From: Eledone cirrhosa
Lineage: Eukaryota
Assembly: GCA_964016885.1 (NCBI GenBank)
Contig: OZ024761.1
Span: 434,001 to 498,000 of the forward strand
Length of the DNA stretch: 64,000 nucleotides
Reading direction: 5' to 3'
Part shown: piece after piece, positions 1-64,000 of the stretch
Numbering within the stretch: position 1 is the first letter of the stretch
Layout of the letters: the number at the start of each line of letters is the position of its first letter
The notes under the pieces: model-generated
Told to the model about the DNA's origin: nothing
Databases searched by the model: none
Seen by the model: the letters and a program-made list of their open reading frames with translations, nothing else
Translations under genes and position numbers: made by a program

Positions 1-152
1 ATATATACATATATATACACACATATACACATATACATACATATACATACATATACATACATACAAACACATACATACATACACCTAAATATAAACATAT
101 ATAAATACACACATACGAATAAAGACATATATTCACACATAGACACCTATAT

Positions 153-190
<38 letters not shown>

Positions 191-277
191 ATATACACAC
201 ACATACACATACATACACATATAAATATATATACACATATATACACACGCACACACACACAGACACACATACACACT

Positions 278-322
<45 letters not shown>

Positions 323-742
323 ATGTGAGTGTGCGCAAATACATATATATATATACACACACACATACAAACACACACAAACACATACATATGCATACGT
401 GCACACACACACACATATATCACATAGATACGAAGATAAACATATAAATAGAGAGACATACAAATATATACAGAACCCATATACACATACATACAAACAC
501 GCATATACATATATATACATATATACACACATATATATTCCTATATACAAGCATACACATACACACACATATATACATATACATACACATATATATACCA
601 CACATTCACATACACGTACATATATAATACATATATATACATATATATACATACATATGTATGTACAATCATATATACACACTCAATCTTACATTCATAT
701 TTACATGCTCATATATGTATTTTTATATTTAGAAATAAATAC

Positions 743-781
<39 letters not shown>

Positions 782-812
782 AAAAAAAAAAATTTAAAAA
801 AAAAAAAAAAAA
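1..812. repeat. (TA)n/(CA)n/(TACA)n microsatellite mosaic followed by a poly(A) tract
   Basis: Directly visible dinucleotide and tetranucleotide runs; A-run at ~744-812. Confidence 0.95.
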
Positions 813-2120
813 TACCAAAAAAATTATATAGACACCCATCTACACATATATTCATACATATACACTTACAAAAACAGATGATAATAGTATGGGGGAAAGG
901 GGGGGGTTTGGAGAAGGGGATCAAAGTAAATATATGTTTCAAGAAACCTATAATATTTTCCATATCTTAATTCAATGTATGTTCCTACATATTTTCAGTG
1001 CTAGGAAATACGAAATCTATGCATCACAAAATAAAAAAGTATACCATTAATCATATGTCAACTAAACCAAAGATAGTCAACATATTGATTTCCAAGGTGT
1101 AAATTAGTTAGGTTTATAATATTTGAAGCAGAATTATGAAGTCAAACAGTAGTAGATTATTAATTACATTATAACTAAATTAAAGTTAATAACGTTATGG
1201 TATCAATATTAGGAGATGAATTTAGTAATAGGGAAAAGAAACCCAAATAAAATAAAATAAAGTATTACATCGGTAGTAGCATATAAATTATATGTTAACT
1301 AAGTTAAAAATTATATATTTATTTCAATAGTATATGTTAATTAGTATATGTTAATTAGGTATACAATACATAAAGCAGATATTGTATTTCATCAATAGCA
1401 TAATATAATTATATGCAAATAAAAATCAAAATTAATACGCATACATATACATATACATACACATACACATACATATACATATACATACACATATATATAT
1501 ATATATATACATATATATACACATACATACATATATAGTCACATAAATATACATACAGATACACATACAATACACACATATACATATACATATAGATATA
1601 CATATCTTTTTCAAAAAATTTGCACAGAATATATTAACTAGGTATATATCCAAAAACACCTCCCATTCTATGATTACATGAAATTCTGCAATTCGTCTGT
1701 ACAAGGATACTAATTTTAAGCAAATTAAAATTAAAATTAAAGTTTTAGGTTGATTAAAGCTAAAACCAAATAATAAATATATTTCCAAAATGTATATTAA
1801 TTAGGTCAATAATACTAAAAATTCTTTCTCCGTCATAGGATACATGATATTATTTTGTTATATTTTATCTGTAAAAGAATTATAATAAAAAAAAAAAAAT
1901 TATAATAAAAGGTTAAACTAAATTAAAAAATTATAATAAAAGGTTAAAATAAGTTAAAATTAATCTATAAATTAAATTACTGAATATATATTAGTAATAT
2001 TTAAAGGTTTTTCAAAATTAATGATTACATAATATTTTCTCATCTGTAATAAAATATTAATTAAATTAAATTTATAGGTTAACTAACATTTAAATTAAAT
2101 TAAATTCTAGAATAATGTTA

Positions 2121-2634
2121 TTAATTAGGTTTATAATATTTAAATGTTTTTTTTAGTTTATGATTACACGATATAATTAATTCCTGTCTTTTATTTAATA
2201 AGATATCCCTAGACTTCATTATTTCAAATAGTTCTTGGGAACATAATCTACATTCCTTTCTATTATTTTGATAAGGGGTGGCTCTTTTGAGCACACTCCA
2301 GGTCAAATCATATTTTATATTTTTATTTTTATAACTATTGATTTTTTCTGCTAGAGATGTTGTATTAGCCAGTGCGGCATTTTTAAAGCTATGTTTGTGG
2401 GTATTATACCTTGTCTTAAAATTGTTAGAGGTAGCTCCTATATATGAGCAAATAGAATCTTTAGTTTTAACATTACATTTATAGACTATGTTGTTAACAA
2501 GACAATTCCCTTTTAATGGGCAGTTTGTTTTGTTTCTACAGTTACATCCTTTCGTTAATTCTGTATTTGAGGAGATATTATTGTTAATTTGATGTACTGG
2601 TGGTATACTTATAGTTTTCTTACATTTATATGCA
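2121..2634 (-). mobile_element. Penelope-like element, C-terminal GIY-YIG endonuclease fragment (cut by an assembly gap)
   Basis: Translation CNCRNKTNCPLKGNCL..IVYKC..SYIGATSNNFKTRY..H..CRLC..E..LLNKRQE..CNH matches the Penelope GIY-YIG/CCHH pattern and the ORF at 5293-6393. Confidence 0.85.
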
Positions 2635-2834
2635 NNNNNNNNNNNNNNNNNNNNNNNNNNNNNNNNNNNNNNNNNNNNNNNNNNNNNNNNNNNNNNNNNN
2701 NNNNNNNNNNNNNNNNNNNNNNNNNNNNNNNNNNNNNNNNNNNNNNNNNNNNNNNNNNNNNNNNNNNNNNNNNNNNNNNNNNNNNNNNNNNNNNNNNNNN
2801 NNNNNNNNNNNNNNNNNNNNNNNNNNNNNNNNNN
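2635..2834. other. Assembly gap (200 N)
   Basis: Run of n. Confidence 1.
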
Positions 2835-3608
2835 AATAATAACGACAACAACAACAATAATAATATACATATACATATATATATACACACACACGCACAC
2901 ACATAAACATATCTATACACACACACACACGATAGCAACTAACAGCGCTGCGATCAAATGTGGCTTTTTAGCCCAGCCAATTATCTAAAATGACTTGCAC
3001 AGAGTCGGCAACCAAAACATTCACTGGGAATAGCCGGCTGTGGTTGGAGTTCATGTACTTTTGCATGTTGCTTGGACCCTCCTGCTGATTTACATTCTCT
3101 ACCACATGCTTGGCATATATACATACATGTAAACACTCATTGTGTCTCATTCTGACGTCACCAGCCCTGTCTCCACATGTGCGTTTTATTTTCATAATTA
3201 CGCATGATGTCGAACTAGCCTGCTTTTAAATTCTTTTTTTAGCATATTATAATCAGTGAGATTTTGGTTATCGTGTTGAGCTCTGCTGAAGATCGGCCAA
3301 AACGTGACCATCCCCACTGAATGTTTCGTGAAATAGTCTTTTCAAAACAATACAGAGCATTTGTAGTTTCTCCAAATTGAAGGATGAGTATTTTAAACTT
3401 TATTTTAGAGGTAAGGCTCTATTTATTTTTCCCTGAATTTCACTAAATTCTGTTGGATGAATCTATATCCTGATTCTTTTTGATTTGAGTTTGAATTATT
3501 TTTCCCACATCTTACGTTAACTATTTTTCCCATTTTGACGCTATAGTTACTTATATATTATGGAATACTATTGGCTTCTTGCTCATGATAATTTCTATAC
3601 TTTTCATT

Positions 3609-3645
<37 letters not shown>

Positions 3646-3703
3646 ACATACATATTTATATATACATATACATATTTATATATACATATACATACATACA
3701 TAT

Positions 3704-4444
3704 ATAGAAAGATTTGAATGGATACAGTTTAGTTGAAAGGAATTTATTGACACGTGTTTCTATAACAGTTACATAACCTAAAACAGCTATCTACAAACTT
3801 TTAGTTATGCAGACATTCAATATTTCAATGTTATTATTTACTGTCATTTCATCAGAATAATATTACTGAGGACCTATTTAGTTTTTATAGAGAATATTAG
3901 GAGGAAGGGGTGAAGTTGTTAGAAGAATAGTTGAAGGAGTGGTTTTTCGATAGCAGTGAGAATTCTTGGTGGCAGTGAGTAATTAGATTCCCATCTGTTG
4001 TTTTGACATTTTTTATAGAATATATTATTGGTTATTTTTCTAAATCTATAGAAGGATTAGAGATAGTAAAGATATGCGTGGTTGGTTTTGTGTTTGCACT
4101 TAACATTCAGACTTAAATTTTTCTTTCAAGTGTACGTATTCTTTCACCCACGCATTCACACACAAATATATTTGCACACCTCTACAAAATACATATACTC
4201 ACAATTCACATATTCATACTTACATATATATACACATGCATACACATATATATACACACATGTATTCATGTACATACATACGCGCGCATGTGTATACATT
4301 TTCATACTCAACTTATCTTTATATATACACACGTATAGACACACACATATATACATACATACTCTAGTCCATGTGTACACACATACACATACATACACAT
4401 CCATATACACATACATACATACATATATATATATACATATATAC

Positions 4445-4481
<37 letters not shown>

Positions 4482-4504
4482 CACATACATATATACACAC
4501 ATAT

Positions 4505-4545
<41 letters not shown>

Positions 4546-5289
4546 CACTTTAATACATGAATACACTTACATCTAACTATACACATCAAACATATATATA
4601 TATTTACTTATCTATATACATTTTCACATATATATACATACTTATGGACGTTTTTAGACACATTCATTATCGCATATTTGTACCTATTCTCATCAGCATA
4701 TCTTTTTATTATTAGTATGGTAATTTAAGGTTATTAATATATGTTGAGAAGAAATTGTTTTTATATTTTTCTAACTAGATTAAGGTTTATATAGTTGGGG
4801 GATGTCCCTCTTTTATGTAATATTCGGCTTGTAGTGGGAAAAAAGGGTTTTAGTTCTGTGACGGCAGAATAATGTTCGTTCAATTCTGTTATTCAGCAGT
4901 TTCTTCTTGTGTGTGATTATGTAATAAATCTCAAGATTACACAATTTGCAGAAATTTTGGCTCCTGGAAAAGCTTTGGGTTTTAGCTAATTTTTCCCATT
5001 TTAGGGTAAACTTTTGACTGCTATCCCTGAGCGTCCAAGCTTTCTCTGCTAAAGTTGTTACATTTCTTTGGCTCTGGTGTTTTATTGAGTAAGAATGCCT
5101 ATACAATCGAGATTTAAACGATGTTGCCGTTGATCCCACGTAATACCACTCGTTGCCTCCGGATTTAATGGTACACTTATAAATAATATTTTTTTCCAGG
5201 CAGTTATTGCCGAGGGGGCAGTTGTCAGGATAGGTGCAGTTACAGTTGTGTACGTTGGGTTTTCTCTGGAGTAGTATTGCGGACGAACT
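3704..5289 (-). mobile_element. Inverted copy of the 3' end (GIY-YIG + 3'UTR/pLTR) of the adjacent Penelope-like element
   Basis: Reverse complement of 5917-7502 (paired coordinates sum to 11206); ORF 4813-5355 repeats the C-terminus of ORF 5293-6393. Confidence 0.95.
3744..3860 (-). ncRNA. Type I hammerhead ribozyme with long stem II (mirror of 7346-7462)
   Basis: Reverse complement of the motif at 7346-7462. Confidence 0.7.
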
Positions 5290-5292
5290 GGT

Positions 5293-6393
5293 TTGATTAA
5301 ACCGTTTCATAAATTGAATGAAAATCTCAAATACGTAAATGTTGGGTCTAACCACCCCATCTCTATAATTAAATCTATCCCTAAAAATATTTCCCTTAGA
5401 ATCTCGGGTCTATCTTCTAACATACAAGTATTTAAGGAACACGCTGAGTACTACGATAACGCCCTTAGTAAAGCAGGCTACCTCAACAAAATAGAGTACA
5501 TAGATGGGAACAATCAAAACACCCAAAATAAATCCCACATAGGTAGATATAATAACACAACACCAAACCACACTTACTACCATAGTATGCACACCAGTAA
5601 ACCAACAAACAAAACTAATAGAAAGCGATGCAAAGAGTACTTATGGTATAACCCCGAATACAATAGCTCCATTAGTACAAATTTACCAGTACTCTTCTTT
5701 AAAATAATTAAAAGACATTTTCCCACATCACACAAATACCACAAAATCCTAAACCCTACCACTATAAGACTGTCATACTCTACAGCGTTAAACCTTGAAC
5801 AACACATAAAAAAGATCAATACTAGAAGGTTAAACGAAAACACTAAGAACTTAAGTACAAAGAACCCCCAAAAAACAGTAGACAATACACTACAGAACAT
5901 AAATAAACCACACCTAAGTTCGTCCGCAATACTACTCCAGAGAAAACCCAACGTACACAACTGTAACTGCACCTATCCTGACAACTGCCCCCTCGGCAAT
6001 AACTGCCTGGAAAAAAATATTATTTATAAGTGTACCATTAAATCCGGAGGCAACGAGTGGTATTACGTGGGATCAACGGCAACATCGTTTAAATCTCGAT
6101 TGTATAGGCATTCTTACTCAATAAAACACCAGAGCCAAAGAAATGTAACAACTTTAGCAGAGAAAGCTTGGACGCTCAGGGATAGCAGTCAAAAGTTTAC
6201 CCTAAAATGGGAAAAATTAGCTAAAACCCAAAGCTTTTCCAGGAGCCAAAATTTCTGCAAATTGTGTAATCTTGAGATTTATTACATAATCACACACAAG
6301 AAGAAACTGCTGAATAACAGAATTGAACGAACATTATTCTGCCGTCACAGAACTAAAACCCTTTTTTCCCACTACAAGCCGAATATTACATAA
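5293..6393 (+). CDS. Penelope-like polyprotein, C-terminal part (RT thumb, linker, GIY-YIG endonuclease)
   Basis: PFHK..YVNVGSNHP..IP..RIS.LSS; WYNP; CNC..CPL..CL; WYYVGSTATSFKSRLYRH; CKLCNLE; LLN..CRH. Confidence 0.85.
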   Translation: MIKPFHKLNENLKYVNVGSNHPISIIKSIPKNISLRISGLSSNIQVFKEHAEYYDNALSKAGYLNKIEYIDGNNQNTQNKSHIGRYNNTTPNHTYYHSMHTSKPTNKTNRKRCKEYLWYNPEYNSSISTNLPVLFFKIIKRHFPTSHKYHKILNPTTIRLSYSTALNLEQHIKKINTRRLNENTKNLSTKNPQKTVDNTLQNINKPHLSSSAILLQRKPNVHNCNCTYPDNCPLGNNCLEKNIIYKCTIKSGGNEWYYVGSTATSFKSRLYRHSYSIKHQSQRNVTTLAEKAWTLRDSSQKFTLKWEKLAKTQSFSRSQNFCKLCNLEIYYIITHKKKLLNNRIERTLFCRHRTKTLFSHYKPNIT

Positions 6394-6660
6394 AAGAGGG
6401 ACATCCCCCAACTATATAAACCTTAATCTAGTTAGAAAAATATAAAAACAATTTCTTCTCAACATATATTAATAACCTTAAATTACCATACTAATAATAA
6501 AAAGATATGCTGATGAGAATAGGTACAAATATGCGATAATGAATGTGTCTAAAAACGTCCATAAGTATGTATATATATGTGAAAATGTATATAGATAAGT
6601 AAATATATATATATGTTTGATGTGTATAGTTAGATGTAAGTGTATTCATGTATTAAAGTG

Positions 6661-6701
<41 letters not shown>

Positions 6702-6724
6702 ATATGTGTGTATATATGTATGTG

Positions 6725-6761
<37 letters not shown>

Positions 6762-7345
6762 GTATATATGTATATATATATATGTATGTATGTATGTGTA
6801 TATGGATGTGTATGTATGTGTATGTGTGTACACATGGACTAGAGTATGTATGTATATATGTGTGTGTCTATACGTGTGTATATATAAAGATAAGTTGAGT
6901 ATGAAAATGTATACACATGCGCGCGTATGTATGTACATGAATACATGTGTGTATATATATGTGTATGCATGTGTATATATATGTAAGTATGAATATGTGA
7001 ATTGTGAGTATATGTATTTTGTAGAGGTGTGCAAATATATTTGTGTGTGAATGCGTGGGTGAAAGAATACGTACACTTGAAAGAAAAATTTAAGTCTGAA
7101 TGTTAAGTGCAAACACAAAACCAACCACGCATATCTTTACTATCTCTAATCCTTCTATAGATTTAGAAAAATAACCAATAATATATTCTATAAAAAATGT
7201 CAAAACAACAAATGGGAATCTAATTACTCACTGCCACCAAGAATTCTCACTGCTATCGAAAAACCACTCCTTCAACTATTCTTCTAACAACTTCACCCCT
7301 TCCTCCTAATATTCTCTATAAAAACTAAATAGGTCCTCAGTAATA

Positions 7346-7462
7346 TTATTCTGATGAAATGACAGTAAATAATAACATTGAAATATTGAATGTCTGCATA
7401 ACTAAAAGTTTGTAGATAGCTGTTTTAGGTTATGTAACTGTTATAGAAACACGTGTCAATAA
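7346..7462 (+). ncRNA. Type I hammerhead ribozyme with ~90-nt stem II
   Basis: ttatt-CTGATGA-aATGACAGT...ACTGTTATa-GAAAC-acgt-GTC-aataa; stem I ttatt/aataa, palindromic stem III ACACGTGT, GUC triplet. Confidence 0.7.
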
Positions 7463-7612
7463 ATTCCTTTCAACTAAACTGTATCCATTCAAATCTTTCT
7501 ATTTTTCTCCGGATTACTTTTGGAACTACAACTGGAACCGTCGAGCAAACTCTACGTGAGCTGATAATCTACTGTGTGTAATATTTATATTACAACACAA
7601 CGGAAAATACTG

Positions 7613-7636
7613 TATACATACATATATATATATATG

Positions 7637-7667
<31 letters not shown>

Positions 7668-7724
7668 ACATACATATTTATATATACATATACATATTTA
7701 TATATACATATACATACATATATA

Positions 7725-7765
<41 letters not shown>

Positions 7766-7983
7766 ATACATACATATATATATATATATACATATATATA
7801 TACATATACATACATATATATATATATACATATACATACATATATATATAGATATACATATACATACATATATATATATATACATATACATACATATATA
7901 TATATACATATACATACATATATATATAGATATACATATACATACATATATATACATATACATACATATATATATATATACAT

Positions 7984-8058
<75 letters not shown>

Positions 8059-8247
8059 CATATATATGTATATACATATACATATATATATATATACATA
8101 TATGTATATATACATATACATATACATACATATATATGTATATACATATACATACATATATATATATATACATATACATACATATATATATACATATACA
8201 TATACATACATATATATATACATATACATACATATGTATATATACAT

Positions 8248-8300
<53 letters not shown>

Positions 8301-8433
8301 CATGCATATATATATATACATATACATATATATATATACATGTACATAAATATATATACATATACATACATATATATATATAAACATATACATACATATA
8401 TATATACATATACATACATATGTATATATACAT

Positions 8434-8476
<43 letters not shown>

Positions 8477-8635
8477 CATACATATATATATACATATACA
8501 TACATATATATATATATATACATATATATATACATATACATACATATATATATATATATACATACATATATATATACATATACATATATATATACATATA
8601 TATACATATATATATATATATACATATATATATAC

Positions 8636-8724
<89 letters not shown>

Positions 8725-8725
8725 T
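7613..8725. repeat. (TA)/(TACA) microsatellite mosaic followed by (GA)n
   Basis: Directly visible. Confidence 0.95.
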
Positions 8726-8737
8726 ACATGCATGTGT

Positions 8738-8844
8738 GTGGAAATGAAACGTCGGTATGTTTTAGAAAGCCGTACAATGCATGTGGTAATCTAACTCACA
8801 TATATTGTACGGCTTTCTAAACACATACCAACTTTTCATTTCCA
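8738..8844. repeat. Imperfect fold-back (mini-MITE-like hairpin)
   Basis: tggaaatgaaa..ggtatgt..agaaagccgtacaat / attgtacggctttct..acatacc..tttcatttcca. Confidence 0.7.
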
Positions 8845-8883
8845 TTTTCCAGATGCTTCCTGATAACTATCACACCTTCTGTC

Positions 8884-8927
<44 letters not shown>

Positions 8928-8940
8928 GCGTGTGTGTGTG

Positions 8941-9108
8941 TAAAAGGTAAATAGAAATAACGACACAGTACATGGAAGAAATATATTAGTTTAACGCTTG
9001 AAATAGCAGGAAGAGAGTCATAACGTTTCGTACACTAGTCCTTCATCAGAAGAAAGATTTAGATATACAAGATAAACAGAAAGTAAAGAGCGATAAAAGC
9101 AAAGATTG

Positions 9109-9110
<2 letters not shown>
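8941..9110 (-). mobile_element. Short non-coding hammerhead-bearing element (homologue of 26031-26250); hammerhead at 9018-9053
   Basis: Minus strand tctt-CTGATGA-aggactagtgtac-GAAAC-GTT-atga; downstream sequence aligns by eye with 26165-26250. Confidence 0.65.
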
Positions 9111-9176
<66 letters not shown>

Positions 9177-9316
9177 TGAAACAGTACTAGTCCTGTAGAA
9201 GCTCCTTCTAAAAAATAAAAAAATTTTACTCTGCCATGTACTGAGTACCTTACTTACTGTGGTTATCCCCGAATCAACCCGCGACCTACGTATATATATA
9301 TATATATATATATGAA

Positions 9317-9349
<33 letters not shown>

Positions 9350-9440
9350 GAATGTGTGTGTGTGTATATATATATATATATGAATGTGTGTGTGTGTATA
9401 TATATATATATGAATGTGTGTGTATGTGTATATATATCAA

Positions 9441-9510
<70 letters not shown>

Positions 9511-9856
9511 TGTGTATATATATATATACATACATATATAAACACATACACACCACCCATCTCCAACAGATAAGAGTACCTCCTTATACAATGAATCTTT
9601 CATCATCGGAATCATTTCAGATGTCTATCCGGACGTGAGAGGGAGGGGGGGCGTGTGTGAGACAGAGGGAAAGTGTGTGTGTGTGTGTGCGTGTGTGTGA
9701 TAGAGAGTATACGGATTCCCTCTCTCCACCGAATTGTATGAGGAATTTGCCCCAATGTGAAAGTTTTAGCTATACAAATTCGTAGCTATCTATACATATA
9801 TTTGTTCTTGGGTGTTTGGTTGGTAGAGTCCATAACACCAATCAAACCCCTTTTAT

Positions 9857-9904
9857 AGCTCTGATGAATCCTACGGTTACACGTAAGGAAGAAACATTGT
9901 TAGC
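9857..9904 (+). ncRNA. Minimal type I hammerhead ribozyme
   Basis: gct-CTGATGA-aTCCTACG-gttaca-CGTAaGGAa-GAAAC-att-GTT-agc, followed by AATAAA. Confidence 0.6.
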
Positions 9905-9949
9905 CAATAAAAATCTTTTGATGTTGTAGACGCTCTTGTGTTCTTTTTC

Positions 9950-9984
<35 letters not shown>

Positions 9985-10018
9985 AATGTGTATAATGTGC
10001 ATGTGTATGTATATATAT

Positions 10019-10145
10019 AATAATTGTTTCTACTTATGGCACAAGGCCAGCAGTTATCTCAGTGCATTACTGGTACTTTATTTTATCGACCCCGTAAGGA
10101 TGAAAGGCAAAGTTAACCTCGGCGGAATTTTGAACTCAGACCATA
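10019..10145 (-). mobile_element. tRNA-derived SINE, 5'-truncated
   Basis: Reverse complement of the SINE at 37071-37255. Confidence 0.85.
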
Positions 10146-10636
10146 ATACAACTTAAACTGGCCAATATATGAATGTTAGACTTTTTGTATGCCATGTATA
10201 TTCATTCTGTCATTACTACAACAGAGGTTCGACGAGCTGATTCCAGAGTCGGAATATCGAACCTTGACCTGATCAGTTGTGAAACGCGTGTCACCGACCA
10301 ATAAACGTAATGAAGGAATAAGCATTCGTCGGATTGGCAGTATCGGTAGTGGGTCAGTAATGCATCGGACACAATTTATCGACGTATTACAATTGTTTCT
10401 CAGGCGAACAGCTGGAGGTGAGACCTATTCGTCTAGTGACTTCGAAGCAAGCAAATCATCAGACAGAAGTTAAGAAGTTTGCTTCGCAATCATTAGGTAA
10501 AAGGTTCAATTGCATGTCATTTAGCAAACACCTCGGGTCAATCCTGTGTAGACGGAAACCAATTAGGTGGGCAGCAGCTGTATTTCCACCCAATTCATAT
10601 GTTAGGATATTTGAATGGGAGGTGGGAGTGTAATAG

Positions 10637-13600
10637 CAACACTGTCCCAGATATGTGAGCTGTACTGTAATGTGGTCTAGGATATCTGTGTAACACTGTC
10701 CTAGTTATGTGAGCTGTACTGTAATGTGGTCTAGGATGTCTGTGTAACACTGTCCCAGTTATATTAGCTATACTGTGATGTAGTCTAGGATGTCTGTGTA
10801 ACACTGTCCTAGTTATGTGAGCTGTACTGTAATGTGGTCTAGGATGTCTGAGTAACACTGTCCCAGTTATGTGAGCTGTACTGTAATGTGGTCTAGGATG
10901 TCTGTGTAACACTGTCCCACTTATGTGAGCTGTACTGTAATGTGGTCTAGGATGTCTGTGTAACACTGTCCCAGTTATGTGAGCTGTACTGTGATGTGGT
11001 CTAGGACGTCTGTGTAACACTGTCCCAGTTATGTGAGCTGTACTGTAATGTGGTCTAGGATGTCTGTGAAACACTGTCCCAGTTATGTGAGCTGTACTGT
11101 AATGTGGTCTAGCATGTTTGTGTAACACTGTCCGAGTTATGTGAGCTGTACTGTGATGTGGTCTAGGATGTCTGTGTAACACTGTCCCAGTTATGTGAGC
11201 TGTACTGTGATGTGGTCTAGGATGTCTGTATAACATTGTCTCAGATATGTGAGCTGTACTGTAATGTGGTCTAGGATGTCTGTGTAACACTGTCCCAGTT
11301 ATGTGAGCTGTACTGTTATGTGGTCTAGGATGTCTGTGTAACACTGTCCCAGTTATGTGAGCTGTACTGTGATGTGGTCTAGGATGTCTGTATAACACTG
11401 TCTCAGATATGTGAGCTGTACTGTAATGTGGTCTAGGATGTCTGTGTAACACTGTCCCAGTTATGTGAGCTGTACTGTAATGTGGTCTAGGATGTCTGTG
11501 TAACACTGTCTCAGTTATGTGAGCTGTACTGTAATGTGGTCTAGCATGTTTGTGTAACACTGTCCGAGTTATGTGAGCTGTACTGTGATGTGGTCTAGGA
11601 TGTCTGTGTAACATTGTCCCAGTTATGTGAGCTGTAGTGTAATGTAGTCTAGGATGTCTGTGTAACACAGTCTCAGTTACGTGAGCTGTACTGTAATATG
11701 GTCTAGGATGTCTGTGTAACACTGTTCCAGTTATGTGAGCTGCACTGTGATGTGGTCTAGTATGTCTGTGTAACACTGTCCCAGTTATGTGAGCTGTACT
11801 GTGATGTGGTCTAGGATGTCTGTGTAACATTGTCTCAGTTATGTGAGCAGTACTGTAATGTGGTCTAGGATGTCTGTGTAACACTGTACCAGTTGTGGGA
11901 GCTGTACTGTAATGTGGTCTAGGATGTCTGTGTAACACTGTCCCTGTTATGTGAGCTGTACTGTAATGTATTCTAGGATGTCTATGTAACACTGTCCCAG
12001 TTATGTGAGCTGTACTGTGATGTGGTCTAGGATGTCTGTGTAACAACACTGTCCCAGTTATGTGAGCTGTACTGTAATGTGGTCTAGGATGTCTGTGTAA
12101 CACTGTCCCAGATGTGTGAGCTGTACTGTAATGTGGTCTAGGATGTCTGTGTAACACTGTCCCAGTTATGTCAGCTGTACTGAGATGTGGTCTAGTATGT
12201 CTGTGTAACACTGTCCCAGTTATGTGAGCTGTACTGTGATGTGGTCTAGGATGTCTGTGTAACACTGTCCCAGTTATGTGAGCTGTACTCTAATGTATTC
12301 TAGGATGTCTGTGTAACACTGTCTCAGATATGTGAGCTGTACTGTAACGTGGTCTAGGATGTCTGTGTAACATTGTCCCATTTATGTGAGCTGTACTGTA
12401 ATGTATTCTAGGATATCTATGTAACACTGTCTTAGATATGTGAGCTGTACTGTGATGTGGTCTAGGATGTCTGTGTAACAACACTGTCCCAGTTATGTGA
12501 GCTGTAGCGTAATGTGGTCTAGGAAGTCTGTGTAACACTGTCCCAGATATGCGAGCTGTACTGTAATGTGGTCTAGGAAGTCTGTGTAACACTGTCCCAG
12601 TTATGTCAGCTGTACTCTAATGTGGTCTAGGATATTTGTGTAACACTGTCCCAGTTATGTGAGCTGTACTGTAATGTAGTCTAGGATGTCTGTGTAACAC
12701 TGTCCCAGTTAGGTGAGCTGTACTGTAATGTGGTCTAGGATGTCTGTGTAACACTGTCCCAGTTATGTGAGCTGTACTGTGATGTTGTCTAGGATGTCTG
12801 TGTAACACTGTCCCAGTTATGTGAGCTGTACTGTAATGTGGTCTAGGATGTCTGTGTAACACTGTCCCAGATATGTGAGCTGTACTGTAATGTGGTCTAG
12901 GATGTCTGTGTAACACTGTCTCAGTTATGTGAGCTGTACTGTGATGTGGTCTAGGATGTCTGTGTAACACTGTCCCAGATATGTGAGCTGTACTGTAATG
13001 TGATCTAGGATGTCTGTGTAACACTGTCTCAGTTATGTGAGCTGTACTGTAATGTGGTCTAGGATGTCTGTGTAACAACACTGTCCCAGATATGTGAGCT
13101 GTACTGTAATGTGGTCTAGGATGTCTGTGTAACACTGTCTCAGTTATGTGAGCTGTACTGTAATGTGGGCTAGGATGCCTGTGTAACACTGTCCCAGTTA
13201 TGTGAGCTGTACTGTGATGTAGTCTAGGATGTCTGTGTAACACTGTCCCAGTTATGTGAGCTGTACTGTAATGTGGTCTAGGATGTCTGTGTAACACGGT
13301 CCCAGTTATGTGAGCTGTACTGTAATGTGGTCTAGGATGTCTGTGTAACACTGTTTCAGATATGTGAGCTGTACTGTAATGTGGTCTAGGATGTCTGTGT
13401 AACAACACTGTCCCAGTTATGTGAGCTGTACTGTAATGTGGTCTAGGATGTCTGTGTAATACTGTCCCAGTTATGTGAGCTGTACTGTAATGTGGTCTAA
13501 GATGTCTGTGTAACAGTGTCCCAGTTATGTGAGCTGTATTGTAATGTGGTCTAGGATGTATGTGTAACACTGTCCCAGTTATGTGAGCTGTACTGTGATG

Positions 13601-16600
13601 TGGTCTAGGATGTCTGTGTAACACTGTCTCAGTTATGTGAGCTGTACTGTAATGTGGTCTAGGACGTCTGTGTAACACTATCCCAGTTATGTGAGCTGTA
13701 CTGTGATGTGGTCTAGGATTTCTGTATAACATTGTCCCAGTTATGTGAGCTGTACTGCGATGTGGTCTAGGATGTCTGTGTAACACTGTCTCAGTTATGT
13801 GAGCTGTACTGTGATGTGGTCTAGGATGTCTGTGTAACATTGTCCCAGTTATGTGAGCTGTAGTGTAATGTGGTCTAGGATGTCTGTGTAACACTGTCTA
13901 AGTTATGTGAGCTGTACTGTAATGTGGTCTAGGATGTCTGTGTAACACTGTCCCAGTTATGTGAGCTGTACTGTGATGTGGTCTAGTATGTCTGTGTAAC
14001 ACTGTCCCAGTTATGTGAGATGTACTGTGATGTGGTCTAGGATGTCTGTGTAACACTGTCCCAGTTATATGAGCTGTACTGTAATGTATTCTAGGTTGTC
14101 TGTGTAACACTGTCTCAGATATGTGAGCTGTACTGTAATGTGGTCTAGGATGTCTGTGTAAAAACATTGTCCCAGTTATGTGAGCTGTACTGTAATGTGG
14201 TCTAGGATGTCTGTGTAACACTGTCCCAGTTATGTGAGCTGTAGTGTAATGTAGTCTAGGATGTCTGTGTAACACTGTCCCAGTTATGTGAGCTGTACTG
14301 TAATGTGGTCTAGGATGTCTGTGTAACACTGTCCCAGATATGTGAGCTGTACTGTGATGTAGTCTAGGATATCTGTGTAACACTGTCCCAGTTATGTGAG
14401 CTGTACTGTGATGTGGTCTAGGATGTCTGTGTAACACTGTCCCAGTTATGTGAGCTCTACTGTAATGTGGTCTAGGATGTCTGTGTAACACTGTCTCAGA
14501 TATGTGAGCTGTACTGTAACGTAGTCTAGGATGTCTGTGTAACACTGTCCCAGTTATGTGAGCTGTACTGTAATGTGGTCTAGGATGTCTGTGTAACACT
14601 GTCCCAGATATGTGAGCTGTACTGTGATGTGGTCTAGGATGTCTGTGTAACACTGTCCCAGATATGTGAGCTGTACTGTAATGTAGTCTAGGATGTCTGT
14701 GTAACACTGTCCCAGTTATGTGAGCTGTACTGTGATGTAGTCTAGGATATCTGTGTAACACTGTCCCAGTTATATGAGCTGTACTGTAATGTGGTCTAGG
14801 ATGTCTGTGTAACACTGTCTCAGTTATGTGAGCTGTACTGTAATGTGGTCTAGGATGTCTGTGTAACACTGTCCCAGTTATGTGAGCTGTACTGTGATGT
14901 GGTCTAGGATGTCTGTGTAACACTGTCCCAGATATGTGAGCTGTACTGTTATGTAGTCTAGGATATCTGTGTAACACTGTCCCAGTTATGTGAGCTGTAC
15001 TGTGATGTGGTCTAGGATGTCTGTGTAACACTGTCCCAGTTATGTGAGCTGTACTGTAATGTGGTCTAGGATGTCTGTGTAACACTGTCTCAGATATGTG
15101 AGCTGTACTGTAACGTAGTCTAGGATGTCTGTAAAACACTGTCCCAGTCATGTGAGCTGTACTGTAATGTGGTCTAGGATGTCTGTGTAACACTGTCCCA
15201 GTTATGTGAGCTGTACTGTAATGTGGTCTAGGATGTCTGTGTAACACTGTCTCAGATATGTGAGCTGTACTGTAATGTGGTCTAGGATGTCTGTGTAACA
15301 ACACTGTCCCAGTTATGTGAGCTGTACTGTGATGTGGTCTAGGATGTCTGTGTAACACTGTCCCAGTTATGTGAGCTGTATTGTAATGTGGTCTAGGATG
15401 TATGTGTAACACTGTCCCAGTTATGTGAGCTGTACTGTGATGTGGTCTAGGATGTCTGTGTAACACTGTCTCAGTTATGTGAGCTGTACTGTAATGTGGT
15501 CTAGGACGTCTGTGTAACACTATCCCAGTTATGTGAGCTGTACTGTGATGTGGTCTAGGATTTCTGTGTAACATTGTCCCAGATATGTGAGCTGTACTGT
15601 AATGTGGTCTAGGATGTCTGTGTAACACTGTCTCAGTTATGTGAGCTGTACTGTAATGTGGGCTAGGATGTCTGTGTAACACTGTCCCAGTTATGTGAGC
15701 TGTACTGTGATGTAGTCTAGGATGTCTGTGTAACACTGTCCCAGTTATGTGAGCTGTACTGTGATGTGGTCTAGGATGTCTGTGTAACACTGTCCCAGTT
15801 ATGTGAGCTGTACTGTAATGTGGTCTAGGATGTCTGTGTAATACTGTCCCAGTTATGTGAGCTGAACTGTAATGTGGTCTAAGATGTCTGTGTAACACTG
15901 TCCCAGTTATGTGAGCTGTATTGTAATGTGGTCTAGGATGTATGTGTAACACTGTCCCAGTTATGTGAGCTGTACTGTGATGTGGTCTAGGATGTCTGTG
16001 TAACACTGTCTCAGTTATGTGAGCTGTACTGTAATGTGGTCTAGGACGTCTGTGTAACACTATCCCAGTTATGTGAGCTGTACTGTGATGTGGTCTAGGA
16101 TGTCTGTGTAACATTGTCCCAGTTATGTGAGCTGTACTGCGATGTGGTCTAGGATGTCTGTGTAACACTGTCTCAGTTATGTGAGCTGTACTGTGATGTG
16201 GGCTAGGATGTCTGTGTAACATTGTCCCAGTTATGTGAGCTGTACTGTAATGTGGTCTAGGATGTCTGTGTAACACTGTCCCAGTTATGTGAGCTGTACT
16301 GTGATGTGGTCTAGTATGTCTGTGTAACACTGTCCCAGTTATGTGAGATGTACTGTGATGTGGTCTAGGATGTCTGTGTAACACTGTCCCAGTTATGTGA
16401 GCTGTACTGTAATGTGGTCTAGGATGTCTGTGTAATACTGTCTCAGATATGTGAGCTGTACTGTAATGTGGTCTAGGATGTCTGTGTAAAAACATTGTCC
16501 CAGTTATGTGAGCTGTACTGTAATGTGGTCTAGGATGTCTGTGTAACACTGTCCCAGTTATGTGAGCTGTAGTGTAATGTAGTCTAGGATGTCTGTGTAA

Positions 16601-19600
16601 CACTGTCCCAGTTATGTGAGCTGTACTGTAATGTGGTCTAGGACGTCTGTGTAACACTGTCCCAGATATGTGAGCTGTACTGTGATGTGGTCTAGGATGT
16701 CTGTGTAACACTGTCCCAGTTATGTGAGCTGTACTGTAATATGTCTAGGATGTCTGTGTAACACTGTCTCAGATATGTGAGCTGTACTGTAACGTAGTCT
16801 AGGATGTCTGTGTAACACTGTCCCAGATATGTGAGCTGTACTGTGATGTAGTCTAGGATATCTGTGTAACACTGTCTCAGTTATGTGATCTGTACTGTGA
16901 TGTGGTCTAGGATGTCTGTGTAACACTGTTCCAGTTATATGAGCTGTACTGTAATGTGGTCTAGGATGTCTGTGTAACACTGTCTCAGTTATGTGAGCTG
17001 TACTGTAATGTGGTCTAGGATGTCTGTGTAACACTGTCCCAGTTATGTGAGCTGTACTGTGATGTGGTCTAGGATGTCTGTGTAACACTGTCCCAGTTAT
17101 GTGAGCTGTCCTGTAATTTGGTCTAGGATATCTGTGTAACACTGTCCCAGTTATGTGAGCTGTACTGTGATGTGGTCTAGGATGTCTGTGTAACACTGTC
17201 TCAGTTATGTGAGCTGTACTGTAATGTGGTCTAGGACGTCTGTGTAACACTATCCCAGTTATGTGAGCTGTACTGTGATGTGGTCTAGGATGTCTGTGTA
17301 ACACTGTCCCAGTTATGTGAGCTGTACTGTGATGTGGTCTAGGATGTCTGTGTAACACTGTCCCAGTTATGTGAGCTGTACTGTAATGTGGTCTAGGATG
17401 TCTGTGTAATACTGTCCCAGTTATGTGAGCTGAACTGTAATGTGGTCTAAGATGTCTGTGTAACACTGTCCCAGTTATGTGAGCTGTATTGTAATGTGGT
17501 CTAGGATGTATGTGTAACACTGTCCCAGTTATGTGAGCTGTACTGTGATGTGGTCTAGGATGTCTGTGTAACACTGTCTCAGTTATGTGAGCTGTACTGT
17601 AATGTGGTCTAGGACGTCTGTGTAACACTATCCCAGTTATGTGAGCTGTACTGTGATGTGGTCTAGGATGTCTGTGTAACATTGTCCCAGTTATGTGAGC
17701 TGTACTGCGATGTGGTCTAGGATGTCTGTGTAACACTGTCTCAGTTATGTGAGCTGTACTGTGATGTGGGCTAGGATGTCTGTGTAACATTGTCCCAGTT
17801 ATGTGAGCTGTACTGTAATGTGGTCTAGGATGTCTGTGTAACACTGTCCCAGTTATGTGAGCTGTACTGTGATGTGGTCTAGTATGTCTGTGTAACACTG
17901 TCCCAGTTATGTGAGATGTACTGTGATGTGGTCTAGGATGTCTGTGTAACACTGTCCCAGTTATGTGAGCTGTACTGTAATGTGGTCTAGGATGTCTGTG
18001 TAATACTGTCTCAGATATGTGAGCTGTACTGTAATGTGGTCTAGGATGTCTGTGTAAAAACATTGTCCCAGTTATGTGAGCTGTACTGTAATGTGGTCTA
18101 GGATGTCTGTGTAACACTGTCCCAGTTATGTGAGCTGTAGTGTAATGTAGTCTAGGATGTCTGTGTAACACTGTCCCAGTTATGTGAGCTGTACTGTAAT
18201 GTGGTCTAGGACGTCTGTGTAACACTGTCCCAGATATGTGAGCTGTACTGTGATGTGGTCTAGGATGTCTGTGTAACACTGTCCCAGTTATGTGAGCTGT
18301 ACTGTAATATGTCTAGGATGTCTGTGTAACACTGTCTCAGATATGTGAGCTGTACTGTAACGTAGTCTAGGATGTCTGTGTAACACTGTCCCAGATATGT
18401 GAGCTGTACTGTGATGTAGTCTAGGATATCTGTGTAACACTGTCTCAGTTATGTGATCTGTACTGTGATGTGGTCTAGGATGTCTGTGTAACACTGTTCC
18501 AGTTATATGAGCTGTACTGTAATGTGGTCTAGGATGTCTGTGTAACACTGTCTCAGTTATGTGAGCTGTACTGTAATGTGGTCTAGGATGTCTGTGTAAC
18601 ACTGTCCCAGTTATGTGAGCTGTACTGTGATGTGGTCTAGGATGTCTGTGTAACACTGTCCCAGTTATGTGAGCTGTCCTGTAATTTGGTCTAGGATATC
18701 TGTGTAACACTGTCCCAGTTATGTGAGCTGTACTGTGATGTGGTCTAGGATGTCTGTGTAACACTGTCTCAGTTATGTGAGCTGTACTGTAATGTGGTCT
18801 AGGACGTCTGTGTAACACTATCCCAGTTATGTGAGCTGTACTGTGATGTGGTCTAGGATGTCTGTGTAACACTGTCCCAGTTATGTTAGCTGTACTGTAA
18901 TGTGGTCTAGGACGTCTGTGTAACACTATCCCAGTTATGTGAGCTGTACTGTGATGTGGTCTAGGATGTCTGTGTAACACTGTCTCAGTTATGTGAGCTG
19001 TACTGTAATGTGGTCTAGGACATCTGTGTAACACTATCCCAATTATGTGAGCTGTACTGTGATGTGGTCTAGGATGTCTGTGTAACACTGTCTCAGTTAT
19101 GTGAGCTGTACTGTGATGTGGTCTAGGATGTCTGTGTAACATTGTCCCAGTTATGTGAGCTGTACAGCGATGTAGTCTAGGATGTCTGTGTAACACTGTC
19201 TCAGTTATGTGAGCTGTACTGTAATGTGGTCTAGGATGTCTGTGTAACACTGTCCCAGTTATGTGAGCAGTACTGTGATGTGGTCTAGGATGTCTGTGTA
19301 ACATTGTCCCAGTTATGTGAGCTGTAGTCTAATGTGGTCTAGGATGTCTGTGTAACACTGTCTCAGTTATGTGAGCTGTACTGTAATGTGGTCTAGGATG
19401 TCTGTGTAACAACACTGTCCCAGTTATGTGAGCTGTACTGTAATGTGGTCTAGGATGTCTGTGTAACACTGTCCCAGTTATGTGAGCTGTACTGTAATGT
19501 GGTCTAGGATGTCTGTGTAACACTGTCCCAGATATGTGAACTGTACTGTGATGTAGTCTAGGATATCTGTGTAACACTGTCCCAGTTATGTGAGCTGTAC

Positions 19601-22600
19601 TGTAATGTGGTCTAGGATGTCTGTGTAACACTGTCCCAGATATGTGAGATGTACTGTAATGTAGTCTAGGATGTCTGTATAACACTGTCCCAGTTATGTG
19701 AGCTGTACTGTATTGTGGTCTAGGTTGTCTGTGTAACACTGTCTCAGATATGTGAGCTGTACTGTAACGTAGTCTTGGATGTCTGTGTAACACTGTCCCA
19801 GATATGTGAGCTGTACTGTGATGTGGTCTAGGATGCCTGTGTAACACTGTCTCAGTTATGTGAGCTGTACTGTAATGTGGTCTAGGATGTCTGTGTAACA
19901 CTGTCCCACTTATGTGAGCTGTACTGTGATGTAGTCTAGGATATCTGTGTAACACTGTCCCAGTAATGTGAGCTGTACTGTAATGTGGTCTAGGATGTCT
20001 GTGTAACACTGTCCCAGATATGTGAGCTGTACTGTGATGTGGTCTAGGTTGTCTGTGTAACACTGTCCCAGATATGTGAGCTGTACTGTGATGTAGTCTA
20101 GGATATCTGTGTAACACTGTCCCAGTTATATGAGCTGTACTGTAATGTGGTCTAGGATGTCTGTGTAACACTGTCCCAGTTATGTGAGCTGTACTGTGAT
20201 GTGGTCTAGGATGTCTGTGTAACACTGTCCCAGTTATGTGAGCTGTACTGTGATGTGGTCTAGGATGTCTGTGTAACACTGTCCCAGTTATGTGAGCTGT
20301 ACTGTAATTTGGTCTAGGATATCTGTGTAACACTGTCCCAGTTATATGAGCTGTACTGTAATGTGGTCTAGGATGTCTGTGTAACACTCTCCCAGTTATG
20401 TGAGCTGTACTGTGATGTGGTCTAGGATGTCTGTGTAACACTGTCCCAGTTATGTGAGCTGTACTGTAATGTGGTCTAGGATGTCTGTGTAACACTGTCC
20501 CAGTTATGTGAGCTGTCCTGTAATTTGGTCTAGGATATCTGTGTAACACTGTCCCAGTTATGTGAGCTGTACTGTAATGTGGTCTAGGATGTCTGTGTAA
20601 CACTGTCTCAGTTTCAGTTATGTGAGCTGTACTGTGATGTGGTCTAGGATGTCTGTGTAACACTGTCCCAGTTATGTGAGCTGTACTGTTATGTGGTCTA
20701 GGATGTCTGTGTAACACTGTCCCAGTTATGTGAGCTGTACTGTAATGTCGTCTAGGATGTCTGTGTAACACTGTCTCAGTTATGTGAGCTGTACTGTGAT
20801 GTGGTCTAGGATGTCTGTGTAACACTGTCCCAGTTATGTGAGCTGTACTGTAATGTGGTCTAGGATGTCTGTGTAACACTGTCCCAGTTATATGAGCTGT
20901 ACTGTAACGTATTCTAGGATGTCTGTGTAACACTGTCTCAGATATGTGAGCTGTACTGTAATGTGGTCTAGGATGTCTGTGTAACAACACTGTCCCAGCT
21001 ATGTGAGCTGTACTGTAATGTGGTCTAGGATGTCTGTGTAACACTGTCCCAGTTATGTGAGCTGTACTGTGATGTGGTCTAGGATGTCTGTGTAACACTG
21101 TCCCAGTTATGTGAGCTGTACTGTAATTTGGTCTAGGATATCTGTGTAACACTGTCCCAGTTATATGAGCTGTACTGTAATGTGGTCTAGGATGTCTGTG
21201 TAACACTCTCCCAGTTATGTGAGCTGTACTGTGATGTGGTCTAGGATGTCTGTGTAACACTGTCCCAGTTATGTGAGCTGTACTGTGATGTGGTCTAGGA
21301 TGTCTGTGTAACACTGTCCCAGTTATGTGAGCTGTACTGTAATGTGGTCTAGGATGTCTGTGTAACACTGTCCCAGTTATGTGAGCTGTCCTGTAATTTG
21401 GTCTAGGATATCTGTGTAACACTGTCCCAGTTATGTGAGCTGTACTGTAATGTGGTCTAGGATGTCTGTGTAACACTGTCTCAGTTTCAGTTATGTGAGC
21501 TCTACTGTGATGTGGTCTAGGATGTCTGTGTAACACTGTCCCAGTTATGTGAGCTGTACTGTTATGTGGTCTAGGATGTCTGTGTAACACTGTCCCAGTT
21601 ATGTGAGCTGTACTGTAATGTCGTCTAGGATGTCTGTGTAACACTGTCTCAGTTATGTGAGCTGTACTGTGATGTGGTCTAGGATGTCTGTGTAACACTG
21701 TCCCAGTTATGTGAGCTGTACTGTAATGTGGTCTAGGATGTCTGTGTAACACTGTCCCAGTTATATGAGCTGTACTGTAATGTATTCTAGGATGTCTGTG
21801 TAACACTGTCTCAGATATGTGAGCTGTACTGTAATGTGGTCTAGGATGTCTGTGTAACAACACTGTCCCAGCTATGTGAGCTGTACTGTAATGTGGTCTA
21901 GGATGTCTGTGTAACACTGTCCCAGTTATGTGAGCTGTACTGTAATGTGGTCTAGGATGTCTGTGTATCACTGTCCCAGTTATGTGAGCTGTACTGTAAT
22001 GTGGTCTAGGATGTCTGTGTAACACTGTCCCAGTTATGTGAGCTGTACTGTAATGTGGTCTAGGATGTCTGTGTAACACTGTCTCAGTTATGTGAGCTGT
22101 ACTGTAATGTGGTCTAGGATGTATGTGTAACACTGTCCCAGTTATGTGAGCTGTACTGTGATGTGGTCTAGGATGTCTGTGTAACACTGTCTCAGTTATG
22201 TGAGCTGTACTGTAATGTGGTCTAGGATGTCTGTGTAACACTGTCTCAGTTATGTGAGCTGTACTGTAATGTGCTCTAGGATATCTGTGTAAAACTGTCC
22301 CAGTTATGTGAGCTGTACTGTGATGTGGTCTAGGATATCTGTGTAACACTGTCCCAGTTATGTGAGCTGTACTGTGATGTGGTCTAGGATGTCTGTGTAA
22401 CACTGTCCCAGTTATATGAGCTGTACTGTAATGTATTCTAGGATATCTGTGTAACACTGTCTCAGATATGTGAGCTGTACTGTAATGTGGTCTAGAATGT
22501 CTGTGTAACAACACTGTCCCAGTTATGTGAGCTGTACTGTGATGTGGTCTAGGATGTCTGTGTAACACTGTCCCAGTTATGTGAGCTGTACTGTAATGTA

Positions 22601-23835
22601 TTCTAGGATGTCTGTGTAACACTGTCTCAGATATGTGAGCTGTACTGTAATGTGGTCTAGGATGTCTGTGTAACACTGTCCCAGTTATGTGAGCTGTACT
22701 GTGATGTGGTCTAGGATATCTGTGTAACACTGTCCCAGTTATGTGAGCTGTACTGTAATGTGGTCTAGGATGTCTGTGTAACACTGTCCCAGTTATGTGA
22801 GCTGTACTGTGATGTGGTCTAGGATGTCTGTGTAACACTGTCCCAGTTATGTGAGATGTCCTGTAATGTTGTCTAGGATATCTGTGTAACACTGTCTCAG
22901 TTATGTGAGCTGTACTGTAATGTGGTCTAGGATGTCTGTGTAACACTGTCCCAGTTTTGTGAGCTGTACTGTAATGTGGTCTAGGATGTCTGTGTAACAA
23001 CACTGTCCCAGATATGTGAGCTGTACTGTAATGTGGTCTAGGATGTCTGTGTAACACTGTCCCAGTTATGTGAGCTGTACTGTAATGTGGTCTAGGATGT
23101 CTGTGTAACACTGTCCCAGTTATGTGAGCTGTACTGTAATGTGGTCTAGGATGTCTGTGTAACAACACTGTCCCAGATATGTGAGCTGTACTGTAATGTG
23201 GTCTAGGATGTCTGTGTAACACTGTCCCAGTTATGTGAGCTGTACTGTAATGTGGTCTAGGATGTCTGTGTAACACTGTCCCAGTTATGTGAGCTGTACT
23301 GTAATGTGGTCTAGGATGTCTGTGTAATACTGTCCCAGTTATGTGAGCTGTACTGTAATGTGGGCAAGGATGTCTGTGTAAAACTGTCCCAGATATGTGA
23401 GCTGTACTGTAATGTGGTCTAGGATGTCTGTGTAACACTGTCCCAGTTATGTGAGCTGTACTGTGATGTGGTCTAGGATGTCTGTGTAACACTGTCCCAG
23501 TTATGTGAGCTGTACTGTAATGTGGTCTAGGATGTCCGTGTAACACTGTCCCAGTTATGTGAGCTGTACTGTAATGTGGTCTAGGATGTGTGTGTAACAC
23601 TGTCCCAGTTATGTGAGCTGTACTGTAATGTGGTCTAGGATGTCTGTGTAACACTGTCCCAGTTATGTGAGCTGTACTGTGATGTGGTCTAGGATGTCTG
23701 TGTAACACTGTCCCAGTTATGTGAGCTGTACTGTAATGTGGTCTAGGATGTCCGTGTAACACTGTCCCAGTTATGTGAGCTGTACTGTAATGTGGTCTAG
23801 GATGTCTGTGTAACACTGTCCCAGTTATGTGAGCA
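10637..23835. repeat. 54-bp tandem satellite, ~13.2 kb, about 244 units, with higher-order duplications
   Basis: Unit gtaacactgtcccagttatgtgagctgtactgtaatgtggtctaggatgtctgt; degenerate units continue to ~23945. Confidence 0.97.
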
Positions 23836-23942
23836 GTTACTTTAATATGTGCCAAGGACAGTTTTGTGTTAAATAGTAGCTACACCACTGCCCCAGATAT
23901 GTCAGCAGCACTGAAAAGTGGGTCAGGGGATTCAGTCATGTA

Positions 23943-24047
<105 letters not shown>

Positions 24048-24170
24048 CATATACGTACATTATATACATATCTATATATATATATATATATATATATACG
24101 TACATTATATACATATCTATATATATATACACATACTTACATTATATATATATATATATATATATATATG

Positions 24171-24217
<47 letters not shown>

Positions 24218-24602
24218 GTGTAGTTGTATCCAAGACTGTGCAAAGAATTAGGCGTTCTTCGCCAGAAATCTGAATCTACTTCAAACTATGGCACCACCAC
24301 CGACAATAAAAGGAAAAAGAATCTCTTCCGCTTCAAACCAAACAAAAGAGAACCTCTACGCACTTAATTTCATGTGCTAAAAATAGCAACCAATTTTTTA
24401 CTCTAATTATACCGTAACCTATACAGCACAGCAACACATTTTTTGAAAATATGAAACGAAGCAAACATTATGTATTGTACAGTATAAGAAGATGAAAGGT
24501 GAGATAGTGTAAGAAAACATAATGTAGAATGTGTGAGCGTGTAAATGAGAGAGAGAGAGAGAGAGAGGGAGAGAGAGGGGGGGAGGGGGGAAAGGTCTAG
24601 GG

Positions 24603-25141
24603 CAGTGGTTCTGTAAGTGAGCGCTACTGCACTCCGGGGGTGTCATTGAGTAAGTCCGAGGGCGCTGGAGCGTAATGGGTGGTAGTAGGGTCGGTAGAGA
24701 TGATATAATAGTATATTAAATATCAAATTATATATATATATAGTAAAATAAAAAATATATAATATCTATTTGTACAGATATATATATATAAATGAATAGG
24801 GTTGGTAGGTTGGCAGTATCGGTAGAATTCGGACGCCATGCTTTGTAGCATAGAGATGTGTCCCGTTACGTTCTGAGTTCAACTTTGCCTTTCATCCTTA
24901 CGGGGTCGATAAAATAAAGTACCAGTAATGCTCTGGGGTCGATTTAATCGACTTTCCTCCTCCCCCAAATCACTGGCATTGTGCCTGTAGTAGAAATCAT
25001 TAACTATATATATAAATTAATGATTTTATATATTATTTAAATTTTGCGTGTCTCTGTCTCTGTCTGAAAATAGGGGTGGGGTTGCTGAAGGTAACATGTG
25101 GGCGTGGGGGGGGGGGGGGGCTAAAAGCTTGAGGACTTCTG
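24603..25141. mobile_element. Degraded hAT (Charlie-type) MITE with a nested SINE (~24800-25000, +)
   Basis: Ends cagtggttct... / ...gaggacttctg; candidate 8-bp TSD gtctaggg/gtttacgg; right end resembles the end at 44780. Confidence 0.45.
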
Positions 25142-25590
25142 GTTTACGGCTAGGATTGTTAAGCAACGAAATAAAAGCGAAAGGGGAGAGGGTGGCGGAC
25201 TCTACACCTTAGTCTGAATGATGCTTCAGCTGCACCCGACGTTTAAAATGGCAAAGACATTTCCGTGGAGGACAATGTCCAGCCCAGCGACACCTATTGA
25301 AACAAATAACACCCCGCCCATCTCGTGAGGCCCCTTCTTCAGACTGGCTGCTGTTGTTCCGATTTTTACAGAAGAGGTCGGTTGTACGGCGACCGATGCA
25401 AAGCGGATGCAGCCGGACAAACCCCAATGTGTTGGCTTGGCTACTTGTCCTCTGCATTGCTGATAATACAAAAGACGTGATTGTTATGTCTGGAACGTCT
25501 TTTGGTGATCATAGGGTTGCTTCATGATCGGGGTTGACTGTGGGCTAAACAGTAACAATTTGTTTGTGTGTTTTCTCTGTTTTGTGACAT

Positions 25591-25695
<105 letters not shown>

Positions 25696-25970
25696 AATGA
25701 AGTAATTCCGTCGGAAAAGTCCAGGAAAAAAGAGTGCTCTATGTAAGCAACAGAGCTTAATTATTATTATGTAATAAACAACATAAGGCAATTATTGCCT
25801 TATGTTGTTTATTACATAATAATATATATATATATATATATTATTATATATATACACATATATATATACATATATATATATATATAAACATGTATTTAAA
25901 AACAATGAAGCCGCGGTAATGGGAAGTAGATAGATATTAGCACTTGTAGGTTCGAATCCCGTATGTGAAA

Positions 25971-26030
<60 letters not shown>

Positions 26031-26033
<3 letters not shown>

Positions 26034-26250
26034 TGTCAACATGAATGGACCTATTATTTTTTATCTAAAGACATTTTTTTCCAATTCCATCCCGCCCGTC
26101 CCCTTAATCTATTTTATTTCTCATTCTTTCTTCTGATGAAGGACTAGCGTCCGAAACGTTAAGACCCTCTTTCCGCTATATCAAGGGTTAACCTAATATA
26201 TACCTTCCATATACTGTACCGATTGTGTTGTTATTTCTGTTTACCTTTTA
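26031..26250 (+). mobile_element. Short non-coding hammerhead-bearing element between (TA)n tracts
   Basis: Homologous to 8941-9110; contains the hammerhead at 26129-26164. Confidence 0.65.
26129..26164 (+). ncRNA. Minimal type I hammerhead ribozyme (extra A after the core)
   Basis: TCTT-CTGATGA-a-GGAC-tagc-GTCC-GAAAC-GTT-AAGA; perfect stems I and II. Confidence 0.75.
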
Positions 26251-26509
26251 CATACATATATATATATATGAATATATGCATACATACATAAATATACACA
26301 CGTTGTTTTGATCTTCTGTGGGTTACAATAATGAGTTTTCTAATTGTTTGAACAACAGAACAGCCTGCTCGTGAAATTATCGTGCAAGTGGCCGCACATT
26401 CCACAGACACGGGCATTCTAACGTAGTTTACCAAGGCAGTCAGTGTTACACAATACGTGACAACACTGTCAGTTTGAATTACTGTTGCAACTTATGTTTA
26501 CCAGATGAA

Positions 26510-26602
26510 AGAGAGAGGGAGAGAGAGGGAGATAGACACTGATAGATAAAGAGAGAGGGGGGTCAGAGAGAATCCGAGAGAGAGATAGAGACTGATAGAT
26601 AG

Positions 26603-26666
<64 letters not shown>

Positions 26667-26681
26667 GGAGAGAGACTGATT

Positions 26682-26753
<72 letters not shown>

Positions 26754-26820
26754 TCAGATACTGAGAGAGTGATATCAAAAAAAGGGAGAGGCAGAAACCG
26801 AGAGAGAAAGATAGACAGTG

Positions 26821-26863
<43 letters not shown>

Positions 26864-27299
26864 AGAGAGAGAGACAGAGACTGTGGCAGAGACACAGAGA
26901 GAGAGAGAGATAGAGAGAGAGAGATAGAGAGAGAGAGAAACAGAGACAGAGAGACAAAGAAAGAAAGAGACAGAGAGAAAGAGAGAGAGAGACAGAGAGA
27001 GAGTTTGACAGACAGGCAGTAACAAAGAGAGAGAATTATAGATTAAAAAATTATGAACAATTATCAAGCGTTATTTATTTTTTTTAAATTGATTAAAAGA
27101 AACTCGACGACGACAAGAAAAATAAACATTTGAAAAAAATATCATTTTTCTGTCTAAACAACAGACGTTCTTACAGTGATCGATATATATATATGTGACC
27201 CCCACACCGCCTCCTCTTCCTTCTCTTCCTTAAAAAGAATACCATACACACATACATTCATATATATGTATATATATACACACATGCATACATGCATAC

Positions 27300-27381
<82 letters not shown>

Positions 27382-28400
27382 GCATATATATATATATATA
27401 TATATACATACACATGCATACATGCATACATATATATATATATTTATATATATATACACATACACACACATGCATATATATATATATGTGCATGTGTGTA
27501 TACACATATAGATGCATATGTATATATATATATACACACACGTACACACACACACATATTTATATACACATATACACACACACACGCACACACACACACA
27601 CATATATATATACACCCATACATACATATATACACACATACATACATATATATACACACACATATATATATACATACACATACATACAGATGTATAACAC
27701 AAAATCAATGTGACACCCACTCCTTCACTACACACAAAAAGAACATACCGGTATATACACACACACACAGATTCACACACACACATACATACACACATTC
27801 TCACACACACACATACATATACACGCATACACACTCACTCACACACACCCAAACACACTCACATATACACGCACACATCCACACATCCATACACACTCAC
27901 TCACACATACACACTTCCACAAAATCAATCTATGACGACCTTTCCAATTCACACACATTCACACATAGTCACACACACACACATATATATATACACACAC
28001 ATATACACGCTCACACACACACATATATACACACACATACAAACACAGTCACATATTCACACATATAAACACACAGTCACATATACACAAAGTCACATAC
28101 ACACATACACACACATATACACACATACACATACACATATACACAGTCACATATACAGTCACATACACACATACACACAGTCACATACACAGACTCACAT
28201 ACACAGACTCACATACACACACTCACATACAAGGACTCACATACACACACTCACACAGTCACATACACACAGTCACATATACACACATATACACGCAGTC
28301 ACATACACACGCATATGCACACATACACACACATTCACATACACACACAGTCACATAATACATACACACACAGTCACATATACACACACACACACACAAT
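26510..28400. repeat. (GA)n/(GATA)n followed by (TA)/(CA) microsatellite mosaics
   Basis: Directly visible. Confidence 0.9.
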
Positions 28401-28589
28401 GTAACCCCCCACCCCTCTTCTAAAACATCTCCATCAATATAAACATACCAAATACATGTGTGACACCCCCGTCTAAATCACACACACACACATACATACA
28501 TACATACATACATACATACATACATACATACATACATACACACACACACAGAATATGTGACTATCCCTCCAAAATATGTGCACACACAT

Positions 28590-28862
28590 ACACACAATAA
28601 ACTTGACCACACACACATACACACAATGAACTTGACCACACACACACATACACACAATGAACTTGACCACACACACACATACACACAATGGACTTGACCG
28701 CACACACACATACACACAATGGACTTGACCACACACACACATACACACAATGAACTTGACCACACACACACATACACACAATGGACTTGACCACACACAC
28801 ACATACACACAATGAACTTGACCACACACACACATACACACAATGGACTTGACCGCACACAC
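28590..28862. repeat. ~33-bp minisatellite (cacacacatacacacaatgRacttgacc), about 8 units
   Basis: Directly visible tandem units. Confidence 0.9.
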
Positions 28863-29282
28863 ATTGAATCTGGCCATACACATAAATATGTACACATACA
28901 CAATAAATCACTGACTACCACTCAAAAACACACACATATACACACATACATAATATGATCAGCCCTCTAAAACATAAACAATGAATCTAAACACACACTC
29001 GTACACACACACACACACACACATACTTATACACACATACACAATAAATCAGTGACCACCACTCTAAAATAGACGCATACACACACACACACAAAATCAA
29101 TGCGTGAGTATCTCCATACCCCCACCCCCCCCCCCGAAAACAAACCTCCACACACAGACACACACTCACACAGACACACAGACACTAACACGAAAAATTA
29201 AATATATAATACATATTTTATATATATTTATATATATATATAAAATTAAATATTTAAAAAAAAAACAAAGAAACCCACTCAC

Positions 29283-29695
29283 CTGAAATCTTTGTCGTGA
29301 TGTTTCAAATCAATGGAACTTAGTCCTAACGAGTTGTTGTAGCTCTCTCCTGAGACCCCTTGTCTTTTTGAACGCTGGTCCCCCGTGTGTTTCTTGAGCG
29401 GGGGCAAGTTCTCCTGTATGGTGGCCAGAATATCAGGCCTGCCCTCTTCGTTACACACTTTCAACTGCAACACCGATCGCAGTTTGTGTACTTCCTCGCG
29501 AAGCCGCTGTACATCGGCCGATTTCTCCTGCAGCTCACGCATTTTGTCGTGCAGTTCGGTCTCGTACCTGGAGATAACCGATTCCTTCTGTCGGATCTCT
29601 TTGCGGAGCTCCGGTATAAGGCTTTTGATACGATTCGCATCAAAAGTTTCGCCATCGATCACGAAATGGGCGTTATGGCTCGCACCATTGCCCAT
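29283..29695 (-). CDS. PRKG: First coding exon of a cGMP-dependent protein kinase (PKG): N-terminal leucine zipper and autoinhibitory pseudosubstrate
   Basis: MGNGAS start, heptad coiled coil (LRKEIRQKESVISRYETELHDK..LREEVHKLRSVLQ), KRQGVSGES pseudosubstrate, HDKDFR ending at a perfect AG|GTGAGT donor (29282-29277). Confidence 0.85.
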
Positions 29696-29821
29696 TCTGA
29701 TAATAGATCTCCACCCCTTTTGTCTGGAACCGAACGAAACATTGGAGCCAGCAATTGTTAACCCTTTCCTGATAACCCTTATTTATATATATATATATTT
29801 ATATATATATATGTGTGTGTA

Positions 29822-29870
<49 letters not shown>

Positions 29871-29998
29871 TTGAGGTAGAACTGTGGGTGGGTACGATAA
29901 TAATAGTAATAAATGAAAAATGATTGTGTACTGTGAAAATTATTCCGTAGTAAGTAGAGCACTTAGTCCATAGAACGAATTTGGTTGTGGGACTAACT

Positions 29999-30031
<33 letters not shown>

Positions 30032-30589
30032 GTATGTGTGTGTAAGGATGTATGTATGTATGTGTGTGTGTGTGTGTGTGTATGTATATCACGGATTGTT
30101 GCCGCTTGTGAGCTGTCCGTTCCTTACGGTCTGTATTAAATCGCAAACAGATACACACTGGCGATTTTTCTCCTCCTCCTGTAACTCCTTCTTTCTTCCT
30201 TTTTCTCTCTTTCTCCTACTCTTTTCTTTCTCCTTCTCTTTTTCTTTCTCCTTCTCTTTCTCCTCTCACGGCTCCACAGTCGTAAACTGACTTAGCACTG
30301 CTGCTCGGTAATCAATGCGACTATCACTGTTACTACTACTACTACAACTGCATGTTGCTGCTGCTGCTTCTACAATTAATACTATTGTTGCTGCTGTTAC
30401 CACTACTGCTGTTTCTACAGGTACTGCTGCTTCTGCTGCTGTTGCTGTTATACAAGTCGTTGTTGTGGCTGCCGTTGCTAATATTTCGATATTTGCTGAA
30501 AGATACCATTACTGTGTTGGAGAAGAAGGAAAGAGGAAAAAAAAAGAAAAACAAAAGTCAAATTATCATTATCAATTATCAATATCATT

Positions 30590-31697
30590 ATTATCAGCCA
30601 TATTTATCATTATTATAATAATTATTCATCATTATTGCAATCATTATGGCTATCATTACTATTATAATTATTATTACTATCATTATTATAATCATTACTA
30701 TTATCATTACTGTTATCATTACTGTTATCATTACTGCTATCATTACCGCTATCATTACTGATATCATTACTGTTATCATTACCGCTATCATTACTGATAT
30801 CATTACTGTTATCATTACTACTATCATTACTACTATCATTACTGCTATCATTACTGTTATCATTACTACTATCATTACTGCTATCATTACTGCTATCATT
30901 ACTGTTATCATTACCACTATCATTACTACTATCATTACCACTACCATTACTACTATCATTACTGCTATCATTACTGTTATCATTACTACTATCATTACTA
31001 TTATCATTATTGTTATCATTACTGCTATCATTACTGTTATCATTACCACTATCATTACTACTACCATTACTGCTATCAGTACTGCTATCATTACTACTAT
31101 CGTTAGTACTATCATTACTGCTATCATTACTGTTATCATTACTACTATCATTACTGTTATCATTACTGCTATCATTGCCGTTATCATTACTGTTGTCATT
31201 ACTACTATCATTACTGCTATCATTACTTTTATCATTACTACTATCATTACTGTTATCATTACTGCTATCATTACTGTTATCATTACTACTATCATTACTG
31301 CTATCATTACTGCTATCGTTACTGTTGTCATTACTACTATCATTACTGCTATCATTACTGTTATCATTACTACTATCATTACTGCTATCGTTACTGCTAT
31401 CATTACTGTTATCATTACCGCTATCATTACTACTATCATTACTACTATCATTACTACTACCATTACTGTTATTATTACTGCTATCATTACTACTATCATT
31501 ACTGTTTTCATTAATACTACCATTACTACTATCATTACTGTTTTCATTACTGTTATCATTAATACTACCATTACTGATATCATTACTGTTATCATTACTG
31601 TTATCATTACTGACATCATTACTACTATCATTAATACTACCATTACTGATATCATTACTACTATCATTACTGTTATCATTACTGCTATCATTACTAC
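30590..31697. repeat. 12-bp minisatellite (atcattactRYt)
   Basis: Directly visible; source of the Ile/Thr and Leu/Ser pseudo-ORFs. Confidence 0.95.
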
Positions 31698-31701
31698 AAG
31701 A

Positions 31702-31885
31702 TTGGCAGTATCGGTAGAGGTTCGGACGACATGCTTTGCAGCAAAGAGTTACGGCCCTTTATGATCTGAGTTCAAATCCCGCTGAGGGTAACTTTTTCTT
31801 TCATTCTTACGGGGTCGATAAAATAAAGTACCAGTAATACACTGGGATAACTGCTGGCCTTGTGCTAAAAGTAGAAACAGTTATT
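31702..31885 (+). mobile_element. tRNA-derived SINE
   Basis: A-box-like ttggcagtatcggtaga, B-box gagttcaaatcc, central tttcattcttacggggtcgataaaataaagtacc. Confidence 0.85.
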
Positions 31886-32142
31886 TCATTATTATTATTA
31901 TTATTATTGCTGTCATTACTGCAGTTATTATGATTGTTATTGTTATTCCATTACCATAATAATTATTATCATCGTGTGCATGTATGTATATATATATTTA
32001 TGTATATATATATATATGTATGTATATATATATATATGTATGTATATATATATATATATGTATGTATATATATATATGTATATATGTATGCATATATGTA
32101 TATATATATATATATGTATGTATATATGTATGTATGTATGTA

Positions 32143-32690
32143 TGTTGGCGACTAAACTGGCAACCCCACCAAGGTTTCTTGGTGAGGAGGGTGACTTTGG
32201 ACATCCTGCAGGACTAAAAACAAAACCTGTCAAAGGGCAAAGGGGCTCTTAAGAGTCAATGGCCATCCAAAATCACCGAGAGAGATGACCCCTTAGCCTC
32301 TGACAAGGCAGAATTCTAGGAGAAGGAAAACTCTGATATAACACCTGCAACTCTGATGGTATCCAATGATGTTGACTTGTTCTTCTTTTTGGTAAATATC
32401 ATCTTGGTTAAGAGAGTGGGACTGGCTTTGTGCAGCGCCTTTCCTCACTATAAGAGCTTCACGGCACAGGCATTGCTTTATATCTGGAGATCTCTCTGCA
32501 CTTGTCGTCACATGGTACCATGGGCCCAGCACTATGTGTCAATAATTGTCACAAGTGTAGTGTTTGTACCAGAGTTTTCAAGTCGCTGGCTGGACTAAAA
32601 AGTCACACTCGTTCAGCGCATCGGTAGGAGTTCTCTTACATGGATATAAAGTAGTGGCCGTACTCGAAAACGAGTTGGCAGCCATCATGT
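32143..32690 (+). mobile_element. Non-autonomous RTE-derived element with (TATG)n tail; partial copies at 35393-35643 and ~36335-36810
   Basis: Near-identical repeat at 35393-35643; tctaggagaaggaaaactctga resembles RTE 5'UTRs as I recall them; ends in a tetranucleotide tail. Confidence 0.55.
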
Positions 32691-32729
32691 ATGTATGTAT
32701 GTATGTATGTATGTATGTATGTATGTATG

Positions 32730-32817
<88 letters not shown>

Positions 32818-32821
<4 letters not shown>

Positions 32822-33276
32822 AGTTTATGTTGGTTGTATACCAACACCTCAGTATGCAGCCTGGAGCACTCGACGAAGTGCGCAGGTTGGTTTAGTTACT
32901 CCGGAGTAGTGTAAAATAAAGTTAAATAAAAGTCAAATGATTAAAATTTAGCTTCGTTTATTACTGCTATATATATTTCAGTGACAGCCAGCTTTGGCTG
33001 TGACCTCTTCAGGCAGTTTGAATTAGTATGGTATAGACAAGTACATATGTTGTTTAGGTGTATAATATTGTCAATACTCTGATGAGCTCTGATGAACTGG
33101 GCATATCAGAGTATTGACAATATTATACACCTAAACAACATATGTACTTGTCTATACCATACTAATTCAAACTGCCTGAAGAGGTCACAGCCAAAGATGG
33201 CTGTCACTGAAATATATATAGCAGTAATAAACGAAGCTAAATTTTAATCATTTGACTTTTATTTAACTTTATTTTA
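32818..33276. mobile_element. Fold-back mini Penelope-type insert: 172-bp arms (32912-33083 / 33105-33276), each with a hammerhead, plus a one-sided tail
   Basis: Near-perfect inverted repeat, (TA)n on both sides. Confidence 0.8.
33171..33225 (+). ncRNA. Type I hammerhead ribozyme (mirror at 32963-33017, minus)
   Basis: ACTGC-CTGAAGA-ggtcACAGCCA-aaga-TGGCTGTcact-GAAA-tatat-ATA-GCAGT-aataaa. Confidence 0.8.
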
Positions 33277-33282
33277 TATATA

Positions 33283-33354
<72 letters not shown>

Positions 33355-33669
33355 TTATATATGTATGTATATATGTATGTATATATATATAAATATGTAT
33401 GTATATGTGGATGTATGTATATATGTATGTATGTATCTATACATGTATTTTCTTCTGGTTTTATAATTTCACAAAGTTTTACCAATAAAGAGAGAGTCGG
33501 TTTCTAACATAGACACAAGACTCTCTCATTAGAATTTACACAACATCAACTAGGTAGATATGTATGTCTGCATGTGTAGATATGGATATTATTGTAATTG
33601 TGGATGTGTATGTTTTGAGTTGTATGTGTGCATGTGTATAAGCTTTGTATCTGTACATGTGTATATGCC

Positions 33670-34960
33670 GTTATTAGATGCAATATTTTTGGAATGTTTT
33701 ACATATTATTACTGTTCCATTAAAGGATTGTACTTGTAATTTCCTAACTAGTTGTGTTCTTTCTGTTCCTGTGAAGCCTAGCTTCTCAAGTTTGTATTGA
33801 GGCAGTTACTAACATATCCCAGTGCCCCAATAATCACAGGCATAAATCTGAAGGTGTAATCAGGGTGGAGTATCTGCAGATTTCTCATCAGTTCTGAATA
33901 TATATTCTCCTTTTCACTAATCTTTGATATTATATTGGCATCTGCTGGGCAGCTAATCGCCACTACTGTGCATGTTTTCTTCTCCCTGTCCCATATCATA
34001 ATATCTGGTCTGTTATGCCTGCATTTTATTGGGGTTTTTACTGGAACATTCCACCAGTACTCTTTCATATTATTTACATGGATGTCTTCCACATTGTTGT
34101 AGCTTTTAATGTGTTTATTATCGGGGCTATCTTTTTTACGAACTGCATTGTACAGTGTTTGGGCCACTACATCATGCCTCATAGGTAGATAGTACCGCGA
34201 TGACATCTTTGGACAGCTGCTGATGACATGGGTGATATCCTCGATGTTAGTTCTGCAGAGTCTGCACTTGTTAACACATCTAGGTGTTTTGCCTGCATCC
34301 CTATCTCTTTTGTGAATCAGGTATTTCATGCTAATCTCCTGTTCCTGGATTGCAAAAGCGTATCCTTCAAAGTGGGAGCCAATATAGCGGTTGTTGGTCC
34401 AAGATAGACTACTTTCCTTATCTATATTACTCTCACTCTGGACCTTCCTGGCAACATATCCATGCATGATTTTTTGCTGATAGGCATGCAGCTTTTCATC
34501 CATGGATTCACTGCGATACTGCTGAGCGACATCCCTAGGTGTGAGATTTTGATTATCACACAGGGAATATCTCTCAAGCAGTTCCTTCCCAACTCTCATG
34601 ATCTTATCTGTTTCATGCAGATATACTTGCTCGAGAAACGGGCTCCTACGCTTCGAGGTTCGTAGATGTTGTCGGAGAGATATGATGCGACATTCAAATG
34701 TTGTCTGGACTGATGTTAGGCCTCTGCCTCCCTGCTTACGTTTCAAGTAAAGGCGGTCTATGTCACTGTTGATGTGGAAGTTTGCGGTGTTGTTCAGTAT
34801 TTTTCGAGTTCCAACATCAACTGCTCGGATTTCGTCGATCGTCCAATTGAGTATTCCAAACGATGGTGTTAGGACAGGCACAGCAAACACATTGTGAGCC
34901 ACTGTTTTGTTTTGCGCAGAGAGTTCCGATGACCAGATCTTTCTTAATCGGGACATCGCG
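33670..34960 (-). mobile_element. 5'-truncated R4/Dong-like non-LTR retrotransposon (RT thumb, CCHC knuckle, restriction-like endonuclease); ORF 33778-34956
   Basis: RLYLKRKQGGRGL, AIQEQ, CRLC..EDITHVISSC, RHD, RPDIMIWD, PVIIGALG. Confidence 0.85.
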
Positions 34961-35956
34961 CTACGCGTTCTTTATTACAGATATTACAGATACCATTATG
35001 TATATATGTATGTATATGTTATCTCTTTCTCTTAATTTCGAGTATATTTTTGATCGGCCACCTTCCTGGTGGCAATGTTGTAAAAGAAAAGAATTTGTCA
35101 TCCCTTGAATCGCAAGAATGTTGTGCAAATTTTGAAGGTGCCAGCTATCGCAGCCATTTGTAGACTATAAATTAGGGAGCTGCGCTCTTTGTCCGCAAAT
35201 CCAAGTTCAGTCATACTTTGGTCCAAGCGGGTTGGTATATAACCCGTAGCTCCAATAATTATGGGTAAGAATATGTATATATGTATAAATGTATGAATGT
35301 ATGTATATATGTATATATATATGTATGTATGTATGTATATATGTATATATATATATGTATATATGTGTGTATCTATATATATATATATATGTGCCTTTGC
35401 TCACTATAAAAGCTTCACGGCACAGGCATTGCTTTATACCTGGAGATCTCTCTGCACTTGTCGTCACGTGGTACCATGGGCCTAGCACTATGTGTCAGTA
35501 ATTGTCACAAGTGTAGTGTTTGTACCAGAGTTTTCAAGTCGCTGGCTGGACTAAAAGGTCACACTCGTTCAGCGCATTGGTAGGGGTTCTCCTACATGGA
35601 TATAAAGTAGTGGCCGTACTCGAAAACGAGTTGGCAGCCACCATATATATATATACGTATGTATATATGTACGTATATATGTATACAGATGATTATGTCT
35701 CTGTCTCTATGAATGTATGTATATATTTATGTATGTGTTGCATGTATGTATATATTTATATATGTGTACATGTATGTATATATTTATGTATGTGTGCATG
35801 TATATATATGTTTATATATGTGTATATGTATGTATATATTTATGTATGTGTGCATGCATATATATATTTATGTATGTGTAAATGTATGCATATATTTATG
35901 TATTTGTGCAGGTATGTATGCCTGTATTTATACATATATTTGTCTATTTGTGCATG

Positions 35957-36064
<108 letters not shown>

Positions 36065-37070
36065 CGTTTCTCTGTCTGTATGAATGTATATATATATTTA
36101 CGTACGTGCATGTATATATGTATATATATATATGTCTATGGCTGTATCTGTGTAAGTATGGAGGTCTACATGTATGCATATATGTATTTATTTATGCATG
36201 TATGTGTGTATGTACGTATATACATGTTTGTCTGTGTGTATATATGTATTATCTGTGCATGTATGGGGTGTGCACGTATTTATATATGTATGTATTTGTG
36301 CATGCATCTGTGTATGTACGTATATACATGTTTGTCTGACAAAGGGCGGAAGAACTCATAAAAGTCAACGGACATCCAAAAGTGTGTAAATATGTATATA
36401 CACATGTACTTATGTATGTATATGTGTATATACATGGGTGCATGTGTATGTATATGCGCGAGGACATAGAAATAATCGCGCTGGACACCCGATCGCGCGG
36501 TTAAACCACTGGGAGTGAAGGACCCCTAGCCTTTCTCAGGGCATTCTTCTAGGAGAAGGCAACTCAGGAAACTGGGATAACTCCGATATAAAACCTGCGG
36601 CTCAGTAGTTACCGATGATGTTGATCTTTTCTTCTTTACGGGTTATAGCTACTGTCGCTCAGAGAGTGGGATTGGCTCAGTGCACAGTCTTTCCTCACTT
36701 TAAAAAATATCTTCACGCACAGGCATTGCACGATAGACTTAATTAATAATTATTAATAATGGTATATCGTGCAATGGCCATACTCGATAACGAGGGGGCA
36801 GCCATCATCATCTGTGCATGTATGTATGTGTGTATGTACGTATATACATGTTTTTTTTCTGTATGTATGTATCTTTGTGTGTATGTGTGCAAGTATATGT
36901 GCATGTATATGTGCATGTATATGTGTGTGTATGTCTGCGTGTATGTGGTGGTGCATGTATGTATGTGGTGATGGTGAGGGTAGTGGCGGCGACGGTGGTG
37001 TTAATTGACTTTTTTGAGTGAAACTCTTTATGATGTGTTATGGGGGACTTACAAGCATTATTCATTCTAA

Positions 37071-37255
37071 GGGCGGTGGATTGGCAGTATCGGTAGAGGG
37101 TCGGACGCCATGCTTTCCAGCATAGTTACGTCCCTTTATGATCTGAGTTCAAATCCCGCCGAGGTTAACTTTGCCTTTCATCCTTACGGGGTCGATAAAA
37201 TAAAGTACCAGTAATGCACTGGATAATTGCTGGCCTTGTGCCTAAAGTAGAAACA
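37071..37255 (+). mobile_element. Full-length tRNA-derived SINE with a 14-bp TSD
   Basis: A and B boxes; attattcattctaa at 37057-37070 and 37256-37269; central gcctttcatccttacggggtcgataaaataaagtacc resembles the Meta/MESC-type SINE core (from memory). Confidence 0.9.
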
Positions 37256-37409
37256 ATTATTCATTCTAAAACGTCCAGACTGGCAATACCGGGGGGTGGG
37301 GGTGATGGTAGTGGTGTGTGAAGGAGGGGGTGTCTGTATATTGTGTAGTGAGGAAGGTCATAGTTAGTTTCACTGTCAGACACCGCTGAGTATGAAGGCA
37401 GTTATGTAT

Positions 37410-37467
<58 letters not shown>

Positions 37468-37714
37468 GTATATATTGTTATACTTGGGGAGGTTCATATT
37501 GCCAGAAATAATAACAGAACACACGCACACACTCTCTCGCTCTCTCTCTATATATATATATGTGTGTGTGTGTCTGTGTGTGTGTGTGTATATATATGTA
37601 TATAGATGTGTGTGTGTGTGTGTGTATGTGTATATATATATGTATATAGATGTATGTATATTTATGTGTATATATGTATGTATATGTATATATATGTGTG
37701 TATATGTATATATT

Positions 37715-37745
<31 letters not shown>

Positions 37746-37922
37746 TGAGAGAGAGAAAGAGAGAGACTATTAAATAGATAGATATTTGGAATATTTATTA
37801 CAATAATTTGTCAATGGTTTTTCAAGAACAGAGCAGAGAATACAATACGTTGGGCAAGATCAGTATACGGTCTATTTAGTTTATAACTTAGTCATAGAAT
37901 TGGAATCATGTTTAACTACTCC

Positions 37923-37970
<48 letters not shown>

Positions 37971-37972
<2 letters not shown>

Positions 37973-38372
37973 TTTTATTTTATGCAAAAGTTTTATTTAA
38001 AATTGTTGGGTTACAACGAGTAAATATTTTATAACTGATATAAAGCACTCAACAAGTTTTGGAGTAGATATACGATATTAAACAAATGGAAACTATATTT
38101 ATAAAACCATATTTATTTCATTATACATATTTCAGGGATACCATATTATAAATATGGCATGCCTTCTTCAGATAAAATACAATACTGCCAAACCAACTTT
38201 TTTAAATGGAAGTTGATCAATATTTTATGGTACATCAAATTTATTTATAAAACTGCTTATATATTGTATTTTATCTGAAGAAGGCATGCCATATTTCTAA
38301 TATGGTATCCCTGAAATATGTATAATGAAATAAATATGGTTTTATAAATATAGTTTCCATTTGTTTAATATC

Positions 38373-38378
<6 letters not shown>
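37971..38378. mobile_element. Fold-back mini Penelope-type insert (arms 38068-38184 / 38262-38378) with hammerheads at 38117-38176 (-) and 38270-38329 (+)
   Basis: tttat-CTGAAGA-AGGcATGCCATATT-tct-AATATGGTATcCCT-GAAA-tatgt-ATA-atgaa; same family as 53637-54081. Confidence 0.8.
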
Positions 38379-38451
<73 letters not shown>

Positions 38452-38508
38452 TATGTATAACAGCCGTACTAAGAGTGAGAAATGAAATTTCGTTTCATTT
38501 TTTCCATT

Positions 38509-38591
<83 letters not shown>

Positions 38592-38676
38592 CTGTGTGTG
38601 TGTGTGTGTGTGTGCCTGTGTGTGTGTGTGTGTGTGTATTTGAGTTTGGGGTGGATGTATATATTATATATATATA

Positions 38677-39320
38677 CTAGCAGTGGTACCCGGCGTTGCA
38701 CGGGATAAGGTATTTGGGAACGCGGGCCGTCAACAGACCTAATCATGGAAAAACTGCATGCCTGGACAATATGTAAAGAAAATAAACCGAATACTCTGAT
38801 GGCTGGATAATCTTTAAGATTTTCCTCGATGAAGCAGGAAAAATGCAGGTTTTCACCTAATTCGGGCCCTAGGGGATCAAGAAAATGAATTTTTTTTATG
38901 TACATAATATGCTTTGAAATACCGGGAAAATCGGCTAGACGTAAAGCCTCAAAAAAGCCCTAAATAGCTGAAAAAATGAAGTTTTTCATCTAATGCGGGC
39001 CCTAGGCCATAACAAAAGTTGGATTTTCTTTGCTCACGGTATGAAGAAGAGACTGACTAATACATAGTTGCAATTTCAAGGAATCGGTCTGACGTAACGC
39101 CTACAAAAAAACCCTAAAAAGCTGGAAAAAAAAACGCAGTCTTTCACCTAATGCGGGCCCTAGGGGATCAAAAAGTTATAATTTATGTACATAATACTCC
39201 CTGAAACATAAGTAATACCCATGTAAAGTTTGAAAAAGATCGGTTGGGTACTTCTCGATATTTAGGGATTCGAACTCACAGAGACACACACAGACAAACA
39301 TCCTCTATTATATACATAGA
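38677..39320 (-). mobile_element. Non-autonomous Helitron-like element
   Basis: Minus strand starts TCTATGTATATAATAGAGG and ends cccgtgcaacgccggg..CTAG|T; three internal cctaatgcgggccctagg sub-repeats. Confidence 0.75.
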
Positions 39321-39454
39321 TATAGATATATACGCTTGTGGATTCTACCGGATCAGTTGAAGACAGTTGCTGCTGACAGAACCCGTTGAAAGGAGTGTTT
39401 GAGGACTCCGACCCCACGATCCTCTCAGGAATAAGTGGGGGAAGAAGATATATA

Positions 39455-40107
39455 TCTAAAACTGAGGATGTCTATGTGTGTGTCTGTGTGTCTGTGAGTT
39501 TGAATCCCTAAATATCGAGAAGTACCCAACCGATCTTTTTCAAACTTTACATGGGTATTACTTATGTTTCAGGGAGTGTTATGCACAACTTTTTGATCCC
39601 CTAGGGCACAACTTTTTGATCCCCTAGGGCCCGCATTAGGTGAAAGACTGCGTTTTTTTTCCAGCTTTTTAGGGTTTTTTTGTAGGCGTTACGTCAGACC
39701 GATTCCTTGAAATTGCAACTATGTATTAGTCAGTCTCTTCTTCATACCGTGAGCAAAGAAAATCCAACTTTTGTTATGGCCTAGGGCCCGCATTAGATGA
39801 AAAACTTGTTTTTCAGTTTTTTAGGGCTTTTTTGAGGCTTTACGTCTAGCCGATTTTCCCGGTATTTCAAGGCATATTATGTACATAAAAAAAATTCATT
39901 TTCTTGATCCCCTAGGGCCCGCATTAGGTGAAAACCTGCATTTTTCCTGCTTCATCGAGGAAAATCATAAAGATTATCCAGCCATCAGAGTATTCGGTTT
40001 ATTTTCTTTACATATTGTCCAGGCATGCAGTTTTTCCACGATTTGGTCTGTTGGCGGCCTACGTTCCAAAATACCTTATCCCGTGCAACGCCGGGTACCA
40101 CTGCTAG
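39455..40107 (+). mobile_element. Non-autonomous Helitron-like element (second copy, opposite orientation)
   Basis: Inverted homologue of 38677-39320; 3' hairpin cccgtgcaacgccggg + CTAG|T. Confidence 0.75.
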
Positions 40108-40404
40108 TATATACATATAGTATGGTATGGTCCCGTAGTAACACTTGTGACCTGGGATGCTTCAGGATGTTGAGTGCTTACTTCAGGATACATCGAGATT
40201 TGCCAATTACAATACCCTAACTGGTCGTCTACTGCATATAATATTATATATATATATATACCATGATTTTCTGAAACATCGCGACTTTGTTGTAAGAAGC
40301 CAAATAAATAATATATATATTAGCTATATATGTACGTATATAATATATATATATGTATGTATATAATATATATATATGTATATACACATACATATATATG
40401 TATC

Positions 40405-40592
40405 TTGTTTCTACTTTTGGCACAAGGCCAGCAATTACCCAGAGCATTACTGGTACTTTATCTTATCGACCCGGTAAGGATGAAAGGCAAAGATAACCTC
40501 GGCGGGATTTGAACTCAGAATGGCAAGGGCCGTAACTCTATATGTCAAAGCATGGCGTCCGGCCCTCTGCCGATACTGCCAATCCACCGCCT
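40405..40592 (-). mobile_element. tRNA-derived SINE
   Basis: Reverse complement of 37071-37255. Confidence 0.9.
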
Positions 40593-40772
40593 GTATGTGT
40601 ATATAATACTTATATGTGTATGATGATTAGGGGCAGAGACAAACGGTATATTGTTCCATACTGTGACAGTGAATGCTGTGGTGATGATGATGATGGTATT
40701 GATGGGAATGGTAGTGAAGTTCTTATCAGTATTATCAACAAACAGACACTCCTTTAAAGTACACACACACAC

Positions 40773-40848
<76 letters not shown>

Positions 40849-40934
40849 TTGTACACTCACAAACACGCGATTACACAAAAAATGGACAAACTGTCTTACT
40901 GTATTAAAACTGTGTGTATATATATATATATGTA

Positions 40935-41555
40935 CTAGCCGAATTACCCGCGCCTTGCTGCGTTTCACATTTTTTTTTTTTTTTTTCTTGTAAGAAAATG
41001 ATGATTGATTTTAGATCAGTGATATAATTTATGGAGAAAAACTTTCCATTTCAATATTACTCAATGTAAAATGTCATGCATGAAAAATTGGAAAACTTAT
41101 TTTTTGTAATATATCAAATCTAAATTACATTATTAAATATTATTCTTATTTTGTTTCTTGTAAATAATTTTTTTTTAAATATCAATTCAAAACTTTTGTG
41201 AATAGCCATCATATCTTGTCATTTACCTATGGTTTAAATTTCATATAAATCGAAGGGAAAACATTTTCAACGAGGGTTTGTGTCTCCGGGGAACACTAAT
41301 AGGGGGTTTAACCCCCGTTACGGTGTCTTAATATTATTGAAATTTGCTGAAATGTTGTTGATAGACACCATATTTTGTATTTTGTCATTTACCTATGGTT
41401 TAATATAAATCGAAGGGGAAAAATTTTCAGCGGGGCTTTTCAGCGGGGATTTGTGCCTCCGGGGAACCCTTTGATATTTATGGTTATGGGGGTCTATCTC
41501 CAAAACCATAGGAGGAGTTCGTGAACAAACAAATAAACAAACAGACATGAACTAC

Positions 41556-41560
<5 letters not shown>
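40935..41560 (-). mobile_element. Non-autonomous Helitron-like element; related 5' fragment at ~45654-45725 (+)
   Basis: CTAG terminus beside a GC hairpin; (TTTG)n near the 5' end; homology to 45654-45725. Confidence 0.55.
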
Positions 41561-41620
<60 letters not shown>

Positions 41621-41624
<4 letters not shown>

Positions 41625-44345
41625 ATCAAAAGATGGTTAAAAGAGTTCCAAGTATTTTATTATGCGCATTTCAAAAACAAATATCATCATGGGATGATAT
41701 TTGCGTTCTCATCAGATAAAATAGGGAGACATGATATGAAGCTTAAAAAACACTTGTGAGCAGTGAAGTTTTAAATCAACATATGAAAAATAAAAGTAAA
41801 GTGGATATATATGAGATTGGGAAAAAAAAGAGGGGGCGGGTAGAAAAAGGTAAGGAAGAGGAAGAAAGAAAATAAAGGATGGAGGGGGGGGGGTATAAGA
41901 AGGAAGGGTGAGAGAGGAGGAGAAATGAGTGATAGAGAGAGAGAAATAGCCTTTACAACTGAGAAAACATTGTCTCACAGAGAGAAGTTAAAAAACCGTT
42001 GGGAGATAATAGATAATTTAAAAAGATTTTGAAATTAAAAGTTAATGAGGTTTATGGATGTTGATGTTTATGATTGAAGAAAAAGGAATTAGGAATAGTA
42101 TTAATTTAGGTTTATATATTGAAGGGTTTAATAATATGTGCGAAAAAAAAAAGAATTTATTAATATGTATTATTAAAATAAAAATATTAAGGATATTAAG
42201 GATATAATGTGAAAGAAGGAGAAGAATAAATGAATTATGAACTTAGAGGAATTAGTTAGGGTTTAAGTTTGTTTTTATGTATTGTAATATGAAAAAGTAA
42301 ATAGGTTTAAAACGAGCATGGAAGGAGAGAAGAAAAAAGAGAATTTAAGGAAGAAAAAATATCTAACGTCAAAAAGTATATATGTTTACAAAAATTTACT
42401 AATGGTAATATTATTATATATTAAAAAATATATAGTTTCTATGGCCAATAATATTATGAAAAATGGGAAAATGGAGAATGCTGTAGTGAGTAATAATATG
42501 AATTGAGAAGTAATTGGGAAGTAAAAGTTACAGATTAAAGATTAGAAATTAAAAAAGAAAAAAGGAAGAAAGGAAAAAGGATAAAAAGAAAAAAAATAGG
42601 GGATCACAACGACATAGAGTGAGTAAATTGTATAATATAATATACTGAAATAAGGTAGAAAGATGGGTATATTTGTAAAAGATATAAAAGCCTTTGAGAA
42701 AAGAAGATTTAAAACTAATTAGGTATTGAGATATAAGCTGTATACTTTATGGAATGTTCTATGGGATTTATGCAAGCAGAGCGAAAATAAATCCGTACGT
42801 CTATTTATTATAGAATTAAAATTAGATATAATGGTAAATTTATAATGGAGATTACATGTTCTGGATAGGGAAGAATTCAGGTAAGGAAAGGCGTTGCAAA
42901 CCTTCCTCCAAGAGATGTTATAGTTAATATTTTTGTCTTTTAAGGATCATATGAGTTCCGAGAGAGCCGTGTTAGTTCTTTTAAGTTGGTATTTAAAAGA
43001 CGAATTGTGATTATAAAATCTTGCTTTAAAGGAAGTGGAAATGGAACCGAAATAGGTAAAAGAATTAGTACTAGTTATAACCTTACATTCATATACTAAG
43101 TTTTTATCAAGACATTGGTTATTAAGAGGACATTTAGTTCTAACAGGGAAATTACAATTACGATTAGAGAAATTAACAGAGTTATTAACAAGTGACCTAG
43201 TATTATTTATAGAAGGAATTGGATTGGAGAAGTTATTTACGATAGGAACTATAGTTTCCTGATTTAGATTGGTATTATGAACATTCAACGAAGTTACGTT
43301 TGACGTCGTATTTAAATTTACTGAATTTAACCTAGAGTTAACATTGACGCCGGGTATACTACTGCTATTATTATGACGCTCAATGTTGGATGGATGTAAT
43401 TTATTACTTAATATTTTATTATTGTGTTTAGAGATAATGTTAGAGATGTTGGAAGTGGTGGAATAAGAGAATTTTATTGTATGTTTGTTAAAGATTTTAC
43501 TATAGATATGCGAGGGAGGGAAGCATATATCTAAGGCCCTAAAGAATAAATTAGGAATATTATTAGTGATAGATAGAGAAAAATGAGCATTATACCAAAT
43601 CATATTTTTGTATCTAGGTCTTTTATTTAAGTTATTGGAATGTTCAAAATTAACTATTTTACTATAAGTCCTTCGATGATTGGTTTCTTTACTGTATTTA
43701 ATTTTATCAGGATAGCCGGCTTTGGAAAGCGGATTATTATAGTAATAGAAACAATTATTATAGTAATTGGCATTAGCGTCGAAGATAACTTTATTAGAGG
43801 ATAGATTTGAGATTCTTTTTACAATATTACTGACTATAGCATTTTTAACGTTAGTGGGGTGTTTAGATTTATAATTAACATAATTTAGATTCTCATTGTT
43901 TTTATGGTAAGGGTAATATAGGCCAGTGTCAAGATTAAGGGATATATCCAAGAAGTTCGCTAGTTTGACGTTGTTATCAAATTCAATTTTAAGGTTATGG
44001 TGCTTAAATAGATCAAGTATATTGTTCTTAATAATATTAAGGTTAACTAAGTTACAGTTTAAGACAGTAAAAAGGCCATCGTCACAATAAATTCCAACAC
44101 GAAGTTGAGGGATTTTCCGATTTAAAGAATTCAGAATAAAGATACCAATCAAATCCGTCAATTGCGATGAATCGGAAGCACCCATTGTGATATCAAAAGT
44201 GTTGGAAGTATCAGCTCTAGTCTAATATTCATTGTTGAATTCCAAGATAGTTTTTCTTGCGGTGAGAATGATGTAAAGTTCATCTGTGGTAATGTCAGAA
44301 TATTTAAATGCGAAAGATAGAGCGTTGTTGAGGAGTGAAGGTGAA
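41621..44345 (-). mobile_element. 5'-truncated, decaying Penelope-like element (RT + GIY-YIG; main ORF 42947-44185)
   Basis: FDITMGASDS..DLIG, GIYCDDGL (YRDD-like), NFLDISLNL, PYHK..YVN.KSKHP, CPL..CL, YFGS..FKARF; frameshift near 42947. Confidence 0.9.
41653..41723 (-). ncRNA. Type I hammerhead ribozyme at the 3' end of the Penelope element
   Basis: TATTTTAT-CTGATGA-gaacGCAAATATCATC-ccat-GATGATATTTGTtttt-GAAA-tgcgc-ATA-ATAAAATA; 8-bp stem I, palindromic stem III ATGCGCAT. Confidence 0.85.
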
Positions 44346-44779
44346 ATACATCTATATATATATATAGATGTATGCATGTATGTTGATATATGTATGTATA
44401 TATCCGTTCTTGTCTGATGACCCTGCGATAAACAGGCGAGACTTCAGAGAAATAAAACTTGCTATTTAGACTTAATAAAATACACACATATATATGTGTG
44501 TGTCTGAGTGGGGGAGTTATGATTGTTATGGAGTACCTAACTTTGTGGAATTTTTCAAACTTTGAAAGGGTACCAACCATTTGTATTTGTGTATTTTACA
44601 GAAAGGACGGCCTAGCAATCTCATACGAAATGAATGGATTCATCAAGAATAGATTTAGAAAGAAACTTAATGAAAACAGTCAAATGATTTAACTTAAACA
44701 TAAATGTTAACACCACTGTAACGCTTGCTAACTTATTACACATATTAGATTCAAACAAAACCAAAGACAACACTTAGAG

Positions 44780-45558
44780 CAGGAGTCCCCAAGCTTTTTA
44801 GACCATCGACCCCTCATACAAAAAAAAAATTAATAATTGTTTCTATTTTTGACACAAGGCCAGCAATTATCCAGTGCATTACTGGTACTTTATTTTATCG
44901 ACCCCGTAAGGACGAAAGGCAAAGTTATCCTCGGTGGGATTTGAACCCAGACCATAAAGGGGCGTAACTCTATGCTGCAAGGCATGGCGTCCGACCCTCT
45001 ACCGATACTGCCAATCCACCACCCTAATTAATAATTGTTTCTACTTTTGGCACAAGGCCAACAATTATCCCAGTGTATTACTGGTACTTTATTCTATCGA
45101 CCCTGTAAGGTTGAAAGGCAAAGTTAACCTCGAGTAGATGCGCAATATCAATGTACATCAGTATGGGAAACAGCATACCAAACCCTGCATTCAATATACA
45201 TAAGTATGGGAAATAGCATACTATGCCCAGCAAAGCGGTTGTTCTGTATCCCCCTCCCACTGTGTATAGTTTTGTCACCATCCACTTCCTTCGTCAGTCA
45301 TCACGTAGATATTTTTGCTTCATTGCGTGACGTCAAATGAATATATACACACACAAAGGCTATTATTAAAGTCAATAATTAAAAATGTGTATCAGCAAGT
45401 TGTATTTTATATATTCTTATTTCGGATACGAATGTCAACATTAGACCCCAAATGTTCAATCGACCCTTGGCTGCTATCGACCCACTTTTCACACCCAACC
45501 CCATCCAGGTATTTATCGACCACTTGAAGAACCCCATCGACCACTTTGGAAACCTCTG
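44780..45558. mobile_element. hAT (Charlie-type) MITE with two nested tandem SINEs (44831-45024 and 45030-45132, minus)
   Basis: TIRs caggagtccccaa / ttggaaacctctg; 8-bp TSD acttagag / actttgag; subterminal atcgacc repeats. Confidence 0.7.
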
Positions 45559-45825
45559 ACTTTGAGGAAGTGGATTTCTGATATATCTCTCTTTTACTCT
45601 TTTACCTGTTTCAGCCATCCGGCTGAGGCCATGCTGGGGAACCGCCCTATCTATCTATATATATATATAAAGTTGTTTGTTTGTTTACGAACTATTCCTA
45701 CGGTTTTGGAGATATATCCCCATAAACATAAATATTCTGAAACTACATTGCCCAGAGTAATTGGATAGTATATATATATCGGAACACTAGAAAAGTTTAG
45801 AAATATCTATCTATCTATCTATCTA

Positions 45826-45912
<87 letters not shown>

Positions 45913-46358
45913 TTAAACTTTGCTAGTGCTCCGATGATTCCAAAGGAAAGTTTGGAAGAAACGATTGTCAGTAATAAAATGTTTTGAACATAGCTTTGAT
46001 TATTCTGTAATTTATATATATATATATATATATATATTAATATAGAAATGGCTTCTACAGGACTAGAACTGTTTCATTGATGTCTATTAAATGAAATAGT
46101 TCTAGTCATGTAAAAGCCATTTCTATATTAAACTTGATGCTTACACTCTACTAATGTATTGAGTGCCTTACTAACTGTGGTTACTCCGATTGAAGCCGGG
46201 ACCCATATATTTGAAAATGGAACTAAGGTTCTATACAAAACAAGGATCATAGAAGAAGGTGAGATTGGAGATAGCACTGAAAATATATTTAAGGGGCTGC
46301 TTTTCTTTTTGTTTCCTATTCTTTCATTCGTCAAAGTGGCATTATTGAAAATATTGAT

Positions 46359-46933
<575 letters not shown>

Positions 46934-47020
46934 CATATATATATATATACATATATATATATACATATATATATATACATATATATATATATACATATAT
47001 ATATATACATATATACATAT

Positions 47021-49042
<2,022 letters not shown>

Positions 49043-49190
49043 TTCTACCTGGAGTTGCGACCGATAGATAGTATTAGCAATTGGAAAGACCAACGGAAAC
49101 ATTGTTTCTTCGGTACGATTTGACGAAAGCCGGTCGACTGTCGATATAATAATATATGAAGTGTTTTGCTCAAGAACACAACGCATACAC

Positions 49191-49236
<46 letters not shown>

Positions 49237-49250
49237 ATATATATATTAGT

Positions 49251-49512
49251 ATCAGTGCTTTGAAATAGCTATGTATGTATATAACGTATGTATAGTATAT
49301 TTGATAATATTCTGTATGTTTATTTTAAAACATTTTGAAGACCATTCGCTGTGAGTTTTAAAGTAGTGACTATGTCACTTACATTGTCTCGGCAAAAATA
49401 AAGGGAAGCAACCGACAGCTGTTCCTGGTTTGTTAACGGTTATCAAGATTGCTTATCTCCTCGCTTCTGCCGAGACTTATCGAAGCTGGATTCTTATAGA
49501 ATTCCAGTGATA
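49251..49512 (-). mobile_element. Diverged relative of the 312-nt hammerhead unit with a degenerate core (49386-49476)
   Basis: Shares tgaaatagc, aatattctgtatgttta, aaacattttgaagacc and aagggaag.aacc with 50645-50800. Confidence 0.65.
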
Positions 49513-49706
49513 TAGAGAGGCGTTAAGAAGATGTAGAGGAGAAATTAAAGGATAGATATATATATAAGGAAAAAAGATGAAATCGAAAATGCAGCTGGAG
49601 TCTTTTTTTTTTTAAATATATATTTATTTGGTTTCTTTACCGGCCGGTTTCGCAGTTCTTCTGCTTTTCAAAAGTAGAATTGAGATGGAGCGTTTGTGGT
49701 TTTTCT

Positions 49707-49813
<107 letters not shown>

Positions 49814-50149
49814 AAGGGAGAGAGGGAGAGAGAGAGGAAGTGGAAAAATCAAAGGATGAAAGTCAAAGTTGACCTCGGCAGGATTCTATCCGACGTTTTA
49901 ACAAATCTGCCAATTCGCCAAACACTTATGCACTATTCTCTCATAAATATATAACCAATAACTACATTTGCCGTATATACGTCTGCAATGTATATTGTAA
50001 CCTTTAATCGTATAGAGAAGCTATAGCAACTATGTCAAATCTCCGTTTTTACTTATTAATAACGCGCAGCTGTTACACATGCTGCACACACATATATACA
50101 GACGCACACACACGCACACACACACACGTATATATATATATGTACTAAT

Positions 50150-50393
50150 AATAATTGTTTCTGCTTTTGGCACAGAGCCAGCAATTATGCTAGTGTATTA
50201 CTGGTACTTTATTTTATCGACCCTGTAAGGATGAAAGGCAAAGTTAACCTCGGCGGGATTTGAACTCGGTCCTTAAAGGGACGTAACTATATATATATAA
50301 TTGTTTCTAGTTTTGGCACAAGGCCAGCAATTAACCAGTGTATTACTGGTACTTTATTTTATCAACCCCATAAGGATGAAAGGCAAAGTTAAC
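50150..50393 (-). mobile_element. Two tandem truncated tRNA-derived SINEs
   Basis: Match to 37071-37255. Confidence 0.85.
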
Positions 50394-50528
50394 TGGATTT
50401 GCGATTGCAACTGACAGATAGTATTAGCAATTGGAAAGACCAATGGAAACATTGTTTCCTCGGTCCGATTTGATGAGCTCCACCCCATTCGCTTAACGAA
50501 TGGGGTCTGGGATCTTGTTGATCGACTG

Positions 50529-51458
<930 letters not shown>

Positions 51459-51605
51459 CTCCACTCTGTTCTTATTATATACACTCTACTCTGCATCGAG
51501 GGCTGACCATTTCACCATTTTCACCATTTTCTACGGATTTGCTTATATATAAAATAAAATAAAAATGGCGTAGACATTACAATACAATAGGAGAGAACAT
51601 AATAG

Positions 51606-51649
51606 TACCACTGATGATGTTGCAGATGTGCAACGAAAGAACTTTGATA
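51606..51649 (+). ncRNA. Candidate minimal hammerhead
   Basis: tacca-CTGATGA-tGTTGCA-gatg-TGCAAC-GAAA-gaac-TT-tgata; weak stem I. Confidence 0.45.
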
Positions 51650-51840
51650 AACTATATATATATATATATTTATATCTGTATTTTTAACCGTTGGTCAATC
51701 AATGGATGAACATTGATTGCGAAATAAATTAACTATGGAGATATAAAAGATAGAGAAGCGAAAACCAACCAAACAGTGAGTGTGTTCTGTTATTACTTCT
51801 AGCAATATTATTACAACCATATGACCCTCCCCAAGTATAA

Positions 51841-51918
<78 letters not shown>

Positions 51919-51965
51919 TACCAAGATAATAATAAATGGAAACTATATTCATATAACCACATTTA

Positions 51966-52026
51966 TTTTATTATATATATTTCAAGGGTGACCAAGTAAA
52001 TCTTGGTGCGCTTTCATCAGATAAAA
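51966..52026 (-). ncRNA. Type I hammerhead ribozyme (relative of the 38270/53976 family)
   Basis: TTTTAT-CTGATGA-AAGcgcACCAAG-attta-CTTGGTcaccCTT-GAAA-tatat-ATA-ATAAAA. Confidence 0.75.
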
Positions 52027-52113
52027 TACAAAATTTATTTTGTAAATAATGACATACCCATGGAAATCACACCTTAACGGTCCGAAAATTCGATCGTTTC
52101 TGTGTAATGTGAC

Positions 52114-52148
<35 letters not shown>

Positions 52149-52339
52149 GAGGTTATATTTAATTTGTTGGGATTCAACAAGCTTAAACATTTTTATAACT
52201 GATATAAAACACTCAACAGTTTAGTCGAGTAAATACACAATATATTAATAAATGGAAAATATATTTATAAAACCATATTTATAACCTTTAATCGATGTAA
52301 ATATCTCTCTCCTGCACGATCGTTTCTGTGTAATGTGAC

Positions 52340-52373
<34 letters not shown>

Positions 52374-52575
52374 GTCACATTACACAAAAGATCGTGCAGG
52401 AGAGAGATATTTACATCTATATAACTAAACGCAGCCAACTGTCTACAGTAAACTAAATGTGTGCACTCTGAAAAGTTAATTGCAGGTGTATAACTGCAAT
52501 TGGCCAGATTATTGAATTAGCTAGCCACTGGCCGGAGGATGGTGTATTTATACCAGTGATCTTCGTTACTTTTGT

Positions 52576-52838
52576 TTATATGTCTAGGGCGGCTTCTCTC
52601 CAGCGGTCTCTGTCCCTCATCATCGCTGGCATATCCTGCGTCTCCAAGAGACGAGTGTCTGTCCTTAGGGCATCAACATATGTTAACCTCGGTCTCCCAC
52701 TTCCAGTGTGTCCACGCAGGGGCTCCCACAGGAGCACTGAGTGCAGTGTCAACTCTGGATGTCGGTGAGCATGTCCAGCTAACCTCAGTCTCCTGTGCTA
52801 CGCTGGAGCTGACATTTGGGAGGCTCCCATACAGCTCT

Positions 52839-52845
<7 letters not shown>
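52576..52845 (-). mobile_element. RTE-clade LINE 3' fragment
   Basis: Minus-strand translation ELYGSLPNVS..RLAGHAHRHPE..LLWEP..GRPRLTYVDALRTD..MMRDRDRWRE*. Confidence 0.75.
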
Positions 52846-52904
<59 letters not shown>

Positions 52905-53155
52905 GTTTCTACTTCTGGCCCAAGGCCAGCAATTATCCCAGTGTATTACTGGTACTTTATTTTATCGACCCCGTAAAGGATAAAAGGCAAAGTTAAATAT
53001 ATAATATTCTTTACACAGCGTGGTAAGAAATTCTCAGGAGAGCTGGACATCAAGTCTACGGAGAAGAAACCCCTCCTCCACGCAGTGTTTCGGCCTTTAA
53101 CTATCTGAAAAAATGCAATGAACAACGGGGACAGTAACATTAGTAAAATCATGCT

Positions 53156-53200
<45 letters not shown>

Positions 53201-53636
53201 AATGGCGGATCTAGCTGTGGAAACGGTCGGAGCTCAGCCGTCGGGGTCCTGACTCTTTTCCTATGACGTATTATCTTCGTTTTTTTTTCGTTCATTGCCA
53301 GAGAACGTCTCTATGCACCACCTAAGAGAATATTAGTCTACGACTTCTTTTATACCATCAACGTGGTTCTGTCTTTGCGTGTAATTGTTTTTCACCGCTC
53401 CTATTAATGACGTATTATATTCGTTTTTTCCCGTTCTTAGCCAGCGAACGTTTCCACGAACCAAAGTATCGTCTTCCTGTCTTCCTCCGGTTGCAACGTT
53501 TTTTGAAATATCCAGTTCTGCGTTTACAGATTGACTTTGTTAGTCTCAGAAGATCCCGTTAAGGGTGAAAGCAGCGATTCTTTGCTTAAACTTTAATATG
53601 TTATTTTAATAAATATATATATATATATATATATAT

Positions 53637-54078
53637 GCAAAAGTTTTATTTAAGATTGTTGGGTTACAACGAGTAAATATTTTATAACTGATATAAAAGC
53701 ACTCAACAGTTTCTGGAGTAGGTTTACGATATTAAACAAATGGAAACTATATTTATAAAACCATATTTATTTCGTTATATATATTTCTGGGATATCATAT
53801 TAAAAATATGGTATGCCTTCCTCAGACAAAATACAATACATAAGCTGTTTTATAAATAATTAGTGACATACCTTGTAATAATGCAACTTCCATTTAAAAA
53901 TCAACTTTTTAAATGGAAGTTGCATTATTACAAGGTATGTCACTAATTATTTATAAAACAGCTTATGTATTGTATTTTGTCTGAGGAAGGCATACCATAT
54001 TTTTAATATGATATCCCAGAAATATATATAACGAAATAAATATGGTTTTATAAATATAGTTTCCATTTGTTTAATATC

Positions 54079-54081
<3 letters not shown>
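53637..54081. mobile_element. Fold-back mini Penelope-type insert (176-bp arms 53725-53900 / 53906-54081) with a hammerhead at 53976-54035 (+) and its mirror
   Basis: Palindrome with 5-nt loop tcaac; tttgt-CTGAGGA-aggc..-GAAA-tatat-ATA-acgaa. Confidence 0.8.
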
Positions 54082-54134
<53 letters not shown>

Positions 54135-54141
<7 letters not shown>

Positions 54142-54942
54142 TTAGGTAAGCAAAACAAGACCACAAATTTCACAAGCAAGATATTATTTAAAGATTGTCA
54201 ACATAGTTGTAGTTGAATGTAAAGAATAATAATAATAATTGTTTCTACTTTAGGCACAAGGCCATCAATTATCCAGTACATTACTGGTACTTTATTTTAT
54301 CGACCCCGTAAGGATGAAAGGCAAAGTTAACCTTGGCGGGATTTTAACTCAGACTGTAAAGGGACGTAACTATGCTAGAAAGCATGGCGTCCAATCCTCT
54401 ACCGTAAAGAATAATAATAATAATGATTTATTTTGTTTCGCTACTCCATATAATGTTTCTGGATCAAATGATTATAGATCATTATTGATCTTGTTCAGTT
54501 GAAGATAATTAACTTAGATAAAATTGGAGCAGTTCATCGGAACTTCAAAAAGAATATAAATTAAGGTAAAAAAGATGGTTACATGAATGTAATGTTCCAT
54601 ATATTGATATTTCACTACGGTGTCCTGGGTATATCTATTGTCTGCCATAGGCGAGCAATATTCTTCTGTCGAGGCTGCATTATGTGAGATCTGCCTATGG
54701 GTAACAAGATGGCCGCCAAAGGATATATTTATCTTACTTTAACTGAACCCGATCGATAATGATCTATAATCATTTGATCCAGAAACATTATATGGAGTAG
54801 CGAAACAATTGTAAACGGACATTATTAGTATTATTATTATTATTCTTTACATTCCTTACATTAAACTAAAATATGTTGACAATCTTTAAATAATGTCTTC
54901 CTTGTGAAATTTGTGGTCTTGTTTTGCTTAACTAATGAATAT
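54135..54942. mobile_element. Older fold-back element (arms ~54135-54510 / ~54728-54942) with a SINE inserted in the left arm (54240-54403, minus)
   Basis: Inverted homology of the arms; SINE flanked by gtaaagaataataataataat at 54219-54239 and 54404-54424. Confidence 0.7.
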
Positions 54943-55110
54943 TTCCAGCTCTGTGCACCTAACCTCTGCATGAACGCAGCCACCTAGCTGCCTTCCACTG
55001 CATATTGTACATTGAGCACATGCCTTTAAGCTTTGGCTTCTAACTAATTCACCAATCTCTCTTCTCCTCTCCTATCTCCATCTCTCTCTTTAAGATTGGT
55101 TACTCTTGAA

Positions 55111-55180
<70 letters not shown>

Positions 55181-55581
55181 CTTGAAAGCAAACAAATCTG
55201 CTTTCAGTCGTCAGAATGAAAAAATAAAAACACCAGGATTTTTTCATTCTGATGACTGAAAGCAGATTTGTTTGCTTTATATAATAATAATAATAATAAT
55301 AATAATGAAATTATTGTGTACAGTGCTCAGGTGCACTACAACTCATCAAAGGTGCATGTATAGTACATAGAATAATGTACAAATGTCAGGAAAATAAACA
55401 GTGTATGAGTCATGATATAATAACAATAACAATAATGAAATATTGTGCACAGTGCCCAGGTGCACCACAACTCATCAAAAAAGTGCATGTACAGTACATA
55501 GGGCAATGCACAAACATCAGTAAAATGAACAGTGCACGAGTCATGATACACACATGTGTGCATGTGTATGGAAGGGGTACA

Positions 55582-58347
55582 TCAGGTGTAGTTTTGGCGT
55601 ATTTCGGGAAGCATGAATGTCTTAAAGGATGCAGTGTCTCGGCAGCTAACAATTGACGCAGGCAGTTTGTTCCATGCTTCGGCAACTCTGAGCGTCAAAA
55701 AATGTCTGCGAAAGTCATGGGAGCTGTGCTGTTTTCTTATCTTGTAGGCATGTCCACGTGTGTTAGACACATGGAGATCAAAGAGGTGCTCAGGGTTGCA
55801 GTTGGCGAGATGGTTAAAAACTTTGTGGGTATTCACCAAGTCCATTGCCAGACGTCGGAGCTTCAATGAATCCATGCCCAGGGAAGCAAGGCGTTCAGAG
55901 TATGGTAGGTGTCTGATGGAGGGTATGCGCTTGGTTGCACGTCTCTGAACAGTTTCCAGGAGGTCAATGTTCCGAGCAAGATAGGGGTTCCAGACTGATG
56001 ATGCGAATTCCAAGTGTGGTCGCACCATAGCTGTATACAGTTTTAAATAGATGGCTGGAGAGCGGCTAACAAAGGTCTTGCTGAGTGATGCCAAGACACC
56101 CTCGGCCTTCTTGACAATCTTAGAGACATGCTTTGTCCAACGCAAATCGTTGCTGACAGTAATGCCCAGGTCACGTTCACAAGAGGACTTTTTGATGTCA
56201 GTGTTGTGGAGGGAGTATGTGGACGCTGGATTTTTCCTTCCAAAATGCATGGTGGTACACTTGTCCACAGCCAGCTTCAGTTGCCAGTCTGTGATCCATT
56301 GCTGCATTGTGTCCAGGTCCGATTGTAGGAAAGAGTTGTAAATTTCAGGATCAGTCCTTTTGATTTCAAGGTACAGCTTGATGTCATCTGCATATTTTAG
56401 TACCGTGGCATTCTGTAAGTTGGCATCTATGTCATTAATATATGCCACAAACAAAAGAGGACCAAGAACAGATCCCTGTGGTACACCAGATGACATCTCA
56501 TATGGTGAAGAATGCTGTCCTAGAACCGTGACTACTTCCTTTCGGCTGAGAATGAAGGATTTCAGCCAGTCGAAAAGATCATCCCTCACACCCATTGCAG
56601 AGAGTTTTGCCATAAGTCTTTTGTGTGGCACAGAATTAAAAGCCTTAGCAAAGTCAAGGTAAACAACATCCACCCATGAGCCGCTGTCAGTGATCCGGGT
56701 GATGTCCACAAGGAACTCGATAAGCTGATCACAGCAGCTGGAGTTAGGGATAAATCCAAACTGTGAGGGCCGGATGAGGCTGTGAGAGCTCCAGAAGTTC
56801 CAAAGTGTTTCTCTGACACAGGATTCCATCAGTTTGGCCATACAGCTAGTAAGACTGACTGGACGATAGTTGACAGGTGACATGCGGTTGCCCTTTTTGA
56901 ACAGGGGAATGACACTGGCAGTTTTCCACTGCTCTGGAGTAGCACCATTGCTGAGACAGTATTGAAAGAAAAAAGAAAGCTGGCGCAAAAGGAAATCTCC
57001 GCCACGTTTGAGAAGCAGGTATGTCACACCATCAAGACCAGGGGAGGCATAGTTGCGCTTATTCTTAAGGTGACGTCGCAACATTGCAGGTGTAGATTCC
57101 ATAGTTGTTATGGAATTTGATGTTAGAGATGGTGGAGATGGTACATTCTGGTTTTCAACAGTAAAAATACTTGCATAGCACTCAGCAATGAGTTCTGCGC
57201 ATTCCTTGGGATCGTCAGTGATCTGGCTTGTGTGGGGATTGCGAAGAGGACCAACTGGAGAGTGAGGTCTCTGCTTTGAATGAACATATTTCCAGAACAC
57301 CTTACTGTCAGGATTGGTTGCTATGCACTGTTCAAATTCAAGCACTGCCTTCTTTGTCACTTGCTTGAGATGGTTAGAAGATTTATTCCGCTTTTTTCTG
57401 TTGGCATCTGATCTATGCAGTTTATATTCCCGTTCAGCGTTCCGACGCTCTTTCCTGGCAAGTCGGACCGCTGAAGTTTCCCAGATTGCACTTTTGGGGT
57501 GGTTATTTTTCCGCTTCCGTGGCACTGATGCTGCACACGCTATCCATATTGAGTCCAGGATGCTCTGGATTATAGAGTTCACATCTCCAGAGTTATACAT
57601 CTCATGCCAGTTTGGGCGCTGTAGCTCAGTGCAGTACAAGTTCCAATCCTCCCTCTTCCAATCAAAGCAAGCAGATTGGAGATGGCTCTGGTTTTTGTTT
57701 CTGTCCTCAAGTGCCAGATTGGCAATGATCATACCATGATCAGAGTCGCCTAGAGGTTCCTCAGTAGTACAACTGATAACCACTTCAGGAGTAGTGGTGA
57801 AGATCAGGTCCAAAGTGTTGTCACCTCTTGTTGGAGAGGTGACTACTTGTGACCAGTTTGAGTTCAGCACTAGTTCAAGGAAATCGTTTGCACCCTGTGG
57901 CCAACGAAAGGTTTCCCAATCGATCTCAGGATGATTGAAGTCACCTGCAATAAACACATAAGTGGCTGTTTTCTTGGCAGCAACTCTGAGGATATCGCAA
58001 AGCTGTGTGTCCTGATGGTAGTTTGGGGGGCGATAAACAACACCAAGCAGAAGTGTTGACATGGTCATACGTATGTCACAGAAAAAAACTTCTTCCTGTG
58101 ATTCGTTCAAATCAACGCAAGGAATTACCGAAAAGTTTGAACGAACGTAGACCATCACACCACCACCACGGCGGTTAATGCGGTCCTTGCGGAAAAGGTT
58201 GTACCCAGTAATGGTGAAAACCCCATCACAGAGTAAGGAATGTGCCCATGTTTCCGTGACTGTGATGAAGTCAGGGTCGATGCTTCTGACGTAGGATTCG
58301 AACAGATGTATCTTGTTGCATAAACTGCGAGCATTTAAGGACAACAA
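55582..58347 (-). CDS. LINE ORF2: APE endonuclease + reverse transcriptase
   Basis: LNARSL.NK, VTETW, GGGV, YRPP, GDFN, LDLI, SDH; NYRPVSLTS, LDFAKAF, GVPQGSVLGP, KYADD; CR1-type C-terminus RPHLEF..VWNP, TRGH, WNKLP. Confidence 0.95.
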   Translation of the reverse strand: MLSLNARSLCNKIHLFESYVRSIDPDFITVTETWAHSLLCDGVFTITGYNLFRKDRINRRGGGVMVYVRSNFSVIPCVDLNESQEEVFFCDIRMTMSTLLLGVVYRPPNYHQDTQLCDILRVAAKKTATYVFIAGDFNHPEIDWETFRWPQGANDFLELVLNSNWSQVVTSPTRGDNTLDLIFTTTPEVVISCTTEEPLGDSDHGMIIANLALEDRNKNQSHLQSACFDWKREDWNLYCTELQRPNWHEMYNSGDVNSIIQSILDSIWIACAASVPRKRKNNHPKSAIWETSAVRLARKERRNAEREYKLHRSDANRKKRNKSSNHLKQVTKKAVLEFEQCIATNPDSKVFWKYVHSKQRPHSPVGPLRNPHTSQITDDPKECAELIAECYASIFTVENQNVPSPPSLTSNSITTMESTPAMLRRHLKNKRNYASPGLDGVTYLLLKRGGDFLLRQLSFFFQYCLSNGATPEQWKTASVIPLFKKGNRMSPVNYRPVSLTSCMAKLMESCVRETLWNFWSSHSLIRPSQFGFIPNSSCCDQLIEFLVDITRITDSGSWVDVVYLDFAKAFNSVPHKRLMAKLSAMGVRDDLFDWLKSFILSRKEVVTVLGQHSSPYEMSSGVPQGSVLGPLLFVAYINDIDANLQNATVLKYADDIKLYLEIKRTDPEIYNSFLQSDLDTMQQWITDWQLKLAVDKCTTMHFGRKNPASTYSLHNTDIKKSSCERDLGITVSNDLRWTKHVSKIVKKAEGVLASLSKTFVSRSPAIYLKLYTAMVRPHLEFASSVWNPYLARNIDLLETVQRRATKRIPSIRHLPYSERLASLGMDSLKLRRLAMDLVNTHKVFNHLANCNPEHLFDLHVSNTRGHAYKIRKQHSSHDFRRHFLTLRVAEAWNKLPASIVSCRDTASFKTFMLPEIRQNYT

Positions 58348-58403
58348 TTTGTACCCTGCTCGCAGTTTATGATGGTGTGTAGAGGGTGGCAGATTGTTCT
58401 GGT

Positions 58404-59711
58404 TTAGTTTCCCAGAGTTGTAGCAGTTTTTACATTGCCAGTTATTGTGGGTAGATCACACTCAGACCAGCTGGTATCTCTCTTCCACGTTTCACCAGCC
58501 TTGACAAACCTCCAGATCTGCCCATCATCACGCAGACTGAAACTTTCATCTTGTGCTGAGTTCCGATTCAAGGAAGCTGCAGCACGTAGTTTGGGACGTA
58601 CATGGGGTGGTAGGCCTGGGCGTGTTCGGTTGGTAATCCGATTTTCACGCCTAGCTTTAGCAGAGGCCAGATGATATGAGGTTGCCTCTGCGGGGTCCGA
58701 GAAAGACAGCCTGATGAGTCTGGGTTTTGGACCAGGTCGACCAAGGCGGAGGGCACCCTTTAGGGGAACACAGCCTAGGTCTTTGGCTGAGCTGGCAGCA
58801 AATGCCTGAAGATCAGCCTTGTCCTCTGGTACCCTAATGGCAATCACTTCATGGGTAGAAGATTCCGCAGTCTTTTCAGTCTTTTCAGCAAGAGGTACAG
58901 GGAGATTCTTTAGCAAGGCATTCCGATAAGACCCCTCATTGTGGGGTCCTACCCGAATGCTTGCCTCTATTCCTGCAACTTCCCTTCTCAGAGCAGAAAT
59001 CATTAGTTGCAGTTCCGCAAAATCTGTACTGGTCGGTTGTTGTTGTTGTTGTTGTTGCTGCTGCTGCTGTCGTTGTTGGTGATGATGATGTTCCTCCACG
59101 GGAATGGCAGGGGAGGACACAGTCGCAGGTTGTTGCTGTTGTTGTTGTTGGTGATGATGATGTTCCTCCACGGGAATGGTAGGGGAAGACACAGTCACCA
59201 GTTGTTGGTGTCGAGATGTACTGGGAGTGGAAGACATGGGTTGTTGTTGTTTCTGATGTTCTCCCACAGGAATAACAGTAGAAGCCAGTGTCATAGGTTT
59301 TTGCCGTTGTTCAGTAACAATGGTAGAGGAAGACACAGTCATTGGTTTTTGTTGTTGTTGTTGTTGTTGTTTTTCAATAACATTAATAACATTAGTGGAG
59401 GCAGGCACACAGGCCAGACACTGAAAGGACCAGGATTTTAGCTGGACCATCTCCCATATTCCATCCATCATAGCATTATGATGTCTCTTTTTGGGGCCTG
59501 GGATCCTCCGGAAGCCTGTGGCGCATTGAAGGCAGACAGAGATGCGACAGGTTACACATTCGACCCAGCGATTACGGAACGAGTTTTCGGGTTCCGCACA
59601 GATATGGCAGATGTGATTTTCTGGGCAATGTTCTATTTTGGGACATCGGCCGGTTTTGTCGCATATTTCATCGATGGATATCACCATGGCAATTTTGTTA
59701 TTTCTACCCAT
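58404..59711 (-). CDS. LINE ORF1: N-terminal PHD-like finger, polyQ/His linker, coiled coil, RRM-like C-terminus
   Basis: CHIC..WVECVTC..VCLQC..WSFQCLAC; RLGRPGPKPRLIRLSF; likely ATG at 59711. Confidence 0.8.
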   Translation of the reverse strand: MGRNNKIAMVISIDEICDKTGRCPKIEHCPENHICHICAEPENSFRNRWVECVTCRISVCLQCATGFRRIPGPKKRHHNAMMDGIWEMVQLKSWSFQCLACVPASTNVINVIEKQQQQQQQKPMTVSSSTIVTEQRQKPMTLASTVIPVGEHQKQQQPMSSTPSTSRHQQLVTVSSPTIPVEEHHHHQQQQQQQPATVSSPAIPVEEHHHHQQRQQQQQQQQQQQPTSTDFAELQLMISALRREVAGIEASIRVGPHNEGSYRNALLKNLPVPLAEKTEKTAESSTHEVIAIRVPEDKADLQAFAASSAKDLGCVPLKGALRLGRPGPKPRLIRLSFSDPAEATSYHLASAKARRENRITNRTRPGLPPHVRPKLRAAASLNRNSAQDESFSLRDDGQIWRFVKAGETWKRDTSWSECDLPTITGNVKTATTLGN

Positions 59712-60560
59712 CCGTAGAAAAACACAGAATGTAAACAATATAGGTTTAGCGCACTTGATTATGATAGAAATAAAATGTCTGTTTTTTTCGTTTTGTTTTT
59801 TTGTGTATTTTGTTTCTGTTTTCCTAAATGTTGTGTGTGTACAGAAGAGTCTGAATTACATTACATGTAAACAAATAAATATGCTGCGTAAGTTAAATGA
59901 AACGTACTGTAGAAGGCAGTTGTTTATTAACAGCGAAATAAGTTTTTTTTTTTTTTTGTTTTTTGTTTTTTTTTCCCCTGATACTGCTTCTTTATAGTAA
60001 ACTTTCAATAATATATATATTTTTTTTTTTTTTCAAATTATTAACTTTCAGCTGCTAGTATATATATATATATATAATTAAAAGGTGTATGTGGGTTAGA
60101 AGCGAGGTCAATGTTAAGAAATATTTTACCAATGTAAATTGGTAAAATTGGCCGGTATAGTGTCTCACACGAAATAGTGTGGTTTCTTTTCACGTGTGTG
60201 TATATGCATATGGTATATATCTGTATATAAATCTGTGTGTATATTGTCGTTTATATGTTTTGTGGAGTACTTACTGCGATCCTTAAGGGATGTAGTGATT
60301 TGTTTTGTTTTTTTTTCCTTTTTTCCCCGTCCATGTCCACACGTGGTTTGTTGGCGAAAATCAAATCAAATTATATATACTTCGTTAAGATAATTCTATC
60401 TTGAAACTGGTACTAGTTGTCAGGGAACAGTGAAAGTAATTGTGATAATGAATATTGTAATCCATCTGACATGTGTTTAAAGGGCAGTTTTTGATGAAAA
60501 TATTATATTTTGTTCGGTCAAGACGTGGTCAAGCGACCTTCCTTGTCGCCATTTTGGCCG

Positions 60561-60955
60561 GATATATATAATAAAGATGAAAATGCGAAGTTGAAGGTGT
60601 TAGCGTCCTTTATTTGGTTACGCTAATATTTTTCTCTGCGTTGCAGTGTTTACATTTTCGATCTTTGTTAATAAATAACCAGTGCAGTTTTTATCCCCAG
60701 CATCCTCTTTTGTTATAACATTCGGGTTATCGTTATGTTTTCTTAACTTCATAAGGCATATTGTTGGTTGAGGGAATATTAATCAAAAACACCACATGCA
60801 AGTCTGCACAGTAGACACTACAGTTTTTAAGCCAAAAGAGAAACTTAACATTGTAACTTTAACACAGCTACTGAGCGACCCCGAGCAACGCCGGGCTTTA
60901 CTGCTAGTATATAATAAAGATGAAAATGCGAAGTTGAAGGTGTTAGCGTCCTTTA
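60561..60955 (+). mobile_element. Non-autonomous Helitron-like element (60561-60907) followed head-to-tail by a second 5' end
   Basis: cccgagcaacgccggg..CTAG at 60904-60907; tatataataaagatgaaaatgcgaagttgaaggtgttagcgtccttta occurs at both ~60565 and 60908. Confidence 0.7.
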
Positions 60956-61075
60956 TTATTTGAGCCGTTATATATATTTCAATGACGATAAACATCGTGA
61001 TCTCTTCAGACAGCAAAGATTGATTAAAAGGTAATATTTCTGAGGCAATTTTATTTGGGAGGGACTAAAAAAATG

Positions 61076-61157
<82 letters not shown>

Positions 61158-61318
61158 TGTGAGTGTGTCCGGTTTAATCTGGGGTAACTACAGTAAGGAA
61201 GGTACTCAATACATAGCAGAGTAAAAATGGCTTCTACAGGACGGGAACTGTTTCATTCGAATGAAACAGTTCTAGTCCCGTAGAAGAAGAAGTAGTAGTA
61301 GTAGTAGTAGTAGCGTTT

Positions 61319-61351
<33 letters not shown>

Positions 61352-61509
61352 TTTGTAGTAGTAGTAGTAGTAGTAGTAGTAGTTGTTGTTGTTGTTCCTC
61401 CTTATGTATTAAATTCTTACTTCCATGTCACTAACCACTTGTTGATTATTTACTGGTCAATGCTAATTACTAATTAGGACTAATTGATGTAACGGTGGTA
61501 TAGGGGTAA

Positions 61510-64000
61510 TATGGGGGTGGTGGTGGTGGTGGTGTTGGTGGTGGTGATGAATATAGTGGTGGTGTTGGTTGCAGTGATGGTGATAGTGGTGGTGGTGGTA
61601 ATGTGTAGTGTTGGTGGTGATGTAGGTGTTGTGATGGTGGTGATGTAGTGTTGGTGGTGTTGTAGGTGTTGTGATGGTGGTGTTGTAGGTGTTGTGATGG
61701 TGGTGATGTAGTGTTGGTGGTGTTGTATGTGTTGTGATGGTGGTGTTGTAGTGTTGGTGGTGTTGTAGGTGTTGTGATGGTGGTGTTGTAGGTGTTGTGA
61801 TGGTGGTGATGTAGTGTTGGTGGTGTTGTAGGTGTTGTGATGGTGGTGTTGTAGGTGTTGTGATGGTGGTGATGTAGTGTTGGTGGTGTTGTATGTGTTG
61901 TGTTGGTGGTGTTGTAGGTGTTGTAGGTGTGGTGATGGTGGTGTTGTAGGTGTTGTGATGGTGGTGTTGTAGGTGTTGTGATGGTGGTGTTGTAGGTGTT
62001 GTGATGGTGGTGATGTAGTGTTGGTGGTGTTGTAGGTGTTGTGATGGTGGTGTTGTAGGTGTTGTGATGGTGGTGATGTAGTGTTGGTGGTGTTGTAGGT
62101 GTTGTGATGGTGGTGTTGTAGGTGTTGTGATGGTGGTGTTGTAGGTGTTGTGATGGTGGTGATGTAGTGTTGGTGGTGTTGTAGGTGTTGTGTTGGTGGT
62201 GTTGTAGTGTTGGTGGTGTTGTAGGTGTTGTGATGGTGGTGTTGTAGGTGTTGTGATGGTGGTGTTGTAGGTGTTGTGATGGTGGTGTTGTAGGTGTTGT
62301 GATGGTGGTGTTGTAGGTGTTGTAGGTGTTGTGATGGTGGTGTTGTAGGTGTTGTGATGGTGGTGTTGTAGGTGTTGTGATGGTGGTGTTGTAGGTGTTG
62401 TGATGGTGGTGTTGTAGGTGTTGTGATGGTGGTGATGTAGTGTTGGTGTTGTGATGGTGGTGATGTAGTGTCGGTGGTGTTGTAGGTGTTGTGTTGGTGG
62501 TGTTGTAGGTGTTGTAGGTGTGGTGATGGTGGTGTTGTAGGTGTTGTGATGGTGGTGTTGTAGGTGTCGTGATGGTGGTGATGTAGTATTGGTGTTGTGA
62601 TGGTGGTGATGTAGTGTCGGTGGTGTTGTAGGTGTTGTGTTGGTGGTGTTGTAGGTGTTGTAGGTGTGGTGATGGTGGTGTTGTAGGTGTTGTGATGGTG
62701 GTGTTGTAAGTGTTGTGATGGTGGTGTTGTAGTGTTGGAGGGGTTGTAGGTGTTGTAATGGTGGTGTTGTAGGTGTTGTGATGGTGGTGTTGTACTGTTG
62801 GTGGTGTTGTAGGTGTTGTGATGGTGGTGTTGTAGGTGTTTTGATGGTGGTGATGTAGTGTTGGTGCTGTTGTAGGTGTTGTGATGGTGGTGATGTAGTG
62901 TTGGTGGTGTTGTAGGTGTTGTGATGGTGGTGTTGTAGGTGTTGTGATGGTGGTGATGTAGTGTTGGTGTTGTGATGGTGGTGATGTAGTGTTGGTGGTG
63001 TTGTAGGTGTTGTGATGGTGGTGATGTAGTGTTGGTGGTGTTGTAGGTGTTGTGATGGTGGGGTGTAGGTGTTGTGATGGTGGTGTTGTTGTGATGGTGG
63101 TGATGTAGTGTGGGTCGTGTTGTAGGTGTTGTGATGGTGGTGTTGTAGGTGTTGTGATGGTGGTGATGTAGTGTTGGTGTTGTGATGGTGGTGATGTAGT
63201 GTTGGTGGTGTTGTAGGTGTTGTGATGGTGGTGATGTTGTGTTGGTTGTGTTGTAGGTGTTGTGATGGTGGTGTTGTAGTGTTGGTGGTGATGGTGGTGA
63301 TGTAGTGTGGGTGGTGTTGTAGGTGTTGTGATGGTGGTGTTGTAGGTGTTGTGATGGTGGTGTTGTTGTGTTGGTGGTGATGGTGGTGATGTAGTGTGGG
63401 TGGTGTTGTAGGTGTTGTGATGGTGGTCATGTAGTGTTGGTGGTATTGTAGATGTTGTGATGGTGGTGATGTAGTGTTGGTGGTGTTGTAGGTGTTGTGA
63501 TGGTGGTGATGTAGTGTTGGTGTTGTGATGGTGGTGATGTAGTGTTGGTGGTGTTGTAGGTGTTGTGATGGTGGTGATGTTGTGTTGGTTGTGTTGTAGG
63601 TGTTGTGATGGTGGTGTTGTAGTGTTGGTGGTGATGGTGGTGATGTAGTGTGGGTGGTGTTGTAGGTGTTGTGATGGTGGTGTTGTAGGTGTTGTGATGG
63701 TGGTGTTGTTGTGTTGGTGGTGATGGTGGTGATGTAGTGTGGGTGGTGTTGTAGGTGTTGTGATGGTGGTCATGTAGTGTTGGTGGTATTGTAGGTGTTG
63801 TGATGGTGGTGATGTAGGTGTTGTGATGGTGGTGATGTAGTGTTGGTGGTGTTGTAGGTGTTGTGATGGTGGTGTTGTAGGTGTTGTGATGGTGGTGTTG
63901 TAGGTGTGGTGATGGTCGTGATGTAGTGTTGGTGGTGTTGTAGGTGTTGTGATGGTGGTGATGTAGTGTTGGTGTTGTGATGGTGGTGATGTAGTGTTGG
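61510..64000. repeat. GT-rich triplet-based minisatellite (24-bp core gtgttgtaggtgttgtgatggtg and variants), running off the window
   Basis: Directly visible. Confidence 0.95.

What the first reader, a model, noticed from the sequence alone, without database searches (positions are those of the whole stretch)
7346..7462. Hammerhead with a hypertrophied ~90-nt stem II
Seen: CTGATGA and GAAAC are separated by 88 nt that fold into one long hairpin (ATGACAGT/ACTGTTAT, TAAC/GTTA, TGTCTGCA/TGTAGATA, AACT/AGTT). Stem I, the palindromic stem III and GUC are intact. Known: Penelope hammerheads are usually minimal with a short stem II, so length-limited searches could miss this one. Inference: a long-stem-II subclass, where the hairpin could be an RT-binding or dsRNA/ADAR substrate.
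Basis: partly seen in the sequence, partly recalled or inferred. Interest (0 to 1): 0.7.

Follow-up and report, generated by a model that had tools for sequence, protein, structure and literature searches.

The report
Retrotransposon hammerheads with oversized stem II
A jumping gene in this animal genome carries about 2,500 copies of a hammerhead ribozyme motif whose second arm bears a predicted 70-base folded extension, several times longer than in its relatives elsewhere and missed by standard searches; the extension is likely a protein handle on a ribozyme that would cut slowly, but cutting has not been tested.

Summary
Confirmed. This is a complete type I hammerhead in the terminal repeat of a young Hydra-clade Penelope-like retrotransposon: 2,459 genomic copies and an inverted twin at 3744-3860. 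The 88-nt spacer is an ordinary 8-bp stem II whose loop is replaced by a 70-nt folded domain. It is not a one-off. A second family sits at 48670. About 12,700 further core matches have 45-106-nt spacers (background roughly 700 per bin). Five families with 78-92-nt domains form one clade. In a sister family, 13 of 22 pairs covary. Hydra-like relatives from other organisms have best spacers of at most 29 nt (42 of 77 loci). Rfam and the published descriptor miss it. An intron explanation found no support. One run shows A-to-I-like changes, but mostly on the antisense strand, which points to the element's inverted repeats rather than stem II. Cleavage and the domain's role are untested; integrated copies derive from uncut RNA. 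The scan noted long stem II in other families of this genome before (e1-9545524, e1-8664355). Verdict: new variant of a known kind.

The parts
7346..7350 (+). Stem I, 5' strand (pairs with 7458-7462)
   Evidence: stem I pairs differ between families and stay paired
7351..7357 (+). Catalytic core box CUGAUGA
7358..7366 (+). A10.1 (mismatched with A7445; A-U in the older subfamily), then the 5' strand of the 8-bp proximal stem II (7359-7366)
   Evidence: pair probabilities 0.78-1.0
7367..7436 (+). 70-nt distal domain replacing loop II: predicted helices 7372-7376/7429-7433, 7378-7385/7421-7428, 7391-7398/7411-7418 and 7400-7403/7407-7410
   Evidence: covariation shown in a sister family, not in this one
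7437..7445 (+). 3' strand of proximal stem II (7437-7444) and A11.1
7446..7457 (+). GAAAC box, 8-nt palindromic stem III/loop III (7449-7456, the predicted dimer contact) and GUC; predicted cut between 7457 and 7458
7458..7462 (+). Stem I, 3' strand
3744..3860 (-). Identical inverted copy of the hammerhead
5288..7616 (+). 5'-truncated Hydra-clade PLE copy: ORF residues 406-773 (stop at 6393), a 3' UTR holding a microsatellite tract, the hammerhead, and the long tail ending about 7616 in (TA)n-type repeats
3704..5289 (-). Inverted, more truncated second copy; a 1586-nt arm 100% complementary to 5917-7502, ending at the short 3' end
7502..7545 (+). First fixed element end (7502) and the bulged stem just behind it (7507-7512 with 7538-7545)
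48666..48782 (+). Second hammerhead, of different sequence, with a 90-nt stem II domain, behind a related PLE ORF (59-63% identical protein)

Best explanation
This is a type I hammerhead motif in the terminal repeat of a young Hydra-clade Penelope-like retrotransposon, with an ordinary 8-bp stem II capped by a predicted 70-nt folded domain; it likely cuts only slowly, as a dimer or with the element's protein, and the extra domain is most likely a protein-binding handle kept by selection on its fold. Shown: the identity, position and copy number of the motif; that the long domain is shared by a clade of families; base-pair covariation of the domain in a sister family; and that integrated copies run through the uncut site. 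Inferred: weak monomer folding; dimerisation through the 8-nt palindrome; loss of the usual loop I-loop II contact; help from the element's protein; and the handle role, for which a recurring 2x1 internal loop (AG or AA opposite G) is the candidate site. In this model reverse transcription starts 45 or about 160 nt behind the cut site and copies uncut RNA, and cleavage is a later or minor step. My confidence is about 0.95 for the identity, 0.65 for slow assisted cleavage and 0.4 for the handle role.
For: Identity: intact 773-aa ORF with RWK, DKT, CxCX5C, CxxC and CxH, matching the Hydra definition; 3593-nt tandem unit, two fixed 3' ends and (TA)n targets; 2,459 copies with core, proximal stem, stem III, GUH and stem I. 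Class: spacer bins 45-74 nt 6,342 hits and 76-106 nt 6,375 hits (non-A start), against reversed-pattern controls of 117 and 61 and 723 hits in the 107-136 bin; five families in one clade at 100/99 support; none of 42 outside relatives has a best spacer above 29 nt. Selection on the fold: 24 copies of family F4/6 are 92.7% paired, 13 of 22 pairs change on both sides, 7 of 13 in the distal helix, 0-1 of 500 shuffles reach these values, and slid controls are much lower. The 2x1 loop is in 16 of 24 F4/6, 5 of 10 F8, 3 of 5 F2 sequences and the 91-92-nt forms of this family, against shuffle rates of 1-12%. Slow cutting: monomer fold +3.8 kcal/mol; the dimer gives -60.1 against 2 x -24.2; PLE min-HHRs cleave weakly and as dimers (PMC4209133); the PAc ribozyme needs its protein and is dispensable for insertion in vitro (PMC11167929).
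Against: No cleavage or binding data exist here. The window's own family shows no compensatory change in the three sequences aligned. The covariation comes from a sister family of related sequences, which the tool warns can beat shuffles without structure; the structure was also predicted from those same sequences. The 2x1 loop was defined after looking at the data, is absent from F3, F5, F7 and F9, lies 14-33 nt from the core depending on family, and is disrupted in the window's own successful 88-nt variant. Domain length and branching vary freely (47-98 nt). In PAc, templates cut back to +20, which removes the core and part of stem II, still insert. Removing the domain in silico leaves stem I and II probabilities unchanged, so the domain is not needed to fold the core.
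Confidence: 0.5

Rival explanations
1. Tolerated accretion: loop II accepts insertions, and selection only keeps them folded out of the way of the core; the domain has no function of its own.
For: Continuum of spacer lengths from 13 to 98 nt in one genome; hairpin in some families and branched in another; the recurring loop is lost in the youngest variant; in-silico removal changes nothing in the core.
Against: Five families 37-66% identical in protein all keep 78-92 nt; there is a sharp drop above about 100 nt; the distal helix covaries as strongly as the proximal one; outside relatives never accrete.
Confidence: 0.27
2. The ribozyme no longer cuts; the fold is kept only as a structural or transcription-start signal, with the RNA starting just 5' of the core and the domain carrying internal promoter sequence.
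For: The commonest young form has an A.A mismatch at 10.1/11.1 where the older subfamily has A-U; no clear genomic footprint of cut RNA; 9 of 24 F4/6 copies have their 5' junction within 13 nt of the core.
Against: Core boxes, GUH, palindromic stem III and paired stem I are kept across ten families with different sequences; U.U and other mismatches at 10.1/11.1 are common in published Hydra hammerheads; junction clustering is absent in F2, F3 and F9; covariation points to RNA structure rather than DNA sequence.
Confidence: 0.12
3. The extension is a 64-nt spliceosomal intron (7365-7428) in loop II, and splicing would leave a 9-bp stem II with a 4-nt loop.
For: GT...AG ends are present and removal gives a clean hairpin; PLE terminal repeats often hold introns, and one abuts the D. 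virilis ribozyme.
Against: 0 spliced copies against 1,999 unspliced matches (PLEs do retain introns, so this is weak); a 215-copy sister subfamily has a much poorer donor that extends the helix instead; donor and acceptor occur together in only 7 of 24 F4/6 sequences and in none of the other eight families; no joint in two lays, and a contig of the edited run crosses the acceptor unspliced; the would-be intron covaries as a helix.
Confidence: 0.06
4. The hairpin is kept as an ADAR or dsRNA substrate that regulates the ribozyme.
For: Run X4 has 15 changes absent from runs X1 and X3, all A>G or T>C, 12 of them inside the domain, against 6 of 35 for differences among genomic copies (Fisher p 2.4e-8).
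Against: 12 of the 15 are T>C, that is, on the antisense strand, whose fold is only -8.3 kcal/mol; the A>G/T>C excess extends over 1.4 kb of the element; the element builds perfect inverted repeats (1586 nt here), a far better substrate; the changes come from a few low-depth contigs of another sample whose library type is not on record.
Confidence: 0.05

Closest known systems
Hammerheads of Hydra-clade Penelope-like elements (Craig et al. 2021, PMC8557442, Files S1 and S2)
   Same: Type I, near the 3' end of a (TA)n-targeted element with C-terminal endonuclease; extra nucleotide on each side of stem II; short stem III starting AC; protein motifs match.
   Different: Published stem II is 3-7 bp with a 3-10-nt loop; here an 8-bp stem carries a 70-nt domain. 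The longest loop 2 in that table is 35 nt, in an unrelated spike-moss PLE-X. The unit here is 3.6 kb against under about 3 kb.
Minimal and palindromic-stem-III hammerheads of metazoan PLEs (Cervera and De la Pena 2014, PMC4209133)
   Same: Helix II of 7-8 bp, helix I of 4-5 bp, palindromic helix III, predicted dimer, position in the terminal repeat.
   Different: No G10.1-C11.1 pair; loop II is replaced by a structured domain far outside the descriptor's limits.
PAc (Poseidon) hammerhead, the one PLE ribozyme tested with its protein (Frangieh et al. 2024, PMC11167929)
   Same: Two internal reverse-transcription starts behind the ribozyme; uncut RNA is the insertion template.
   Different: Different clade; the PAc ORF starts inside stem II, whereas here the start codon is 209 nt behind the cut site.
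Engineered allosteric hammerheads with aptamers grafted on stem II (review PMC2777235)
   Same: Architecture: a folded domain joined to the core through stem II.
   Different: Those are synthetic and have a weak linker; here the proximal stem is stable and no ligand is known.
Clec2 discontinuous hammerhead (as summarised in PMC6765202)
   Same: A natural hammerhead interrupted by a large insert.
   Different: There the insert is several hundred nucleotides in a host 3' UTR; here it is a compact covarying domain in a mobile element.

Membership tests
Type I hammerhead ribozyme | Core boxes CUGANGA and GAAA, A15.1-U16.1 pair, NUH site | tested here: met
Type I hammerhead ribozyme | Three helices that can form around the core, open at stem I | tested here: met
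   (5, 8 and 2-3 bp; 8 bp as a dimer); pairs vary across families and stay paired
Type I hammerhead ribozyme | Paired 10.1-11.1, usually G-C | tested here: not met
   A.A in the window form, A-U in the older subfamily; mismatches here are also common in published Hydra hammerheads, so this lowers expected activity rather than membership
Type I hammerhead ribozyme | Loop I-loop II tertiary contact or pseudoknot | tested here: inconclusive
   None seen by eye; no systematic pseudoknot search was run
Type I hammerhead ribozyme | Self-cleavage after the NUH | not testable with these tools
   Only contigs were available; the genomic junction test was inconclusive
Rfam hammerhead clan / published min-HHR descriptor | Score against Rfam models; stem II 3-7 bp with loop 3-10 nt | tested here: not met
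   No hammerhead hit at E<=10; descriptor limits
Hydra clade of PLEs | Single ORF, RT followed by a C-terminal GIY-YIG-like endonuclease | tested here: met
   773-aa ORF, read by motifs; Pfam gave no hit
Hydra clade of PLEs | RWK, DKT, CxCX5C linker, CxxC and CxH motifs | tested here: met
   against the definition
Hydra clade of PLEs | (TA)n insertion, tandem and inverted terminal repeats, one-sided tail | tested here: met
Hydra clade of PLEs | Phylogenetic placement among published Hydra, Neptune and Nematis proteins | not tested
   The tree holds only families from this genome
Spliceosomal intron | Conserved donor and acceptor and a spliced product | tested here: not met
   the RNA evidence is weak because only contigs were available
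SECIS-bearing selenoprotein PLEs (Naiads) | In-frame UGA codons and an N-terminal endonuclease | tested here: not met
   Open 773-aa frame without stops and a C-terminal endonuclease

The most novel reading that the evidence does not exclude
A natural aptazyme: the stem II domain is a ligand- or protein-sensing module, with the recurring AG/G loop as the binding site, that switches cleavage on or off through the mismatched base of stem II and so sorts element RNA between uncut template and cut messenger. It would have arisen in one host lineage and spread to more than 10,000 copies.
Probability: 0.12. Interest if true: 0.85.

Novelty: new variant of a known kind. Interest (0 to 1): 0.52.

Why it matters
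The role of hammerheads in Penelope-like elements is an open question, and surveys rest on descriptors that allow about 26 nt between the core boxes. Here well over 10,000 motifs in one genome fall outside that range, so counts and 'no hammerhead' calls for some elements may be wrong. The families give a natural series (13 to 98 nt, with covariation) on stem II, the arm that engineers use for allosteric control. The series makes a direct test possible of whether a PLE ribozyme's stem II is a protein handle.

Tried and rejected
Neptune or Naiad assignment: my first reading, dropped for Hydra after the motif check. SECIS element: no in-frame UGA. Intron in loop II: not supported (the donor weight matrix was recalled and approximate). 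Genomic footprint of cut RNA: 5 of 16 copies lacking C17 start at the cut site. However, among 42 distinct places counted by eye in the first 100 of 111 rows, 14 junctions lie at 7458-7461, 11 at 7462-7465 and 8 at 7443-7447, all at TA/AT microhomology with the target, so this is inconclusive; (13 fold-backs) adds nothing clearer. AUG-free leader after cleavage as a translation switch: true for this family (209 nt), but the F2 and F9 leaders hold upstream AUGs, so it is not general. Expression: no RNA holder listed; run X4 only looks like RNA by its change spectrum. The whole-window Rfam scan returned microsatellite-driven miRNA noise. Pfam gave no hit for the PLE protein. Literature: nine searches listed no paper describing a 45-100-nt stem II in PLE hammerheads; Lunse et al. 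on PLE hammerhead variants (PMC5785218) is not held and was not seen, so novelty is not fully established.

Full report
Observation. The motif is present as described: stem I 7346-7350 with 7458-7462, CUGAUGA 7351-7357, 88 nt, GAAAC 7446-7450, an 8-nt palindrome 7449-7456 and GUC ending at 7457. The 88 nt fold into 33 bp in five helices at -24.1 kcal/mol, z -4.1 against 60 shuffles for the domain alone but only -1.98 for the 131-nt stretch. The core pattern with a 70-100-nt spacer occurs three times in the window against 0.05 expected: here, in an identical inverted copy at 3749-3855, and in a different family at 48670-48778.

The element. The hammerhead lies about 950 nt behind the stop of an ORF ending at 6393. 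The window holds a 5'-truncated copy (5288 to about 7616) head to head with a second copy; the two form 1586-nt perfectly complementary arms. Full units elsewhere in the 3.0-Gb genome are about 3593 nt long and carry a 773-aa ORF starting 209 nt behind the predicted cut. The protein has RWK, DKT, CxCX5C, CxxC and CxH, the marks of the Hydra clade (PMC8557442 section 11). All 40 scored hits of the first search were 100% identical, 1,999 places match one 26-mer exactly, and 2,459 keep core, proximal stem, stem III, GUH and the 3' strand of stem I. Copies end at two fixed sites, 45 and about 160 nt behind the cut site, in (TA)n, like the two starts of the PAc element (PMC11167929).

A class, not an accident. 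With loop III fixed as ANNT, genome counts by spacer were 1,571 (15-44 nt), 6,342 (45-74), 6,375 (76-106, first base not A, which excludes this family) and 723 (107-136), with reversed-pattern controls of 117, 117, 61 and 101. The reversed control understates background, because real half-motifs are abundant; the mixed 107-136 bin is the fairer ceiling. Hits from 100 fetched loci, three loci of this family and the window fell into 24 clusters, 12 of them single sequences, several clearly chance. Ten multi-member families keep paired stems I and II with different sequences. Families F1, F2, F4, F5 and F6 (78-92 nt) form one clade at 100/99 in a 12-row tree of linker and endonuclease pieces; F7 (94-98 nt) and F9 (47 nt) lie outside; row F6q probably belongs to a neighbouring element. 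As an outgroup, 42 of 77 Hydra-like loci from metagenome contigs had a hammerhead candidate; the best spacer was at most 26 nt in 40 and 27-29 nt in 2; one weak secondary candidate of 118 nt was not counted as best, and 35 loci gave none. Published Hydra hammerheads have stem II of 3-7 bp with loops of 3-10 nt; the longest loop 2 in that table is 35 nt, in a spike-moss PLE-X. Rfam misses this motif and weakly finds a short one nearby.

Is the domain under selection? The window's family is too young to say: no compensatory change among three sequences. In F4/6, 24 distinct copies are 92.7% paired, 13 of 22 pairs change on both sides, including 7 of 13 in the distal helix, and slid controls fall to 22-46% paired. 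The structure was predicted from these same related sequences, so the shuffle counts are not probabilities. F3 is branched, with 2 of 31 pairs compensatory; F5 and F9 show none. A 2x1 internal loop (AG or AA opposite G, closed by U-A) recurs in F4/6 (16 of 24), F8 (5 of 10), F2 (3 of 5) and the 91-92-nt forms of this family, against shuffle rates of 1-12%. It is absent from F3, F5, F7 and F9, was defined after inspection, and is disrupted by a 3-nt deletion in the window's 88-nt form, where the only hit is an alternative pairing not in the MFE fold.

How it likely works. The proximal stem II forms with probability near 1, but the monomer junction costs 3.8 kcal/mol and stems I and III are under 10% populated; two copies pair through the palindrome at -60.1 against 2 x -24.2 kcal/mol. 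Position 10.1/11.1 is A.A here and A-U in the older subfamily. This fits the weak, dimer-dependent cleavage reported for PLE hammerheads (PMC4209133) and the protein-assisted, dispensable ribozyme of PAc. Integrated copies overwhelmingly run through the uncut site: only 16 places lack C17, five of them junctions at the cut, and nearby junctions follow TA microhomology. I commit to a slow, assisted ribozyme whose added domain is a protein handle. The handle step is inference only, and neutral but fold-constrained accretion is the main rival.

The intron and ADAR ideas. Positions 7365-7428 look like a 64-nt intron whose removal leaves a 9-bp hairpin, but there is no spliced genomic copy, a 215-copy subfamily has a poorer donor, splice signals are not shared across families, and no joint was seen. 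No RNA holder was listed. Run X4, library not on record, has 15 changes absent from X1 and X3, all A>G or T>C, against 6 of 35 among genomic copies, which looks like A-to-I editing. Twelve are T>C, so on the antisense strand, which folds at only -8.3 kcal/mol; they come from a few low-depth contigs of a different sample. The element's long inverted repeats explain this better than stem II does.

Literature seen. PMC8557442: abstract, passages, section 11 and supplement parts 1, 2 and 52 of 59. PMC4209133: parts 1-2 of 4 and passages of supplement file 2; file 1 was not searchable. PMC11167929: parts 1-2 of 4. bioRxiv 10.64898/2026.07.22.740005: part 1 of 5. Passages only: PMC13725137, where a 'long' helix II means 6-8 bp, PMC3088659, PMC7229834, PMC7936874, PMC6765202, PMC2777235 and PMC6962438. 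PMC5785218 was not held. Nine searches listed no description of such long stem II domains in PLEs. Hammerhead numbering is from my own knowledge.

Verdict. The feature is real, abundant and structurally conserved at the class level, and it sits in a known kind of element. It is a new variant of a known kind. The scan had noted long stem II in other families of this genome; this report adds the clade, the outgroup contrast, covariation of the distal helix, and tests of the intron and editing ideas. Interest 0.52.

Noticed in passing
window 48666-48782 (+), ORF remnants 47020-48255: Second Hydra family (F2) with a 90-nt stem II domain; a near full-length tandem unit of 2986 nt is in L141.
   Followed up: yes
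L144, L152, L153, L076: Family F3: non-coding tandem units of about 730-1000 nt, each with a 93-97-nt branched stem II domain and no PLE protein nearby; retrozyme-like or a non-autonomous PLE.
   Followed up: partly
window 7507-7545; L031 3611-3629; L141 leader: A CTC-stem ... stem-TN-GAG bulged hairpin lies a few nt behind each of the two element ends in F1 and, by eye, in F2 (the script recovered only the first F1 copy). Candidate reverse-transcription start signal, noted earlier by others.
   Followed up: partly
L080, L081, L085, L086, L159, L037, L041, L051: 5' junctions and fold-back points cluster just 5' of the core: 9 of 24 F4/6 copies within 13 nt, 6 of 23 F1b within 22 nt (both arms of a pair counted); not in F2, F3 or F9.
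   Followed up: partly
window 9049(-), 9861(+), 26133(+), 33012(-), 33176(+), 38171(-), 38275(+), 41715(-), 50831(-), 51211(+), 52020(-), 53825(-), 53981(+), 61009(-): Many shorter hammerhead-like motifs with spacers of 13-36 nt, several as inverted pairs ending in (TA)n.
   Followed up: no
window 2121-2635 (-): Endonuclease end of a third Hydra-like family (38% identical to F1), cut by an assembly gap; no CUGANGA core was found behind it.
   Followed up: no
window about 10500-23900: A 13-kb array of 54-nt tandem repeats, 92-96% identical, with long open frames on the minus strand.
   Followed up: no
window 55582-59855 (-): LINE with an APE endonuclease and RT ORF of 957 aa and an upstream ORF of 483 aa.
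   Followed up: no
run X5 laid on window 7378-7502: A run labelled as a different organism holds 125 nt identical to this family, ending in (TA)n at the same site; a close relative, transfer or contamination cannot be told apart.
   Followed up: no
L031 3545-3621: A second GT...AG stretch in the leader between the hammerhead and the start codon looks intron-like by eye; no joint was seen.
   Followed up: partly
window 52296-52415, 33048-33140: Near-perfect long hairpins, probably fold-back insertion stubs, that score as miRNA-like in Rfam below the gathering scores.
   Followed up: no
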